Assembly (NCBI GenBank): GCA_029573725.1
Contig: JAKQDQ010000042.1
Location: 777-64,776 of the forward strand
Origin: Verrucomicrobiota bacterium
GTDB lineage: Bacteria; Verrucomicrobiota; Verrucomicrobiia; Limisphaerales; JADLHS01
Direction of reading: 5' to 3'
Length of the DNA stretch: 64,000 nucleotides
In this document: in pieces, positions 1-64,000 of the stretch
How the letters are laid out: each line of letters begins with the position of its first letter
How positions within the stretch are numbered: position 1 is the stretch's first letter
Program-made: the position numbers and the translations under genes
Notes under the pieces: generated by a model
What the model was told of the DNA's origin: nothing
Database searches by the model: none
What the model saw: only the letters and a program-made list of their open reading frames with translations

Positions 1-1
1 G

Positions 2-1282
2 ACGGAGCCGGGGTCGGGCGCGGAGACGCTGGACGCGCAGGGGTTGGTGGTTTGTCCCGGGTTGATTGATTTGCACGTGCATTTGCGGGAGCCGGGCCAG
101 ACGGCGAAGGAAACCATTGCAAGCGGGGCGGCGGCGGCGGCGAAGGGCGGGTTCACCTCGGTCCTCTGCATGCCCAACACGGCGCCGACGATTGACAATG
201 CCGGGACGGTTGCGCTGGTCAGCGCGCGCGCCCGGCGGCAACAGCTGGCCAATGTCTTTGTGGCCGGCGCCATCACCAAGGGCCTTGCCGGCGAGGAACT
301 GGCGCCCATCGGCTCGCTGCAGCGGGCCGGGGTGCTGGCGATCACGGATGACGGGCATTGCGTGCAGAACAACGAGTTGATGCGCCGGGCTTGTGAATAT
401 GCCCGGATGTTTGATTTGCCGGTGCTGGATCATTGCCAGGATTACGCGCTGGTGACGACCGGAGTCATGCATGAGGGCGAGTGGAGCACGCGCCTGGGTT
501 TGCAGGGCTGGCCGGCGGCGGGAGAGGAGGTCATCGTGGCGCGGAACATTCTCCTGGCGGAGGTGACGGGCGCGCGGGTGCATTGTCAGCATGTGAGCAC
601 GGCGGGCAGCGTGGCGTTGTTGCGCGAGGCGAAACGCCGCGGGTTGCCGATCTCGGGGGAGGCCTGCCCGCACCATTACACTCTGACGGATGCGGCGATT
701 GCGGGCAGCGAATCCTTTTGGGCCCGGGACGGCCGGAGCCTGTTTTCGGCGTTTGGCTGGCCGGAGACGCCTGCCGAACTGCCCGCCTGGCCGAGTTATG
801 ACACCCATTTCAAAATGAATCCTCCGCTGCGCTCGGCCCGGGACCGGGAGGCGGTATTGGAGGGGATTGTGGACGGAACAATTGAAATTTTGTGCAGCGA
901 TCACGCGCCACACTGTGATTTCGAGAAGGAGGTGGAGTTTGACAGCGCGCCGTTTGGCATCACGGGACTGGAGGTTGAGTTCTCCCTGGCCCTCATGCAG
1001 TTGTATCATGCGGGGCGGCTGGGGCTGGCCGAGCTGATCGCGAAGTACACCGTCGCCCCGGCACGTCTGCTGGGGTTGTCCAAGGGGACACTGGCGGTCG
1101 GTGCAGATGCCGATGTGACCCTCTTTGATCCGGACCGGGCGTGGGTCTGGCAGCGGAGCGAAACGGCGAGCCAGGCGCAGAACAATCCGTTCTATGGCTG
1201 GCGGTTGCGAGGGCGGCCGGTGGCGACGATCGTTGCCGGCCGGCGCACGGACGTTGAACAGAAAGCAGAGCTGGCCGTCTAA
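2..1282 (+). CDS. pyrC: dihydroorotase (5' end lies outside the window)
   Basis: The frame of ORF 44..1282 stays open to the window start. It has the amidohydrolase metal-binding motif DLHVHLREPG, an HCQHVST region and SDHAPH near the C-terminus. Length and layout fit class I dihydroorotase. Confidence 0.85.
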   Translation, partial: TEPGSGAETLDAQGLVVCPGLIDLHVHLREPGQTAKETIASGAAAAAKGGFTSVLCMPNTAPTIDNAGTVALVSARARRQQLANVFVAGAITKGLAGEELAPIGSLQRAGVLAITDDGHCVQNNELMRRACEYARMFDLPVLDHCQDYALVTTGVMHEGEWSTRLGLQGWPAAGEEVIVARNILLAEVTGARVHCQHVSTAGSVALLREAKRRGLPISGEACPHHYTLTDAAIAGSESFWARDGRSLFSAFGWPETPAELPAWPSYDTHFKMNPPLRSARDREAVLEGIVDGTIEILCSDHAPHCDFEKEVEFDSAPFGITGLEVEFSLALMQLYHAGRLGLAELIAKYTVAPARLLGLSKGTLAVGADADVTLFDPDRAWVWQRSETASQAQNNPFYGWRLRGRPVATIVAGRRTDVEQKAELAV

Positions 1283-1304
1283 GCAGAAGTTGCTAAACTA
1301 CGGA

Positions 1305-1748
1305 ATGATTATGAAAAAACTTATTTTGGGAACGATCACAGCCCTCGCCCTGACCGGGGTGATGGCGGCGGACGCGGTCAACTGGCTGACGGATGCCGTC
1401 AAGGCACAGGCGCAGGCCAAGGCGGAAAACAAGCTGGTGCTGCTGGATTTCACCGGTTCGGATTGGTGCGGTTGGTGCATCAAATTGAACAAGGAGGTCT
1501 TTTCGCAACCGGAATTTGCGGACTATGCGAAGCGGAATCTGGTTTGCGTGGAGGTGGATTTCCCGATGAAGAAAAAGCTGAGCGCGGAGCAGAAAAAGGC
1601 GAACGATGCACTGGCGGCGAAGTACAACATCAGGGGATATCCAACCATCATCGTGCTTAATGGCGAGGGCAAAAAAGTGGGCGAGCTGGGCTACATGAAA
1701 GGCGGACCGAAGAAATTTACGGCGGAACTGGACAAACTGAGGAAGTAA
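1305..1748 (+). CDS. secreted thioredoxin-fold protein
   Basis: Internal ATG at 1305 (MIMKKLILGTITALALTG, a signal-peptide-like N-terminus). It has the thioredoxin-like motif DFTGSDWCGWC (CxxC) and GYPT further on. The upstream part of ORF 1125..1748 overlaps pyrC and is Arg-rich noise. Confidence 0.75.
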   Translation: MIMKKLILGTITALALTGVMAADAVNWLTDAVKAQAQAKAENKLVLLDFTGSDWCGWCIKLNKEVFSQPEFADYAKRNLVCVEVDFPMKKKLSAEQKKANDALAAKYNIRGYPTIIVLNGEGKKVGELGYMKGGPKKFTAELDKLRK

Positions 1749-1829
1749 TCCAGTGCCTGGTTTCCGCGGCTGGCGACGGGGCCTCGGGCCGGCGCGGTGA
1801 GGGGTGTTTTCACAAGCCCGCGACGTCCA

Positions 1830-2555
1830 TCAATCGCGGGTGATTTCGCGCAACGCGTCTTCCAACTGGCGGCGCAACTGTTCCCGTTCGACTGCGGAAG
1901 CCTCGCGCGGCACGTGAATCAGCCGTCCCGTGCAGACGTGGCAGCGCGCAAAGGGCAGGGGGATTTGAAAGCGGTCCCAACTGCGCAATTGCAGCTTCCA
2001 ATTCAGATCGTAGGCGACGGGCAGGATGGGACGTCCGGTCAACTGCGCCAGGGCGACAATGCCTTCCTGCACCGAGTACCGTGGTCCGCGCGGGCCGTCG
2101 GGGGTGATGGCCAGATCGCAACCGTTCCCACCCCAGGTGACCAGTTCGCGCAACGCTTGCGGTCCGCGGCGGGAGGAGGAGCCGCGGACCGGCTCCACTT
2201 GGAACAACTCCAGCACCCGCGCCAGCAGAGCGCCGTCCTTGCTGGCGCTCACCAGGGCGGCCATGCGGCGGCCCGGCTGCCGGCGTTGCACCAGCCGGGC
2301 ATACAGACTCAGCACCAGCGCCAGCCGGTTGTGCCAGACGGCGAAAATGACCGGTGTAGCCGAGGCTCCGGACAAATAACCAGCTTGATCGGTGATCCGG
2401 ACCCGCACGGTGGCGCTCAGGGCGCAAACGGACAACCAGATGAGGCGCGCAAACAATCTCTGCCAGCCATTGGCCTGATGCGGAACGATCACCCCGGAGC
2501 GCCGAGGAATGCGCGGCCTGCCCGCAAGGGCATCGAATTCGGAGGGGGCGGCCAT
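1830..2555 (-). CDS. DUF374 / lysophospholipid acyltransferase family protein
   Basis: 241-aa ORF with VWHNRL (HxxxxD-like acyltransferase region), SASKDG and PDGPRGP motifs typical of DUF374 LPLAT-type proteins. Its start overlaps the ruvA stop. Confidence 0.65.
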   Translation of the reverse strand: MAAPSEFDALAGRPRIPRRSGVIVPHQANGWQRLFARLIWLSVCALSATVRVRITDQAGYLSGASATPVIFAVWHNRLALVLSLYARLVQRRQPGRRMAALVSASKDGALLARVLELFQVEPVRGSSSRRGPQALRELVTWGGNGCDLAITPDGPRGPRYSVQEGIVALAQLTGRPILPVAYDLNWKLQLRSWDRFQIPLPFARCHVCTGRLIHVPREASAVEREQLRRQLEDALREITRD

Positions 2556-3160
2556 CAGGCACCTTTTTTCAAAGCCACCCGGACGAGCGCCTCGATCCCG
2601 GCGTTATCGCCCAGCATGGCCAGCGCGGCGCGCACGGATTCATGTGCTTCCGCCGGTTTGAAGCCCAGAGCCATCAAGGCCAGCACCGCGTCGTTGAGCT
2701 TTTGCTCCGTGGCGGACAGGCCGTGCCGGGCGCTGGCGGCCTCCCAGGCGCCGGCCGCTCCGATCTTGTCACGCAGTTCCACGACGATGCGCTCGGCGGT
2801 CTTCCTGCCCACCCCGGAAATTTGGGAGAGGGCTTTGACGTCGCCCTGCGCCACCGCGCCACGGAACGCAACGGGGTTCATGCCGCTCAAAACATTCAAC
2901 GCCAGCTTCGGTCCAATGCCGCTGACGGTATTGATCAACATGCGGAACAGCTCCCGTTCCGGAGCGGTCATGAAGCCATAAAGCACCTGGGCGTCCTCGC
3001 GCACGACAAGGTGCGTGAGGATTTTGATCTCCGCCCCGGGCGCGGGCAATTTATCGAAGGACGAGAGTGGAATCAGCACGTCATAACCCACGCCATGGAC
3101 CTCCACGATCACCTGCGTGGGCAGGGCTTCCACCAGTTGGCCGTGAAGAAATGAAATCAT
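2555..3160 (-). CDS. ruvA: Holliday junction branch migration complex subunit RuvA
   Basis: N-terminus MISFLHGQL...VEVHGVGYDV, two helix-hairpin-helix segments (ISGVGRKTAERI) and a C-terminal domain III. 201 aa. Confidence 0.9.
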   Translation of the reverse strand: MISFLHGQLVEALPTQVIVEVHGVGYDVLIPLSSFDKLPAPGAEIKILTHLVVREDAQVLYGFMTAPERELFRMLINTVSGIGPKLALNVLSGMNPVAFRGAVAQGDVKALSQISGVGRKTAERIVVELRDKIGAAGAWEAASARHGLSATEQKLNDAVLALMALGFKPAEAHESVRAALAMLGDNAGIEALVRVALKKGA

Positions 3161-3295
3161 TGTGGATCAGTTGGGCACCGGTGCGGCGCACGGCCCGGGC
3201 TGCCCGCCGCGCGGGCAGCCGGATGGGATGCGTCCGCCGGCGGCAGGCGGGATGGTTGCAGGAAGGACAAGTCGGGTGCGGGGGACATGGGGCAT

Positions 3296-3883
3296 CTACA
3301 CCGGCTGGAGAGGCTTCAAGTGGCCCCGGCGACGTTCCAGGTTTTGCGCCTGCGCCAGGGCCAGGGCCAGCGCGTCCGCCGCATCGGCGGATGGCAGCAC
3401 GGCGAGGCCCAGGAGGCGTTGCACCATTTTGGCAACGGCCAGTTTTTGGGCGGCGCCGTAACCCACAATGGCCTGTTTCACCTTGCGCGGCGCGATTTCG
3501 TAAATCTCCAGGCCCGCTTCGGCCAGCGCGGCCAGCGCCGCGCCGCGCGCCTCGCCCATGACAAGGGCGGTTTTCAGATTTTGCGCGAAAAACAATCCTT
3601 CGACGGCGCAGACCGTCGGTTGGAACGTCATGGCGACTTCGCGCACGGTTTTCGCTATGTGGGCGAGGCACCGGGAATGCGGCCAGTCCCGCGGACAGAC
3701 AATGGTGCCGTGCGTCAGCGCGACCGGTTGGGGCGTCCGGGTGGCAATGACCCCGTATCCGGTGCCGCGCAGCGAGGGGTCCAGGCCGAGAATGATCCGG
3801 TGCGCGGCGGTTGCCGGCAGCGGCGGCAGCGCGGGGTGTGGCGCGGCGTGGCGCAGCCCGGCGCCTTGGACGCGGGCGGTCAT
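3296..3883 (-). CDS. ruvC: crossover junction endodeoxyribonuclease RuvC
   Basis: ILGLDPSLRGTGYGVI (catalytic Asp region), EGLFF and ADALALAL motifs. The start is set at the internal ATG at 3883. The longer ORF reaching 4063 overlaps the pssA start region. Confidence 0.8.
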   Translation of the reverse strand: MTARVQGAGLRHAAPHPALPPLPATAAHRIILGLDPSLRGTGYGVIATRTPQPVALTHGTIVCPRDWPHSRCLAHIAKTVREVAMTFQPTVCAVEGLFFAQNLKTALVMGEARGAALAALAEAGLEIYEIAPRKVKQAIVGYGAAQKLAVAKMVQRLLGLAVLPSADAADALALALAQAQNLERRRGHLKPLQPV

Positions 3884-4061
3884 TTCGTTGAATTGGCGGA
3901 GAGTAATCCCCACGTCCGCACTGTGCCAATGAATGAAGCCCCGTAAAAGGACAAAACCGTGGATTTTGTACTTTGTGCAACGACGGCGCGCTCCTACTCT
4001 GAACGCGCACGTGGCGGGCGCGGTGGAGCCGGGTCTGGCGCAACTCCCCTCACGGCAAAGC

Positions 4062-4937
4062 ATGGCTGATGATCAACAGCAATCTGGTGGGGCGCTGCCG
4101 GAGGCGAAACTGAAGATTTATTTCCTGCCCAATCTCCTGACGGCGGGGAACCTCTTCTGCGGGTTTGTCGCCCTGACCAAGATCGTGGAGGCGGATCTGC
4201 GGGCCGGGGATTATTCGGCGATCAAAGTGGCGCTGGCCTTCATCCTGGCCGCCTGTGTTTTTGATTTGTTCGACGGTCGCGTGGCGCGGCTGGTGGGCGC
4301 GGACAGCCCGTTCGGGCGCGAGTTTGATTCGCTGGCGGATTTGATTTCCTTTGGCGCCGCGCCGGCGTTTCTGGTGCACCGGATTGTGCTCAAGGACGTG
4401 TTTGTGAAATACGCGGAGTTGGGGTGGTTTGTGGCCTCGATTTATCTGGTGTGTGGCGCGTTTCGCCTGGCGCGTTTCAACACCCTGGCCGGCGCGCCGG
4501 GCGGGGGAGGCGGCCGGGAGTTTCTCGGCTTTCCCATTCCTTCGGCTGCCGCATTGGTGGCCTCGCTGACGCTGTTCATGATCTGGCTGAACGAAATGGG
4601 TTTGATGGAAGCGCGGATTACGCACACCCGATGGCGCTATCTGCTGCCGACCCTGATGCTGTTTCTGTCGTGGATGATGGTCAGCCGGGTGAAGTATCCG
4701 AGCTTCAAAGTGCTGAACCTGCGCACCACCCGGTCTTTTCCCGGGATGCTGATCGCGATTTTGTTGCTGGGAATCATTGTGGTGACGCGGGGCAAGGCGT
4801 TGATGTTCATCCTCCCGCTGTTTTTCACCGCCTATTTGATTTACGGGTTCGTGCGACCACACATCTCGCGGCGCATCCGGCGGGACATCATCGAGGAGGA
4901 CCTGGAGGATGAGGAGGACCCGCCCGCCCCGGCCTAG
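4062..4937 (+). CDS. pssA: CDP-diacylglycerol--serine O-phosphatidyltransferase
   Basis: CDP-alcohol phosphatidyltransferase signature DLFDGRVARL...G..FDSLAD plus multiple TM segments. The start is set at MADDQQQ (4062). Confidence 0.8.
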   Translation: MADDQQQSGGALPEAKLKIYFLPNLLTAGNLFCGFVALTKIVEADLRAGDYSAIKVALAFILAACVFDLFDGRVARLVGADSPFGREFDSLADLISFGAAPAFLVHRIVLKDVFVKYAELGWFVASIYLVCGAFRLARFNTLAGAPGGGGGREFLGFPIPSAAALVASLTLFMIWLNEMGLMEARITHTRWRYLLPTLMLFLSWMMVSRVKYPSFKVLNLRTTRSFPGMLIAILLLGIIVVTRGKALMFILPLFFTAYLIYGFVRPHISRRIRRDIIEEDLEDEEDPPAPA

Positions 4938-4946
4938 GCGACCATC

Positions 4947-5627
4947 ATGCCGGAGCTGCCTCCTTTCCTGGTTGCCGCGTTGACGGGATTTCTCGCCGGC
5001 GTCGCGCTGTCCATTCCAGTCGGCCCGGTCAACATCACCATTCTGAACGAAGGCGCGCGCCGGGGATTCAAATGGGCGGCGATGATCGGGATGGGCGCGA
5101 CGCTGATGGAAATGATTTATTGCGCGATTGCGTTCACCGGGTTTGCCGCCATTTTCGAAAACGGCCTGATCAAGGCGCTGATGGAGGTGTTCAGCTTTGC
5201 CTTCATGCTCTTTCTGGGGGTGAAGTTTTTGCTGTCCAAATCCGTGCCCACCATGGCGCGGATGGAGCACCGCATTGAGTTAAAACTCGAACAGCGCCTG
5301 CATCCGCACTCGGCGTTCATGACGGGATTCGTGCGCACCCTGGCCAACCCCGGGGTGCTGCTGGGGTGGATCGTGCTCGGGGCGATTTTTATTTCCCGCG
5401 GTCTGGTGCGGCCGGATTGGGAGGGCAAACTGGCCTGCCTGGCGGGCGTGACGGCGGGCGTTGGCCTGTGGTTCCTGTGCCTGAGCTGGGCCATCTCCCT
5501 GGGGCAGAAAAAATTTACTGACAAGACGCTGCTTAAAATGGAACGTATTTCCGGCGCCTGTCTGGTTGTGTTCGCCTTGTTTCAAGGGGTGTTTCTGGCC
5601 ATGCGCCTGACCAACCATAGAATGTGA
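4947..5627 (+). CDS. LysE/RhtB family amino-acid exporter
   Basis: 226-aa polytopic membrane ORF with an N-terminal PVGPVN motif and a layout typical of LysE-type translocators. Confidence 0.7.
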   Translation: MPELPPFLVAALTGFLAGVALSIPVGPVNITILNEGARRGFKWAAMIGMGATLMEMIYCAIAFTGFAAIFENGLIKALMEVFSFAFMLFLGVKFLLSKSVPTMARMEHRIELKLEQRLHPHSAFMTGFVRTLANPGVLLGWIVLGAIFISRGLVRPDWEGKLACLAGVTAGVGLWFLCLSWAISLGQKKFTDKTLLKMERISGACLVVFALFQGVFLAMRLTNHRM

Positions 5628-5648
5628 CATAAGAAGGGAACAACACCG

Positions 5649-5858
5649 ATGAAAAGCACGTTGGGCATTATTTTTCTGGTTGCCGGGGCGGGTCTGCTGG
5701 TCTGGGGCTACCGCGAGGCCCAAACTTTCAAGGGGAGATTGCATCAGACCTTCAGCGGTTCAACTAACAACCGCATTACGTGGATGTATGTGGGTGGTGC
5801 GGTTTTGGTGACCGCCGGTGCCGGGCTGGTTTATGCGAGCCGCGGCAAGGGGGGGTGA
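5649..5858 (+). CDS. small two-TM membrane protein (DUF3185-like)
   Basis: 69 aa with two hydrophobic helices flanking a polar loop. The sequence pattern recalls DUF3185. Confidence 0.55.
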   Translation: MKSTLGIIFLVAGAGLLVWGYREAQTFKGRLHQTFSGSTNNRITWMYVGGAVLVTAGAGLVYASRGKGG

Positions 5859-5869
5859 GCCCCACCGCC

Positions 5870-6325
5870 TCAGGCTGCTTCCGATTCGGTGGAGACGGCC
5901 CCGCCGCCCTCCTTCAGGGCGCTCATGATGGCGTGCCAGGCGAGGATCGCGCATTTCACCCGGGATGGGTACTTGTAAACCCCGGCGAACACGGCCAGCT
6001 TGCCGGCGTTCGCGGCGACCTTGCCGGTGGTGATCATATCATGAACTTCGGCAAACATGCGTTCGACGGCGGCTTTGGTTTTGCCCTTGGCGAATTCCGT
6101 CAACAAGGAGGCCGAGGCCTTTGAAATGCAGCAGCCCGAACCCACAAAGCTGATGTCGGTGATCGTGTCGGCGTCCATCACCAAGAACAGTTTCAGCTGA
6201 TCTCCGCAGAGGGGATTGTGTCCCTGGGCCGAACAGGTGGCGGCGGCAATTTCGTGAAAGTTCCGTGGTTTCTTGCAGTGGTCGAGAATGACCTCTTGGT
6301 AAAGGTCGTTCAAGTCATCAAACAT
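5870..6325 (-). CDS. SUF-type Fe-S cluster assembly scaffold (NifU/IscU/SufU-like)
   Basis: The internal start MFDDLNDLYQEVILDHCKKPRN, GHNPLCGD and GSGCCISKASAS carry the conserved Cys ligands of U-type scaffolds. Confidence 0.8.
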   Translation of the reverse strand: MFDDLNDLYQEVILDHCKKPRNFHEIAAATCSAQGHNPLCGDQLKLFLVMDADTITDISFVGSGCCISKASASLLTEFAKGKTKAAVERMFAEVHDMITTGKVAANAGKLAVFAGVYKYPSRVKCAILAWHAIMSALKEGGGAVSTESEAA

Positions 6326-6632
6326 GGAGGCAGTATAGCCGAGGCAAGACGAAATCCACGAAAGAATTGCTTTGGCGCGGGAAGGAGAGGACGACCGGCA
6401 GGGAGACGAAACGCATTGCGCCTCCACCCGTACAAGCCGCAATGACGCCGGCAGAAAGGGGACCATCTGCATCCCGAAAGGCGGGGCACGAAGTGGTTTG
6501 GCTCATGGAACTGATGGGGAGCGTTAATGGGGCGTGAATATCTTGTGAAAAAGATGGAGTTTGCCCGGAATTTCAGGCGTTTTTTCGGGCAAATCTCGGT
6601 TAATAATTATTTTTTAAAAAAACGCTTGAGCC

Positions 6633-6679
6633 CCACAATCCGTAGTAGCAACATGCCCGCGTTCCCCAATTAGTTGGGG
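6633..6679 (+). promoter_or_regulatory. possible tandem NrdR-box-like operators upstream of nrdJ
   Basis: Two 16-nt sites, CCACAATCCGTAGTAG (6633-6648) and the palindrome CCCCAATTAGTTGGGG (6664-6679). Their centres are 31 bp apart, about 135-180 nt upstream of the nrdJ ATG. Each matches the NrdR-box consensus acaCwAtATaTwGtgt only partially (about 9-10 of 16). Confidence 0.3.
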
Positions 6680-6811
6680 GATTTTGTTCCAAAAAAGCAG
6701 GCCCAAAATTCCGAGGAATTGACTGTGTTTTAAGCCGGATCCGGATTTTTCAGGTTCCTGGAATGATTGGGCATAACGTAGAAAAAGCCATTAATTTTAA
6801 GGTATCGAAAC

Positions 6812-9800
6812 ATGATTGATGCACGTGAAGATGTTATGACCGCTTCCACGAAATCCACTTACCGCCGCGCGGCTGGTGCGGCGTCCGTTGCGCGTGGGGC
6901 ACAACCCAAAAAGGCGGCGGCACGCAAGTCACTGCCCATCAAACGTGTCTTCAGTAGCGCCGGGATCAGCCCGTTCGATCAATTGGAATGGGACAAGCGC
7001 ACGGCCGAGATCACTGATGACAGTGGCAAGGTCATCTTCAAACAGGAAAATGTCGAAGTGCCCAAGTCGTGGTCCGTGCTGGCAACGAAGGTGGTGGTCT
7101 CGAAGTATTTCTATGGCGAGCAGAACACGCCCGAACGCGAAACGTCGGTGCGCCAGCTGGTCCATCGCATCACCCGGACGATTGCCGATTGGGGAGTCAA
7201 GGACGGATATTTCAGCAAGGCGGATGGCGAGATTTTTTATGACGAACTGACGTGGCTTTGTCTGAACCAGCACGGCGCGTTCAACTCCCCGGTCTGGTTC
7301 AATGTCGGGCTGTATCATCAGTACGGCATTGGAAAAAATTCGGACAAAGGCAACTGGGTGTACCATCCGAAGCTCCGGCAGGCGCAACGCGCGTCCACCC
7401 AGTACGAATTCCCGCAGTGCAGCGCCTGCTTCATTCAATCGGTGGAAGACAACATGGAAAGCATCATGCACCTGGCCTATGCCGAGGCGATGCTGTTCAA
7501 GTTTGGTTCGGGCACCGGCACGGATTTGACGCCGATTCGTTCCGCGCGGGAAAAGCTCAGCGGAGGCGGGCGTCCCAGCGGGCCGATGAGCTTTCTCAAG
7601 GTGTACGACCAGGTGGCCAACGTGGTGAAATCCGGCGGCAAGACCCGGCGCGCCGCCAAGATGAACACGCTGCGCGATTGGCACGGCGACATCGAGGAAT
7701 TCATTGACGCCAAGCAGAAGGAGGAAAAGAAGGCGTGGGCACTGATTGAACAGGGTTACGACGGTTCGTACAACGGCGACGCCTACGGCAGCGTGATGTA
7801 TCAGAATGAAAATCTTTCCGTCCGCGCCAGTGATGAGTTCATGCACGCGGCGGTGACCGGCCAGGAATGGTGGACGCGCGCCACCACCACCGGCCAGCCG
7901 CTCGAAAAGAAGGATGCCAGCCAGCTGCTGGACAAGATCGCCGAAGGCACCTGGATTTGCGGCGACCCGGGCATGCAATATGACGGGGCGATCCAAAAGT
8001 GGCATACCTGCAAGGGCACCGAGGCCATTCACTCAACCAATCCCTGCAGCGAGTACGTGTTCCTCAACAACACCGCCTGCAATCTCGCGTCCCTGAACCT
8101 GATGAAGTTCAAGCGGGCCGACGGCCGGTTCGACATCGAACGCTTCAAGGCCGCCGTGCGCATCTACATCACCGCCCAGGAGATTCTGGTGGACAACTCC
8201 AGCTATCCCACCAAGAACATTGCGGAAAATTCCCACATCTTCCGGACGCTGGGACTCGGGTTTGCCAACCTGGGCTCGCTCTGCATGAGCTATGGTCTGC
8301 CGTATGACAGCGACGAAGGGCGCGCCCTGGCGGGGGCAATCACGGCCATCATGACGGGCCACGCCTACGAACAATCCGCGGAAATCGCCGCCATCAGCGG
8401 CCCGTTCGCGGGCTATCACGATGCCCGCTGCCCCGGGGTGCCGCATCCGGTGAAAAAGAGCAACGTCGAATCCACGCTGGAGGTGATCCAACTCCATCGG
8501 GCCGCGGTGGAGGACATCCATCCGAGCGCGGAGTTCGGGTATTTGAAGGAGGAGGCGCGCCGTTGCTGGGATCGCGCCCTGACCCGCGGCCGGCAAGTGG
8601 GCTACCGGAACGCCCAAGTCACCGTCCTCGCGCCCACCGGCACGATTGCGTTCCTCATGGATTGTGATACGACCGGCGTTGAGCCGGACATTGCGCTGGT
8701 GAAGTACAAGCTCCTGGCGGGGGGCGGCATGTTGAAAATTGTCAATCGCACGGTGCCCGAAGGCCTGCGGCGACTGGGTTATGACGCCCGCCAAATCGAG
8801 GCCATCGTCGGGCACATTGAAAAGTTCGACACCATCGAAGATGTGGAGGAAAACGGCGCAACGGTGGCCAGCGGGCTGAAACCCGGGCATCTTCCGGTTT
8901 TCGATTGCGCCTTCAAGGCGTTCCGCGGCAAACGCAGCATCAGTTATCTGGCCCACCTCAAAATGATGGCCGCCGCCCAACCATTCATCAGCGGGGCCAT
9001 TTCCAAGACGGTGAACATGCCCAATGACTGCACCGTGGCGGATGTGCGCAACACCTATGTGGAAGCCTGGCGGATGGGCCTCAAATGTGTGGCCATCTAC
9101 CGCGATGGTTCCAAGCGTTCGCAGCCGCTGAACACCAAGCAGACCCGGGAGGGCGAGGATAAAAATGGCGCCGTTTCGTCCGCGGACATGGCGCTGGAGA
9201 CCCGGGTCAAGGAGTTGGAAAGCGAGATCACCCAGTTGCGGGAGACCGCGGGCAAACCGTTGCGTCGGCGGTTGTCGGAAACGCGCAGCGCCTTGACCCA
9301 CAAGTTCGACATTGCCGGACATGAGGGCTATCTCACGGTCGGCCTGTTCGAGGACGGCCAGCCCGGCGAATTGTTCATCACCATGGCCAAGGAGGGTTCG
9401 ACCATTGGCGGGTTGATGGATGGCATTGGCACGTTGACCAGCATGGCGCTGCAATACGGCGTCCCGTTGGAGGCCCTGGTGCGGAAGTTCGCGCATCAGC
9501 GTTTTGAGCCGAGCGGCTACACCAAAAATCCGGAAATCCGCAATGCCGCCTCGATCACGGATTACGTCTTCCGCTGGATGGCCATGCAGTTCATTCCCGG
9601 CTACCGCGAAGCGAACACGCAGTTGCGCAATCAGCCCGAGCTGGCCATTCCCGGGTTGATCGAGGAGATCAAAAAAAAAGTAAACCGTCCGGTGCCGGAT
9701 CTGCCGCTCGCGGATGACACCGAGGTGCTTGAGGTCCGGGCGGCCACAGGGAGCCGTGACGGGAGCGCCCCGGCCGGGGAGCGAGTGGTGAAAACCCTGG

Positions 9801-9922
9801 GTGATTCCGTGAAGCACTTCCAACAGGACGCGCCCACCTGTCCGAACTGCGGGCACATCGCGGTGCGTAATGCCTCGTGTTACAAATGCTTGAATTGCGG
9901 CGAGAGCCTCGGCTGCTCGTAG
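6812..9922 (+). CDS. nrdJ: adenosylcobalamin-dependent ribonucleotide reductase (class II)
   Basis: 1036-aa ORF with the active-site region NPCSEYVFLNNTACNLASLNL, a GLGFANLG motif and the C-terminal Cys-rich tail CPNCGH...CYKCLNCGESLGCS typical of NrdJ. Confidence 0.9.
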   Translation: MIDAREDVMTASTKSTYRRAAGAASVARGAQPKKAAARKSLPIKRVFSSAGISPFDQLEWDKRTAEITDDSGKVIFKQENVEVPKSWSVLATKVVVSKYFYGEQNTPERETSVRQLVHRITRTIADWGVKDGYFSKADGEIFYDELTWLCLNQHGAFNSPVWFNVGLYHQYGIGKNSDKGNWVYHPKLRQAQRASTQYEFPQCSACFIQSVEDNMESIMHLAYAEAMLFKFGSGTGTDLTPIRSAREKLSGGGRPSGPMSFLKVYDQVANVVKSGGKTRRAAKMNTLRDWHGDIEEFIDAKQKEEKKAWALIEQGYDGSYNGDAYGSVMYQNENLSVRASDEFMHAAVTGQEWWTRATTTGQPLEKKDASQLLDKIAEGTWICGDPGMQYDGAIQKWHTCKGTEAIHSTNPCSEYVFLNNTACNLASLNLMKFKRADGRFDIERFKAAVRIYITAQEILVDNSSYPTKNIAENSHIFRTLGLGFANLGSLCMSYGLPYDSDEGRALAGAITAIMTGHAYEQSAEIAAISGPFAGYHDARCPGVPHPVKKSNVESTLEVIQLHRAAVEDIHPSAEFGYLKEEARRCWDRALTRGRQVGYRNAQVTVLAPTGTIAFLMDCDTTGVEPDIALVKYKLLAGGGMLKIVNRTVPEGLRRLGYDARQIEAIVGHIEKFDTIEDVEENGATVASGLKPGHLPVFDCAFKAFRGKRSISYLAHLKMMAAAQPFISGAISKTVNMPNDCTVADVRNTYVEAWRMGLKCVAIYRDGSKRSQPLNTKQTREGEDKNGAVSSADMALETRVKELESEITQLRETAGKPLRRRLSETRSALTHKFDIAGHEGYLTVGLFEDGQPGELFITMAKEGSTIGGLMDGIGTLTSMALQYGVPLEALVRKFAHQRFEPSGYTKNPEIRNAASITDYVFRWMAMQFIPGYREANTQLRNQPELAIPGLIEEIKKKVNRPVPDLPLADDTEVLEVRAATGSRDGSAPAGERVVKTLGDSVKHFQQDAPTCPNCGHIAVRNASCYKCLNCGESLGCS

Positions 9923-9943
9923 CCGGTTTGCGCCCCCAAACCC

Positions 9944-9982
9944 GGCCGGAGAGCGAAAGTTCTCCGGCCTTCCAATTTTTCC
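9944..9982 (+). terminator. rho-independent terminator after nrdJ
   Basis: GGCCGGAGA (9944-9952) pairs with TCTCCGGCC (9961-9969) across an 8-nt loop. TTCCAATTTTTCC follows. Confidence 0.5.
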
Positions 9983-10039
9983 GGTCTTGCCGGCCGCTCA
10001 TCCCGCGCCGGCGCCCACCGGTCCGGGACGTCCGCAACC

Positions 10040-10789
10040 TCAGAACAGCCGGTGCCCCAGCCAGGTGAACAGCGGGGCGAGGACCAGCGCCGGAAGATAA
10101 TCGGCCAGCGGGACACGGCGGATCTCAAAAATCACCACACCCACGGTGCAGACGATCAAGCCGCCGACGGCGTTAACGGAATTCAACAACTCATGGGCGC
10201 GCAGCCAGGGCTGCAGGTAGATGCTGGTGGCCATCGTGATCGTGCCGAAGCATACGAACACCGGCACGGCGGAGACAATCGCCCCGCTGCCAAACATCAT
10301 GGCAAATCCCATCGCTGCCAGGCCATCCATCAGCGCCTTGATCGCCAGCGGATAAAAATAACCGGGTTGCCCGGCAACCACCGGCAGCGCGTCCTGGATC
10401 GCGCCCACCACGCCCAGCGGGGCGGCACAAAACAAAATGGTGCAGGCATTCATGCCGTGGTTGAACCGGTGACGCGCATCCGAGCGGGTGGCCTCGATCA
10501 ACTGCTTGGCCAGCTGCCCCAGATGGTTCAAGCTGGCCTGCACGCGCAGCCGCCGGCCCAACCAGCTGCCCAGCATCAGCGCCAGACAGGCGATCAAGCC
10601 TTGTTGGAGCATCTGCCCCCAACCGCCGTCGAGACTGAGCCAGGTGAGGCGCAGGCCAACGAACATGGCGCCCGTGCCCAGCGCCACCTTGAAGAACATC
10701 TGGATCGAAAGCGCCAGCGGCTTCCGAAGCAGCAACCCCAGAAGGCCGCCCAGCACAATGGCGGCCGCGTTGAGAATGGCTCCAATCAC
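10040..10789 (-). CDS. DUF554 family membrane protein
   Basis: 249-aa polytopic ORF starting MIGAILNAAAIVLGGLLG, the characteristic DUF554 (YdfK/YqgA-like) N-terminus. Confidence 0.7.
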   Translation of the reverse strand: MIGAILNAAAIVLGGLLGLLLRKPLALSIQMFFKVALGTGAMFVGLRLTWLSLDGGWGQMLQQGLIACLALMLGSWLGRRLRVQASLNHLGQLAKQLIEATRSDARHRFNHGMNACTILFCAAPLGVVGAIQDALPVVAGQPGYFYPLAIKALMDGLAAMGFAMMFGSGAIVSAVPVFVCFGTITMATSIYLQPWLRAHELLNSVNAVGGLIVCTVGVVIFEIRRVPLADYLPALVLAPLFTWLGHRLF

Positions 10790-10914
10790 GCGCAGACTGA
10801 AACATTTTGATGCCGGGTCGAGAAGTCAAAAGTTGCCGTGTGGCCGTGTCCCGGCAATCCACTCTGCGGATCCGTATTTGCATCGCACTGCACTTTTCGC
10901 GATACTCCGCGCCC

Positions 10915-12285
10915 ATGAGCAATGCACCTCGGTCGGCGCTGACGCCCTGGTATCGTGGTTTGACGGGGTATCACTGGTTCGTTTTCGCGGTGGCCAGTGC
11001 CGCCTGGTTCTTCGACTGTCTGGACCAGCGCCTGTTTTCGCTGGCCCGGATTCCCGCCCTGAAAACGCTGATGACCGACGCTTCGCCCGGGGCGATTCAG
11101 GCGGCGGGCAAGGAGGTGACGGCCATCTTCCTCATCGGGTGGGGCATCGGAGGGATCGTTTTTGGCGCGCTGGGGGACCGGTTCGGTCGCGCCAAGATGC
11201 TCACCACGACCGTTTTGCTCTACTCGGTTTGCACCGGGCTGACGTTTTTCAGCCATACCTGGATTGATTTCGCGCTGCTCCGCATGCTGACGGGATTGGG
11301 GGTGGGTGGTGTGTTCGGGCTGGCCGTGGCCTTGGTGGCGGAAACGGTGCCCGACCATTCCCGCACGGGTGCGCTGGGCATGCTGCAGGTGCTGTCCGCG
11401 GGCGGAAACATCTCCGCCGGATTGATCAAGATGTTGATTGATCACCTGGAAGCGGCGGGAACAATCACCGCCGGCGCCGGCTGGCGCTGGGCCTTTCTCG
11501 TCGGGGTGCTGCCGGCGTTGCTGGTGGTGTTGATCCAAAAATATCTGAGGGAAACCGATCCCTGGTTGAAACTCAAGGCCGCCGGCCGGCTGCCCACCGG
11601 TGGTTTTTTTGCGCCTTATCTTGGCCTGTTGAGTGAGAAGCGCTGGCGCAAAAATCTGCTGGCTGGCGCGGTCATCGCCTCCACAGGCGTGGTGGCCTAT
11701 TGGGGCATTGGCGAATACGGGGTGGATTTGCAGCGCAACGTGTTCCAGACCTACTACCAAAATCTGGGGCTGCCCCCGGCCGAAATTCAGGCGCGCCTCA
11801 GCCGGGCAATCAATATTTCCTACACGCTGTCCATGCTGGGCGCCGCCATCGGCATGTGGGTCTTCACCAAAGTCGCCCAGCATCTCGGCCGCCGGCCGGC
11901 GTTCGCCCTGGGCTTCAGTCTCGCCATGGTGGTGACGGTGATGGTGTATTGGAAAATGAAATCGCCGGCGGACGGATATTGGATGCTGCCGCTGATGACC
12001 AGCTGCCAGTCGGCGATGTTTGCAGGATTCGCGATTTATCTGCCGGAATTGTTTCCAAGCCGGTTGCGCAGCACGGGAACCTCCTTTTGCTACAATCTCG
12101 GCCGGTTTGCGGCGGCGATTGGCAGCTTCTTTTCCGCCACGCTGGCCACCGAAGTGTATGGCAAATTCGGCTCGCCATTGATGGAGCGTTATTCCGCCAT
12201 GACCATGTGCGCCATTTTCCTGTTTGGCCTGCTGATTTTGCCGTTTGCCCCGGAAACCAAGGGTAAACCGCTGCCGGAAGACTGA
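10915..12285 (+). CDS. MFS transporter
   Basis: About 456 aa with roughly 12 predicted TM helices and the MFS loop motif GALGDRFGRAK between TM2 and TM3. The start is set at the ATG at 10915. Confidence 0.8.
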   Translation: MSNAPRSALTPWYRGLTGYHWFVFAVASAAWFFDCLDQRLFSLARIPALKTLMTDASPGAIQAAGKEVTAIFLIGWGIGGIVFGALGDRFGRAKMLTTTVLLYSVCTGLTFFSHTWIDFALLRMLTGLGVGGVFGLAVALVAETVPDHSRTGALGMLQVLSAGGNISAGLIKMLIDHLEAAGTITAGAGWRWAFLVGVLPALLVVLIQKYLRETDPWLKLKAAGRLPTGGFFAPYLGLLSEKRWRKNLLAGAVIASTGVVAYWGIGEYGVDLQRNVFQTYYQNLGLPPAEIQARLSRAINISYTLSMLGAAIGMWVFTKVAQHLGRRPAFALGFSLAMVVTVMVYWKMKSPADGYWMLPLMTSCQSAMFAGFAIYLPELFPSRLRSTGTSFCYNLGRFAAAIGSFFSATLATEVYGKFGSPLMERYSAMTMCAIFLFGLLILPFAPETKGKPLPED

Positions 12286-12370
12286 GGCGGCCCGGGAGCG
12301 CCGGTACGATGCGGAAGGGCATACGCCGGCCTCGCGGCCCCGCATGGTAAACGGCGGCGGCGGGACCGGT

Positions 12371-13672
12371 TCAGACGCGGAGGAAAATCCGGCGTTGGTG
12401 GAGGAAGCGCACTATCCAGAACGCGATAAGCAATCCGCCCAGCGAAATCATCAAATCGCCCGCCCCCCGGGTGAGGTGCGCGTCGAACCACGCTTTGACG
12501 TCACCCCCGAACACGCGGGCGGACAACCGGCTGAACGAGCCGCCAAGGAAGTTTTTGATGAGGTAAATGGTGATGGCGTTCATGCCCATCCAGACAAACG
12601 GCCGGCACCATTTCTGCAATTTCCAGACGTCCACGATCAGATAAAACGCACCCAGCAGCAGCGCGGAGTAGCCGCCAGCCACCAGGACATAGGACGAGGT
12701 CCAGATTTTCTTGATGACGGGAAATTGCAGGCCCCAGATCCACCCGAGGACCGCGCAGAGCAGGCCGCCGCCCAACAGGTAGAGCAGCTTCCGACGGTCC
12801 GGCAGATTCTTGTCGCGCAGGATCAATCCGGCAAAGACCCCCAGCAACGCGGTGGCCACGGCAGGGAGCGTGCTCAAAATCCCCTCCGGATCCCAAAACA
12901 AATCCCAGCGGCGGCCGGGGAGATATTTGAAGTCAATGTGGTTGGCGAGGTTGTAACCCATTTCGAACTTGCCGGTGACCCGCCGGGTGGTTTCGGCGTA
13001 CAGGCGTTGCGCGGCAAGCCAGGCCGGATTGTCCCGGGTGGCGGATGGATTGGCCGGGCCCGAGCCGATTTGACGGAACAACTCCGCACTGGCCGGGTCG
13101 CCCGCGCGCTCGGCTCTGGCGACGAGGGCGGACTTTTCCAACTGAATGTCACGAATGGGCACGAAGGTCAGCAGGGCCCAATACCCGACCAGGAGGCCGG
13201 CGCAGACGGCGATGAGCGCGCGCGGTTTCAAGTAGATGAACAGCAGGCCGGCGGCCGTGTAGGCCAGGGCGATGCGGTTCAACACTCCCATCAAGCGGAT
13301 GTCCGGCCACGGATTGGTGACGCCGCCCGAGTAGAAAATGCCAATCAAGAACAACAGCACGCCGCGTTTCAAGACGCGCCAGAGGGCGTGCCCGCGGCCT
13401 GATTCACTGGTGATTTTGGTGAGCGAAAAGACAATGGCCGCACCCACCATGAAGACGAAGAGCGGAAAAATCAAATCGTAGAAATGAAATCCGGCCCACT
13501 CCACATGCTCCAATTGGTCGGCGAGGAAGCGGGTCACGGGGTTGCCGCTCAGACGATTGAGGGCATACACCAGGGAGTCGGCGCCGATGATCCAGAACAT
13601 GTCGAAGCCGCGGAGGGCGTCGAGGGACATCAGCCGGGTGGATTTGGTCGGGGGAACAGGAGCGTCAGTCAT
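12371..13672 (-). CDS. membrane acyltransferase family protein (DUF5009 / HGSNAT-like)
   Basis: Start MTDAPVPP...RLMSLDALRGFDMFWIIG, the typical N-terminal motif of heparan-alpha-glucosaminide N-acetyltransferase-like DUF5009 proteins, followed by many TM segments. Confidence 0.65.
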   Translation of the reverse strand: MTDAPVPPTKSTRLMSLDALRGFDMFWIIGADSLVYALNRLSGNPVTRFLADQLEHVEWAGFHFYDLIFPLFVFMVGAAIVFSLTKITSESGRGHALWRVLKRGVLLFLIGIFYSGGVTNPWPDIRLMGVLNRIALAYTAAGLLFIYLKPRALIAVCAGLLVGYWALLTFVPIRDIQLEKSALVARAERAGDPASAELFRQIGSGPANPSATRDNPAWLAAQRLYAETTRRVTGKFEMGYNLANHIDFKYLPGRRWDLFWDPEGILSTLPAVATALLGVFAGLILRDKNLPDRRKLLYLLGGGLLCAVLGWIWGLQFPVIKKIWTSSYVLVAGGYSALLLGAFYLIVDVWKLQKWCRPFVWMGMNAITIYLIKNFLGGSFSRLSARVFGGDVKAWFDAHLTRGAGDLMISLGGLLIAFWIVRFLHQRRIFLRV

Positions 13673-13950
13673 AGAATCCAGGTGAAACAAATCACGGCCA
13701 CGAGTGCCAGACCCACCAGCCACCAGACCCAGTGGATGCCGCGCGGTCGGAGTGGGCGCGGGCCGAATTCGCGCCGCACAAACTCGTCGTAATGGAAATC
13801 TTCCTCGGGCAGGCCCAGATCCGCTGCGGTCGCGCCCTCTGCAGCCTCGGACCAGCCGGTATGTTCGTCCGCCCCGCACTGCGGGCACGCCTTCGCCCGC
13901 CGCGGCACGGAGGCCCCGCAATGAGGACAATTTTCCGGTGAACTCATCAA
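13669..13950 (-). CDS. zinc-ribbon protein with C-terminal TM anchor
   Basis: CPHCG...CPQCG double CxxC motif and a C-terminal hydrophobic helix. Its TGA overlaps the ATG of the next gene (ATGA). Confidence 0.5.
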   Translation of the reverse strand: MMSSPENCPHCGASVPRRAKACPQCGADEHTGWSEAAEGATAADLGLPEEDFHYDEFVRREFGPRPLRPRGIHWVWWLVGLALVAVICFTWIL

Positions 13951-14202
13951 TCGCGAAGCAGAAAGTGTGCGTGTGAAGCCGTTAGTTCAAGCCCGATTTC
14001 CAGACGGGGCATGAGGGCCGGGTTGCTGGCCTCTGAAACCCGCGCGGGCGCCGTTGCCGCGCCGGGGACCTCCAGAGGCGTCATGGATGCGGTGACGGCA
14101 CGGGCGGAGGAGCGTCAGGGGGGGGGCTGGGGAAAAACCCGGGAAAGTGCTGAAGACCGGCGGCGCCGCCGGAGGGGTGGAGCCGGGCGCTTCGGAAGCG
14201 GT

Positions 14203-14976
14203 TCAGCTGCGGGCAACGTCCCCGGCGATGCCGGGCTTTTGCAGCAACAGCCGGCCGTCCAGATCGGCCGGGTCCAGGCTCCAACGCCGGGCGAGCTGGG
14301 GCACCTTTTCCACGTTGGCTACCAGGTGATCTGCCATGGCCCAATCGTCGCCAGGCGAATTTTCTCCATAAGCGAAGCAATTCATTCCCAGCTCGATCTC
14401 GGTATTGGTCTTGACCCCTTGATTCCACAGCGTGTTGCCGGCCCAGGCGTAAGCGCGGCGCACGCGGCCAAATTCCACCTGCACCCAGGCGTGGTGCTGC
14501 AGCACCGGGTCGGCTTGAAAAAATTGCACGTGACCGAGTTTGCGCCCGAGCCGCAGGAGAAAACGGTAGCAGGCATCCACATCCTCGTCCGGGACCGGCA
14601 ATCCCGCACCGAAGACCAGCACCCAACCATTGAAGGCGGGAGCGATGAACAATTTTCCTTCGGAAACCACGCGGTCCGACCAGGGGCACGGCCGCGGATT
14701 GCGCAATCCCAATGCGTGTTGTACCTGATGAGGGTCACGGGTGCGAACCGCCAGCCAGCGCGTCGGACGGCGGGTCTGGATCGGGTGGTAGGGCAAAAAG
14801 ATGAACCGCCCCAGCGGCGGCGCGGAACCATCTCCTTTCGCGGTTGATTGACCCGCCAGCGGCTTGCGGCGACGGCGTTGACCGCGCAGGAAAAGCAACC
14901 CGCCCCAGCCGCCCAGCAGCAGCAGCACCGGCAACGTCAACAATGCGACTGTCAGCACGTCCATCGCATTCATCAT
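14203..14976 (-). CDS. hypothetical membrane-anchored protein
   Basis: The internal start MMNAMDVLTVALLTLPVLLLLGGWG gives an N-terminal TM helix and a roughly 220-aa soluble domain. I recognise no family. Confidence 0.45.
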   Translation of the reverse strand: MMNAMDVLTVALLTLPVLLLLGGWGGLLFLRGQRRRRKPLAGQSTAKGDGSAPPLGRFIFLPYHPIQTRRPTRWLAVRTRDPHQVQHALGLRNPRPCPWSDRVVSEGKLFIAPAFNGWVLVFGAGLPVPDEDVDACYRFLLRLGRKLGHVQFFQADPVLQHHAWVQVEFGRVRRAYAWAGNTLWNQGVKTNTEIELGMNCFAYGENSPGDDWAMADHLVANVEKVPQLARRWSLDPADLDGRLLLQKPGIAGDVARS

Positions 14977-15043
14977 CACCAGTGTTAACAGAGAATGTTG
15001 CGCACGCAACCTTCTTGGGGCGTCCGTACGACGGAGACCCCGG

Positions 15044-15421
15044 TCATCCGGCTCTTTCCCTCCGCGCGCCCCCGGTGCCACCGGCGGCGCCTCCGCTTCC
15101 GGCGCAACAGTTCCGCACCCAGTTCAAGTACCGCTTGGCGCCGGCGGTGATGTTGACCACCACGAACTCGGGTGTGTCGTAGGGGTGTGCATCCAGGATG
15201 GCCTGTTGCAGGGCGGGAATGCGGGCGTGGGTGGTTTTGAGCAGCAGCAGGACTTCGACGCTGCATTCCACGCGCCCCTGCCAGACATAATGCGATTCGA
15301 TCCGTGGCAGCAGGTTGACACAGGCGGCAAGTCGCTTCGCCACCACCCGGCTGGCCAGGCGGCGCGCGGTTTTCAGATCGGGGGCCGTGACGAGGACGAG
15401 ACGGAATGAGGTCTGAGCCAT
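15044..15421 (-). CDS. cutA: divalent-cation tolerance protein CutA
   Basis: LVLVTAPD...A..LA..VV..RLAACVN...I.S.Y.W.G pattern and the YDTPE motif of CutA1. Confidence 0.85.
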   Translation of the reverse strand: MAQTSFRLVLVTAPDLKTARRLASRVVAKRLAACVNLLPRIESHYVWQGRVECSVEVLLLLKTTHARIPALQQAILDAHPYDTPEFVVVNITAGAKRYLNWVRNCCAGSGGAAGGTGGARRERAG

Positions 15422-15550
15422 GCCGCAGACTGGCAGACTTTCCCGCCCGCGTCACGTCCGGCGTGAATTTCCCGCGAATCCGGAGCCGGATGCGGCCGGC
15501 GCCGGGCCGCGGGAAGGGCGGTGCGGGTGAATGAAGGCTGTCCGCCGGGG

Positions 15551-16204
15551 TTATTGCGCCGGGGACGTGGCCGAGAGGGCAACCCCCAGGCTTTTGAAGT
15601 GGCTGACCAGCTGTTGCGCCGAGTTCCGCAGGGTGTGGCCGTCGTTGTTGGTTTTGTCGGCCACACTTCGGATGGCCGCCAGCCCTCCAACGGTCAGGTC
15701 CGTGCTCAACGCGGTTTGAATGTCTTTCAAATCCTGCATGAACGGCCCAAACGCCTGCTGCATTTCCGTATAGCCGCGTTTCACCTCGGTGAATTTCTGC
15801 TGCATTTCCGCGCGCCGCGCCGCGCTGCGCTGCTTGATGTCTTCGTTATGAATGTCGGCCAGCTGCTGGTCCCAGCGCTGGAAGTATTCGTTTCCGGCCT
15901 TGCGCATCCCCTCCACGCGTTTGCGCACATCCGCAGCGGTGGCTTCCAGACTCTTGACCGCGGCCGTGAACTTGTTGAAGCCAACGCGGAGATCGCCTTG
16001 CGGGTTGTTGATCAACTCGCCCAGACTGCCGAGAACCGCGTCAATCTTGGTTTGTCCGGTGGCGATGCTGTTGGCCGCGTCCAGCAGATCCGAAGCGGTG
16101 CGGTCGCCTTTTTTGTAATTTGCGGTCGTACACCCCGCCAGCGTTGCCACCAGCAGCGCCGCGAGGAAGTTTCGCGAGCAGAATTTCAAAGTCATCGTTT
16201 TCAT
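15551..16204 (-). CDS. DUF2959-like lipoprotein
   Basis: Start MKTMTLKF...LLVATLAGCTT (lipobox LAGC) followed by a helical Q/K/E-rich body resembling DUF2959. Confidence 0.65.
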   Translation of the reverse strand: MKTMTLKFCSRNFLAALLVATLAGCTTANYKKGDRTASDLLDAANSIATGQTKIDAVLGSLGELINNPQGDLRVGFNKFTAAVKSLEATAADVRKRVEGMRKAGNEYFQRWDQQLADIHNEDIKQRSAARRAEMQQKFTEVKRGYTEMQQAFGPFMQDLKDIQTALSTDLTVGGLAAIRSVADKTNNDGHTLRNSAQQLVSHFKSLGVALSATSPAQ

Positions 16205-16221
16205 AATGTATGGTTGGTGAT

Positions 16222-17130
16222 TTACCAGGGTCGGCGTTTCGTTTGCGGCCGGCCCTTCACAATCGTCGTTCTTTGGGTCGGGCTGCCTTGCCATTCCGGT
16301 TGGGTTTGGTTCATACAACGGCTGCGGAAATGGATCAGCAACTCAATCTCGCCGTCATAATTGGGTTTTTCCTTGGGAGAGTAAAGCCGGGATTGGGGTG
16401 GCCGAAGGCAATGATCTGAGCCAAAAGTTTTGTTACCGGAGGCGGGGAGACGGGTTTGTGTAACCGGGTTGTTGCGCCAAAAGTCGGTGTTGCCCGACTT
16501 GCGCACCGCACCCTGATCCAACAGACCACAGAGCAGGTCCTCCCGCAGCCGCAAGCGGCACGCACCCCGGCAGCCCGCTGCGCCAGGACGCGCGGGGGTC
16601 GTTGCAGAACCCCTTTTCCCCGACGCACAAGCTGGTGAAAAAAGCACTGCATCTTCGCCACCGGATTTGGTTTGCGTGGAACGGCGGGCTGCGCAAAAAC
16701 CGGGGAAAACCACGAACGTGAAACTGCGGCGGCCATCCAGTTGCTGCGCCGTGCCGGAACGTTTGGGGAAGACGAACTCCGCCACCAGCGGCGCGGAGAG
16801 GGCGCAGGATGAATCCGCTGCCTTCGGGCGCGCGCTGTGTGCGACAGGGCCGCAGGGTTGTGTGGGCCCGTTCACCTGCTCCAGCAAGTTCTGGGATGGA
16901 AGACGAGATTCCGTTATTCCGGCCCCCGCTGCCACGTTCCTTTGACCGGACGATGGCCAGACCGGGACTCCATTGGGGAGCCCGGCTTTCGGCTGCTGGC
17001 TGCAAACCGAAAATCGCGACCGTTGCTCTCCACTTAACCGCCCCGCCACCGTTTTGTAAACAACGAGCCTCTCGGCAACTTCGATCCGGGTGGAGCGTTT
17101 ACCATGGAAAGCACCAGTGGATTTGGACAA
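16222..17130 (-). CDS. hypothetical protein (weak call)
   Basis: This is the only long ORF in an otherwise empty 1.1-kb gap. It ends 18 nt before the DUF2959 gene on the same strand. Parts have coding-like third-position GC, but the composition is Arg/Ser/Pro-rich and no motif is recognisable. Confidence 0.25.
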   Translation of the reverse strand: MSKSTGAFHGKRSTRIEVAERLVVYKTVAGRLSGEQRSRFSVCSQQPKAGLPNGVPVWPSSGQRNVAAGAGITESRLPSQNLLEQVNGPTQPCGPVAHSARPKAADSSCALSAPLVAEFVFPKRSGTAQQLDGRRSFTFVVFPGFCAARRSTQTKSGGEDAVLFSPACASGKRGSATTPARPGAAGCRGACRLRLREDLLCGLLDQGAVRKSGNTDFWRNNPVTQTRLPASGNKTFGSDHCLRPPQSRLYSPKEKPNYDGEIELLIHFRSRCMNQTQPEWQGSPTQRTTIVKGRPQTKRRPW

Positions 17131-17345
17131 GTGGTTATTGCCAAGTGAACCGCACGGCCTGAAGACGGGCAGCCAGGAAACTTATTTTCACCATGATTGT
17201 TCTTCTGCGGCTGGCTGCGGCGAGATCGTTAAGTTTCCTCGCCCGGAGCAAGGATGTGGAGGTTGCCCGCCATGTCCACCTCCCGAATAACGGCGGTTGT
17301 TGGCGGTTTTCCACCAAATGAAGACCGGATCGCTCCGTCCCGAGC

Positions 17346-18377
17346 TTATCGACTGTCGGATTTGTGCGTGGTCTTTAAGTGCGTCGAACGCCAGCGCACC
17401 GCCAGGTCGGGAAAATCGGTGAAGAGACCGTCAATCCCCGCCTGATTGAACAACACCTCCTCGGCGTCCTCAACCGAGGCGAAGAATTTCGGAAGCTCAT
17501 CCGCGCGCAGGGTGTAAGGATGCACCACGAGCCCGGCGGCGTGGGCGTGTTTGACGAAGTCGGTGACGACGCGATCCGCGGGGGAGGTGCCGGTGACGAT
17601 GGCGTGAAGCGAGGGGCCAACGCCGTCCACCGTCTTCGCCGCTTCCGCCAATCCGGCCGGAGTAAACCAGGGGTCCGGCGTGCCGTCCGGGCGCTTGCCC
17701 CCCGAGCCGAGCAACAGCAGCAAATTTCCCTTCCAGCCCAGTTCGCCGCGGATGCGCTGGTTTTCGTCTATCTCGAAACACTGCACCCAGCAGGGATCCT
17801 GTTTCGTGGCGTAACCGTAGCGTCGCAGGATCGGCAGCACGATGCGGCTGATGTCGTGCCCTTGCCGCCGGTGCCAGGCCGCTTGTTTGATCTCCGGGTA
17901 AATGCCCACCCGGCGACCAAGTGTCTTGTTCAATCCGGCGATGAGTTGCAGTTCCTCCTCCAGGGTTGGCACCTTGAACGAAGATTGGCCGAGCGGGAAG
18001 CGCTTCGGAAAGACGACTTTGCCGGTCTTCGGATTGGTGCGCTCGTGCGCCTGCAGTTGTTTGATTTCGGCGAGGGTGAAATCGAGCGCGTAATAGTGGC
18101 CATCGGCCCGTTTGCGATCCGGAAAGCGTTGCGCCACGTCGGTGGTGGTTTCCAACTGGACATCGTGCATCACCACCGGCACGTCGTCCCTGGTCAGCAC
18201 CACATCCTGTTCGAGGTAATCCGCGCCCATTTCGTAGGCGAGAGTTTTGGCGGCGAGGGTGTGCTCGGGCAGATAGCCGCTCGCGCCGCGGTGGGCGATC
18301 ACCAGGGGTTGGGCGGAGCCGGCGGTGAGCGTGAGCGTCACGGTGGCCGTCAGGAGGGGCGACAGCAGTTTCAGCAT
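17346..18377 (-). CDS. glpQ: glycerophosphodiester phosphodiesterase
   Basis: Signal peptide followed by VIAHRGASGYLPEHT and YLEQDVVLTRDDVPVVMHD, the GDPD catalytic motifs. Confidence 0.85.
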   Translation of the reverse strand: MLKLLSPLLTATVTLTLTAGSAQPLVIAHRGASGYLPEHTLAAKTLAYEMGADYLEQDVVLTRDDVPVVMHDVQLETTTDVAQRFPDRKRADGHYYALDFTLAEIKQLQAHERTNPKTGKVVFPKRFPLGQSSFKVPTLEEELQLIAGLNKTLGRRVGIYPEIKQAAWHRRQGHDISRIVLPILRRYGYATKQDPCWVQCFEIDENQRIRGELGWKGNLLLLLGSGGKRPDGTPDPWFTPAGLAEAAKTVDGVGPSLHAIVTGTSPADRVVTDFVKHAHAAGLVVHPYTLRADELPKFFASVEDAEEVLFNQAGIDGLFTDFPDLAVRWRSTHLKTTHKSDSR

Positions 18378-18449
18378 GGCAGGTTCAGGTGATGAGTTCG
18401 GTTGCTGGGTTGGCTGGCGGCGAAATCAGGTGGGGCGGCATGTGGCCGA

Positions 18450-19289
18450 TCATGGCCCGGCCGTCCCGGCATTGGTTTTGCGCTGGTACACCCTGACGTA
18501 ATCCACCACGAATTCGTCCGGGAAAACGGTGTGTTTGATTTCGTCCGGGTTTGACGGGATTTCCATGCTCAGGATCAGGTATTCCTTGATGTGGGAAATG
18601 CCGGCGGTGACCTCGTAGTAGCGGTAACCGTCCACGAGGAACACGTATTTTTCGGGCGTCCACTCCACGGCGAACGTGTGGAAACCTTCGCTCACTCCGG
18701 GCCGGTGGCTCTGCATGCCGCGGGTGGTCTGTTGGTGGGGGCCGTAAGCCCAATGCACGTTGTGGGAAACAATGTCCGGCCCGAGCTTCTTGAAAAACTC
18801 CATGATGTCAATCTCCGCGCCGTAAACCGCCGGATCCTCCCCGGCGGAGATCAACGGGGACTGAATCCAGAACGCGGCCCAGATGCCGGGAGATTTCTGG
18901 AGCTGCGCGCGACATTCAAAGTAGCCGTAGCGCGCCATGAAACGGTTCTCCGTGCCGACGGCTCCGAGCAGGATGCGGCCGTCCTTTTTCAGCGCGCTCA
19001 GTTTCAGAAAGCCATTGGTGACGCTGACTGCCTCGGGGGACACGAAGCCCAGGTTACGCGGTCCAACCCCGCGCACCGCCCATTTGGTGGCATCAAGCGT
19101 GTTGCCATCAAAATCGTCCTGCCAGACGAGTTCATAACCCATTTCCTCCGGGGTATGGCGCGTGGGCGACATTGGTCCCTGTGGCGGTCGCTGGGCTTGG
19201 GCGCTCAACCCCGGGCCCAGCAGAATCGCGACCAGCAACCGGCCGGCCGCCACTACGAAGGGTCGGGAAAAAATATGCGCCGTGAGCAT
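18450..19289 (-). CDS. glycoside hydrolase family 16 (beta-glucanase/laminarinase-like)
   Basis: Start at 19289 (MLTAHIF, signal peptide), the catalytic EIDIME motif (ExDxxE) and WAAFW. The upstream two-fifths of the 466-aa ORF is Pro/Arg-rich noise. Confidence 0.85.
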   Translation of the reverse strand: MLTAHIFSRPFVVAAGRLLVAILLGPGLSAQAQRPPQGPMSPTRHTPEEMGYELVWQDDFDGNTLDATKWAVRGVGPRNLGFVSPEAVSVTNGFLKLSALKKDGRILLGAVGTENRFMARYGYFECRAQLQKSPGIWAAFWIQSPLISAGEDPAVYGAEIDIMEFFKKLGPDIVSHNVHWAYGPHQQTTRGMQSHRPGVSEGFHTFAVEWTPEKYVFLVDGYRYYEVTAGISHIKEYLILSMEIPSNPDEIKHTVFPDEFVVDYVRVYQRKTNAGTAGP

Positions 19290-19552
19290 CAGTGATCCTC
19301 GTTGGTCAGGCCGTAACCAGTGTCCATCGTCGGGAATGTTTTGCGCAGACTCGACCGAGGTCGAGACAATTTTGCGTCGCGCCGGCAGGCCGGCGGGGAC
19401 GTGGCCGGTGGACCGGGGGCAGTTCGACAGGAAGAGGGAATCACCTCCTGCGAGAGGCATGGGTGGGCCGGACCAATGGTCCGGCCGGCCTGTGGCCGGA
19501 CCCGGGCAAGGGGGTGATTGCTCCATGCCCCGCGCCGGCTTAAGCTGCAACG

Positions 19553-20158
19553 ATGGAATTGTCGCTGCCCGTGAGCAGAGCGTTGCTGTATGAATTGCCG
19601 TCCATTGTGGAGCGGCTGGAGTTGGGGCGGCTATTTCCGGAAGCACAACCGTTGGAGGTGGAACTGGGTTGTGGCGACGGCTCGTTTCTGGTGGATTACG
19701 CGGGGCAGAATCCGGCCACCAATTTTCTGGGCGTGGAACGTTTGCTGGGGCGCATCCGGAAGCTGGAGCGCAAGGGGCGGCGGCGGGGCCGGACCAATCT
19801 TTGCGGGGTGCGCATCGAGAGCGCCTATTTTCTCGAATATCTATTGCCACCGCATTGTGTCAGAGCGCTGCACATTTATTTCCCCGATCCGTGGCCCAAG
19901 CACAAGCATCGGAAATACCGGCTCATCAACGCACGTTTTCCCACGTTGGCCCATCAAGTCTTGGTTCCGGGCGGGCGGGTTTATTTGCGCACGGATGACG
20001 CGGATTATTTCCAGCAAATGCAATCGGTATTTGCCGCAGACCAACGGTTTCATCCCGTGGAGACGTCAGCGGACCTGGCGGCGGTGCGAACGGATTTTGA
20101 ACGCGATTTCAACGCGCAGGGCATTGTCACGCGGCGGGCGGCGTACGCGCGGGACTGA
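19553..20158 (+). CDS. trmB: tRNA (guanine46-N7)-methyltransferase
   Basis: LELGCGDGSFL SAM-binding motif and HIYFPDPWPKHKHRKYRL, diagnostic of TrmB. Confidence 0.9.
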   Translation: MELSLPVSRALLYELPSIVERLELGRLFPEAQPLEVELGCGDGSFLVDYAGQNPATNFLGVERLLGRIRKLERKGRRRGRTNLCGVRIESAYFLEYLLPPHCVRALHIYFPDPWPKHKHRKYRLINARFPTLAHQVLVPGGRVYLRTDDADYFQQMQSVFAADQRFHPVETSADLAAVRTDFERDFNAQGIVTRRAAYARD

Positions 20159-20159
20159 A

Positions 20160-20609
20160 TCAGACGTCAATCACCGGCCCGCCGCCGTCGCGGCCGGAGG
20201 CGCCGGAGGAATGTGGGCGGCGCACCTTGACGGTGGCCCGGGTGCTGCCGGTGGCGAGGTTGAGCAGTAGCGAAACCACGCTGATGATAATCGCGCCGAG
20301 CATGGCCCAGCCAAATCCTTCAATGACGAAGTTCATGCCGAATACGCTCATCATGGCTTTCACGAAGTAGAGCAGGCAGGCGTTGATGATGATGGTGAAG
20401 AAGCCCAGCGTAAACACCAGCAACGGCAGCGCGAAGAACAGCATCAACGGGCGGATGAAGGCGTTCAGCAGCCCCAGCAGCAGCGCGGCGACAAACACCG
20501 GCACCACGCCCGAGCATTCCAAGTGAGGGCGCAAAACCGTGACGGCCACCAGCACGGCAAACGCGTTGATGAGCCAGGTTTTGAAAAATTTTTTCCATTC
20601 GGAGTTCAT
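20160..20609 (-). CDS. four-TM membrane protein of the Phage_holin_4_2 (YvlD-like) family
   Basis: Start MNSEWKKFFKTWLINAFAVL, four hydrophobic helices and a Gly/Ser/Arg tail. The family is common in chromosomes and is not evidence of a prophage here. Confidence 0.65.
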   Translation of the reverse strand: MNSEWKKFFKTWLINAFAVLVAVTVLRPHLECSGVVPVFVAALLLGLLNAFIRPLMLFFALPLLVFTLGFFTIIINACLLYFVKAMMSVFGMNFVIEGFGWAMLGAIIISVVSLLLNLATGSTRATVKVRRPHSSGASGRDGGGPVIDV

Positions 20610-20735
20610 TCGTCCGCCTCGCACCGGAAGGAACATGGGGGAGAATCGGGATGGACACAAGCGACAATCCCGGAAACGGCCGGACTGGCCGGGGCGGGAC
20701 GTGGAAAAACCTCGCGGCGGCGCGCGCTTGTGCGC

Positions 20736-23700
20736 ATGCTACGGGCGATGAATCTCCGGGTTTTATTCTGGGCCGGCATGGGGTGGGCGACCTGCGCGCT
20801 GGGGACGGAAGCGCCGCGCGGGTATTATCGTTTCCCCACGCTGCACCACGACACGATTGTTTTCACGGCGGAAGGGGATTTGTGGCGCGTGGCCTGCAGC
20901 GGCGGCGTGGCGCAGCGGATCACTTCCCACCTGGGGACGGAGGCGGACGCCGCCATTTCTCCTGATGGTCAGACCCTGGCCTTCAGCGCCGAGTACGAAG
21001 GGCCAACGGAGGTTTACACGATGCCGCTGACGGGGGGATTGCCCGCGCGCCGCACCTTTCATGGCACCACCGCGCGGGTGGTGGGCTGGACGCCGCAGGG
21101 CCGGTTGCTGTACACGACCGAAGCGTTTTCCACGCTGCCCAACTGGCAACTGGTCGCGCTGGATCTGTCCACCGGCGCCCGCACGATTGTCCCGCTCGCG
21201 CAGGCCAGCCAGGGGGCGTACGACGAGCGCGAGCAGCAATTGTTCTTCACGCGACTGGCGCGACAGAGCAGCAGCACCAAGCGCTACACCGGCGGCACGG
21301 CGGAGAATCTTTGGCGCTTCGGCGCGGGGGAGGCGGAGGCGGTGCCGCTGCTGCCCGATTTCCAGGGGCAGAGCCGGAATCCGATGTGGTGGCAGGGGCG
21401 CGTGTATTTCGCTGCAGATCTGGATGGCGTGATGAATCTGTGGTCCATGAATCCGGACGGTTCGGACCGGCGCCAGCTCACGCACCACCGCCAGTTTGAG
21501 GTGAAGACGCCGGCGCAACAGGGCGGGCGGATCGTGTACCAGCACGGTGGGGATTTGCGGTTGTACGACATTGCCACGGGCCAGGATGCCGTGGTGGACA
21601 TCCGGCTGGCGTCGGACTTTGACCAGATGCGCGAGCGCTGGGTGAAGCGCCCGCTGGATTTTCTCACCAGCGCCCACGTTTCGCCGGAGGGCGACCGGGT
21701 GGTGTTGACGGCGCGCGGCAAGATTTTTGTGGCGCCCGTCGCCTCGGGGCGGTTCATTGAATGGCCGTCGCCGGCGGGCGTGCGTTATCGCGGCGCCCGC
21801 TTTATGCCGGACGGCAAAACGTTGCTGGCCTTGTCGGATGAAACCGGGGAGTGGGAATGCTGCCAGCTGCCCGCCAACGGGGTCGGGCCCGCCGAGCCCT
21901 TGACCCGGAACGGCACGGTTTACCGCTTCAGCCCGCAGCCCTCACCAGACGGCAAATATCTGGCCTGGTCGGACAAGGATCGCAAGCTGTGGTTGTTCAA
22001 AATGAAGGGACGGAAGACGAAATTGATTGCGACCTCGAAACACTCCGGCTTCGATGAGCTTGCGTGGTCGCCGGACAGTCAATGGCTCGCCTATACCGAT
22101 CCGGCCAGCAATCTGGTGCAGCAGATTCATCTGTATCGCCTGTCCGACGGCACCACGAGCACCGTGACCAGCGATCGGGTGGACAGTTATAGTCCCGCGT
22201 TTTCGCCAGATGGCAACTGGCTGTATTTTTTGAGCGACCGGCAATTGCGCTCGTTGGTGACCAGTCCGTGGGGCGCGCGGCAACCCGAACCGTTCTTCAC
22301 TGAAACCACGAAGATTTACGCGCTGGCGTTAAAGGATGATCTGCGCTGGCCATTTCAACCCCAGGACGAACTGCAATCGGAAAAGAAAGCGGAAAAATCC
22401 AGCAAGAGCAAAGCCCCCAAGGTCAATTTGAAGGGCTTGTCAGAGCGGTTGCATGAAGTGCCGGTGGAAGCGGGGAATTATTCGCGTCTGGAAGTGACCG
22501 CGAAACATTTGCTGTACGTGGCGCGCGGCGTGGGCTTTGAGGCCAAGCCGCAATTGCTGCAGCTCGCAATCACCAATAACGATCCCAAACCCAAAACGCT
22601 CGTGGAAAACCTGGCGAGCTATGAACGGGCCGCGAAAGGAAAGAAGCTGCTGATTCGCAAAGGAGACGCGTTTTATGTGGTGGCGGCGGATAGCAGCGCG
22701 CCGGCGAAGTTGGATGAGCGCCTGAAGCTGGATGATTGGACGCTCTCGATTGTTCCCCGCGAAGAATGGCGGCAGATTTACGTGGAATCGTGGCGGATGT
22801 TGCGTGATTTCTTCTACGACCGGGGCATGCACGGTGTGGATTGGCCGGCGATGCGCGCGAAATACCAGCCACTGGTGGAACGTGTCAGCGATCGCGCCGA
22901 GTTGAGCGATGTAATTTACGATCTCGCAGGCGAATTGTCGGCGTTGCACATTTTCGTCCGTTACGGCGATCAACGGGAAGGGTTGGACAACGTGCGTCCG
23001 GCCTCCCTGGGCGCACGGTTGGTGCCGGACGCTGGCGCGGGCGGCTGGCGGATTGAACACATTTACCGTGGCGATCCGGATTATCCCGAGGCGCTTGCGC
23101 CGCTCAGCCGGCCGGGTGTGGCGGCGGAGGCGGGAGACCTCATCACCGCCATCAACGGACGCAATCCGTTGGAGGGGGGCAGCCCCGAGCTGCTCCTGCG
23201 CCACCAGGCCGGCCAGCAGGTGTTGCTGGAACTCCAGCCCCGGTCCGGAGGCGCGAGACGCCGGGCAATCGTGGTGCCGATTTCCGCCGCGGCGGAGGCG
23301 GAGCTGCGCTATACCGAATGGGAACTGACGCGGCGCGAACGGGTGGAGCAGGTGGGGCAGGGGCAGATCGGTTACGTGCATTTGCGGGCCATGGGCGCGA
23401 AAGACATTGCCGATTGGGCGAAGGGCTTTTTCCCGGTGTTCAACCGGCCGGGATTGATCATTGACGTGCGCAACAACCGCGGCGGCAACATTGACGCGTG
23501 GATTCTGGAAAAGCTCCTGCGCAAAGCCTGGTTCTACTGGCAGCCGCGCGTTGGCGATCCGTATTGGAACATGCACTATGCGTTTCGCGGCCATCTCACG
23601 GTGCTGTGCAACGAACGCACCGCCAGCGACGGGGAGGCCTTCAGCGAAGGCATCAAACGGCTAGGGCTGGGCAAGGTCATCGGCACGCGCACTTGGGGCG

Positions 23701-23975
23701 GGGAAGTCTGGCTTTCCGCACAACGCTGGCTGGTGGACCGCGGCATGGCGACGGCGGCGGAAACGGGCGTGTATGGTCCGGAGGGCGAGTGGTTGATCGA
23801 GGGGCACGGCGTGGACCCGGACATCGTCGTGGATAATCTGCCGCATGCCACCTTCAACGGCCAGGATGCGCAATTGGATGCGGCGATCAGCCATCTCCAG
23901 GAATTGATCGCGCAGGATCCGCGGCCCGTTCCGCCTCCGCCCCGGTATCCGGATAAATCATTCCGCGCCAAGTAG
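20736..23975 (+). CDS. tricorn-like protease (TolB-type beta-propellers + PDZ + S41 peptidase)
   Basis: N-terminus YYRFPTLHHDTIVFTAEGDLWRV, repeated PDG propeller motifs and a C-terminal S41 region (NNRGGN...TASDGEAF). The start is at 20736 or 20748, after a signal-like segment. Confidence 0.85.
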   Translation: MLRAMNLRVLFWAGMGWATCALGTEAPRGYYRFPTLHHDTIVFTAEGDLWRVACSGGVAQRITSHLGTEADAAISPDGQTLAFSAEYEGPTEVYTMPLTGGLPARRTFHGTTARVVGWTPQGRLLYTTEAFSTLPNWQLVALDLSTGARTIVPLAQASQGAYDEREQQLFFTRLARQSSSTKRYTGGTAENLWRFGAGEAEAVPLLPDFQGQSRNPMWWQGRVYFAADLDGVMNLWSMNPDGSDRRQLTHHRQFEVKTPAQQGGRIVYQHGGDLRLYDIATGQDAVVDIRLASDFDQMRERWVKRPLDFLTSAHVSPEGDRVVLTARGKIFVAPVASGRFIEWPSPAGVRYRGARFMPDGKTLLALSDETGEWECCQLPANGVGPAEPLTRNGTVYRFSPQPSPDGKYLAWSDKDRKLWLFKMKGRKTKLIATSKHSGFDELAWSPDSQWLAYTDPASNLVQQIHLYRLSDGTTSTVTSDRVDSYSPAFSPDGNWLYFLSDRQLRSLVTSPWGARQPEPFFTETTKIYALALKDDLRWPFQPQDELQSEKKAEKSSKSKAPKVNLKGLSERLHEVPVEAGNYSRLEVTAKHLLYVARGVGFEAKPQLLQLAITNNDPKPKTLVENLASYERAAKGKKLLIRKGDAFYVVAADSSAPAKLDERLKLDDWTLSIVPREEWRQIYVESWRMLRDFFYDRGMHGVDWPAMRAKYQPLVERVSDRAELSDVIYDLAGELSALHIFVRYGDQREGLDNVRPASLGARLVPDAGAGGWRIEHIYRGDPDYPEALAPLSRPGVAAEAGDLITAINGRNPLEGGSPELLLRHQAGQQVLLELQPRSGGARRRAIVVPISAAAEAELRYTEWELTRRERVEQVGQGQIGYVHLRAMGAKDIADWAKGFFPVFNRPGLIIDVRNNRGGNIDAWILEKLLRKAWFYWQPRVGDPYWNMHYAFRGHLTVLCNERTASDGEAFSEGIKRLGLGKVIGTRTWGGEVWLSAQRWLVDRGMATAAETGVYGPEGEWLIEGHGVDPDIVVDNLPHATFNGQDAQLDAAISHLQELIAQDPRPVPPPPRYPDKSFRAK

Positions 23976-23990
23976 CCAGCGTTGCTCCAA

Positions 23991-25253
23991 TTATTCGTAG
24001 CGCAGTGATTCGATGGGATCGAGCTGGGCGGCCTTGTAGGCGGGATAGGTGCCGAAGAGGATGCCGACGGCCGAGCAGATCACCAGGCCGATCACGATCC
24101 AGTCGAGGGGCAGGGCGGGTTGGACTTTGAGCAAATATGCGGTGACGTTGCCGCCGAGGATGCCGAGCAATACCCCGATCGCACCGCCGACTTCGCATAA
24201 TACCACGGCTTCCACGATGAACTGCGTCATGATGTTACGTTTCTTCGCGCCGATGGCCCGGCGGATGCCGATTTCGCGCGTCCGTTCGGTCACGGACACC
24301 AGCATGATGTTCATGATGCCGATGCCTGCCGCCAGCAACGCAATTGCGCTGACCACCGCCACGCCGACACGGGCGGCGAACGTCAGCCCGCGAAATTGCC
24401 GGATGAGGGAATCGTTGGAGGAGATTTCAAAGTCGTCCGGCTCGCCCGGCGGCACCTTGCGCGCCACGCGCAGCACGCTGCGAACCTGCTCGACGCAATC
24501 GTCGTAACCGGCCTGGTTCCGGGCTTGCACCAGCAGCGTCAAACTGCGCCAGGTGTTGCCGCCATAACGGTTCAAACCCAGGGTGATCGGCACGGCCACG
24601 AAATTGTCCTGTCCCTCCCCCATGCGGGTGCTGGCTTCCAAAACCCCCACCACGACATGCGTCACCCCGTCGAACTTGATCGTCTGGCCGACCGCGTGGC
24701 CGCGGGGGAACAGTTTCCGCGCCAGCTTGTTCCCCAGCAAACACACAAACCGCGCCGCCTCCACATCCGCCGCCTGCAAGCTGCGGCCGGTCGCGAGGTC
24801 CAAGCCCTTGCACGCCAGCGCTTCCGGGGTCACGCCCAACAGCGTCACGTCGGGATCGGTGGTGACGAACCGCGAGGCCGCCTCGGCCTGCCGGAATTCC
24901 GCCTCCGCGCCCACCGCCGTGGCCAGGGTGGCGCGTTCCTGCAGCACGCGCAGATGCTGCAACGTCAACGGTTGGCGGCGGCGGAACTTTTCCCAGCCTT
25001 GCGGTCCTTCAAAGGAAAGGGTCGGCCACTTGTCCACCGTGAACGTGTGCGCACCCAATCCGCTTAACTCGCGTTCGATGTTGCTTTGCAGCACACGCAT
25101 GGCGGTCATTGTTACAATGATCGAAAACACGCCCACGACGACGCCAAGCAGGGTCAGAGTCGCGCGTAATTTGTGGGCGGCCAGGGCGCTCAGGGCCATC
25201 ACGAAGCTCTCCCGCACTTCGTCGAACCACAGGGTGGAACGCCGTTTTTTCAT
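23991..25253 (-). CDS. ABC transporter permease (MacB/FtsX family)
   Basis: N-terminal TM helix, a large periplasmic domain and C-terminal FtsX-type TM helices with the ERTREIGIRRAIGA motif. Confidence 0.85.
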   Translation of the reverse strand: MKKRRSTLWFDEVRESFVMALSALAAHKLRATLTLLGVVVGVFSIIVTMTAMRVLQSNIERELSGLGAHTFTVDKWPTLSFEGPQGWEKFRRRQPLTLQHLRVLQERATLATAVGAEAEFRQAEAASRFVTTDPDVTLLGVTPEALACKGLDLATGRSLQAADVEAARFVCLLGNKLARKLFPRGHAVGQTIKFDGVTHVVVGVLEASTRMGEGQDNFVAVPITLGLNRYGGNTWRSLTLLVQARNQAGYDDCVEQVRSVLRVARKVPPGEPDDFEISSNDSLIRQFRGLTFAARVGVAVVSAIALLAAGIGIMNIMLVSVTERTREIGIRRAIGAKKRNIMTQFIVEAVVLCEVGGAIGVLLGILGGNVTAYLLKVQPALPLDWIVIGLVICSAVGILFGTYPAYKAAQLDPIESLRYE

Positions 25254-25365
25254 GCGGCAAGGACCGGGGTGAAAGCTGGGTCGCCCGCAGGAAAAGTCGC
25301 GTCGGTTCGGAATCGCGCGGCGGACGTGTTCAGCCGGGCCGGGCTTGGTGATTTTGTTGGCGCAT

Positions 25366-26613
25366 TCATTCGCTTCTCAAGGCGTCCACCGGATTCATGC
25401 GGGCGGCGCGCCAGGCGGGGAGAAAACCGGCGAGGATGCCGGTCAGCGCGGAAACGCCAAGCGCCAGCGCGGCAATGGGCAGCGACAAGGTGGCGGGAAA
25501 AAAACGGGCAATACCCCAGGTGATGAGCGTCGCCAGCCCGAGGCCGATCAGTCCGCCCAGCAGACAAATGACTGCGGCTTCAATCAGGAATTGAATCAAG
25601 ATGGCGCGACGTTTGGCGCCTACGGCTTTGCGGACGCCGATTTCGCGGGTGCGCTCCGTGACCGAAACGAACATGATGTTCATGATGCCAATGCCGCCCA
25701 CGAACAGTGACAAACCGGTGATGAACAGGCCCACGCCGCCAATGATTCGGGAGACCTGGGTGAACTTCTGAATGAATGCTTCGAGCGAATTGACGGAGAA
25801 ATCGTCCGGGTCCGTGGGCGGCAGCCGCCGCACGTGGCGCATGACCGCGCGCACCTCCTCCCGGGCGTCTTCCAGGTGCGCCAATCCGCCAACCTTGACG
25901 GCAATCCGGATGCCGGGAAAGAACGTGAACCCGCGTCCCATCAGCGTGACCGGAATGTGCGCGGTGTTGTCGAGGTTTTCAATGCCCAGAAACTTGCCTT
26001 TTTTTTCCAGCACTCCGATGACTTCGAAGGCCATGTCGTCAATGCGCACCCGGCGGCCCACTGCCTGGCCGTGCGGGAAAAAGTTGCGGGCCACGTCGGC
26101 GCCCAGCACGCAAACCGGCCGGTGGCCCTCCACTTCGGCGGCCGTGAAATAGCGGCCTGCCGAAAAGCTCAGATCATCGGTGACCACGGCGGTCTCGGTG
26201 TTGCCCACCAGGAACACGCCGGTGGCGACGTTATGGCCGTAGCGCAGGGTGCGCACGCCCACGGACTGCAAATTGACGTGCCAGTGGGGATTGGCCTTGC
26301 GGATGAAGGCGTGTCCGTCCGCCAGGTAAATCTCCCGTCGTTTGAGCAGCTTCCACCAGGGCTCCTCATTGAACCACGGCCATTTCTGGATGAAGAACAC
26401 GTCCGTGCCGACGGCCGAAACGCTGGTGAGGAAGGCCGCGTTCAAGCCGCGAATCGCCGCGCCCATCAGGGTCACGGTGACGATGCCGATGATGATTCCC
26501 AAAGTGGTCAACACGGCGCGCAACTTGTTCGCTCCGATCGCATCCCAGGCAATGCGCAACCCCTCAACCATCTCGAGTAGTAATTTCATGACGGGCCGAA
26601 CGTGATTTCGCAC
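25366..26613 (-). CDS. ABC transporter permease (MacB/FtsX family)
   Basis: Paralogous architecture to the previous gene, with the ERTREIGVRKAVGA motif. Confidence 0.85.
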   Translation of the reverse strand: MRNHVRPVMKLLLEMVEGLRIAWDAIGANKLRAVLTTLGIIIGIVTVTLMGAAIRGLNAAFLTSVSAVGTDVFFIQKWPWFNEEPWWKLLKRREIYLADGHAFIRKANPHWHVNLQSVGVRTLRYGHNVATGVFLVGNTETAVVTDDLSFSAGRYFTAAEVEGHRPVCVLGADVARNFFPHGQAVGRRVRIDDMAFEVIGVLEKKGKFLGIENLDNTAHIPVTLMGRGFTFFPGIRIAVKVGGLAHLEDAREEVRAVMRHVRRLPPTDPDDFSVNSLEAFIQKFTQVSRIIGGVGLFITGLSLFVGGIGIMNIMFVSVTERTREIGVRKAVGAKRRAILIQFLIEAAVICLLGGLIGLGLATLITWGIARFFPATLSLPIAALALGVSALTGILAGFLPAWRAARMNPVDALRSE

Positions 26614-26679
26614 TGTTGCCGTTGCGTCGGGGGAAATGTTGGTCGGGAGTTCATTGGGAAATGATGGCGGCGCACCAGG

Positions 26680-27372
26680 TCATGATTTGCGTTCCAGCCG
26701 TTCGTCGCTCGCGATCAATCCGTCCCGAATGCGAAGGATGCGCCGCGCTTGACGAGCAATATCCTCCTCGTGAGTGACCAGAATAATGGTGTTGCCCTTT
26801 TGGGCGAGTTCCTCGAACAACGCCATGATTTCCTCGCCGGTCTTCGAGTCGAGGTTGCCAGTAGGTTCGTCCGCCAGCAGGATGGACGGCTGGTTCACCA
26901 GCGCGCGGGCCACCGCCACACGCTGGCGCTGGCCGCCGGAGAGTTCGTTGGGGCGGTGATGCACCCGGTCCCCCAGGCCGACTTGCTGGAGTGCGGTCAG
27001 GGCGGTTTGCCGGCGTTCGTCCGCGTGGACGCCCGCGTAGATCAGCGGCAGTTCGACATTGTGCAGGGCGTTCGACCGCGGCAGCAGGTTGAAAGTTTGA
27101 AACACGAAGCCGATCTCGCGGTTGCGCACCTCGGCCAGTTCGTTGTCGTCCATCTCGCTGACGTCGGTGCCGTTGAGTTCGTAGCGACCCGAGGTTGGCG
27201 AGTCCAGGCAGCCGAGCACGTTCATCAGCGTGGATTTTCCCGAACCGGACGGGCCCATGATTGCGACGTACTCGCCGCGCTGAATCTCCAGTGAAACCTC
27301 GCGCAAGGCGTGAATGGTTTCCGTCCCCATTTGATAGCGGCGCGAAATATTCTGCAGACGGATGAGGCTCAT
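26680..27372 (-). CDS. ABC transporter ATP-binding protein (MacB/LolD-type)
   Basis: Walker [10 protein letters not shown], signature LSGGQRQR and Walker B ILLADEPT. The start is set at MSLIRLQNI. Confidence 0.9.
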
Positions 27373-27472
27373 TCGGGCGAAGCGGGTGGTTCGCAACCGG
27401 GATATTGGACAATCAACCCAGTCCGCCGGCGACGAGAACTGCCATGACCCTCACTGTGCCGGGCGCGTGCCG

Positions 27473-28750
27473 TCATGGCTTTTCCTGGTCTCCTTCGGAG
27501 TCCGGTTTGCCGATGCGAATTTTTTTGCCGTCCTCCAGCTCGCGGTTGATGGCCTTGTAACCGCCCGACACGATTTCCATGCCTTCCGTCAATCCCTCGG
27601 TGATTTCCCAGTGGTCCTCATCGCTGATTCCAATTTTCACGGGCGCCATTTTCACGTGGTCTCCTTCCCGGACGAAGACCACCGAGACGGGTTTGGGGGA
27701 CTCCTTCGCTTTGCGACCGCTTTTCGTGGCGTCGGGGGCGGCGACGGGATTCTGCTCCGGCCCCTTGGGGATGCGGGCGGCCACACTGGCAATCGGCACG
27801 GTCAACACGTTGGTGCGGTAGCGGGTTTCCACGTAGGCGGTCACGGACATGCCCGGTCGAAATGCGGCCTTGTCCTGAATGCGGATTTTCACCTCGAACT
27901 TGGTGGCTTCTTGGCTGGTATTGCCGAGTGCGCTGGTTTTCGACGAATTGGCGATCTCGGAGACCTGTCCCCAAAACCGGCGGTCCTTGAACGCATCCAC
28001 CTCGAGTTGCGCCTTCTGTCCGGGACGGAGCAGGACGATGTCCGTTTCACCGATGTCCACCCGCGCCTCCATGTCGTTGAGATCGGCCACGGTCATGATT
28101 TCCGTGCCCGCCATCATGGTGTTGCCCGCCACGCGCTCGCCGACCTCGAGGTTCAGCTTGCTGACCGTGCCGGTGATGGGCGAATCAATGGTGGTTTTAG
28201 CCAGTTCCTCTTCGGCTCGCGCCAGTGAGGCCTTGGCTACATCGGCCTGATGTTGGGCCGATTCGACCTGCGCCTGCGCGATCTCGAGTGCGGTCTTGAA
28301 TTCGAGGAAGGTCGAATCCGAGATCAGTTGCGAGTGGAACAGGTCCTCATTGCGCTGGGCTTCCAATTCGGCCTTGGCGAGGTTGGCCTGCGCCAGTTTC
28401 AAGCTGGAGAGGGACGATTGATACGCCGCCTCGGACGAGCGTTGTTGCGCTTGATAAACGTCGGGTTTGATCCGCACCAGCAAATCGCCGCGCTTGACGC
28501 TCTGGCCTTCCTTGACCGCAAGCTCAATGATTTCACCGCTGACCTCGGCGCTGATTTTTACCTGCACCACAGGTTGGATGCGCCCGTTGGCCACCACGAT
28601 CTCCGTCAGATTGCGCCGCACCACTTTTTCGGTCTGCACGGTGATGGGCGCTTCACGGCGCTTGTAGATGACGGCCACGGCCAGTGCCGCCACCACCACG
28701 ACGATGAGTGCGATGACGATTGGCTTGCGGCCCTTTTTGGTGTTTGCCAT
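27473..28750 (-). CDS. efflux periplasmic adaptor subunit (HlyD/MacA family)
   Basis: Start MANTKKGRKPIVIALIVVVV (TM anchor), then lipoyl/barrel-sandwich and long coiled-coil segments. It is the first gene of the ABC efflux operon. Confidence 0.85.
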   Translation of the reverse strand: MANTKKGRKPIVIALIVVVVAALAVAVIYKRREAPITVQTEKVVRRNLTEIVVANGRIQPVVQVKISAEVSGEIIELAVKEGQSVKRGDLLVRIKPDVYQAQQRSSEAAYQSSLSSLKLAQANLAKAELEAQRNEDLFHSQLISDSTFLEFKTALEIAQAQVESAQHQADVAKASLARAEEELAKTTIDSPITGTVSKLNLEVGERVAGNTMMAGTEIMTVADLNDMEARVDIGETDIVLLRPGQKAQLEVDAFKDRRFWGQVSEIANSSKTSALGNTSQEATKFEVKIRIQDKAAFRPGMSVTAYVETRYRTNVLTVPIASVAARIPKGPEQNPVAAPDATKSGRKAKESPKPVSVVFVREGDHVKMAPVKIGISDEDHWEITEGLTEGMEIVSGGYKAINRELEDGKKIRIGKPDSEGDQEKP

Positions 28751-28992
28751 GTACGGTCTTCGTTTACGCGACGATCCGGTCCGCGGGTGGAGGATGCCCG
28801 CAGCCGGGCTCCGGAAACGGGCGCGGCCACGCCACCGCAGCGTCCGGAATGGTCCCCGAAAAATCCATGCGCCGAACTGTAGCAGTTCACGGCAAAAGTC
28901 CAAGTGGGATTGGCGGGACCCGCGCGGCCGCACACTTCCGGAAAGCGTTCCGGGATTGCTGAATGCCGCGTTTCGCCGCAGGATGAGGCGCG

Positions 28993-29832
28993 ATGAGCAA
29001 ACACGCCCCCGTGACCACCAGGCGGCCGGCCTGGCCTCCGGTTTTGCAGGTATCCCAACTCCGGGTTCGCCGTGGCCGAACCACCATTTTGCGTGAAATC
29101 AACTGGCGGGTGAACCGCCGCGAACATTGGGTCATCCTCGGCGCCAATGGTTCAGGCAAAACCTCCCTGCTCAGCGCGTTGACGGGTTATTTGATGCCCA
29201 CCAGCGGGACCATTTCCGTGCTGGGTGAAACTTACGGGGAAACGGACTGGCGCGAATTGCGGAAACGGATCGGCCTGGTCAGTTCGGCCTTGCGGCAGCG
29301 GATGGCGGATACCGAGCCGGCGTTGGAGAGTGTGGTCGGCGGCCGGTACGCCATGATTGATTTTTGGGGGCAACCAACGCCCGCCGACCGCCGGGCCGCC
29401 CGGCACTGGCTGCGCCAGGTGGGCGGTGCGCGGCTGGCGGATCGGCCGTGGGGTGTTTTATCGCAGGGTGAACGGCAGCGGATTCTCATTGCGCGCGCCT
29501 TGATGGCGCGGCCGGCTCTGTTGATTCTGGACGAACCGTGCGCAGGTTTGGATCCGACGGCCCGCGAGCGTTTCCTGCAGTTCCTGCAACGACTCGGCCG
29601 GCAGCCCGGCGCGCCGGCGCTGGTGCTCGTGACCCATCATGTGGAGGAAATCATGCCGGTCTTCTCGCATGTATTGTTGTTGCACCGGGGCGGGGTTTTG
29701 GCGGCCGGCCGGAAGCCGGCGGTGCTCACCCGGCCGGCGCTGGCGGAGGCGTTTGGCGTCCCGGTGCTGCTCACGCGGTATGCCGGGCGCTGGCACCTGC
29801 AGGTGCGGCCGCCCCGCCGTCTCGTTGTTTGA
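28993..29832 (+). CDS. ABC transporter ATP-binding protein (stand-alone, ModF-like)
   Basis: Walker A GANGSGKTS, signature LSQGERQR and Walker B LILDEPCAGLD. Confidence 0.8.
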   Translation: MSKHAPVTTRRPAWPPVLQVSQLRVRRGRTTILREINWRVNRREHWVILGANGSGKTSLLSALTGYLMPTSGTISVLGETYGETDWRELRKRIGLVSSALRQRMADTEPALESVVGGRYAMIDFWGQPTPADRRAARHWLRQVGGARLADRPWGVLSQGERQRILIARALMARPALLILDEPCAGLDPTARERFLQFLQRLGRQPGAPALVLVTHHVEEIMPVFSHVLLLHRGGVLAAGRKPAVLTRPALAEAFGVPVLLTRYAGRWHLQVRPPRRLVV

Positions 29833-29886
29833 ATCGTCCTGAACTTGGCACTTGGAAGTTCCCGGGTGACGCCCTATAAATCTGCC

Positions 29887-30603
29887 ATGCCAAGTTTACT
29901 GGCCCAGGGTGGTTTGCAGCCCTCGCTGTTGATGTTCGCCAGTGCGCCGGATGCCGCCTCGGTGGCGCACAAAATGACCATGCCCAATCTGCTGGCCGAC
30001 GGCGGGCCCATGTTGTGGGTGATCCTGTTCGCCGGTGCGGCCGGACTGGTCGTGTTCATTGAGCGCGCCCTGCATTGTCATCGCGCGCAGATCAATTCCG
30101 CCGAATTCCTCAACGGCGTCCGCACGGTCATCAAGCGGAACAATCTGGTGGAGGCGATTTCCATTTGCGACGCCACTCCCGGTCCGGTGGCGCGGCTGGT
30201 GAAGACCGCCATTCTCAACCGGGATTTTGGTCGCGAGCGGGTGCGCGAATCCCTGGAGGAAACCGGGCTGAGCGAAGTGCCGCGTCTGGAGAAACACCTG
30301 GACCTGCTGGCCACCATTGCGCAGCTTGCGCCGTTGCTCGGGTTGTTGGGCACGGTGCTCGGGTTCATCAAGACGTTTGCCACGCTGCAAAGTCAGGCGC
30401 TGTACGCCAACAGCAATTTGATGGCCGCGGGTGTTGGCCAGGCGCTCATTTGTTGCGCCGCCGGCCTGGCGGTCGCAATCCCGATCCATGCCGGCTACAA
30501 CTATCTGGTCAGCCGCGTCAACGCCATCGTCACGGACATGGAACGCACGGCCAACGAGATCGTGAACATCGTCACGGAAAACGGATCGGACCGACAACCA
30601 TGA
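29887..30603 (+). CDS. MotA/TolQ/ExbB proton-channel family protein
   Basis: Three TM helices and the conserved C-terminal region LGLLGTVLGFI...G.ALI.CAAGL. The start may be 29887 or 29974. Confidence 0.8.
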   Translation: MPSLLAQGGLQPSLLMFASAPDAASVAHKMTMPNLLADGGPMLWVILFAGAAGLVVFIERALHCHRAQINSAEFLNGVRTVIKRNNLVEAISICDATPGPVARLVKTAILNRDFGRERVRESLEETGLSEVPRLEKHLDLLATIAQLAPLLGLLGTVLGFIKTFATLQSQALYANSNLMAAGVGQALICCAAGLAVAIPIHAGYNYLVSRVNAIVTDMERTANEIVNIVTENGSDRQP

Positions 30604-31019
30604 AATTTCCGCGGCGCCGACGTTTGTTGCGCAATCCGTTCGACGCAACGGCTTACGCCGCCGTGTTCTTTTTGCTGGTGATTTTTGTCCTGCTCAGTTC
30701 CCGCCTTTACACCCCGGGCATCAAAATCCATCTGCCCGCCGCGGCGGATCTGCCGGGGACGGACCGGCCAACCCTCACCGTGGCCATGGATGAGTTCGGC
30801 CGGTATTTTTTTCAAAATCAATTGATTGAGGCGGCCGCCTTGCAGCAATCCCTGCAGCGGGCCAGCCAGCAGTCGGCCGAGCCCCTGACGTTGATCATCC
30901 TGCTGGATGAAGCAGTGCGCTACAAAAATGTGCAGGCGTTGCAGTTGTTGGCGCGGGCCGCGGGCATCCACGATTCGCTCATTGCCACCACGCCGCCCGC
31001 CGGCAGCCCGACCCCATGA
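30600..31019 (+). CDS. ExbD/TolR family biopolymer transport protein
   Basis: The ATG overlaps the exbB-like stop (ATGA). It has an N-terminal TM helix (AAVFFLLVIFVLL) and a periplasmic domain of about 139 aa. Confidence 0.8.
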   Translation: MKFPRRRRLLRNPFDATAYAAVFFLLVIFVLLSSRLYTPGIKIHLPAAADLPGTDRPTLTVAMDEFGRYFFQNQLIEAAALQQSLQRASQQSAEPLTLIILLDEAVRYKNVQALQLLARAAGIHDSLIATTPPAGSPTP

Positions 31020-31810
31020 CCTCATCCGTCACTGCTCCCACGGGCTTTCCCCGGCCGCCGGCGGTGGCGGAAGCAGCCTGGTCGCCGTGGCGCTGGATGC
31101 TGGCCTTGATCCTGGCCTTCGTGGGCCATGTCGCGCTGATTTTCATCTTCGGCCGCCACGAACCCATCTCTCCGCGTCCAGTCAAAAACGCGGTGCAGGC
31201 CGGCGTGATTCTGCAGCGTACCGAACTGATGGATTTGCAGGACCCGATGGTGTTTGCCGGCCCGCACCCGCGCGGTTTTGCCGCCAGCACCTGGCTCGCC
31301 ATGCCGACGGTGCCGCTCCCCAGCTTCCGCTGGACCGATGGTCCGCACTTTCTTGCCCTGGCGGCGGAGCAATTGGGAGTCTCCTTCTCGATGCAGGCTG
31401 TAGCGCCTCCCGCTGACCTGTCGCGCCGGTCGCCAAGCCCGCCGCCCGACTTTGCGGTTCTGCTTCCTCCCGCTCCGCCCGCGCCACCGACCCAAAGCGT
31501 GGTGCGGATCACCGGGGCTTTGGCGGGCTGGCCTCTGGTGGCCGACTGGCCCTTGCTGCCGGTCCAGTCCAGTCCTGAAAGCCTCACCAATTCCGTGGTG
31601 CAGGTGGTGGTGGATGAAGCCGGACGCGTGTTTTCCGCCGTCCTGCTGCCACCCGGGAGTGGTTCGGTGGAGGCGGATCAACAGGCCCTCAGACTGGCCC
31701 ATGCGGCGCGTTTCACCCCGCCGCCCGGCCAGCCGGCGATCCAGTTTGGCAGGATCATTTTTCAGTGGCAAAGCCGCGCCCCGGCCACGGGCACAACGCC
31801 TCCGCCATGA
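31016..31810 (+). CDS. TonB-like energy transducer (divergent)
   Basis: N-terminal TM helix, a Pro-rich spacer (PPADLSRRSPSPPPDFAVLLPPAPPAPP) and a C-terminal beta-rich domain. It is translationally coupled to the exbD-like gene. Confidence 0.5.
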   Translation: MTSSVTAPTGFPRPPAVAEAAWSPWRWMLALILAFVGHVALIFIFGRHEPISPRPVKNAVQAGVILQRTELMDLQDPMVFAGPHPRGFAASTWLAMPTVPLPSFRWTDGPHFLALAAEQLGVSFSMQAVAPPADLSRRSPSPPPDFAVLLPPAPPAPPTQSVVRITGALAGWPLVADWPLLPVQSSPESLTNSVVQVVVDEAGRVFSAVLLPPGSGSVEADQQALRLAHAARFTPPPGQPAIQFGRIIFQWQSRAPATGTTPPP

Positions 31811-32031
31811 CTGCTGCGGCGCTCATTTTCAGCTATGTGACCCTGTGGTTGGGCGGTCTGGTGGCCTTGACGGTTTATACGGAATTCCGGGGGCGCAAAT
31901 TTCGACCGGCGGTGCGTGAAGACCGCATTTTTCGCTGCACTCATTGCGGCCTGGTTTACACCGATGATCCCGATGTGGACCGATCCCGCTGCAGTCAATG
32001 CGGCAAACTAAACGACGCCATCAAATTTTAG
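31807..32031 (+). CDS. small membrane-anchored zinc-ribbon protein
   Basis: The ATG overlaps the upstream stop (ATGA). It has one TM helix and CTHCG...CSQCG. Confidence 0.45.
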   Translation: MTAAALIFSYVTLWLGGLVALTVYTEFRGRKFRPAVREDRIFRCTHCGLVYTDDPDVDRSRCSQCGKLNDAIKF

Positions 32032-32145
32032 TGGCCCCGACGATTCTCCCCGGGCCGGTCTGCGAGTGGCGGGACGGTGCTTCCGTGGGCGTTCGGCTTC
32101 ACCTGCCCGGGAGCGCGAAGCCGCCAGGGCCGGTCGCGGGCATCG

Positions 32146-33279
32146 TTAGGTGCCGGGGTGGTCGCCGAAGCAGGTCCCGACGCTGCGAGCACTCGTGATC
32201 CAGGAATGATCTGGCGGCACCAGTTTGAGCCGCCCGGCGACATCCGCGATGGGGACGGCCCGGGTGTCATCTCCCCGCGAGGCCACCATCATGCCGAACT
32301 GGCCTTGCTGAATCAGCCGGACGGCGGCCGCGCCGAGCCGCGTGGCGAGCAGGCGGTCCGCAGAGGTGGGTGTGCCGCCGCGTTGCACATAACCCAGGAT
32401 CGTCACGCGCGCCTCCAGATGGGTCAGTGCTTCGAGCTGCCTGGCCAGACGCAGGGTGTGTCCCGCGTGCGCCTCCTGCAGCTGCAGCAGCTCTGCCTTG
32501 GCCAGGCGTTTTTCGGTTTTGTTTTTGGCCTGCTTTTTATGCCGCACCACGGCGGCGACACGCGCGGCTTCCCGCATGGGCAGGGCGCCCTCCGCCACGG
32601 CCACGATGCTGAAGTTGGTGCCGTATTGTTTGCGCCTGCGGATGGCGGCGGCGACGTTGTGCACGTCGTAGGGAATTTCTGGAATCAAAATCACATCCGC
32701 ACCGCCGGCAATTCCCGCCCCCAGGGCCAGCCAGCCGGCGCGGTGGCCCATGATTTCCGCGATGATGATGCGGTGATGGCTGTGGGCCGTGCTGTGCAGG
32801 CGATCAATCGCCGTGGTGGCGATGTCCAGCGCGGTGTCGAAGCCGATGGCCGTGTCGGTCAGAACCACGTCGTTGTCAATGGTCTTGGGGATCGTGACGA
32901 TGTTCAACCCCGCTTCAATCAGGCGCAGCACGTTCTTATGCGTGCCGCCGCCCCCCAGGCAGACCAGGGCGTCCAGTTTTAATTTGCGGTAGTTGCGGGC
33001 AATGGTGCTGCGCATGTCCCGAATGCGGCCGTTCATTTCCATGGCCTGCGGCTTGTCGCGTCCCGTGCCGAGCACCGTCCCGCCGACGGTGAGAATCCCC
33101 GCCAGACTGCGCTTGTCCAGTTTGATGGTCAGATTCTCGGCCAGCCCGCGAAACCCGTCGCGGATGCCGACAATTTCCATGCCGGCGTCCAGGGCGGCCT
33201 TGCCCGCGCCGCGGATCGCCGCATTCAGGCCGGGACTGTCGCCGCCGGCGGTCAAGATTCCGACTCGTGTTTTGCTCAT
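32146..33279 (-). CDS. pfkA: 6-phosphofructokinase
   Basis: [31 protein letters not shown] and [10 protein letters not shown] motifs of the PFK-A family. Confidence 0.85.
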
Positions 33280-33479
33280 GGATTCAGGTTGTTGCACCCG
33301 TGGAGCCGGGCGGAGGCCGGAACACCGTCCGCGCCGGCCCGTCGCCCCGGCTGCACTGACGGCCTTTGCTTATCAATTTGGGGGATCGAGGTGAAGTCCG
33401 TTTTCAGCGTGGGTTGCGTTTGGCGATGTTTCGTCTAAAGTATGCGCGATTGAGAGTTAACCAAGTGAATTAAGACGCC

Positions 33480-34160
33480 ATGTTTTTTGACCCTCTATAT
33501 TTCATTTTCATGCTGCCAGCGATGCTGATTGGCCTCTGGGCGCAATTCAAGCTGACGGCCGCCTATGGTCGTTATAGCCGCGAGGGGCTGGCTTCCGGGG
33601 TGACGGGCGCCGAGGCGGCGCGGGAAATTCTGGATCGCGCGGGGTTGCAGAATGTGCCTGTGGAAGAGGTGCCGGGACATTTGACCGATCATTATGACCC
33701 GGCCAAACGCGCCCTGCGGTTGTCGAGCGGCAACTTTCGCGGGGCCTCGGTTGCGGCGGTGGGTGTGGCGGCGCATGAGGCCGGTCATGCCCTGCAACAC
33801 CAGGTCGGGTACGCGCCCATGCGCCTGCGCGCCGCCCTGGTGCCGGCCACCCGCTTCGCCAGTTACGCTTGGATCGTGTTGATCATGATCGGATTTTTCC
33901 TGCAAATGACCAAGCTGATCTACGTCGGCATCGGCCTGTTCAGCATCATGATGCTGTTTCAGTTGGTGACGCTGCCCGTGGAATTTGACGCCAGCCGCCG
34001 GGCCCGGGTGGAACTGTTGCGCCTGGGGATTGTGCGCTCCGAAGAAAGTCCCGGCGTCAGCCAGGTTCTGAACGCGGCAGGTTTGACCTACGTGGCCGCG
34101 TTGGTCAGTTCCGTCATGCAACTTCTGTATTTTCTGAGCCTCGCGCGCGGTCGGGATTGA
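33480..34160 (+). CDS. zinc metallopeptidase (Zn_peptidase_2 / YugP-like)
   Basis: N-terminus MFFDPLYFIFMLPAMLIGLWAQ, the HEAGHALQH zinc-binding motif and C-terminal TM helices. Confidence 0.8.
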   Translation: MFFDPLYFIFMLPAMLIGLWAQFKLTAAYGRYSREGLASGVTGAEAAREILDRAGLQNVPVEEVPGHLTDHYDPAKRALRLSSGNFRGASVAAVGVAAHEAGHALQHQVGYAPMRLRAALVPATRFASYAWIVLIMIGFFLQMTKLIYVGIGLFSIMMLFQLVTLPVEFDASRRARVELLRLGIVRSEESPGVSQVLNAAGLTYVAALVSSVMQLLYFLSLARGRD

Positions 34161-34596
34161 CGCTGGGGGTTTTTGGCTTGGGAGCCGCCTCCATCCCGCA
34201 ACCGGGCGGTGCCGGCGGCGTCAGCAGCCGGGTCACCCAACTCCGGACCGGCGACCACCGTCGGCCGGGACGGAAACCCGGCCCGGCCCGGTGCCGCACG
34301 GAGGCGCAGGCGGCCTGTTTTTGAGGAAGGCCATGCTTGATGGGTTTCCCGTGGAGGTGACGTGAACATCGGGGCAGGTTGGATTAGCCCCCCCGGGTCG
34401 GAGTGTCCGGGTTGACGCACGTTTGACATCTGCGGGAGTGGCCCGGATGGTCAGGCACAACGCGATGCGGATCGGCCCGCTCCGGCCCGCTCCGGCGCGA
34501 GGAGGTATCTCAAGCAAACGCGCACCGTCTCGATCCGGTCAAGGCAGCAAGCGAAGCAGGAAAGCCGGTCTCTGCACGAACTTTCCGAAGAAAAAA

Positions 34597-34621
34597 TGGT
34601 CGGGGCGGTGAGATTTGAATC
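34597..34621 (-). other. tRNA 3'-end fragment (tRNA-Pro-like), putative att site of the adjacent element
   Basis: The minus strand reads GATTCAAATCTCACCGCCCCGACCA: a T-loop (TTCAAAT), the 3' T-stem, the 3' acceptor strand CGCCCCG, discriminator A and CCA. A T-run follows. No complementary 5' acceptor strand (CGGGGCG), D arm or anticodon arm lies upstream, so it is a fragment and not a gene. Confidence 0.6.
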
Positions 34622-34744
34622 TAAAACGGTATTTTCGGCGTTGTTCGGTCAAACCGTGCTCCAAGCCCATTTTTATTGGGTGATTTTACGCTTTCGGCTT
34701 TTCCCGCTCCCGTCGTCCGACCACCCCAAAACGCAATCGGCGCG

Positions 34745-35449
34745 TTAGGAATTGTTAGGAGTCTTGCCGTCTCGCAACTTCGCCAGCGCCGATTCAATCC
34801 GATCATCCACGCCGTTCTTATCCGCATCTACCATTCCCCGCAACTGACCGTGACGATGCGCCAGAAACCAACCACCGACAGCCAACGCAACGCCACCCAA
34901 AATCAGTAATTCGTTGCCCACAATCATGCTTGGCAAAACCATGAGTGTCAAACCACCAACGACGAGCGCGGCGCTTGTCGTCACGCTGCCAATAAGCAGC
35001 TTGAGCGGCGGATAGAAAATGGATGCCAGGCCGAACGCGAATATGGCGGCGCCCACCCACACAATTCCCTTGAGGCTCGCCAGTTTCGCGCCGATTTCAC
35101 GGGCGGTGTCTTTCTGGGCCGCGCCGAGTTCCGTCTTGGCCCGCGTCTCCTCGCGCTCGACAACGGGCATCGGCGCGCTCACGACCACAGCCGCGGCGTT
35201 CGTCGCGCCGGATTCCAGCCGTGACCCAGTCGGCACGGTGTAGCTCCGCGTGCGCACCGTCTCCTGATCCTGACGCGACACGGCCGCTGGGTTGTCCGAT
35301 TGCACGACGGTTTGCTCAATGCCCTGAGTAGGTTTGCTCAATGTCGTGGCCTTGCCGCCCTTGAGCGGACCAGTGCCGGCGCAACCGCACAACAGGCCAA
35401 CAGATGCCCTCACGGCAAAATCAATCAGGGTGAAATTCAGTCGTTTCAT
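34745..35449 (-). CDS. hypothetical lipoprotein/membrane protein (last gene of the element)
   Basis: Start MKRLNFTL...VGLLCGCAG (lipobox-like) and three C-terminal TM helices. No family recognised. Confidence 0.45.
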   Translation of the reverse strand: MKRLNFTLIDFAVRASVGLLCGCAGTGPLKGGKATTLSKPTQGIEQTVVQSDNPAAVSRQDQETVRTRSYTVPTGSRLESGATNAAAVVVSAPMPVVEREETRAKTELGAAQKDTAREIGAKLASLKGIVWVGAAIFAFGLASIFYPPLKLLIGSVTTSAALVVGGLTLMVLPSMIVGNELLILGGVALAVGGWFLAHRHGQLRGMVDADKNGVDDRIESALAKLRDGKTPNNS

Positions 35450-35468
35450 GCTTCTTGGTGGCCGTCCG

Positions 35469-35774
35469 CTAGGACCTTTCCTGGAATCGCCGCAGTTCAA
35501 ACGCGCACTCGTTCAATGCGGCGGTATTGTGATCAATGCACACCGCCAGCTTCAGTGACGTCTCACTTTGCTTCTCGATGATTTGGGCGAGGGCGTGGTG
35601 ATGCGCCTCCCGCAGTTCCTTGTGATCGGCGAGGACGCTTTGGAGTTGCCGAACGAGCCAGTAAATGACGATGCCGCCACCGACCAGCAACAGGCAGAAC
35701 GCCGCCAGGAACAACCAGCGATCATTCATGGTGGCGGCATGATCCACGGCCTTGATCATTTCATTCGCATTCAT
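35469..35774 (-). CDS. small single-TM protein (holin/spanin-like topology)
   Basis: 101 aa (MNANEMIK...) with one TM helix (WLFLAAFCLLLVGGGIVIYWLV) and a helical tail. The function is unproven. Confidence 0.4.
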   Translation of the reverse strand: MNANEMIKAVDHAATMNDRWLFLAAFCLLLVGGGIVIYWLVRQLQSVLADHKELREAHHHALAQIIEKQSETSLKLAVCIDHNTAALNECAFELRRFQERS

Positions 35775-36241
35775 GGTTGCCTCACTTGTTGCACGCGTTC
35801 GATTAACAGCCGGCGCGTCGTGAAAAACTCCATCGCCTTCGTCGCCCGCACGAGCGTCGGCTCCCCCGGCCAGCTCGCCCAGTGCACCAGATTCGTGCTG
35901 CGCTCGAGGACCGGTGTCAGTCGCACCCAGGTTTCGCTCTGCACAACCGGTGCGACGGGTTTCGCCTCCCACTCCACCACGTTGCTGAAATCTGATGCGA
36001 TGCCGCTGCCATCCACGGCCGTTGCCGCGAAGCACCAGCGGCCCGGATGCGGTAACACCACCGCTTGCGTCAGCGTCAAACCCGCGTTGGTCACGAAGCA
36101 GTAATTCGCGCCGTTCGTACCGAAATGAATCCGGTAGCTGACGACGCCCGGCGATGGCGACGCATCCCACACGAGCGTGACCGACTGCGCGTGGACCATC
36201 AGCGCACAAGCCAGAATCAAACTTGTGAACAATGGCTTCAT
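35771..36241 (-). CDS. secreted FN3/Ig-like domain protein
   Basis: Signal peptide MKPLFTSLILACALMVHAQS followed by an FN3-like pattern (LVWDASPSPGVVSYRIHFG...). Confidence 0.5.
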   Translation of the reverse strand: MKPLFTSLILACALMVHAQSVTLVWDASPSPGVVSYRIHFGTNGANYCFVTNAGLTLTQAVVLPHPGRWCFAATAVDGSGIASDFSNVVEWEAKPVAPVVQSETWVRLTPVLERSTNLVHWASWPGEPTLVRATKAMEFFTTRRLLIERVQQVRQP

Positions 36242-36756
36242 GTTCTCGTGAGCTGCACCGCGCCGCTCCGGCTCTTCAGGAGCGCGCCGTATTTCGCCAG
36301 GTGCGCCTGGACCAGACGCGGGATAACCGGCGGCGTGTCGTTCTTGTCGTAACCCGTCTGTTCCGTGCCGGTGTTGTGATACTTCAGCCCTTCACCGGCC
36401 GGCGCCGCCGTGCGATCCGCCACGAGGAGTTCCCGCGCCATCTCGCACGTTGCTTCGATGACCGCCTTCGGCACAGAGTCAGCGGGAAGCTCGTCTTCAG
36501 AATCTGGGAGGCGACACCGTCGCCGCGGCCATTGCCGCGCTTGTGCCTCGTCCGCCTTCACGCCGTTGAACTGGTATTGCCCATCAATCAGCCACGTCGC
36601 CATCACGAGCGCCTTCTCCTTGTTGGCCAACGTCGCCGCGGTCCACGCGGAGGCATACAAGTGCCCGTCGTGATACGCGTCGCCATCCGCCGCGTTCGCG
36701 TAAGCGTTGGCATCCACCAGACCGGCTCCGGTTTCTTTGATGAGCGTCAGCGCCAT
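36238..36756 (-). CDS. putative head-tail adaptor (DnaT_2-like phage protein)
   Basis: The N-terminus MALTLIKETGAGLVDANAYANAADGDAYH matches the pattern I associate with phage DnaT-like/adaptor proteins. It sits just downstream of the capsid genes. Confidence 0.5.
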   Translation of the reverse strand: MALTLIKETGAGLVDANAYANAADGDAYHDGHLYASAWTAATLANKEKALVMATWLIDGQYQFNGVKADEAQARQWPRRRCRLPDSEDELPADSVPKAVIEATCEMARELLVADRTAAPAGEGLKYHNTGTEQTGYDKNDTPPVIPRLVQAHLAKYGALLKSRSGAVQLTRT

Positions 36757-36762
36757 AACCCT

Positions 36763-37629
36763 TCACAGGTTTTGCACCAGCGCGAGCACGGCCTCTGAAA
36801 AACGCGTGCGCAGAAACGTCGCCCGCTCCGTCCACCACGTCGTCACGCCCGACAGATTCAATTCAATCGCCACGAAACTGCCGTCCGGCTGGCGCATCAA
36901 ATCCACACACACGTAGCCGAGCCCGACGTCCGTCATGCGCCGGCTCAGTTGGCGCAATGCCACCTTGTCGGCATCGGGAAATTCCAACAGCTCCCGATGC
37001 CGTTCGTCCGGTCGCTCCATCGGATCGCGATAGACGGCCAGCCGCCGGAAACCGTCGGCATCCAAGTCGCCCGCTAACAGTCGTTCGCCTAGCGGACGCT
37101 TTTTAAGCACGTAGGAAATCAGGATGCGACCGTTGAACAGTTCGACTTTGTAGGTGTTGCCGTCGTTCGGATTGACCTCGCGGCAGATGATGTCGCGCGC
37201 CAGATCCCAATCGCCGTAGCGCACTTGCCCCGGTGTCACGACATGAAAGCCCGCGCCACCCGCAGTGAACGACCGCTTCACGATCAACTTGTCCACGCCC
37301 CAGGTATCAAACAGTGCCAGCGCGGCGGACTTGCTGTTCACGGTCTGCCATTGCATGGTTGGAAAGCCCGCTTGATCCAGCGCGAGCAATTGCTCTGCGC
37401 GCGTCCAGCGGCGCCCGCCAAACGCTTTCCCGGGCAGTTGCTGCCGCACACTCGCCGGCAACTCGAAATGACTAAGCACCATGCCGTAGCCCGCGAGCTG
37501 CAATTCGGTCGGCCCGACGCCCCACACCACGTCCGCCTCATGCCCGTTGGCGCGCAGATGCGCCGCCACGGCTTCGTAGCGACTCAGCAACGACTCGCCG
37601 GCATTCCAGGTATGTAAGAGTGCTTTCAT
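36763..37629 (-). CDS. ATP-grasp domain protein (RimK/glutathione-synthetase-like ligase)
   Basis: LIVKRSFTAGGAGFHVV (ATP-binding Lys/Gly-rich loop), YKVELFNGRILISYV and YVCVDLMRQPDGSFVAIELN (Mg/ATP-binding E-x-N region), about 288 aa. Confidence 0.65.
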   Translation of the reverse strand: MKALLHTWNAGESLLSRYEAVAAHLRANGHEADVVWGVGPTELQLAGYGMVLSHFELPASVRQQLPGKAFGGRRWTRAEQLLALDQAGFPTMQWQTVNSKSAALALFDTWGVDKLIVKRSFTAGGAGFHVVTPGQVRYGDWDLARDIICREVNPNDGNTYKVELFNGRILISYVLKKRPLGERLLAGDLDADGFRRLAVYRDPMERPDERHRELLEFPDADKVALRQLSRRMTDVGLGYVCVDLMRQPDGSFVAIELNLSGVTTWWTERATFLRTRFSEAVLALVQNL

Positions 37630-37632
37630 GCT

Positions 37633-38031
37633 TTAACCACCCAGCACGCTGCCCGCCGCTTGGTTGGACTGTGCCGACTCGCCGGCACCGTTATAGGCCA
37701 CCACGTAGTAGGTGTAAGGGATGCCCAGTTCCGCCGTCCAATCCACGAAGCTGGTTTGATTCGCGAACATCTGCGCCCGCAACGCGAACGCCTCGTTGAA
37801 TGGCTTGCGATACAGCCGAAACCCCGTCTCATTGGCGGACTGATCCGTCCACGAAAGCGCGATGTTGCCGAAGCCACTCACGGCAATCAGATTGATCGGC
37901 GCATTCGGCACGGGTGTCGGCTGCACCCGCGCGCGGCGCCGGTCCTGCAACCACGTCGCCAGCCAGCCGTGAAACCGCCGCGCAGGCGACCACGACCTAC
38001 CGTTCGCTCTGGTTTGAGGCAACTTGCGCAT
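37633..38031 (-). CDS. FN3-domain protein (possible capsid decoration protein)
   Basis: PNAPINLIAVSGFGNIALSWTDQSANETGFRLYRK...YTYYVVAYNGAGES is a canonical fibronectin type III pattern. The start is uncertain because the N-terminal 40 aa are Arg-rich. Confidence 0.5.
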   Translation of the reverse strand: MRKLPQTRANGRSWSPARRFHGWLATWLQDRRRARVQPTPVPNAPINLIAVSGFGNIALSWTDQSANETGFRLYRKPFNEAFALRAQMFANQTSFVDWTAELGIPYTYYVVAYNGAGESAQSNQAAGSVLGG

Positions 38032-38203
38032 CGTCAGCTTTTGGCTCGTCTTCGCTCACCACGGGTTCAACGGGCTTCGCCGCCACCGGTTGCACCGGCG
38101 ACGGTGGCCCGTCCGGCACGGACTTGCCCACAACGACCGGCGGCGCATCCGCCACGACCAGTGGCCGCCGCACACGTCGGATGATGGGAAGTAGTTCGTT
38201 CAT
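37997..38203 (-). CDS. small Pro/Val-rich hypothetical protein
   Basis: 68-aa ORF directly downstream of the capsid gene. Low complexity, weak call. Confidence 0.3.
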   Translation of the reverse strand: MNELLPIIRRVRRPLVVADAPPVVVGKSVPDGPPSPVQPVAAKPVEPVVSEDEPKADDAQVASNQSER

Positions 38204-38260
38204 TGGTAGTTCGCCCTCGCCCGCGTAGCAGGCGAGGGCAATCGCCTGACCGTGCTACGG

Positions 38261-39271
38261 TCAGTTGTTGTGATCCACCGCCACGATGCGGACGTTCTTG
38301 TTCTCGAACACCCGCGTCCAGTTGGCGGCATTCTCCAGTTCCGCGTTGGTCGGGCTCGTGCCCGCCACCGCCGCGGAATTGAACTTCACGCCTCGCGGAT
38401 GCAGGATGAAGCGACGCCGGTTGATGAAGTTCGTGTCGCTGTCCAACGCGGCTCGCGCCCACTCGACCCCTTCCGTGCCGTGCCCGCCCATCAGCGGTTC
38501 ACCCGCCAGCGGCGCCGCGCCACGGGCGAATGCGCCCGGCCCGAACAGGTAGCTGGTGTAAACCTGACCATCGGTCGTGCCGTTACGCACGGGCAGACCA
38601 TCGTCCACGATGACGCGCCGGCCCTGGAAGGTCTTGATCTGCGCTTTCCCCTCGCTGTCGGGGATGAAGTCAATCAAGTCCAGTTTGCGCAGCGCCGCTT
38701 CGGTGCCCGAGTGCATCGCCACTGCCGTGAGACGGTCGCCCCGGTCGCCGAGCTTCACCGTCGCATCCACGAAGGTGGCGCCGTTGAGCCGCGTCGCGGA
38801 CGACTGGCCCGCGATGCTTTCACTCGCGATGGACAACTTGTTGCCCGCCATCGTCGCCGAGGCGAACAGGCCCTTGAGGCTGGAAACGATCAGGCCCTGG
38901 TCCACCCGAATCCAGTAGTCGCCCACCAGCTCCACCAACGCGCCCATCGGATCATCACCGGAAAGCACCTTGGCCAGGTCATTCACGCTCCACGCATTCG
39001 CGTCCATCTGGATGCGCGCAATGTCCTTGCTCGCGGTGATCTTGTTCACCGTGAGCGGCGCATTGTCAGCCAGAATCTGGCGCGTCGGATTCACATCCTG
39101 CCAGAACGGCATGTCCACCGTGTTCCCACCACCAGCGGCCAGCGCGTCAAAGAACGGGTCGCTCTCGACGATGCCACTCGCACCGAACGCCGACAGGGTC
39201 GCCGTGCGCTCGATCACGTATTTCTCAAACACACTCGGAACAATCACGTCCGAGATTGCCGTCTTAGCCAT
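38261..39271 (-). CDS. major capsid protein
   Basis: 336 aa, immediately after the scaffold gene. The N-terminus MAKTAISDVIVPSVFEKYV and the MPFWQD motif resemble phage coat proteins. Size and position fit an HK97-fold MCP. Confidence 0.75.
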   Translation of the reverse strand: MAKTAISDVIVPSVFEKYVIERTATLSAFGASGIVESDPFFDALAAGGGNTVDMPFWQDVNPTRQILADNAPLTVNKITASKDIARIQMDANAWSVNDLAKVLSGDDPMGALVELVGDYWIRVDQGLIVSSLKGLFASATMAGNKLSIASESIAGQSSATRLNGATFVDATVKLGDRGDRLTAVAMHSGTEAALRKLDLIDFIPDSEGKAQIKTFQGRRVIVDDGLPVRNGTTDGQVYTSYLFGPGAFARGAAPLAGEPLMGGHGTEGVEWARAALDSDTNFINRRRFILHPRGVKFNSAAVAGTSPTNAELENAANWTRVFENKNVRIVAVDHNN

Positions 39272-39326
39272 AAACTAACCTTTCGTTTTTCTTGCGCGCC
39301 AGCGCGGTGGCCGGCACGCAGTGCCC

Positions 39327-40076
39327 TCAAGCCGTCGCCTTCAGGCGTGCGGCCAGTTGCGGGTCGGATTTCTCAATCTTCATTTGCTCCGTCACGTTCC
39401 ACGTCTCCTTGCGGAAGGGATTACGCACGGACCGGTGGCCAGCCCCACCGGAGCCAGAGCCGGCGGCACCGCCACCAGCGTTTGCTTCGAACAAGTGCGG
39501 CGCGTCGGACACCAACGCCTCCACCCATTCAGCCAAAGTCATCGGCGACACCCCGTCCTTGCCGGTGCGCATCCGCTCGCCGTCGAAAGCTTGGGGAACT
39601 CCGTCCACCAGCTTGAACGTCATTCGCGCTCGCGACGTGATGTCAGGAATTGCGGTCGCCCGCAGCCCGCGTTTCGTCGCCTCGTTCACGACCGCTTGAT
39701 CAATTTGAATCGCTGTCAAACGACCATGCAGGGCATCACGCTCGGCGACCACGACCCTGTGTTGCTTGTCCCAATCCGCGCGGGCCGTCCTGAGCCGGGC
39801 CTCAATCACCTTGTCCACTTCGCCCGCCTTGATCTGCGCCGCTTCCTCCAGCTGGCGCTTCTCCTCGGTAAGCTGCCGCACGGCATCCGGATCAATGCCC
39901 TCAAAGCGTTTCAACTGATTCGCCAGCGCGATGTTGTTCTGCCGAAACTCCTCGTGTTTCGCCCGGTCCACCACGCCTTCCGCATCCAGGACAAACGCGC
40001 CATCGCGCTCGACGTAAAAGCCCGCTTGTTCCGCCGGGATTTCCTCCCGCTTCCCGTATTTGTATTTCAGTGCCAT
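39327..40076 (-). CDS. phage scaffolding protein
   Basis: 249 aa, charged and helical (coiled-coil EEKRQLEEAAQIKAGE...), with a Gly-rich linker and a basic C-terminus. It lies between the portal-proximal gene and the MCP. Confidence 0.65.
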   Translation of the reverse strand: MALKYKYGKREEIPAEQAGFYVERDGAFVLDAEGVVDRAKHEEFRQNNIALANQLKRFEGIDPDAVRQLTEEKRQLEEAAQIKAGEVDKVIEARLRTARADWDKQHRVVVAERDALHGRLTAIQIDQAVVNEATKRGLRATAIPDITSRARMTFKLVDGVPQAFDGERMRTGKDGVSPMTLAEWVEALVSDAPHLFEANAGGGAAGSGSGGAGHRSVRNPFRKETWNVTEQMKIEKSDPQLAARLKATA

Positions 40077-40149
40077 ATCTTCTTTTTGTCGCAGCGGACG
40101 TGAGTCCGCTTATTTGTTCATTTCGCACTCCGCGCTCCGAATTCCGCAC

Positions 40150-40731
40150 TCACAACTCCACCTGAATCCGCCCTTGCATCATCACCCCCGGACTCAGTTG
40201 GCCTTCCACGTAGTGATGCACGCGCAGCCAGATGAACGTGTCCACCGGCCATTCGCCTCCCTCGCCCGGACCATCCCACGACCCGTGCACGGCTGCATAC
40301 GCCGTCCCAATCGACGGCGTTAAATCACCCATCACCAGCGTTCCCGGCGTCATCACCGCGATGAAGCGCAGCCATCCATGCGCGTTCACCTCCTCCGCGC
40401 CCAACGGTCGCGTCGCCCACACCAACCACTTCACGCCCGGCCCAAAGTTGTCCTCCGCCCGAAAACCCACGAACCCGGCGTTCTCCGTAAACGGCCCGGC
40501 ATCGCGCAGCGATAAACCGCCATCCGACCACGTTGCCTCTCCGGGCAGCACCGCCGGATTCGCCGCGTCACCCGCGAGCGCCCGGTTGCGCAACACCCTC
40601 GTCATCGCCTTGCGCCCGCTCACGCGCCGCACCGTGCCATCAGCCAGCAGCACCGGATTGTTCTTCGCCCACGCGCTCCACGCCCGACGTTGCGTTTGCG
40701 TCAGGGACTTCCATTCCTTCGCCGCTTTCAT
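40150..40731 (-). CDS. hypothetical head-module protein
   Basis: The start MKAAKEW overlaps the portal stop (ATGA). 193 aa, no motif recognised. Confidence 0.45.
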   Translation of the reverse strand: MKAAKEWKSLTQTQRRAWSAWAKNNPVLLADGTVRRVSGRKAMTRVLRNRALAGDAANPAVLPGEATWSDGGLSLRDAGPFTENAGFVGFRAEDNFGPGVKWLVWATRPLGAEEVNAHGWLRFIAVMTPGTLVMGDLTPSIGTAYAAVHGSWDGPGEGGEWPVDTFIWLRVHHYVEGQLSPGVMMQGRIQVEL

Positions 40732-42218
40732 TGCGTTGCGTCTCCTTGTTCGCTTGCCATCGGCATTTGTTGACCGCGACAAACCAGTTGGTGCTCCTCC
40801 TCATTGGTGCGTCCCGGCGGCAACACTTCACCGCGCCGGAACAGCTCGCACATCGTCTCCCGGCTGATCGCCCCCGCCTGCCACGCGGCCACGACGGCCG
40901 TGATCTCATCACTCGACATCCCCTTCGTGCTGAAGTCCGAGTTGAGTTCCATCAACACGACGTCTTCACCAATTTCCTCAGGGCTTTCCTCGGTCGAGTT
41001 CCACCAATAAACCCAGCGCAACACGTGCGTCAGTGAATCACTCACACTCAACGACACCGCCGACAGCACCGAGTTTTCACCGCTTTGACGAAGTTCGATC
41101 GCATCGGCGGATTCGCCCACGCGCTTCTGTGCTTCGAGCATTCGCGTGCCAAGCACCGCCATGAGCCGTTCATCACGATCCATCGCCCGTTCAAACGTCG
41201 TCAGCCCTTGGCCCGTGAACTCCAGGAAACCAGCCGTCGCACCGGGAGTTTCCGCCACCCACGCAGTGCTTGAGCCGATTCGCAGCGTCGCCGACTTGTC
41301 GAACCCGCTCACCCAGGCCGTCGGCAGTGCGGTAAAATGCAGGCCATGCTTGTAGTCGGCATTCAGCCGATAGTGATCCAGATTCACCGCGATGATGTCC
41401 GCCAGCGGCAGTTTATCCACGCATGGCTGGCAGTTACGCGGACCATGAAACACGAACGGAATCAGTGGCAGCGGTTTCCCCAGGCGAAGCGGAATCCGGG
41501 TTTCGACTTTGACCCATTCGGGTTTGCTGCGCTTGGACTTCGACTCCTGGCGCTGCCAGATTTCCACCTGATAAAACCATCCGGTATTCTTTTCGTCAGA
41601 ACTTTTGGCTCCCTTCACGAGTCGCAACACCCGGAGTTGTTCCACTTCCTTGACGACGAAAGGATCCTCCTGACTCTGCCCCGTCTCACTCAGGACGAGC
41701 AGGGTCAGAACATTCCGACCATTCACCCGTTCCGTACGCCAGTTGATGATTTGTTCCACTTGGTAGAGTACGGCATAGGCGCGACGTTCCACGTCACCTT
41801 CCCAATCCACGAGTGTCCCGGCCCGACCCACCGTGATGACCTCACTGACGATGTTCTTCGCGTAGGATTCCAGCGGCGTGCCGAGCATGTCGGCATCATC
41901 CCGGAATCCCGCGAGTGCCTTGCCCACACCGGACTGGTCGTCCGGCAATTTCACGGCGGACTCGCGCCGGAAGATCAAACCCACGAAACCATCCACCGTG
42001 CGGGCCGTGGCATTGAAGAAGGAAGCACGGGATTTGTAGGCGGCATATTCGGTTTCGGATTGCGAGTCGAGGCGCGGCAGATACCGGGTGCCGGCGGCCT
42101 TCACCGCGTCCTCGCCCGCAAAAACATCCCGCGCCCGCAACCACGCGGCGGCGTTGGCATCGTAATCAGGATGGGTCGAGTTGACCGGCACGCGCGCACC
42201 GTAGCACGTCATTTTCAC
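40728..42218 (-). CDS. phage portal protein (DUF4055-like)
   Basis: 496 aa. The N-terminal pattern HPDYDANAAAWLRARDVFAGEDAVKAAGTRYLPRL...EYAAYKSRA is typical of DUF4055-type portals. Confidence 0.8.
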   Translation of the reverse strand: MKMTCYGARVPVNSTHPDYDANAAAWLRARDVFAGEDAVKAAGTRYLPRLDSQSETEYAAYKSRASFFNATARTVDGFVGLIFRRESAVKLPDDQSGVGKALAGFRDDADMLGTPLESYAKNIVSEVITVGRAGTLVDWEGDVERRAYAVLYQVEQIINWRTERVNGRNVLTLLVLSETGQSQEDPFVVKEVEQLRVLRLVKGAKSSDEKNTGWFYQVEIWQRQESKSKRSKPEWVKVETRIPLRLGKPLPLIPFVFHGPRNCQPCVDKLPLADIIAVNLDHYRLNADYKHGLHFTALPTAWVSGFDKSATLRIGSSTAWVAETPGATAGFLEFTGQGLTTFERAMDRDERLMAVLGTRMLEAQKRVGESADAIELRQSGENSVLSAVSLSVSDSLTHVLRWVYWWNSTEESPEEIGEDVVLMELNSDFSTKGMSSDEITAVVAAWQAGAISRETMCELFRRGEVLPPGRTNEEEHQLVCRGQQMPMASEQGDATQ

Positions 42219-42404
42219 GGCTCACCCGCATGTCATCTGCGCCTCACGAACCATCACGAACCCCACCCCTCTTGCCACGAACACACCCGAACTATTTTTT
42301 GTGGATTCCCCCTTGACGGTTTTCACAACCACGACGCGACACAACTTGCGAACGCCGCAATGTCCGTTGGCGGGCAGCGGCGTTCTCCCGTGTCTCCACT
42401 CCGT

Positions 42405-42599
42405 AGCTCTCGATGTGGTGTGTGTGTCAGCTCCGCACAGGCCGCGTAGATGGACGGCGAATGCATCTGCCGCGCCAGCCTGCCGCAGGCGCAACACAGG
42501 CTGTCACGGCAGATGCTTCGCCGGAGGAATTGAATGCGCTGTCGCGCAGCGCGACCCGTGCTCCGCAATGGTGATGACACACACACCACATCGAGAGCT
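42405..42599. repeat. 195-bp inverted-repeat element with perfect 25-bp arms (IR1)
   Basis: AGCTCTCGATGTGGTGTGTGTGTCA (42405-42429) is the exact reverse complement of 42575-42599. The 145-nt interior contains further nested stems, for example GGCGAATGCATCTGCCG / CGGCAGATGCTTCGCC and CAGCCTG / CAGGCTG. Confidence 0.85.
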
Positions 42600-42813
42600 G
42601 CTACGTTACGTTCGCAGTCACTGGCTGCGCTGGCAGGGCAGCATTGCCAGCTTCTATTTCCAGCGCGTCACCCAGCCCGTCCAGTTCTGGGTCGCGTGCG
42701 GGCGTCCACCCCAGTTCGCGCCCCGCATCCCGTGGTGGCAGCCGTTCGTCTGGCAGTATCTCGTCATCACTGGCTGGGTGCGGCCATCGCGCCAGCCACC
42801 TTGGGCAGCGTGA
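42568..42813 (+). CDS. hypothetical Trp-rich small protein (weak call)
   Basis: 81-aa frame (MVMTHTPHRELLRYVRSHWLRWQG...) with very high third-position GC, better than the antisense ORF 42601..42861. Its ATG lies at the inner edge of the right arm of IR1. Confidence 0.25.
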   Translation: MVMTHTPHRELLRYVRSHWLRWQGSIASFYFQRVTQPVQFWVACGRPPQFAPRIPWWQPFVWQYLVITGWVRPSRQPPWAA

Positions 42814-42901
42814 GCCGCTTCGTGGCTCACCGTCGCCGTGAACGATATCCACCTTGAGCATGGCGTAAGAACGGAAGTTTTGGCACGCTGCGGATTGAGC
42901 C

Positions 42902-43453
42902 ATGTGCACCGATTACGAAGGCCCAAAGCCGGAACAAAAAGCAGAGATCGAGCGTAAAATCCGATGTGAGGTTTTCGGCTTTGTCCCGCGTGCCCGTGTT
43001 CGCCCCACTGACCCGGCGCCAATCATCATTCCGGTGGAAGATTCTTTGGCCTGCTCCGAAATGCGGTGGGGCTGGACTGTGCCGTGGGACAAAGCACCAT
43101 TGGTCAACGCCAAGAGTGAAACCCTCACCACGCTTGCCACGTTCAAGCCCCACTTGGATCAGCGCTGTCTGATTCTCGCCCGCAGTTTCAAAGAAGGCGG
43201 CGCGCAATTTCACCAATCCGGATGGGGCGTGTTCTGTCTGGCCGGTCTCTGGCGCGAGGAATCCAGCGGCCCGCGCTTCGTCATGCTCACCACCACACCC
43301 AGCGAATCCGTCGCCCCCTTTCACAATCGGATGCCGTTTCTGCTCCGGGAAGAACAATTCCCCGACTGGTTGCGCGGCGATTACCTCAAAGTGCTGGCCG
43401 CACCGGACAAGTCGCCGCTGGAGAAATTCCAGAAGCAGCCCGAATTGTTTTAG
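42902..43453 (+). CDS. SOS response-associated peptidase (SRAP/YedK family)
   Basis: It starts with MC (the catalytic Cys2) and has the conserved NAKSET and HNRMPFLL motifs. 183 aa. It is on the strand opposite to the structural genes. Confidence 0.8.
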   Translation: MCTDYEGPKPEQKAEIERKIRCEVFGFVPRARVRPTDPAPIIIPVEDSLACSEMRWGWTVPWDKAPLVNAKSETLTTLATFKPHLDQRCLILARSFKEGGAQFHQSGWGVFCLAGLWREESSGPRFVMLTTTPSESVAPFHNRMPFLLREEQFPDWLRGDYLKVLAAPDKSPLEKFQKQPELF

Positions 43454-43513
43454 TTCACTCGCGCCGTCCCGCTTTTCAAGCAGTCGAGACCGGTGAACAC
43501 CAATCGTCCTTCG

Positions 43514-43726
43514 TCACCATCGTCGTTTTGGACCAACGTAGATCGCGTTACACCGACAACGCGCCTGGAATGCTTTTGGAATCGGCGACCGCATCTTGAT
43601 CTCGGCCACGACACGGCATTGTTGGCAAATCAGCAACGCCACGAAATCTTCGGATTCGTAACCGACACTGACCTTCACGCGGGAAGTTTCACACGCAGCC
43701 ACGTAAACTCGTTCTTCGCTGGCCAT
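43514..43726 (-). CDS. small zinc-ribbon-like hypothetical protein
   Basis: 70 aa with a non-degenerate composition and CQQC...CRC cysteine pairs. Its third-position GC is lower than the host's. Confidence 0.35.
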   Translation of the reverse strand: MASEERVYVAACETSRVKVSVGYESEDFVALLICQQCRVVAEIKMRSPIPKAFQARCRCNAIYVGPKRRW

Positions 43727-44742
43727 TTCAACGCGCCGGGTATTCGGTCGCCCTCGAAAGACAAAATTGGCCCGCTGCGCTCGAAGGGAAATTAGTTCGC
43801 GCTACATGGCTCGCCGGTGCGGCTCGCACTTCGCGTGCTCAACCACCACGAGGCGCGCAACCATTCACGGTTTCCATGTGCGAACGTCACGCTCGCGGCC
43901 CTTTCGCTCCAGCGCCCACGCATCGAACGCCGCAGGTTGTCGAACGTCGGTCGTGCATTCCAACCGTTCAGGTTGGCGGATGTTTTAGGCGCGCTGTCAG
44001 GCATGGGGATGGAATGACGCCGGCTCGTCGCTTCGCTCCTCGAATTGCAAGGTGGCCCGTGCGGCACGCACCAGCCTGGCTTCACAGAGCGGACACTTGC
44101 GCTTCGGCGCGGCTGCCCCGCTTCGCAGTTCAGCCGACCTCGCGCCAGGTGACGCGGTTCGGGCAGGCGCTGGCCGCCAGATGATCCTCACCGCTTCCGC
44201 ACTGTTCCGCCCGCGCCACTGGCCGGACTCGTCAGCTTTCCGCCCGCTCCATTCGCTGCCGCACTCCGCTTCGCCGACTTCGCTGGATGCTCTCGCTCAT
44301 TCCGACGGCCGCAAACTGCCGAGACCGGCACGGACAGCGGTGCTCCCAAAAACGCAAGACGCCGAAGGCCGCGATGCTCCGCATGTCGCCCAGGACAAGA
44401 CCACCGGAATAGCCGTGAGCCCGCCCAGCTTTCGCTGGCGCGAAACTGGCCGGACTCACTGATGGTGGCCATCCGCAAGGATGTCTGAGACTTCGTCGTC
44501 AGGCTGCGGTCCTGCTACCGATCCACACCCTGATCCCCTGGTGGCCGTCCGCAAGGACCTCCGCTCTGCCGTCGAAGACTCAGAATGGTTGGCTTCGCGT
44601 TGGCGCGACTGCGCCCGGTGGCCGGTGACGCTGTCACCCGGCAGACCCGGCCAAAGGCATCGGCTCGCGGCGGATTGGCACGAACGACCGGCGAGGCTTA
44701 CGGTGCTCGTTCCTGCGCGCCTGTGGCCTCGCCTTGCGTACC

Positions 44743-44886
44743 GGGGCGACACACAACACATATTGTGCGTTCGTTCCCTCGTGCCTCGGTCACACCTTTA
44801 TTCCTGATCGCACCGACACTCCTCACTCGTGAGCCGCTTCGGTGCGGGAATAAAGGGTCGCACAATATGGCGTTGTGTGTAGCCCC
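44743..44886. repeat. 144-bp nested imperfect inverted repeat (IR2)
   Basis: GGGGCGACACACAACACATATTGTGCG (44743-44769) pairs with CGCACAATATGGCGTTGTGTGTAGCCCC (44859-44886). Inner stems are ACCTTTATTCC/GGAATAAAGGGT, CGCACCGA/TCGGTGCG and CTCAC/GTGAG. Confidence 0.8.
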
Positions 44887-45370
44887 GCTGCTTCACTGTC
44901 ACGCTGATTGCTTCCTGGATTCCCCATCCGGCACGCGACTGCCCTCGTCGCGTGGCAATCACCGCGCCAGCTCGCAGGCATCCTTCGCGCCAACACCGCC
45001 GCTCCGCATGATGGCCAGTGCGGCACGCACCAGCCGGGTCTGCTTGCCCCAATAGCTCGCCGGTACGGCTCGCACCCCCACCCAACCCCAATGCTCGACC
45101 CCTTCCGTCCCCAAGGGGTCGTCGCGCGCAAAGTAGTTTGCTCGCTTCGCTGGTTGGATCGCGTGGCTGCAGGATGCAACCACGCGCCAATGGAAGGCCG
45201 GACTCCGGCTTTTCAGGTCCGGCTTTTTCTGCTCCGCGTTTCTCTCCATCGCCCTCCCGGCCTCGCCGCAAGACCAGCCCGCCCACTCGTGGCGACCTTC
45301 TGAAGACCACTTCCACGGGGGAGGGCTGGCGGCTCGGCGTTGTCGTGAAGGGCGACGGACAGAAGACGCA

Positions 45371-45949
45371 ATGCAGAGCAGAAAAAAAAAGACCATGAAA
45401 ACAAATAAACAAAACTATGAAGGGGCTCGGGAGCAGATCCGCAATACTCAGCAGACCAACACCAGCACAGTTCGACAAGAAGTTGATGCAGTGGTGGCCA
45501 AGTTTTCCACCCCGACCGGTGGAGACGTGACCGCGCAGGACATCGCGGAGCAGAAAGCCCGTGATGCGAAGCAAGCCAAGGTTGATAATCGCTTGCCGAT
45601 TGATTCCCAGGCACGGAAGCAGAACCGGACGCTTCCGACCCCGAAGGTGTTGAACCTTTTGTTGACCACGTTGCCGGACGTTTACCGCGCCGCCGAGGTT
45701 GTCGGGAAATGGGTTTGGGTGACGTTCAAGGAGCAACCCGCCGCCGAGATTCGGCAGCACTTGGCCCAGCTTGGCTTCCACTGGAATCGTGAGCGGCAGA
45801 CATGGCAGCACCCCTGCGGCCAGTTCCGCTTGAGCAGCAACAACGACCCGCACGAGAAGTATTCCAGTTACTACCCCGCCCGGATTCGTCGCAGCACCAA
45901 AGCACAGACCCCGGAGATGATGGCCAGTGGCGCTGCCACCGCCGCGTGA
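45371..45949 (+). CDS. hypothetical protein (phage/plasmid accessory type)
   Basis: 192 aa. The C-terminal segment VGKWVWVTFKEQPAAEIRQHLAQLGFHWNRERQTWQH resembles a small domain I have seen on plasmid/phage accessory proteins. An alternative start is at 45395. Confidence 0.5.
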   Translation: MQSRKKKTMKTNKQNYEGAREQIRNTQQTNTSTVRQEVDAVVAKFSTPTGGDVTAQDIAEQKARDAKQAKVDNRLPIDSQARKQNRTLPTPKVLNLLLTTLPDVYRAAEVVGKWVWVTFKEQPAAEIRQHLAQLGFHWNRERQTWQHPCGQFRLSSNNDPHEKYSSYYPARIRRSTKAQTPEMMASGAATAA

Positions 45950-45993
45950 TTCAACCGGGGCGGGCAGCACCCGCCCCCAACTCTCCCAAGATT

Positions 45994-46209
45994 ATGACGA
46001 ACTCCTACACCCTCCGAGCCGGTGACCTTGTCGAGTATGCCGGCCAGCCGTGCCGCGTGGTTCGCGTGAGCGAATCCGCCGCCCTTGTCGCCGTGATTCA
46101 AAAGCCGCGCACCATCACCCCGCGCTTTGGCAAGCCGGTGACCATTCAACCACGCCCCAAGCTGGAGCGCATTTCCCCAAACTCCGAAATCCCCATCCTT
46201 AACCGCTAA
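45994..46209 (+). CDS. small hypothetical protein
   Basis: 71 aa (MTNSYTLRAGDLVEYAGQPCRVVRV...), SH3/KOW-like beta pattern, tightly spaced with its neighbours. Confidence 0.4.
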   Translation: MTNSYTLRAGDLVEYAGQPCRVVRVSESAALVAVIQKPRTITPRFGKPVTIQPRPKLERISPNSEIPILNR

Positions 46210-46213
46210 CACT

Positions 46214-46675
46214 ATGAACCAAGACCAGAATATCAATCCAGAGGAAGCGCTCCGCGCCGTTTTCGGCGAACCGCAGCAGATCGCCGACGGCATCACCGCG
46301 TTCGGCCCGGTCGTTTACAGTTACACCCGCGCGCAGGCCGTCGCCGACGGCGTGCAAGTCGAAGTCACCAAGACCGCGCAGGAAGCCGGAATCCGCTTCC
46401 CGGTTTTTCTCACCCGCACCGTATTCGACGCCTACGTTGCCGTGCCGCCCGACGTGACCGGCCAAGACGAAGCCGGGCGACTCTGGGACATCGTCTGGAT
46501 GTTGCGCTTTGCCATCCAGCGCACCAGCCGCGGAGTTGCGCGCCTGCCGTTCGCGCTCTACGTGCGCAACGACAACCGCGCCGCCAAGCTCATCAAGTTG
46601 GTCGCCGTCGCTGGCCCGCTCGACATTGACGACCCATCGCCCGCCATCACCGTGATGTTGCCGGACGAAGATTGA
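46214..46675 (+). CDS. hypothetical protein (possibly DUF6573-like plasmid/phage accessory protein)
   Basis: 153 aa with a clean, non-degenerate sequence. The family assignment is from memory only. Confidence 0.5.
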   Translation: MNQDQNINPEEALRAVFGEPQQIADGITAFGPVVYSYTRAQAVADGVQVEVTKTAQEAGIRFPVFLTRTVFDAYVAVPPDVTGQDEAGRLWDIVWMLRFAIQRTSRGVARLPFALYVRNDNRAAKLIKLVAVAGPLDIDDPSPAITVMLPDED

Positions 46676-46721
46676 AACCACCACAGGCCGCGCTCCGCTC
46701 CGGGGCGCGGCCCTTTGACCT

Positions 46722-47057
46722 ATGACTTCCCAATCATTTCTTGGATTCGAGCAGCAGACCCGCGACGCCGAACTCGCCGCCGCCAATGCCAAGCTACAGG
46801 CCAAGCTCGCGGAGCAGGCCCAACGCGCCATCCGCAAGCGACAGGAGGAAATGGCCAAGAACACCCGCCGATGGAAGCGCGAGGAAGCCACGCGCAAGCG
46901 GAACGACATCCTCGTTGCTCAGTGCGGCATCAATTGGTATTCGCGCCGCCGCGATGCGGGCATCTACTGGACGCACTGCAAGACTTGCGGCCAGTTGCTC
47001 CACTACACCGACGACAAAAACGCGAAGCCCCAAGTTTGCGCCGGTCGCAAATCGTAG
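46722..47057 (+). CDS. coiled-coil + zinc-ribbon hypothetical protein
   Basis: 111 aa with a charged helical N-terminus and C-terminal C..W...HCKTCG...C cysteines. Confidence 0.45.
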   Translation: MTSQSFLGFEQQTRDAELAAANAKLQAKLAEQAQRAIRKRQEEMAKNTRRWKREEATRKRNDILVAQCGINWYSRRRDAGIYWTHCKTCGQLLHYTDDKNAKPQVCAGRKS

Positions 47058-47132
47058 CCCCCCCATATTTTCCAGCCTGCCGCGATGACACCCTCGCGGC
47101 TGGAGGCAGGTGCGGCTCGCACAAAAATTTTT

Positions 47133-47172
47133 CGCCTGACGGCTCGCGCTCGTCAGGCGAATCCATTTTTTC
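47133..47172. terminator. bidirectional rho-independent terminator between the plus-strand island and terL
   Basis: CGCCTGACG (47133-47141) pairs with CGTCAGGCG (47151-47159). ATTTTTT follows on the plus strand and AAAAATTTTT precedes it, which gives a T-run on the minus strand. Confidence 0.55.
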
Positions 47173-47233
47173 GGCTGGGTCTTGCGCCGACCCAGACCCG
47201 CGCCAAAGGGTGGCAACCCTCTGGGCACTGTGC

Positions 47234-48631
47234 TCACAGCCCCCGCAACTTCCGCTCGCTGATCGTTCGGGTTTTCGTCGCCACCAAGTAGCGGAGACAG
47301 TCCGCGCAGTCATCGCCCCCAACGCCATCCTCGTCCGCGTCCACCTTGAGCACGTCCTCGGGCCGGTTTGGATCGTGTTGGAGTGCCGGCAACGTCTCAA
47401 TCAGCCGCCCGCAACGGGCGTGAATGAATAGTGTCGGCCTGATGCCTCCCTCAATATCACCTAACCCTTGCATAACTTCTGCCCAACCGTTCACCCGGTC
47501 GGTGTTGGCTGGACGCAGCGTGATACCCTGTTTCGCATATTGCGCGGCAATCGTCGTCCCGTCCGATTGCCGGCTGAAAACATCCGCGCCGGCCACGAAC
47601 CGTTTCAGGTCCGCCAGCGTCAATGCCCGGTCGCCAATCTTGTGCCGCGCGAGCATGGCCTTGATCGCCGCCGCGTGCCGTTGCGGCAGCCACAACCGCT
47701 CCGCGTGTTCATCCACGACATAGGTGTTTCCATCGCCATCGCGGCAGCCGAGCAGGCAGACCGTGTAATGGACGTGGCCGTAGTCAAAGGCACAGAACCA
47801 CTCCACGGCCCGCGCATCGTCGAAGTCCTCGACGACGTGAACGTCGCGCCGGAACTGCGTGAAGAACTGACCGGCGGCAATGTCCCAATCACCATCGAGC
47901 CAGGCGCGGCGTTGCCAGCCCGTCAGACCTTCCAGAATCCGCCGGTATTCCGGGTTGTTGAACGCATTGTCGTCGACGCGGGCCGGAATGAAGCGCGTTT
48001 CCGTCTCGCGCCGCTCCAGCATCGGCTGGACGAATCGCTTGCGATACCACGCATGACCAACGCCGCCGGGATTCGTGGTGGAGTAGATGCGCGGACGCCA
48101 GTTTGGCTTGGACGACCGGCAGCACGTCGTAATGTCTTGAAACTTCCGGCTCGTCAGTGTGGTTGCTTCCTCGATCCCAATGACATCGTATTCCAAGCCC
48201 AGGTAGGCATCCACGTCCCGGTCATTCTGGAAATGCCCGGCAATGATGCGCGAACCATTCGCGAAGGTGAGGATGCCGCGGAACGCGCTGAACTCATGTG
48301 GCAGCCGGTTGAACAGCCGTTGCCGGAGATCCTCGAAGTGCTCCAGGTTCGCTTTGCCCACTTTGCGGAGCAGCAGACATTTCAATCCTGGCACACGCTG
48401 ACAATCGTCGGCGCCGACTTGGGACAACATCCAGTGCGACTTGCCGCCGCCACGAGCGCCACCGTAACCGACTTCCGTCGGCCCGTCGGGGCGGTCGCAC
48501 AATCGGGCGGCAGCACTGGCAACCAGTTGACGCTCTTGCAACCACAATTTCGCGGCCACGAAGTTGCGGGTTTGATCCTCGGGACAGCCCGCCGCAATCG
48601 CGGCGTTCAGGAAAATTTCACGCTCGTTCAT
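47234..48631 (-). CDS. terL: terminase large subunit
   Basis: 465 aa with Walker A-like GGARGGGKS, Walker B LLLRKVG..., the ATPase coupling motif GIEEAT and a C-terminal RNaseH-like nuclease region (FDYGH..., DADEDG). Confidence 0.9.
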   Translation of the reverse strand: MNEREIFLNAAIAAGCPEDQTRNFVAAKLWLQERQLVASAAARLCDRPDGPTEVGYGGARGGGKSHWMLSQVGADDCQRVPGLKCLLLRKVGKANLEHFEDLRQRLFNRLPHEFSAFRGILTFANGSRIIAGHFQNDRDVDAYLGLEYDVIGIEEATTLTSRKFQDITTCCRSSKPNWRPRIYSTTNPGGVGHAWYRKRFVQPMLERRETETRFIPARVDDNAFNNPEYRRILEGLTGWQRRAWLDGDWDIAAGQFFTQFRRDVHVVEDFDDARAVEWFCAFDYGHVHYTVCLLGCRDGDGNTYVVDEHAERLWLPQRHAAAIKAMLARHKIGDRALTLADLKRFVAGADVFSRQSDGTTIAAQYAKQGITLRPANTDRVNGWAEVMQGLGDIEGGIRPTLFIHARCGRLIETLPALQHDPNRPEDVLKVDADEDGVGGDDCADCLRYLVATKTRTISERKLRGL

Positions 48632-49224
48632 GGCTTCGCCTCCTGGACGTCAATCACCGGTTGCTCCGGGACAGCTTCCACCTTCGCGCTATACGCCTTG
48701 CGGATGGCAATCTCCCAATCCACATCAATCGTCGCCTTCACCGTGGTGTTGACCTCCTTCACTTCTGTCGGCATCCCTGCCGCCAGCCGACCGAGCTTGG
48801 TTGCCAGTTCCAGCACGCGGGCGATGCCTTCCAGCGTGCCGCACTTGGCTTTGTTCTTTTCCCACCGCGCCAACATTTCATCCGCCAGCGCGATTAGCTT
48901 CTTGTGCCGCTGCCACTCGGCGACTTTCACGGCTTCATGCACCTTGTTCCAATCGACCGCCTTTTCGAGCGCCAACCCTTCGATGGCTTCGCGCTCGATG
49001 GTCGCCAGGTGCGCGGCGTGAGCTTGCACCCGTGCCGGCCAGTCGAACCGCCGCGACCAACGTTCGATCATGGTCTTGGACTTGCCGTGCTGGACGGCCA
49101 CGACCGCCAGCGAGCGTTGTGCGCCAAGTTCTAAGTAGGTTTTGAAAGCCGCGAACGCCTTGTTGCTCTCGCGGGGTTGCTGTTCAAATGACAACGCTGC
49201 TGTTTCTTGCTTGCTCGATTTCAT
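48628..49224 (-). CDS. terS: terminase small subunit (HTH type)
   Basis: The start MKSSKQ at 49224 and N-terminal AFAAFKTYLELGAQRSLAVVAVQHGKSKTMIERWSRRFDW match the HTH pattern of small terminases. Its stop overlaps the terL start. Confidence 0.65.
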   Translation of the reverse strand: MKSSKQETAALSFEQQPRESNKAFAAFKTYLELGAQRSLAVVAVQHGKSKTMIERWSRRFDWPARVQAHAAHLATIEREAIEGLALEKAVDWNKVHEAVKVAEWQRHKKLIALADEMLARWEKNKAKCGTLEGIARVLELATKLGRLAAGMPTEVKEVNTTVKATIDVDWEIAIRKAYSAKVEAVPEQPVIDVQEAKP

Positions 49225-49378
49225 GGTCTTTTTTTCCGCTGGCCCGTCCGGCTCGGACCGTCTCGCCTTAACGGCAGTAGTGGAATGGCAACCCGACCCA
49301 AGAAGGGTTGCCTTCCCGACTGCCTGCTTTGCTGGTGTAGTCCACTTTCTATTTAAGGGATGTTGGACTGTTGGACTG

Positions 49379-50416
49379 CTACTCGTTTCCGACCCAATAC
49401 AGCCCGCCGCCACTCTTGATTAAACCGTTGGCCACAAGCCGTTTGAGGTAGTTTGCCACGCTGCTCCGGCTCATCTTGAACTCGCTTTTGGCGGCTTCGA
49501 CGATTTTGGCGAAGGTTTTGCCCTCCGAACTCATCACGGCATCCACAAATTCCTTGTCCGAACACACCTTGTTTTTGGACTGTGGCCGGCGCAGTGCTTC
49601 CGGGTTCAGGTCGCTGGCGACCTTCATCAGGGGATACTCCCAGCCGACCACGAACTCCGGCAGTTGCGGCAGGTTGCGGAGGATGCTGGTGACGGTGAAG
49701 TGATCCGGCTCTTCGTGCGGCGTCAGCACGACGATGGTGTCGGGGTCGCGCGCCCACGCGCCTGCACCGCTCATGCGGTCCATCGCCGACTTCGCCGTGC
49801 TATCGCCCTTGGCAAAATGGTGCGCGACCACGATGGCCGCGCCGGTCTTCTGCGCCATTGCTTCAAACTCGTTCATCAGGCTGGCGATCTCGCCGTTGGC
49901 GTTCTCGTCGCGGTTGCCCAGCACCTTGTAAGCGGGGTCGAGGATGATCAGACCGAACTGATGCTTGGCGAGTTGTTCCTCCAGCTTGGGCCGCAGCAGG
50001 GTGATGTCGGCATTGTGCCCGCGCAGATTCCAAATGTGCAGCGTCTTGCCCATCGCCTTGCACTCGGGCCGCGCCCCGCACAACGCATTGATGCGTTGCG
50101 CCACCGCCCAGGTGTGCAGCTCGAAATTGATATACACCACCGGCAGCTTGGCGCATTGCCGTCCCCACCACGGTTGCCCGCTCGCCACGGACAACGCCAG
50201 GTCCAGCAGACACCACGACTTGTTGCTCTTGCTCGTCCCGCCGAGGATCATCTTGCACCCTTGGTGCAGGATGCCCTCGATGATGAGCGGCGGCGGTGGC
50301 GTCGCCACGGCGCACAACTGCTCCAGCGTCAGAATGTCCGGCAGCGGCGGCGCGACCGCGCCCAGGTCCACCGCCGGGTCAACCTGCTCAGTCGGGGAAT
50401 AGGTTTTGATCTCCAT
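49379..50416 (-). CDS. RepA/DnaB-like replicative helicase (AAA_25) with C-terminal wHTH
   Basis: Walker A ILGGTSKSNKS, Walker B LIILDP and a RecA-like core, with a C-terminal MarR-like helix (VANYLKRLVANGLIKSGG). Confidence 0.7.
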   Translation of the reverse strand: MEIKTYSPTEQVDPAVDLGAVAPPLPDILTLEQLCAVATPPPPLIIEGILHQGCKMILGGTSKSNKSWCLLDLALSVASGQPWWGRQCAKLPVVYINFELHTWAVAQRINALCGARPECKAMGKTLHIWNLRGHNADITLLRPKLEEQLAKHQFGLIILDPAYKVLGNRDENANGEIASLMNEFEAMAQKTGAAIVVAHHFAKGDSTAKSAMDRMSGAGAWARDPDTIVVLTPHEEPDHFTVTSILRNLPQLPEFVVGWEYPLMKVASDLNPEALRRPQSKNKVCSDKEFVDAVMSSEGKTFAKIVEAAKSEFKMSRSSVANYLKRLVANGLIKSGGGLYWVGNE

Positions 50417-50417
50417 G

Positions 50418-51407
50418 CTAATCCTTGAGCCAGACGATGCGTTGCAGTTTTCCGTCCCGGTATGCGCCGGGCACGCGCACCGGCTGGGAATAGGTGAAAA
50501 GTTTCGGGTCGCAGCCGAACACGGTCAGCACGGCCTTGAGTCGCGCCTCGATCCGCCTGTCGCGGGGTGCGTCCAGCCAGCCGTGGAGCGACTTCCCGGC
50601 GGTATCAATGATGGCGTGCAGGTTGAAATGCAGCCGGCGATTCAGATAGGCGAAGATCGCGCCAACTTCATCCTTCGCCAGCGTGTCCGACTCCACGACC
50701 ATGAACCGCGTGCCGTTGCAGTTCGCGTTGCTGCGCTGAAAACTCCCCGGCTTGAACGATGAGCCGCAGGTGAAGTTGCCCATCACCGGCCCGATTTGAT
50801 ACCAGTCGGCTATCGGCCGGAAATGCGTCCGATGTTCCGGCCTGCCCGAACTGTAAATGTCGCCGATCCACACATGACAATGCGCCGGCCAGAGCTTGAG
50901 CCAGGTGCGGAACTGGTCTTCGGCGTCGCGCTCCGCTACTAACAGCGGCGAGTCCTCCAATATCTGCGCGAACGGCCAGTGGAAATTCTCGAACAACTCC
51001 GGTTTGAACCGCTCCGCCGTCACCGTCAGCGTTTCCAAAATCAACTGCTCGCCCGCGTCGCGGCCCTCGGACTTGGCGCGAGCCTGGACAACCTCACGCG
51101 GCAGCACCGTGCCGCTCGCTTGCAACACGTCACCGCTCCGCAAAACTTTTCCGCCCGGTAACGTCAGCGCCCACGGCGACGCGTTCAACCCGCGCCGCAA
51201 TCGCCGGTTGGCTTCCGCCACCGCCGGGGCGCACGAGGCGTGGAAACAGTAAATCGTCGGCGCTCCATCCACGTTGATCCGGCAGTCTTTCTTGCCGGTC
51301 TTGTGCGTGTGCAGCGACTCACCCGGACAGCGGCAGAAGCCGCTGACCTCGCTCTGCCAGTCCACCGCGCCGACGATGCTGGCGGCAATGTGCCGCGGGT
51401 CAGTCAT
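50418..51407 (-). CDS. putative DNA primase (Zn-finger + AEP/Prim-Pol-like core)
   Basis: The start MTDPRH at 51407 is followed by an N-terminal CPG...H.H...C...CFHASC zinc motif. The acidic VVESD and SLHGW motifs resemble AEP motifs I and II. It lies directly upstream of the helicase. Confidence 0.5.
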   Translation of the reverse strand: MTDPRHIAASIVGAVDWQSEVSGFCRCPGESLHTHKTGKKDCRINVDGAPTIYCFHASCAPAVAEANRRLRRGLNASPWALTLPGGKVLRSGDVLQASGTVLPREVVQARAKSEGRDAGEQLILETLTVTAERFKPELFENFHWPFAQILEDSPLLVAERDAEDQFRTWLKLWPAHCHVWIGDIYSSGRPEHRTHFRPIADWYQIGPVMGNFTCGSSFKPGSFQRSNANCNGTRFMVVESDTLAKDEVGAIFAYLNRRLHFNLHAIIDTAGKSLHGWLDAPRDRRIEARLKAVLTVFGCDPKLFTYSQPVRVPGAYRDGKLQRIVWLKD

Positions 51408-51792
51408 GGTGACCGCCCACCAGTTGCGGCGTGACTTTGCGATGCCACTCGTCGTGGCACGGCTTGCACAGATAATCCTTCGGCCACCGGTCCGCCTCGT
51501 CCTTGCCGAAGATCGCCTGCGGCGACCAATGATGTTCTTCCGCGCCCCGAGCCCCACATCGGGCGCAGCGCGGTTGATCCATGCGCTCGACGACGCGGAC
51601 GAGCGACAAGTCCACGCCGTTGGTGGCGAGGGTTTCCTTTGGAATCCAATAGCCACCGTTTTTGCTCGCCGTCCACCAACGACATTCCAGACACCACCAG
51701 CCAAAATGCTCGGCGGCGCTGGCACTCAGCCGACAGGAAATCTCCTGGCGGGTGTCACGCGCACAACGCGGGCAACGGCGGTTTCGTATCAT
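51400..51792 (-). CDS. HNH-type zinc-finger nuclease-like protein
   Basis: CPRC...CLEC...CARCG cysteine pairs and EEHHWSP...CKPCHDEWH (HNH-like His-Me finger). Confidence 0.5.
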   Translation of the reverse strand: MIRNRRCPRCARDTRQEISCRLSASAAEHFGWWCLECRWWTASKNGGYWIPKETLATNGVDLSLVRVVERMDQPRCARCGARGAEEHHWSPQAIFGKDEADRWPKDYLCKPCHDEWHRKVTPQLVGGHHD

Positions 51793-51813
51793 GGTGGCCG
51801 GTGCGGTTCGCAC

Positions 51814-52020
51814 TCAGAACTTCAATTCCGGTTCGCAGTGTTCCTTGACCGCCCGCAGAAAATCAGCGGGCCGTTTCAAGACCTCCTTCGCGACGTGCGG
51901 CGGCAGATGGAGCAGATTCTTCGCGCCGTATTTGTCCGCGATGAATTGCAGCACCATGCCCTCGACACGCGGATCACCGCCGAGCAGGCGGTGCAACCGT
52001 TCCACCGTCTGCACCGACAA
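51814..52020 (-). CDS. small hypothetical protein (TTG/GTG start)
   Basis: Only the 3' end of the 383-aa shadow ORF looks real (LSVQTVERLHRLLGG...KYGAKNLLHLPPHVAKEVLKRPADFLRAVKEH). It follows REP-like repeat copy A. Confidence 0.3.
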   Translation of the reverse strand: MSVQTVERLHRLLGGDPRVEGMVLQFIADKYGAKNLLHLPPHVAKEVLKRPADFLRAVKEHCEPELKF

Positions 52021-52040
52021 CCGGCCCGTCGCGGGATTTG

Positions 52041-52127
52041 AAATTTCTCCCTCTCCGCCTCGGTCGGGGAGAGGGATAAAGGGTGAGGTGTCGCTAGGCA
52101 TTTGTCGCATCCGTCCTATTTGTCCTA
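52041..52127. repeat. REP-like hairpin repeat, copy A
   Basis: TCTCCCTCTCCGCCTCGGTCGGGGAGAGGGATAAAGGGTGAGGTGTCGC...ATCCGTCCTATTTGTCC is shared with copies at 53186 and 53806. Confidence 0.75.
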
Positions 52128-52994
52128 CGCCGTCAGCACCATTTCGGCGCTGGCTTTGGCTGCCGGGTCGTAACCCTTTTCGATCACCCACAACCGGTGC
52201 GCGGCGACGAACGCCCGCCACCCGGTTTCCATTTCGTCTTCGGTCCAGACGTGTTCGATTGGCGCGGACGGCTCGACCGAGTTGACGATGAGGTTCATGC
52301 ACCGCACCGGCTCGCCCAGCGCCCGGCGATACGCCGCGAGTTGGTAACACCAACTCTTGTAAGGCTTGGGTGGCACAGGCGACCCGCCTGTCGTTCCGGG
52401 CGGCCCGCCCGGAACTTTCCCTCCCCGTTGCGGAAACTTCATCGTCTTCAAATCCACGAGCGTCAGCCCGTGAACCGGATGCTCGATGAGCAAGTCCGCC
52501 GTGCCGGCGTAACCCCATTCGGGATGCACCAGCACCTTCTCGGTCCAACGCAGCACGAGCGCGTTGGCCTGATACCAGTCGCGGTATTTGTTCAACCAGG
52601 CCGAGTGCAAATCCGCCCGGTCCACTTCCAGCGTGTGCGCGATGCGTTCCGCTCCGGCGTGAAACGCCGTGCCGAAATCCGCCGCGCTGTCGCGGGTCGT
52701 CTGCGAATCCGCGACCACCCGCCGGGCGAAATCGTCTTCGCTTTCGCCGGGGTTGCGCGGCAGCGTCAACGCCGCCATCACCGCTTGCTCTTGCAACCAG
52801 GCCGTGAGTTCCGGCTTGGCGATGACGCCGAGGATGTTCGTCACGCTCGGCAGCAGGCCCAGCTTGCGGGCATCCCGCAGCGTGGTCGGGCGCATGGTGG
52901 CCGTCTGCAAAGACCCCTTGAGGGACGGGACGGTGTGCAACGGCACACCATCCCGTTGATACCAATGCGCCGAATCTGGTGAAAATAGCTTCAT
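52125..52994 (-). CDS. PD-(D/E)XK family exonuclease (phage RecB/Cas4-like)
   Basis: GYAGTADLL...LVDLKT...YQLAAY motifs (D, D/ExK, QxxxY), 289 aa, inside the recombination module. Confidence 0.7.
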   Translation of the reverse strand: MKLFSPDSAHWYQRDGVPLHTVPSLKGSLQTATMRPTTLRDARKLGLLPSVTNILGVIAKPELTAWLQEQAVMAALTLPRNPGESEDDFARRVVADSQTTRDSAADFGTAFHAGAERIAHTLEVDRADLHSAWLNKYRDWYQANALVLRWTEKVLVHPEWGYAGTADLLIEHPVHGLTLVDLKTMKFPQRGGKVPGGPPGTTGGSPVPPKPYKSWCYQLAAYRRALGEPVRCMNLIVNSVEPSAPIEHVWTEDEMETGWRAFVAAHRLWVIEKGYDPAAKASAEMVLTA

Positions 52995-53120
52995 ATTCGT
53001 TTTCCTTGGGGAATCACTCTGAGAACTCTGAAGGAGTTCCAGAAATTGGCCCCGGGTAAGGTCGGGAGGCCGCTACCCGGGGATCATGGGATGATATCCA
53101 CGTAATCAGTTTCACCCGGT

Positions 53121-53735
53121 TCAAAATCCGACTTCGGGATCGAAGTCGCCAGCGGGCGGCGTTGTCGCCGCGCTGCTTTTGGATTCCCCTCCCTCCCCGC
53201 GCTGGGGAGAGGGTTGGGGTGAGGTGCGCGGCGAAGCCGCATTGGCCACAGGCGCTGCCTGTTTTGCTTTCCATTCGGCGTAACGCTGGCGCGTCGCCGC
53301 CGGATCGTAAGTGCCGCTGGGCGTCACCTTCCTGGTCGGCTTGCTCACCGCATCAATCGCGGCGTAAGTCTTGCCGCTCATGTTCTGCTGGTGACTGATG
53401 ACCAGCGTGCAACTCGCGCCGATGAGCTTGGCGAGATCAATCGTCTCGCCCGGCGTCACCGGACGCCCCCGCCACTTGCCCAGGAACTCCGCGAGCTTCG
53501 CCTTCGGATGCAGGCTCGCCGTGAAGTTCTTCGACACCGTGCAGGGTTTGCCGTCGTCGGTCTTCTGCTCGCTCTCGAAAACGAGCTTCACCTTGTTGAC
53601 CATCTTCTTGACCCCTTGAAACTCCGTTTCAACGAGGCCCATATCCATCACATCCACGCAGCACGCGGGATGGATGCCTTCGGGATGCGGCTTGAAGTCG
53701 CCGCCGTCTTTGCTTGTCAGTGTGAGGTTACTCAT
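53121..53735 (-). CDS. DUF669-like phage protein with SSB-style acidic tail
   Basis: Start MSNLTLTSKDGGDFKPHPEGIHPACCVDV (DUF669-like N-terminus), and the C-terminus ends GDFDPEVGF. The linker PRTSPQPSPQRGEGGE is encoded by REP-like repeat copy B. Confidence 0.55.
   Translation of the reverse strand: MSNLTLTSKDGGDFKPHPEGIHPACCVDVMDMGLVETEFQGVKKMVNKVKLVFESEQKTDDGKPCTVSKNFTASLHPKAKLAEFLGKWRGRPVTPGETIDLAKLIGASCTLVISHQQNMSGKTYAAIDAVSKPTRKVTPSGTYDPAATRQRYAEWKAKQAAPVANAASPRTSPQPSPQRGEGGESKSSAATTPPAGDFDPEVGF
53186..53228. repeat. REP-like hairpin repeat, copy B (inside a CDS)
   Basis: CCCCTCCCTCCCCGCGCTGGGGAGAGGGTTGGGGTGAGGTGCG. Confidence 0.7.
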
Positions 53736-54262
53736 GTGCTTTGTTCTTTCTGTTTTTGGTTTTTGTTTTCCGTGGTAGGGACGTGCTGCTGCGCGTCCCA
53801 AATCTTTCCTCCCTCTCCGCCTCGAACGGGGAGAGGGCCGGGGTGAGGTGTCGCATCCGTCCCATTTGTCCCCTTCGTCCCTTCATACCCCGTGCGGCTC
53901 GCACCCGGCGACAGTTCGCCGCGCAGCAGGCGGAAGAAGGTTTCGGCGCGCATCGTGATCAGCCAGGGGGAGCGATTGCGGCGGTGCGCCACAATCCACG
54001 CCAGTTTCTTGGGCTTCGCGGCGTCAGCCGCATTGAGTCCAGACCCCGTCTGGTCGCGCTCGGCCTGGGCGCAGGCGTCGGTGAGGTTCAGGTTTTGCAC
54101 CCGCTTCACCTCGACGTGCAGCCACGCCAGCGCGTCGCTGACCACGTCGGGCGAATCCGGCGAGCCGCTAAATTGCTGCCCGCGCCTTGCATCGAATCCA
54201 TTTTCCCGAAGCAAGGCGGCAAACTCCCGTTCACCGCGTTTTCCTTTGTCTCGGCAATTCAT
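53732..54262 (-). CDS. Holliday-junction-resolvase-like / PD-(D/E)XK endonuclease
   Basis: KGKRGEREFAALLRENGF...SPDVV...LHVEVKR pattern (E, D, ExK). The C-terminal 50 aa are encoded by REP-like repeat copy C. Its stop overlaps the next start (ATGA). Confidence 0.55.
   Translation of the reverse strand: MNCRDKGKRGEREFAALLRENGFDARRGQQFSGSPDSPDVVSDALAWLHVEVKRVQNLNLTDACAQAERDQTGSGLNAADAAKPKKLAWIVAHRRNRSPWLITMRAETFFRLLRGELSPGASRTGYEGTKGTNGTDATPHPGPLPVRGGEGGKIWDAQQHVPTTENKNQKQKEQST
53806..53872. repeat. REP-like hairpin repeat, copy C (inside a CDS)
   Basis: TTCCTCCCTCTCCGCCTCGAACGGGGAGAGGGCCGGGGTGAGGTGTCGCATCCGTCCCATTTGTCC. Confidence 0.75.
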
Positions 54263-54417
54263 GGATTCGATCCTTTCCGGGCGTCATCTCGGGTCGCGAA
54301 GCGACTTTGTGATTTAGGGCATCCATTTTGAGGCAGGCTTGGGAAGCCCAACCCGTGCTCGCGCAGCAGCGACGCAAACTCGCGCTCACCAACTTTGCCT
54401 TTGCGCCGGGAGTTCAT
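54259..54417 (-). CDS. short ORF whose N-terminus is a paralogue of the downstream endonuclease N-terminus
   Basis: MNSRRKGKVGEREFASLLREHGLG aligns with MNCRDKGKRGEREFAALLRENGFD and diverges afterwards. It has ATGA overlaps at both ends. Confidence 0.35.
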   Translation of the reverse strand: MNSRRKGKVGEREFASLLREHGLGFPSLPQNGCPKSQSRFATRDDARKGSNP

Positions 54418-54551
54418 TGGCCGTTGTCCTTGCGGTTGGCTTTGGCGCGACGCTCGCGCATCTCCTCGACGCACTGGACGCAGTAGCAGCCGGTGATGAC
54501 GCAGAAGTTCGCCAGCATGACTGCGAACAGAATGTTGATGATGGTGTTCAT
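54414..54551 (-). CDS. small single-TM protein
   Basis: MNTIINILFAVMLANFCVITGCYCVQC..., 45 aa. Confidence 0.35.
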   Translation of the reverse strand: MNTIINILFAVMLANFCVITGCYCVQCVEEMRERRAKANRKDNGQ

Positions 54552-54585
54552 TGATTTGCCTTTCGTGTTGGTTCGTTGGTGTTGG

Positions 54586-54846
54586 TTAAATCCCCGTGCG
54601 CGGACGAACGACACCGCGCCGGCAGACTTTGAAATTCGATTTCAGGTGTTCGATGACCTCCGGCCAGTGGAACAAAACGACAGAGGAAATTTTGATGAAG
54701 GGCAGGAATCCCTCGCGTTGCCAGTTCTCGACGGTTCGCACCGTCACCTTGAGCTTCGCGGCGAGTTCCTTCTTGGTGAGCATTTCGTCGCGTGGATCAG
54801 CCGGCAACGGCGCGGACGTGGTTGAGATTTGTGTGTTGTTGCTCAT
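54586..54846 (-). CDS. AlpA/excisionase-family HTH protein (HTH_17)
   Basis: LTKKELAAKLKVTVRTVENWQREGFLPFIK is the typical MerR-superfamily excisionase/AlpA helix-turn-helix. Confidence 0.7.
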   Translation of the reverse strand: MSNNTQISTTSAPLPADPRDEMLTKKELAAKLKVTVRTVENWQREGFLPFIKISSVVLFHWPEVIEHLKSNFKVCRRGVVRPRTGI

Positions 54847-54863
54847 GCGTCGCTCCTGGGGAA

Positions 54864-55058
54864 TCAGCAGTCGAAGATTTCAAACGTGGGTTTGCCGAGC
54901 GCATCGGCGATGCGCTGCTTGAGCCTGGCATCCGGCGCGATGCGTCCGGTTTCGACGCGAGAGATTTCGATCTCCCTTGTTCCGACTCGGTCGGCGAGTT
55001 GAAGCTGGGTTAAGCCCTTCAACACCCGCGCCGCCTTCATTCGATGATTCACAGTCAT
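54864..55058 (-). CDS. XRE-family (Cro/CI-type) HTH regulator
   Basis: 64 aa with KAARVLKGLTQLQLADRVGTREIEISRVETG, a canonical HTH_3 pattern. Confidence 0.75.
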   Translation of the reverse strand: MTVNHRMKAARVLKGLTQLQLADRVGTREIEISRVETGRIAPDARLKQRIADALGKPTFEIFDC

Positions 55059-55127
55059 TTCCGGTTTGTTGGTTACGGTGGCGAACCGCTCGTCACGTCT
55101 CTTTTCCCCGGAAATCGCGGAATCAGG

Positions 55128-55161
55128 GCATGAAAATGGGGTTAGCAGTCACGCTAACCCC
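55128..55161 (-). terminator. putative terminator separating the WYL-linked genes from the XRE operon
   Basis: GGGGTTAGC (55138-55146) pairs with GCTAACCCC (55153-55161). On the minus strand ATTTTCAT follows. Confidence 0.45.
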
Positions 55162-55205
55162 TGTGCGGGAATGAATTGTGAGAAATCAGGAAATCGCGGA
55201 GGAAA

Positions 55206-56378
55206 TCACGAAACGGCGGCACGCAGCGCGTCGGCAAGATTGGAACACTGTGCCTCCCAATTTTCAGGATCGAGCATTTCTAATTCTTCGACGGCGTCGC
55301 GGATCAGCGATGGGAAATCCACCTCGCGTTCCGCGCCGGAGGCGAGCCGCTTGGCAAACTCGACGCCGGCCTGCCCCTTGATGGCTTTTCGCCAGCGCAC
55401 GAACTCGGCGAGCGCGACATACTCCTTCCCGCGTTTGCGCCACGCCGCAACCTTGGTGCGCAACGTGGAATCTTTCATGTCCAGATCGCGGCTGGCTTTG
55501 GCGACATCCCCACTGGCGAGAATCGCCAGGAACAAATCGCGCGCCTCGCGGTCAATCTTCGCCGCGAAGCCGAACAGTCCGTCGCCGTGCATCTGTTCGA
55601 TGCGCGCCTTGGCCGCGCTCAAATCCAGCTTTTGTTTCGCCACCAGTTCCATGTGCCGGTCAATCCGTTCCACGGTCTTGACCAGTCCCGGCCCGGAGGC
55701 CAGCCGTTGATCAAACGCGGCGAGCACAGCATCAATTTGCTCGTGCAACGTGAACGCGCCCGCGCCGGAAACCGCCAGCCATCGGGACAGGCCAAGCAAA
55801 AGAAAACCGTGGCGCACTTGCATCGCGCCGACAGTTTTCGAGTGATGCGCTTCCGTCGGCGTCAGCAGAACGAACGGCCCGCCCACACTTGCGACCAGTT
55901 GTTCCGACTCACCCGCCAGCGCCGCCGCATCGTGCGGAAGATGAAGAAACACTGGCAGCTTCGCCGCGCCTCGCGCCGCGATGCGCGTGGATTGCTCGCC
56001 GTTGGCACTTCCAACCGGCGACTGGAATTTCAAGGCGCGTCGCACCGCTTCGCCGAGTTTCACCACATCCACCGCCCACACGAGAACGTCGGTCGGTTGG
56101 AGTTCAATGGGTTCGCAGCTCCCGCCATCGCACTCGCACACGGCGGCCAGACGGTCGGGCGCGTGCATCACCACTCGATGCCGGCAATCGCAGGGAAACC
56201 GGTTCGTGCAGGGATGACTTGAGCTTTGCTCGCCGTTCGGATTCAGGAAAACACGCGCCGCGTCAAACTCGCTGCCGAGTTCGCGCCGCCATTCCGCCAG
56301 CACTGCTGCCGCAGTGGGCAGGGCTTCAAGACTTGTCCACAATCCCGGTTTCCGTTTCATCTGTTTCGTTGTCGTCAT
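55206..56378 (-). CDS. hypothetical protein with Cys cluster and C-terminal Fis-like HTH
   Basis: About 380-390 aa. It has HPCTNRFPCDCRH...CECDGGSC cysteines and an HTH-like segment near the C-terminus, GDVAKASRDLDMKDSTLRTKV. Its start overlaps the upstream gene by 15-53 nt. Confidence 0.5.
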   Translation of the reverse strand: MTTTKQMKRKPGLWTSLEALPTAAAVLAEWRRELGSEFDAARVFLNPNGEQSSSHPCTNRFPCDCRHRVVMHAPDRLAAVCECDGGSCEPIELQPTDVLVWAVDVVKLGEAVRRALKFQSPVGSANGEQSTRIAARGAAKLPVFLHLPHDAAALAGESEQLVASVGGPFVLLTPTEAHHSKTVGAMQVRHGFLLLGLSRWLAVSGAGAFTLHEQIDAVLAAFDQRLASGPGLVKTVERIDRHMELVAKQKLDLSAAKARIEQMHGDGLFGFAAKIDREARDLFLAILASGDVAKASRDLDMKDSTLRTKVAAWRKRGKEYVALAEFVRWRKAIKGQAGVEFAKRLASGAEREVDFPSLIRDAVEELEMLDPENWEAQCSNLADALRAAVS

Positions 56379-57522
56379 CTTCGCCGATGAAGCCGCGTTC
56401 TTTCAGCCAGTTTTCGATGATGATGCCATCGTCATCGCGTCCGTATTGCGCCTTGTTCGATGGAATGATCGTCACGCGGCGGGGTTTCTTTGATCCGGCG
56501 AATTTGATTTCAAACGTCGCCCGCTTGATGCGTTCCGGGTCTTCCGGCCAGAACAACTTTTCCTTTTCCACCAGCCCGTAGATGTCATCCGAGGCGCGCG
56601 TCACCCGCTGCCACGGTTTGCCGCCGAACAGGAATTGCACTTCCTTGAGCGTGACGCTCTCCATCCCCTCGATGTCCAGGCACGCAAGACAGCCCCGCCC
56701 CATGAGCAGCGGCTTGAGCCGGTATTTGCCCGTGCCCGGAAAAAATTCCTCCTTGCCGAACAGATGCAAGCCAAATGCCTTTCGGAACAATTCCAGTTCC
56801 CGCTTGCCGCAGCAATTCATACGGAGTTCGCCTTGCATCGTGTCATACACCACCACGTCATGCTTCTGCGGGCGGTAAAACACGCTCGACGATTCGCCTT
56901 CCACCATCGCGCTTTCTCGCTTGCATGGCAGACCGTGCCGCACCAGAAACCAACACTCGCCTTCCTTGGGAAATGGAATGACTTTGCATCCGCGCCCGCG
57001 CTTGCTTTTGGCATACCAGTCATCCAGCCGCGCTTCCAGCGCCTCAATTTGCTCCTTGCCCGGCGGCGTGAACTTGGGCGGCTCATCTCCCTCGCAGACG
57101 AAGTATTCAAACGAACGCGGGCGCGTGAGTTGATGTTCGTTGTGAAGTTCTTCGAGCAGCAGCCGGTTCAGCAGCAGGGTTTGCACAGCCACGTCCGCCG
57201 GCGACGGCTTGTCACCAACCTCCAGCGTGAACTTGCGTGGCCCTTGCGCTTCCAGAATCGCTTCCATCGCTTCATCTGTCGCCATTTCGTTCACGAGGTT
57301 GAGCGATTCCACGAGGTCGCGGGGCATGTCGGGATCGGGGTCGAGAAACACCGCCGCCAGCTTTTCCAAATCCACCGGCCCATCGGCGACGTCGGCGGGC
57401 AGCGTCACGCCGCGCGTGGCGAGGTATTCCTTTGCTGGCGTCAGCCATGTCACCAGACTGGCGGGCCGGATTTTTCCCAAGATGTCAGGATTAGTGAAGC
57501 GTCGGGTGTTCAGGTTTGGCAT
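56326..57522 (-). CDS. hypothetical protein (no recognisable family)
   Basis: 398 aa, clean non-degenerate sequence with an acidic tail. It is the first gene downstream of the WYL regulator on the same strand. Confidence 0.55.
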   Translation of the reverse strand: MPNLNTRRFTNPDILGKIRPASLVTWLTPAKEYLATRGVTLPADVADGPVDLEKLAAVFLDPDPDMPRDLVESLNLVNEMATDEAMEAILEAQGPRKFTLEVGDKPSPADVAVQTLLLNRLLLEELHNEHQLTRPRSFEYFVCEGDEPPKFTPPGKEQIEALEARLDDWYAKSKRGRGCKVIPFPKEGECWFLVRHGLPCKRESAMVEGESSSVFYRPQKHDVVVYDTMQGELRMNCCGKRELELFRKAFGLHLFGKEEFFPGTGKYRLKPLLMGRGCLACLDIEGMESVTLKEVQFLFGGKPWQRVTRASDDIYGLVEKEKLFWPEDPERIKRATFEIKFAGSKKPRRVTIIPSNKAQYGRDDDGIIIENWLKERGFIGEDDDNETDETETGIVDKS

Positions 57523-57652
57523 GTTTGTTTGGTCGGTTGCTTTCTGATTTCTTCAATCGTTCACCCCGCAGGATAGCCGGAGGGGTCTGCCAAATGCTGT
57601 CAGACCCCACGAAATAAATCAGAAAGTTGTCCTCCGTCTTTTCACGGCCAGT

Positions 57653-58666
57653 TCACCTGTCCTGCCTCATCTTCGCGTATCGCTGGTTCAATTCCGCCGT
57701 GACCTTCTCTATACGCGCGACCAGCGTTTGCGGTGCGATGACGGTCGCGTGCGTGCCCCAGCTTAACGCCCAGCGCTCCACTTCCTCGACGTTGTTCAGC
57801 CGCATCCGCAGCCTCATTTCTCCACCGGGCAGTTCGTCCACCGTCTGACTCCAATGCCAGCGCCGACCGCGCAGCAGGTCTGCCGACCATGAATCAAATT
57901 CGATGACGACTTCAAATTCATCATCCGGCTTCCCGGTGAACACGCTGAACGACCCGCGCAAGTGCCGGTCGAGATTGAAGTCCTTCGGCGCGGGAAATTT
58001 CTCATCCGTCACTTCCAGCGTCTTCATGCGTGTCAGCACAAACCCCCGGATGGCCTGCCGCGCCAGGTCATGCGCGAACAGATACCAGCGGTTGTCCACG
58101 CACGCGACGTGGTAGGGGCGCACGCTGCGACGCTCCGGCTTTTGCGCCCCCAGCTTGCGGTATTGAAACCGCACAACCCGCCGCTCCCGCACCGCCTTGA
58201 GCAATCCCTGAAAAATTTCCAGATCGGTTTCCTCCGGCGCGAACGGACGGAATGAAAACGCCCCGTCTAGCCCGCCAAAGCTGAATGACGATTCCTTGTC
58301 TAGTTGCCCCGTCAGTTTGCGGAAAGAACCTTCCAGCAGATGTTCAAACGGCGTTCCTTGATACTGGACAATCGCCTTGTGCGCCACCATCAGCGCGAAC
58401 AAATCCGCTTCCGTCACCGGCACGGATGGAAACCGGTCCACTTTTTCTGAATAGAAATATCCGTAGCGTTTCTGGTGATATTCGATCGGCAGGTTCAACC
58501 GGCACTTCATGAAATCAATGTCGCGCTTGATGGTTCGCGACGACACTTCCGTTGCCTCCGCCAGCGAGGAACAGTTCGGGAAAGCCTCGCCCTGCAATTT
58601 TTCATGGATTAACAGCATCCGCTCCAATGGCGGCCTCGAATGGAGTTGTTCGCTGACTTTTGGCAT
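57653..58666 (-). CDS. HTH-WYL-WCX transcriptional regulator (BrxR/CapW-like architecture)
   Basis: N-terminal wHTH (LAEATEVSSRTIKRDIDFM), a central WYL domain (VRFQYRK...RSVRPYHVACVDNRWYLFAHD) and a C-terminal WCX-like extension. The start is at 58666. Confidence 0.85.
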   Translation of the reverse strand: MPKVSEQLHSRPPLERMLLIHEKLQGEAFPNCSSLAEATEVSSRTIKRDIDFMKCRLNLPIEYHQKRYGYFYSEKVDRFPSVPVTEADLFALMVAHKAIVQYQGTPFEHLLEGSFRKLTGQLDKESSFSFGGLDGAFSFRPFAPEETDLEIFQGLLKAVRERRVVRFQYRKLGAQKPERRSVRPYHVACVDNRWYLFAHDLARQAIRGFVLTRMKTLEVTDEKFPAPKDFNLDRHLRGSFSVFTGKPDDEFEVVIEFDSWSADLLRGRRWHWSQTVDELPGGEMRLRMRLNNVEEVERWALSWGTHATVIAPQTLVARIEKVTAELNQRYAKMRQDR

Positions 58667-58739
58667 GGCGTGAAGATTTTTCAAAATTCTGCTCCCCGGT
58701 GACAATGGATGTCAAACCCCCTTCTGTTAAGATGGGTGC

Positions 58740-60035
58740 ATGAATTTGAACCTTCATCGCGTTCAACCCATGGCAATTCCCTTGAAACTTGACCATTTTC
58801 GGCTTCGGCGGCAATCGCAGTTGGAACAGGAACTTGCCAGCCGCCCGCTGTTCAAAAAGGTGGACGGCATGGCGGGCAAGGAATGGCGGATCAGCCAGTT
58901 GAAGCAGATTGTCAGCGGCAACCTGTTCGTGCCCGAAGGCACGATTCCCCTTTTGGACGCGGCGGTGTTGCGCATGAAGACAGTCATGCGCTTGTCGTAT
59001 CCCGTTCGAGTCTTTCTGCGACCCGATTCAGGCAACGTAACCGCCTGCCTTGCGTTTCTGGGCGCGGACACTTTGAACATTGCCGTCGCCCCCGGCCTGA
59101 TTCGGGGCGATTCGCCAGCCGCGCTTGCCTACCACTTGGCGACCGCCGCGTTCCACGGTTTGCAGCACTACCCGCAATACCTTGGGCTGTTGCTCACGCT
59201 GCGTGCGCCATTCGATTTGGAAGGCCGGCTCAAGGCGTATGAGATTTTGCGGCTCAACCGCTACGCCGCGAATTGTTTCGCGGTCGTTTGTTGTGACAGC
59301 CTGGAGATTGCCACCCGGCACGGCTTTTCAAGGGTCACCGGCATCCCGGTCACCGGAAGCAAACCGGCTTTGAATCTCGACGTTCTCGCCGGGCACGCGA
59401 TTCAGAACACCGCGTTGAACGGCGGCAATGTGCTCGACGACTATTCGCCGTTGGATCACTACGAACCGATTCTGCCCCTTGTGCTCCGCCGCTTCTTGGA
59501 GAGCGAACCGTATCGCGCCTGTCGCGGGGAAAGCGGAGGGACGCCCCGCGACCAGTTCGAGGCCGAGATTTTGGAACTCGACCGCCAGGCGTATCCGCTC
59601 ACGGAAACCATCCCCAAAATCCATGGCGAATTTGCGGCGATTGCGTCGTTGCTGGCCGCGCATTGGGTGATGGAATCGTGCGGGCCGGTGACGCAGCGGC
59701 GCGAGGAAATCCTGCTTGAGTCATTCGAGTTGGAGCGGAAGCAGCTCGACGAAATCGCCGCACAAACCGGCTGGCGGCGCGAAGGCGAAACCAGCACGAA
59801 GCAGCTTCTCGACGCGCTGTCCGGTGGCCGCGATTGGAAAAACATTCATTGCGTCCAAATAATCCGCACCGCGTTCCTGATTGCCGCCGAGGAACACCAG
59901 GGCAAGCTGCCCGACAAGGTGAAGGCGGCGTTTGTCGAAATCGGTCGGATATGCCGCCTTGAGCCGAACGAATGTAGCGCCGTGTGCGAAGTCTTGATGG
60001 AGGAGGCAATCAAGAAATCAGGCCAGACCGAATGA
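58740..60035 (+). CDS. hypothetical protein, divergent from the WYL regulator
   Basis: 431 aa (alternative start at 58770). Helical, no catalytic motif recognised. It is the first gene of the plus-strand defence-type operon. Confidence 0.5.
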   Translation: MNLNLHRVQPMAIPLKLDHFRLRRQSQLEQELASRPLFKKVDGMAGKEWRISQLKQIVSGNLFVPEGTIPLLDAAVLRMKTVMRLSYPVRVFLRPDSGNVTACLAFLGADTLNIAVAPGLIRGDSPAALAYHLATAAFHGLQHYPQYLGLLLTLRAPFDLEGRLKAYEILRLNRYAANCFAVVCCDSLEIATRHGFSRVTGIPVTGSKPALNLDVLAGHAIQNTALNGGNVLDDYSPLDHYEPILPLVLRRFLESEPYRACRGESGGTPRDQFEAEILELDRQAYPLTETIPKIHGEFAAIASLLAAHWVMESCGPVTQRREEILLESFELERKQLDEIAAQTGWRREGETSTKQLLDALSGGRDWKNIHCVQIIRTAFLIAAEEHQGKLPDKVKAAFVEIGRICRLEPNECSAVCEVLMEEAIKKSGQTE

Positions 60036-60211
60036 AACACAGGTGCGTCAACATTCCCAGAAACGACTGCTCTCCGGTGAATCCGCTGGGACGCGAACTC
60101 GCGACGCGGACACGCTGGCAGCCCGTCATGTTGACGCCGCCGATCCAGATTACATTTGTCAGTTTTCCGTGCCGCGATTATCATACACGACAAAGTCAGT
60201 CAGTTCATTCG

Positions 60212-61518
60212 ATGAACCGGATCAGTTTCTTAGACCTCTTTTGCGGATGCGGTGGGTTCAGCCTCGGAATGGAGCGGGCTGGACTTTACTGTTTGGCAGC
60301 CATTGATTTCAACCCGGAAGCCGTCGCTGTCTTCAAAGCCAATTTCCCGCATGTAACACAGGCATTGGAGCGCGACCTCACCGCTTTCTCTCCACGCGAA
60401 CTGGCGAGCTTGATTGAAACCGAAACCGTGGACGTGATTGTTGGAGGCCCGCCCTGTCAGGGATTTTCCACGGTGCGGCAGCGTGATGGCGCAAACAGTG
60501 GGCCGCGCATGGTTGAGGACAAGCGACGCCATTTGTATCAGGAATTTTTGCGCTACGTTGAATTCTTCCGACCGAAGGTGTTCGTGATGGAAAACGTGTT
60601 GGGAATCAAGTCGGCAGCCGGCGGCAAATATTTTACGCGCGTGCAGAAGGAGGCGCGAGCCATCGGCTACCGCGTCCACTCCCAGGTTGAAAAGGCGATT
60701 GAATTGGGCGTGCCGCAAAAACGCCAGCGTCAGTTGATCGTCGGCACTCGCCTTGACCTGCCCGACTATTTCCCCGGCCAGTTGAAGCCCGCACCTCGCG
60801 CTGTCGAAAAGCCGACGCTCGGCGAGGCGATTTGCGACCTTCCCCCCGTTCGTGCGGGCGGTGGCGAGGAAGAAACCGACTACGACATGCCCGGCGCATG
60901 GCCTATGTCGCCAAATATGGTCGACGTTATCTCTACGAGACGCTTGAAGTCCAACGGGCGTCGAAATTGACGGCACATCGCGCGCGCCCGCACAGCGAAC
61001 GTGATCTGCGCGATTTTGCCCGGTTGCACGAAGGCGAACACTGCGCCGAGGCGATGAAGCGCGGCGAGAAATTCGAGTTCCCCTACGACAAGGAGACGTT
61101 CAAGGATCGCTATACCCGCCAACATCGCAACGAAGCCTGCTCCACCATCGTCGCGCATTTGAGCAAGGACGGACTGATGTTCATCCATCCGACACAAAAC
61201 CGCTCGCTCACGCCGCGCGAGGCTGCCCGTGTGCAGAGTTTCCCTGACTGGTTTCAATTTCCGGTTGCCCGCACTCATCAATTCCGCGTCATTGGCAATG
61301 CAGTCCCGCCATTGGTTGCGGAGGCCATCGGATACGTCGCGAAATCCTACCTGGAGAAAACTATGAAAACACAAAAAGCAGTCCATTTCGGTTTGTCGCC
61401 GCTACCGTCCAGCCAGAAGGAAGCTGTCCAATGGCTTCTCGGCTTGGTGACGCGGCAGAGGGCAAAGCATTACAGCAATTGTCAGCCGCCGATTTTAAGC
61501 GTGGCTGGTATTCCGTAG
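60212..61518 (+). pseudogene. DNA (cytosine-5)-methyltransferase, split by a frameshift near 60880-60905
   Basis: Motifs I (DLFCGCGGFSLG), IV (GGPPCQGFS), VI (ENV) and VIII (QKRQR) are in the frame of ORF 59984..60970. Motifs IX and X (LTPREAARVQSFPDWFQF, GNAVPPLVAEAIG) are in the frame of ORF 60832..61518. The two frames overlap over 60832-60970. Confidence 0.75.
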
Positions 61519-61783
61519 GGTTTTTGTATCCCGGCCTCCACCCGGACAGCGCACTTGAGCACGGAAAGGAGTTGTGCAACGACGCCGAAGATTTTCCCGA
61601 AGTCCGCAAAGTTGAACCGCGTTTGCTCGCGCCATACTACGTTGACAGCGGTTGGCCTCGCCGTCCTCGCGTTGCTCCTGTTAATTTTCTGCCCTCGCCG
61701 CTAGACTGCGTTGCATCCCGCTCCACTCTACGTGCATCCATTTGGGATGGCGCAAACGACGTTTTCTTTGCATCATGCGCGCC

Positions 61784-63286
61784 ATGTCGCGCACTTCGTC
61801 CTCAGAATACGAGACAGTTCCACCCGAGCCAGCCGCGCTCGTGGAATCGCTGCGCGCGTTTGGATACGAACTTTCAACAGCCTTGGCCGACCTTGCCGAT
61901 AACAGCCTTTTCCACCATTCACGGCACATCACCGTTCATTTTCACTGGGCCGGGGAAAATTCTGCAATCGCCTTGGCGGATGACGGCGACGGGATGGACG
62001 AGCGCACATTGGTAAATGCGATGCGGCTTGGCAGCCGCAACCCACGCGCGCCGCGCGATCCAGGAGATTTTGGGCGGTTCGGTTTGGGGCTGAAGACCGC
62101 CTCGTTTTCCCAATGTCGCCGCGTGACGGTTTTCACGAAGCAGCACCGTAAGGAAACCCTGATTCGTTGCTGGGACTTGGATCACGTTGCCGAAACCGGC
62201 GAATGGCAACTGCTTCGAACTTCGTCGGCGCTTGCCGCGAGGCTGGCAGAAAAACTCGCCGATACGAAGCAGGGCACAGTTGTCATTTGGGAAAAACTGG
62301 ATCGGCTGACTGCCGACACCAAGACCGAGAACGATGCCGACGAGGATGCCTTCTTACGACGCGCGGAACAGGTCGGCGACCATTTCTCGGCAGTCTTCCA
62401 CCGTTTCATGAATGGAAATCGTGCTGTCGCTTTCTCCCTGAACGGCACAGCCATCCAGCCTTGGGATCCGTTCCTTGTTGATGAAGCCGCCACCCAGCGG
62501 CTTCCATTGGAGCGCCTTCGTTTTCAGGGGCATGTCGTCGAGGTCGAGCCGTTCATCCTTCCGCATCTTTCCAAGCTGGATATTTCCGCTCATCGCACCG
62601 CTGCAGGCTTGCGCGGATGGAACGCACACCAGGGATTTTACATTTACCGCAATCGCCGCCTGCTTGTTCCCGGTGACTGGCTCGGCATCAAAGGCTGGCG
62701 TCAGGAGGAACATTACAAGCTCGCCCGCATCCAGGTTGATTTGCCTAACGCACTCGATCACGAATGGGAAATTGACGTGACTAAATCGCGTGCAAGGCCG
62801 CCTGAAAAACTTCGGCGTGAACTCGTTCGCATCGGTGAAAGCACACGCAGCGTGGCAAAGCGTGTTTACTCGCATCGTGGCGCGAAGCTCGTTCCCGCCG
62901 AGGGACAGGAGCGCGTGTTCCTTTGGGAACAGACGGCGAAGCACAACCAGGTGTCCTACCGCGTCAACCGCGATCACCCACTGGTGAAACAAGTTCGCGC
63001 GGCTTGTTCCGACGCGCCGAAGTTCAGCGCGCTGATCCGGCTCATTGAGGAAACGATTCCCGTTCCACTCATCACCATCACGGATCGGGAAAAGCCAGAC
63101 CAGACCATCGGCCCGTTTGAAACCTCGAAAGAGTCGGAAATTCTTGAAGTCATGCGGCAGGTATTCGCCTCGCTCCGCGCCAGCGGACTGTCGCGCAGGG
63201 AAGCCTTGTTGCGCCTTGCCCACTTCGAGCCGTTTCCGCGCTTTCCAGAATTGCTCCAAACCATCCAGGAGGAAGATGAACCATGA
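61784..63286 (+). CDS. GHKL (HATPase_c_3) MORC-like ATPase
   Basis: N-box LADLADNS, G1 box DDGDGM and G2 box GRFGLGLKTAS of the Bergerat fold. About 500 aa. The start is at 61784 or 61775. Confidence 0.75.
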   Translation: MSRTSSSEYETVPPEPAALVESLRAFGYELSTALADLADNSLFHHSRHITVHFHWAGENSAIALADDGDGMDERTLVNAMRLGSRNPRAPRDPGDFGRFGLGLKTASFSQCRRVTVFTKQHRKETLIRCWDLDHVAETGEWQLLRTSSALAARLAEKLADTKQGTVVIWEKLDRLTADTKTENDADEDAFLRRAEQVGDHFSAVFHRFMNGNRAVAFSLNGTAIQPWDPFLVDEAATQRLPLERLRFQGHVVEVEPFILPHLSKLDISAHRTAAGLRGWNAHQGFYIYRNRRLLVPGDWLGIKGWRQEEHYKLARIQVDLPNALDHEWEIDVTKSRARPPEKLRRELVRIGESTRSVAKRVYSHRGAKLVPAEGQERVFLWEQTAKHNQVSYRVNRDHPLVKQVRAACSDAPKFSALIRLIEETIPVPLITITDREKPDQTIGPFETSKESEILEVMRQVFASLRASGLSRREALLRLAHFEPFPRFPELLQTIQEEDEP

Positions 63287-64000
63287 GTGATGCTTTCAGT
63301 AAAGCCCGCGCGATTGCCGTGACGCTCTTAAACACCGAGCCGTTGCGGACGCCGGAGGTGATTCACGCCCAGGTTCAGAAGGCCATCTCCATCATCCCCG
63401 GCCTGACGGCGGAAGATGGCGAGGCACTTGTCGCCCAACTGATGCACGAGGCCAATGTCTTTGTGCCTGATGCAACCTTGATGGATGACCCAACCGACCA
63501 CATCGAATGGCTTCCAACCAAGCGCGCGGTGATTCAGGAAAAGCAGGGCTGGAAATTTTGGAATCGCTACAAGGAATTTCTGGAAAAGGACAAGAAGCTT
63601 CCCGAACCGGTCGTGAGCGCCCTTGGAAAACTCACCGATGATATTCTCGGCAAGCTCGAAGACCCCGAACGAACACCGTCATGGGATTGTCGCGGCATGG
63701 TTGTCGGCAGCGTGCAGTCTGGCAAGACCGCCAACTACTGCGGCCTCATCTGCAAGGCGATTGACTCCGGCTATCGGCTGGTCGTGGTGCTCGCCGGGAT
63801 GCACAACAATCTTCGCAGCCAGACGCAATACCGTCTCGACGAAGGCGTGCTTGGGCGCGACAGCCAGAAAGACCGCCAGCTTGACCAGACGACAAGTTTG
63901 ATTGGCGTCGGAAAACTTTTCGGCCAGTTGCTACCCGTTCACACACTCACAAGCAGTCTGGACGATGGCGACTTTCGCGCGCCCAAGGCCGACACAGGCG
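63283..64000 (+). CDS. Z1 domain protein (3' end lies outside the window)
   Basis: The ATG overlaps the upstream stop (ATGA). GSVQSGKTANYCGLICKAIDSGYRLVVVLAGMHNNLRSQTQYRLDEG is the characteristic Z1 P-loop region. The frame stays open to the window end and is not in the supplied ORF track because it has no stop. Confidence 0.8.
   Translation, partial: MSDAFSKARAIAVTLLNTEPLRTPEVIHAQVQKAISIIPGLTAEDGEALVAQLMHEANVFVPDATLMDDPTDHIEWLPTKRAVIQEKQGWKFWNRYKEFLEKDKKLPEPVVSALGKLTDDILGKLEDPERTPSWDCRGMVVGSVQSGKTANYCGLICKAIDSGYRLVVVLAGMHNNLRSQTQYRLDEGVLGRDSQKDRQLDQTTSLIGVGKLFGQLLPVHTLTSSLDDGDFRAPKADTG

Follow-up and report, generated by a model that had tools for sequence, protein, structure and literature searches.

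The 3' end of the window (the whole 64,000-nt stretch of DNA that we analyzed) carries a gene for a WYL-domain transcription factor and, divergent from it, a gene for a 431-aa protein, downstream of which lie genes for DNA methylation, a GHKL ATPase, and a Z1-type protein. At issue is whether a MORC/Z1 system has new parts or controllers in the WYL regulator and the 431-aa protein, as the original prediction proposed, or whether these two belong to something else. The evidence makes it probable that the locus has two layers, an Mza-type defense cargo and a portable WYL/431 front end, situated in a hotspot of an element inserted in tRNA-Pro.

Gene layout and content of the Mza-type cargo

The divergent orientation of the WYL gene (57653 to 58666, minus strand) and the 431-aa gene (58740 to 60035, plus strand) was confirmed, as was the 73-bp spacer between them (58667 to 58739). 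The product of the GHKL ATPase gene (61784 to 63286, plus strand; 500 aa) is MzaB-like and MORC/MutL-like, matches HATPase_c_3 in Pfam (1.6e-27), and contains all three of the predicted motifs, DNS, DDGDGM, and GRFGLGLK. The start codon of the next gene, at 63283, overlaps the stop codon of the GHKL gene (ATGA), in agreement with the proposed translational coupling; this gene encodes an MzaC-like DEAD-Z1 helicase-like protein whose N-terminal 239 residues (63283 to 64000, plus strand; PADLOC MzaC, 4e-44 for the fragment) fall within the window. This product had been described as a Z1-domain P-loop protein; the P-loop (GSVQSGKT) is indeed in the window, but the Pfam Z1 domain itself (residues 425 to 660 of the full 969-aa protein, which ends at window-equivalent position 66192) lies beyond its end. 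Longer contigs confirmed that the operon extends past the window and yielded the expected AIPR, endonuclease, and Vsr genes: the order is GHKL ATPase, Z1, DUF4420 nuclease of the PD-(D/E)XK type, AIPR, Dcm2 (an intact second Dcm in the 3' part of the cargo), a small ORF, and Vsr, followed by an integrase gene and then tRNA-Pro. The cargo begins at 60212 and reaches window-equivalent position about 71.6 kb.

The proposal of a single plus-strand operon held only in part. From MzaB to Dcm2 the genes are tightly packed, with neighbors that overlap by 4 to 11 nt or stand 18 nt apart, but spacers flank the first methyltransferase, Dcm1. A gap of about 260 nt separates Dcm1 from the GHKL gene, and the 176-nt spacer in front of Dcm1 contains a good promoter-like site (60156 to 60184, plus strand; TTGTCA-17-TATCAT, 10 of 12 matches in a promoter scan). 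Because this spacer is kept in a DISARM-carrying relative (L018), in which homology to the window reaches 60216, the site would count as part of the conserved module instead of the cargo.

PADLOC recognized the four core proteins as MzaB (4.8e-109, full length), MzaC (2.3e-181, full protein), MzaD (2.7e-29), and MzaE (3.3e-91). The NCBIfam Mza models also matched (from 2e-130 to 3e-53), all at scores under the equivalog cutoffs and about half of them (MzaB, 2.2e-130, 435 bits versus a cutoff of 850 bits), and no MzaA was found. Pfam families in the cargo are HATPase_c_3, Z1, DUF4420, AIPR_N plus AIPR, DNA_methylase, and Vsr. The MzaB to MzaE ORFs are intact with conserved motifs, and the MzaC-like protein keeps Walker A, DEAD, YTATP, and QMGRWFGYR. 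These results support the assignment of the genes to a MORC/paraMORC-type module of GHKL, Z1, and methyltransferase proteins with restriction-modification character. The accompanying view that the mechanism of such modules is essentially uncharacterized is outdated or incomplete: the gene set has been named Mza, has models, and has received some experimental validation. Given the scores below the cutoffs and the missing MzaA, the operon appears to be a diverged, methylase-linked member or relative of the known Mza antiphage system with a DNA methylase of its own, and for the same reasons its behavior may differ from that of the validated Salmonella/Escherichia coli system.

Dcm2 is probably the methylase cognate to the Mza genes: along its full length it shares 46.8% identity with the Dcm encoded directly 5' of the GHKL gene on the Agrobacterium plasmid pDG3-1d. 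This value is in line with those for MzaB to MzaE against their pDG3-1d homologues (36 to 47%, with 47% for the MzaB-like ATPase), whereas Dcm1 reaches only 29%. We suggest a division of labor in which Dcm2 would mark host DNA with 5-methylcytosine and Vsr would repair the T:G mismatches that arise from its deamination. On unmarked DNA, MzaB (GHKL) and MzaC (the DEAD-Z1 motor) would loop or translocate DNA with ATP and hand it to the PD-(D/E)XK nuclease MzaD, with the AIPR protein MzaE serving as a recognition or effector subunit.

The host element and the split methyltransferase

The Mza locus appears to be swappable cargo at the integrase end of an integrated phage-like element. By blastn, positions 34558 to 34619 of the window align with positions 21389 to 21449 of a contig (L007) on which tRNA-Pro(CGG) lies at 21427 to 21504, adjoining the integrase gene. 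The identical 38-nt core of this alignment (34582 to 34619 in the window) is the attL core and defines the left boundary of a 38.7-kb element integrated in tRNA-Pro. The element encodes a capsid protein, a terminase, and an integrase; recognizable tail and lysis genes were not found in it. Its integrase-proximal end would behave as a cargo-swapping defense hotspot.

At the head of the cargo, the Dcm-type methyltransferase had been predicted to be a single ORF. Instead, Dcm1, which is unrelated to Dcm2, is split by a frame change at about 60890 to 60930. Its N-terminal part (60212 to 60970, plus strand) contains motifs I to VIII (FCGCGG, PPCQ, ENV, and QRQR), matches positions 2 to 167 of the PF00145 profile (E 2.4e-45), and has a tail that is out of frame after about 60895. 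The C-terminal part (60898 to 61518, plus strand, -1 frame) begins with an ATG at 60898, contains the target-recognition region and motifs IX and X (REAARVQSFPD and GNAVPP), and matches profile positions 240 to 320 (E 1.1e-17). Four homologous methyltransferases aligned by tblastn with the first frame up to about 60901 and with the -1 frame from about 60931. A possible small ORF of uncertain status follows (61431 to 61700, plus strand); it had no family match in Pfam or NCBIfam and has the motif W-x-S-x-x-[YF]-L-[FY]-PGLHPD in common with the small ORF after Dcm2 (BLASTP, 45% identity over 31 aa, E 1e-7; tblastn, 30% over 69 aa).

Dcm1 is most likely a fresh pseudogene. We considered whether it might instead be a functional two-polypeptide C5-methyltransferase of the M.AquI type that gives the element a second methylation specificity. 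The break, flanked by motif VIII and the target-recognition region, is in the proximal variable region, the place at which M.AquI is split in nature and at which fragments of M.SssI complement one another; both halves are otherwise free of stops and keep all catalytic motifs, and the in-frame ATG at 60898, which one gene caller used, could start a second polypeptide. However, the homologues align nearly continuously over the junction, as they would after loss of a single base from a continuous gene, no ribosome-binding site is evident upstream of 60898, and the Mza genes already have a cognate methylase in Dcm2. Nine stretches that are 100% identical and come from at least seven different records show the same split; since all nine stretches in which this exact cargo was seen are identical, selection is not measurable on any of its genes, and the copies give no sign that the split form is kept up by selection. 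A functional split enzyme is therefore doubtful, though a realistic minority reading. A broader erosion, in which the frame change would be one symptom of a decaying, nonfunctional relic in a defective prophage, is consistent with the disruption of Dcm1 and with the lack of recognizable tail or lysis genes, but it is very unlikely: MzaB to MzaE, Dcm2, Vsr, the WYL gene, the 431-aa gene, and the integrase gene are all intact and full length relative to family models, the gene overlaps are still in place, and many independent samples yielded the identical element (18 contigs, one of them present in 15 samples).

The WYL/431 front end

The WYL gene, whose ATG start is conserved in relatives, encodes a 337-aa HTH-WYL-WCX transcription factor (Pfam HTH_11, WYL, and WCX) with PafBC (2e-18), DriD (1.6e-9), BrxR (2.6e-5), and CapW (8e-5) as its nearest solved relatives. 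In the spacer lies a putative operator of 21 nt (58700 to 58720), a palindromic TGACA-N5-TGTCA-AACCCC with CCCC-N2 in front, which is conserved while the remaining spacer diverges. Exactly one exact copy was present in each of the 16 retrieved loci with a WYL/431 spacer (16/16), including those in which identity of the 431-aa protein falls to 45% and 34%. The operator adjoins WYL orthologues in 6 of 75 genome hits; orthologues with 54 to 78% identity adjoin the identical operator in other loci, and the pair also occurs without the 431-aa gene, for example, before BREX. In a promoter scan, the right half of the operator is a perfect TTGACA -35 hexamer for the minus-strand WYL promoter. On the plus strand, a TAnnnT hexamer lies 12 to 14 nt after the operator and only 6 to 7 nt before the 431-aa ATG, a distance that suggests a leaderless transcript. 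We propose that the WYL factor would bind the palindrome, which overlaps both divergent promoters, repress its own gene, and gate the first downstream gene, and that read-through from the 431-aa promoter would bring whichever defense cargo follows under WYL control. Activation is as plausible as repression, since, in sequence, the activators PafBC and DriD are nearer to the WYL protein than are the repressors BrxR and CapW and since the divergent promoter has no good -35 element.

The 431-aa protein, for which an alternative start at 58770 (MAIP...) coincides with the point at which family conservation begins, had no match in the Pfam, PADLOC, or NCBIfam libraries. Its family is rare (46 representative clusters among 1.84 billion proteins), and no matches occurred in 72,556 plasmids or 50,697 phage records. 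Comparison of the family with an M48-plus-TerB protein by hhalign gave a probability of 97.9% (E 6e-13 over 375 columns), an M48 homology based on a profile comparison with this single remote member. An AF2 model (pLDDT 89) had BepA, BlaR1, and ZMPSTE24 as its top Foldseek matches, all weak (E about 0.1, TM about 0.2). HExxH and ExxAD are absent in 24 of 24 aligned family members, and only R171 and Y175 are invariant. The protein thus appears to consist of a catalytically dead M48-like zincin (about residues 65 to 260) and a TerB-like helical domain (about 300 to 425) and, having lost the zinc and catalytic residues, would be a pseudoenzyme, not a protease.

Homologues of the 431-aa protein precede other cargoes instead of paraMORC-Z1 genes, and linkage to the Mza genes is not conserved. 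Among about ten contexts retrieved for the family (several on short contigs), homologues with 91%, 89%, and 68% identity precede Druantia, DISARM, and an SbcCD-like pair (Metallophos plus SMC genes); a 34%-identical homologue is still divergently paired with a WYL gene, beside Wadjet; and another member lies near a Dcm-plus-HNH pair. DNA homology to the window ends at 60037 in L013 and at 60216 in L018, that is, at the 431-aa stop codon or 180 nt past it, and loci L009 to L012 have only 57667 to 60005 in common with the window, with different flanks on both sides. Across cargoes, the constant partners of the 431-aa gene are the divergent WYL gene and the 21-nt palindromic operator. It appears that the 431-aa gene belongs with the WYL regulator and not with Mza and that positions 57653 to 60216 constitute a portable module.

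These swaps largely refute the proposal that the 431-aa protein and the WYL factor are dedicated parts of the MORC/Z1 system, which we now find scarcely credible. The 431-aa gene does adjoin the operon on the same strand, a promoter/terminator scan detected no terminator-like site between it and Dcm1, and the canonical mzaA, a regulatory first gene described as a sigma factor, has a comparable position. However, the same gene fronts unrelated cargoes, Mza-like operons on Agrobacterium and Hymenobacter plasmids have no WYL/431 genes within 10 kb on each side, and 431-aa matches are absent from the plasmid and phage records. The WYL part of the claim fared better, in that a controlling role is plausible, but it would be a generic one, as the WYL-plus-operator unit precedes several unrelated defense systems. 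A further possibility is that the pair is its own two-gene defense or abortive-infection unit, with WYL sensing infection or DNA damage and the 431-aa protein acting as effector. The discrete movement of the pair fits this idea, as do its defense-rich surroundings and two loci (L016 and L103) with no large defense cargo downstream, although most contigs without such cargo are simply short. We nevertheless consider it unlikely: conserved catalytic residues are lacking in the family, the protein showed no domain of a nuclease, NADase, or pore-like type, WYL orthologues with the identical operator work without it, and distant members of the family are accompanied by a LysR regulator or by none at all. 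Under the two-layer reading, the 431-aa protein would be the first gene product expressed from the WYL-gated promoter and a generic accessory outside the Mza machine that could bind or sense something or dampen toxicity.

Comparison with known systems

The 431-aa protein resembles M48 (BepA, HtpX, and Ste24) and M56 (BlaR1) proteins at the profile level and, weakly, in its modeled structure but differs from them in its lost active-site residues and in matching no Pfam model itself. M48 peptidase genes are known passengers of defense islands, as in the RptR-RMS-DarTG-M48 island. Like BrxR/CapW and PafBC/DriD, the WYL protein has the HTH-WYL-WCX architecture; like BrxR/CapW, it is encoded upstream of diverse defense systems (BREX in the case of an orthologue with the identical operator), and its operator, like that of BrxR, is an inverted repeat with a 5-bp spacer. 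In contrast, its sequence is nearer PafBC and DriD, the operator arms are only 5 bp (11 bp for BrxR), and it is paired in one lineage with the 431-aa gene; a text search of the BrxR paper found no mention of a peptidase or TerB partner.

In CglI, the DEAD-Z1 protein is reported to be a double-stranded DNA translocase that activates a nuclease, and within the literature retrieved no other Z1 protein has a described biochemical role. CglI/NgoAVII likewise encode a DEAD-Z1 helicase-like ATPase with a nuclease and a C5-methylase, but as described they are set apart from our locus, in which the partners are a GHKL ATPase, a DUF4420 nuclease, and AIPR and not the CglI R subunit. The mzaABCDE system of Salmonella/E. 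coli, which defends against T4 and whose MzaD cleaves DNA in vitro, shares with our locus the four core proteins and their order (GHKL MzaB, Z1 MzaC, DUF4420 PD-(D/E)XK MzaD, and AIPR MzaE), with full-length model matches. It differs in having MzaA, which one paper called a sigma factor present in only a few related systems, in the half-cutoff scores of our locus against its models, and in being described without a methylase, whereas our locus is coupled to Dcm and Vsr. Neighborhoods of GHKL, helicase, nuclease, Dcm, and Vsr genes were predicted to be restriction-modification systems (Iyer, Abhiman and Aravind 2008). The MORC/paraMORC neighborhood of Agrobacterium salinitolerans pDG3-1d (Dcm-GHKL-Z1-PD(D/E)XK-AIPR, with Vsr) has the same gene set, every component of which, Dcm2 included, is 36 to 47% identical to ours. 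The Verrucomicrobiota locus departs from it in that the genes for the cognate Dcm and Vsr come last instead of first (3' instead of 5'), an extra split Dcm1 holds the 5' position, and the operon is part of an integrative phage-like element, in which it follows a WYL/431-aa module.

Gene content of the operon and of its host element

The WYL gene (57653-58666, minus strand), the 73-bp spacer, and the 431-aa open reading frame (ORF; 58740-60035, plus strand) were all confirmed by ORF listing and direct reading of the sequence. As described in the original prediction, the GHKL ATPase carries the DNS, DDGDGM, and GRFGLGLK motifs, and the P-loop protein starting at 63283 overlaps the GHKL stop codon (ATGA) and extends past the window; the ATPase matches Pfam HATPase_c_3. 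Longer contigs were recovered by exact-protein look-ups in JGI, Logan, and NCBI assemblies, with one more (L014) from a metagenome scan, and all nine retrieved stretches were 100% identical to the window over 2.7 to 15 kb. The AIPR, endonuclease, and Vsr genes that had been expected downstream were all found on one of these contigs, L007, on which a position plus 51783 gives the window-equivalent position. In L007 coordinates, the 969-aa Z1 protein (MzaC-like; 11500-14409) is followed by a DUF4420 PD-(D/E)XK protein (MzaD-like; 14399-15427), an AIPR protein (MzaE-like; 15420-17453), a second, intact Dcm-type methylase of 512 aa (Dcm2; 17472-19010), a small ORF (about 19051-19425), Vsr (19457-19849), a tyrosine integrase matching Phage_integrase (20059-21363, minus strand), and tRNA-Pro(CGG) (21427-21504, minus strand). 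The MzaD and MzaE genes belong to the same operon, with overlaps of 8 to 11 nt.

PADLOC models matched the GHKL protein as MzaB (4.8e-109, model positions 7 to 493 of 500), the Z1 protein as MzaC (2.3e-181; Pfam Z1, 9.5e-85), the DUF4420 protein as MzaD (2.7e-29; Pfam DUF4420, 1.3e-74), and the AIPR protein as MzaE (3.3e-91; Pfam AIPR, 1.8e-99). All of these core proteins are intact and their catalytic motifs are present; MzaC keeps Walker A, DEAD, and QxxGRxxR, and MzaD keeps its D...EVK motif. MzaA has been described as a sigma factor that occurs in only a few related systems. PADLOC found no match to it among the WYL protein, the 431-aa protein, the two halves of the first methylase (Dcm1), the 398-aa and 390-aa proteins encoded near the WYL gene, the small ORF after Dcm2, a 68-aa ORF, and the integrase, and NCBIfam found none for the small ORF after Dcm1.

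The 38 nt at 34582-34619 recur without a mismatch next to the integrase, where they overlap the 3' end of tRNA-Pro. These repeats bound an element of about 38.7 kb, inserted at tRNA-Pro, that extends from window position 34582 to L007 21449 (window-equivalent 73232), and the cumulative GC skew changes direction at about 34 kb, in agreement with its left border. Comparison with PHROGs identified terminase small and large subunits, portal, scaffold, major head protein, head-tail adaptor, primase/helicase, and exonuclease genes and no tail, tape-measure, baseplate, or lysis gene; only about 1.6 kb separates the adaptor gene from the left border. The element resembles either a satellite that forms capsids or a defective prophage without a tail, and the defence cargo occupies its last 15 kb or so, adjoining the integrase. 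Immediately downstream of the WYL gene lie two overlapping minus-strand genes of 390 aa (55206-56378) and 398 aa (56326-57522), for which there was no Pfam, PADLOC, or PHROG match. Both have 92% DNA identity in a relative carrying Druantia (L013) and are therefore part of the element backbone.

The 431-aa protein, its neighbors, and the putative WYL operator

The 431-aa protein had no Pfam match, and a word-indexed protein search returned only three or four relatives; its family became visible only by exhaustive profile (HMM) search, in which it comprised just 46 representative clusters among 1.84 billion proteins. No library searched gave a match to the family. Its most remote member, P0048, matches Pfam Peptidase_M48 (4.6e-19) and TerB (2.6e-8), and a profile of the other 24 members aligned with P0048 over 375 columns at 97.9% probability (E, 6e-13). 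In the profile alignment, the window protein has TAAFH where P0048 has HEIGH, and RYAAN where P0048 has EVTAD. Neither HExxH nor the downstream ExxAD is kept in any of the 24 family members; in the family, R171 and Y175 alone are invariant. An alignment of 4 sequences gave an unusable AF2 model (pLDDT, 40); the 25-sequence alignment used instead gave a mostly helical model with one three-stranded sheet (pLDDT, 89; pTM, 0.90). The top Foldseek matches in both libraries were the M48/M56 proteases BepA, BlaR1, and ZMPSTE24 and viral M48 peptidases, all of them weak (E, 0.07 to 0.4; TM, about 0.2). We conclude that the 431-aa protein has lost the protease active site and is probably an M48-like zincin, with a TerB-like domain at its C terminus. 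The family is rare, travels with WYL regulators, and probably descends from an M48 protease joined to a TerB domain, catalysis having been lost; defence islands are known to carry M48 genes of unknown role as passengers. A PDB sequence search with the family profile yielded chance-level matches only, protein-pattern scans found no relatives in genome contigs or in viral contigs, the same kind of scan of metagenomes found two loci only, both copies of an already known sequence, and tblastn against plasmids and phages gave no match.

The original prediction had suggested that this protein might be a new component of the restriction-modification-like system encoded behind it and had tied that idea to conserved linkage. 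The homologues tell against it. In the window and in its identical copies (L001 to L008 and L014), the WYL gene is divergent (L014 has no coverage there) and the 431-aa gene, 100% identical throughout, precedes Dcm1, MzaB to MzaE, Dcm2, and Vsr. Behind a 91%-identical homologue in L013, again with a divergent WYL gene, stand the Druantia genes for DruF, DruL, and DruE; this locus has the element backbone in common with the window, and DNA homology stops at 60037. An 89%-identical homologue in L018, where the contig starts within the gene, precedes DISARM (DrmA, 1e-208, and DrmB), with DNA homology ending at 60216, the start of Dcm1. In L009 to L012 (68% identity, WYL divergent), a Metallophos and SMC-like pair follows, and only the WYL and 431-aa genes (57667-60005) are common to these loci and the window, both flanks being different. 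Because Druantia, DISARM, or the Metallophos/SMC-like pair replaces the Mza genes next to homologues, linkage of the 431-aa gene to the Mza genes is not conserved, and membership of the protein in the Mza system was not borne out.

More distant homologues occupy further settings. One of 45% identity has a divergent WYL gene (77.7% identical) and a 198-aa gene of no known family (L016); two of 34% identity lie, respectively, beside a divergent WYL gene with a PIN7 gene downstream and Wadjet JetABCD on the WYL side (L020) and at a contig end with a variant operator and a convergent Metallophos_2 gene (L103). A homologue of about 33% identity adjoins a 100-aa partial gene that is not WYL, before its contig ends (L104); another, of about 32%, is without WYL and has Dcm and HNH genes nearby (L021); and the most divergent (16 to 28%, depending on the alignment) is paired with a LysR gene, beyond which is an AAA_22-type ATPase gene (L017).

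The pair in L009 (3019-6836) consists of a Metallophos protein and a 900-aa SMC/AAA_23 ATPase with weak PADLOC matches only (LmuB, 7e-16) and may be an unclassified SbcCD-like defence pair. L020 (1-21296) is rich in defence genes: a SNF2 helicase accompanies JetABCD on the WYL side, and the other side holds the PIN7/NYN protein, an AddAB-like UvrD and PD-(D/E)XK pair, and an ARPP-1 gene. Upstream of the family member in L021, positions 880-1340 seem to code for the C terminus of a tyrosine recombinase (...FRHYRELV...) and contain no complete gene, which suggests that this copy, too, lies at the edge of a mobile element.

The divergently encoded regulator matches Pfam HTH_11 (7.8e-6), WYL (3.5e-19), and WCX (5.7e-12). 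A repeat search did not report its putative operator, whose arms are only 5 bp; alignment of the spacers exposed it as CCCC-N2-TGACA-N5-TGTCA-AACCCC at 58700-58720, kept while the adjoining spacer diverges. This palindrome, a putative cognate inverted-repeat site in the WYL gene's own promoter region, occurs exactly once per locus in all 16 fetched loci with a WYL/431 spacer, and TGACA-N5-TGTCA-AACCCC is common to WYL orthologues of 54 to 100% identity. Read on the minus strand, its right half supplies the WYL promoter with a perfect TTGACA -35 hexamer, and the simplest reading is that WYL represses its own gene by -35 occlusion. On the plus strand, a TAnnnT hexamer lies 12 to 14 nt after the operator and 6 to 7 nt before the 431-aa ATG, suggesting a leaderless 431-aa transcript from a promoter without a normal -35 element. 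A likeness between this operator/-10 arrangement and the PafBC RecA-NDp promoter was considered and set aside. Single-mismatch copies of TGACA-N5-TGTCA were seen at 57588-57602, in the spacer upstream of the 398-aa gene, and at 61470-61484, about 300 nt upstream of the GHKL gene; we dropped them as additional operators, their number being within chance (0.99 expected; 8 of 100 shuffles had three or more).

When 185,579 species genomes were scanned with the 21-mer, 6 of the 75 matches lay about 40 nt from a WYL orthologue (L057, 3947-8000; L033, 3152-5103; L096; L068; L070; L083), five of the orthologues being 54 to 58% identical and one (L083) about 31%. No 431-aa homologue was present at these six loci. 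The operator thus occurs with WYL orthologues that lack a 431-aa gene and therefore belongs to the WYL factor, under whose presumed control the 431-aa gene stands as an optional first gene. One of the six, L057, precedes BREX: its divergent genes are brxA, brxB, and brxC, with GTGAC-N6-GTCAC as a further palindrome about 60 nt downstream of the operator. The MAGs with TGACA-N5-TGTCAAACCCC operator loci are labelled Verrucomicrobiota, Methylomirabilota, Planctomycetota, and, oddly, Bifidobacterium. A scan of viral contigs gave four operator matches, none with a WYL or 431-aa homologue. The nearest solved relatives of the WYL protein are PafBC and DriD, followed by BrxR and CapW. By published accounts, the first two are ssDNA-responsive activators, the latter two are repressors, and an ssDNA ligand controls DNA binding by CapW and DriD. 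With activators nearest and repressors next, the sign of regulation could go either way.

A split and an intact methylase

The Dcm-type methyltransferase gene described in the original prediction is not a single ORF: motifs I to VIII are encoded in 60212-60970 and motifs IX and X in the -1 frame ending at 61518. In tblastn with four homologous methylases, the first frame aligned to about 60901 and the second from about 60931, and this one frame change, in the proximal variable region, is the only defect. It is present in JGI, Logan, NCBI, and other assemblies, and since all nine stretches are 100% identical, it is real sequence and a sequencing or assembly error is ruled out. Programmed -1 frameshifting was dropped as an explanation because 60885-60900 contains no slippery heptamer or homopolymer run. 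An ATGA-coupled longer protein starting at 60032 is unlikely, as 60036-60216 is a conserved noncoding spacer in the DISARM-carrying relative, and the idea that Dcm1 is left over from a DISARM or Druantia cargo was abandoned for lack of DNA homology to those loci past 60216. What remains is a choice between a fresh pseudogene and a working split methylase. The break falls exactly where M.AquI is naturally divided into two polypeptides and where fragments of M.SssI complement one another, as a functional split enzyme would have it. We nevertheless rate a pseudogene as more likely, because the homologues align almost continuously over the break and no ribosome-binding site precedes the ATG at 60898.

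Dcm2 carries motifs I, IV, VI, VIII, IX, and X and scores 138.7 with TIGR00675 (cut-off, 100.65); Vsr scores 100.8 with TIGR00632 (cut-off, 97.85). Over its full length, Dcm2 is 46.8% identical to the Dcm linked to an Agrobacterium Mza operon, compared with only 29% for Dcm1. Since this value is in line with those of MzaB to MzaE (36 to 47%), Dcm2 and Vsr are, judging from sequence, the cognate modification module, moved to the 3' end, and Dcm1 is an unrelated extra methylase. A small ORF comes after each of the Dcm genes (61431-61700 in the window for Dcm1). The two share the motif W-x-S-x-x-[YF]-L-[FY]-P-G-L-H-P-D and 45% identity over 31 aa, have no family matches, and may be an unrecognised methylase accessory or a remnant.

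Proposed roles and relation to known systems

The roles that we propose are modelled on precedents: the CglI DEAD-Z1 protein, described as a dsDNA translocase that activates cleavage; MutL/paraMORC models; the nuclease activity of MzaD; and BrxR, CapW, and DriD. By analogy, Dcm2 would mark self DNA and Vsr would limit the mutagenic cost of 5mC. MzaB and MzaC, using ATP, could move or loop unmodified DNA towards MzaD, with MzaE helping in recognition or acting as an effector. WYL, bound to the palindrome, would release or activate transcription upon an infection or DNA-damage cue. More speculatively, the 431-aa protein may be a non-enzymatic binder that modulates the WYL switch or buffers cargo toxicity. 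An extension of this idea, which we consider rather unlikely, is that WYL and the dead M48/TerB protein form a portable, cargo-independent front end of defence hotspots in phage-like elements, in which the pseudo-protease serves as a sensor or decoy (binding, for example, a phage protein, a protease substrate, or WYL) and, jointly with the WYL ligand signal, sets the time at which the downstream system is expressed, be it Mza, Druantia, DISARM, or another. If true, the protein would represent a new class of accessory in defence islands and add a further example of a catalytically dead enzyme as an immune regulator.

The locus offers a clean natural case of defence systems being exchanged as cargo at one fixed site, with Mza, Druantia, and DISARM each found behind the same two genes at 89 to 100% protein identity. 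The sharply conserved WYL operator could help find WYL-controlled islands, and the operator, the 431-aa family, and the split Dcm1 all bear on the regulation of defence islands, which is still poorly understood. The locus adds mainly context, and would add more only if the pseudo-protease proved to be an active regulator.

GHKL, Z1, DUF4420, and AIPR proteins with Dcm and Vsr make up a system type that standard defence annotators already recognise, and we claim no discovery there; of more interest are the split Dcm1 and the front end of WYL, operator, and dead M48 protein at a hotspot where cargo is swapped. GHKL, SF2 helicase, RE-fold nuclease, Dcm, and Vsr genes in one neighbourhood were predicted in 2008 to form a restriction-modification system, and mzaABCDE is a validated system: E. 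coli Mza restricts T4, the only Mza system with known anti-phage activity, and purified MzaD cuts DNA. The NCBIfam equivalog models of MzaB, MzaC, MzaD, and MzaE also matched strongly here, and the bit scores, at about half of the curated cut-offs (435, 749, 181, and 389, versus cut-offs of 850, 1500, 420, and 1050), indicate proteins homologous to the validated Salmonella and E. coli ones and not of the same subfamily. Within this known defence system, the operon is a new and diverged member that is linked to a methylase, and its closest annotated relative found, with MzaB to MzaE identities of 36 to 47%, is on the Agrobacterium plasmid pDG3-1d, where Vsr comes first, followed by a Dcm gene overlapping the GHKL gene and then by Z1, PD-(D/E)XK, and AIPR genes.
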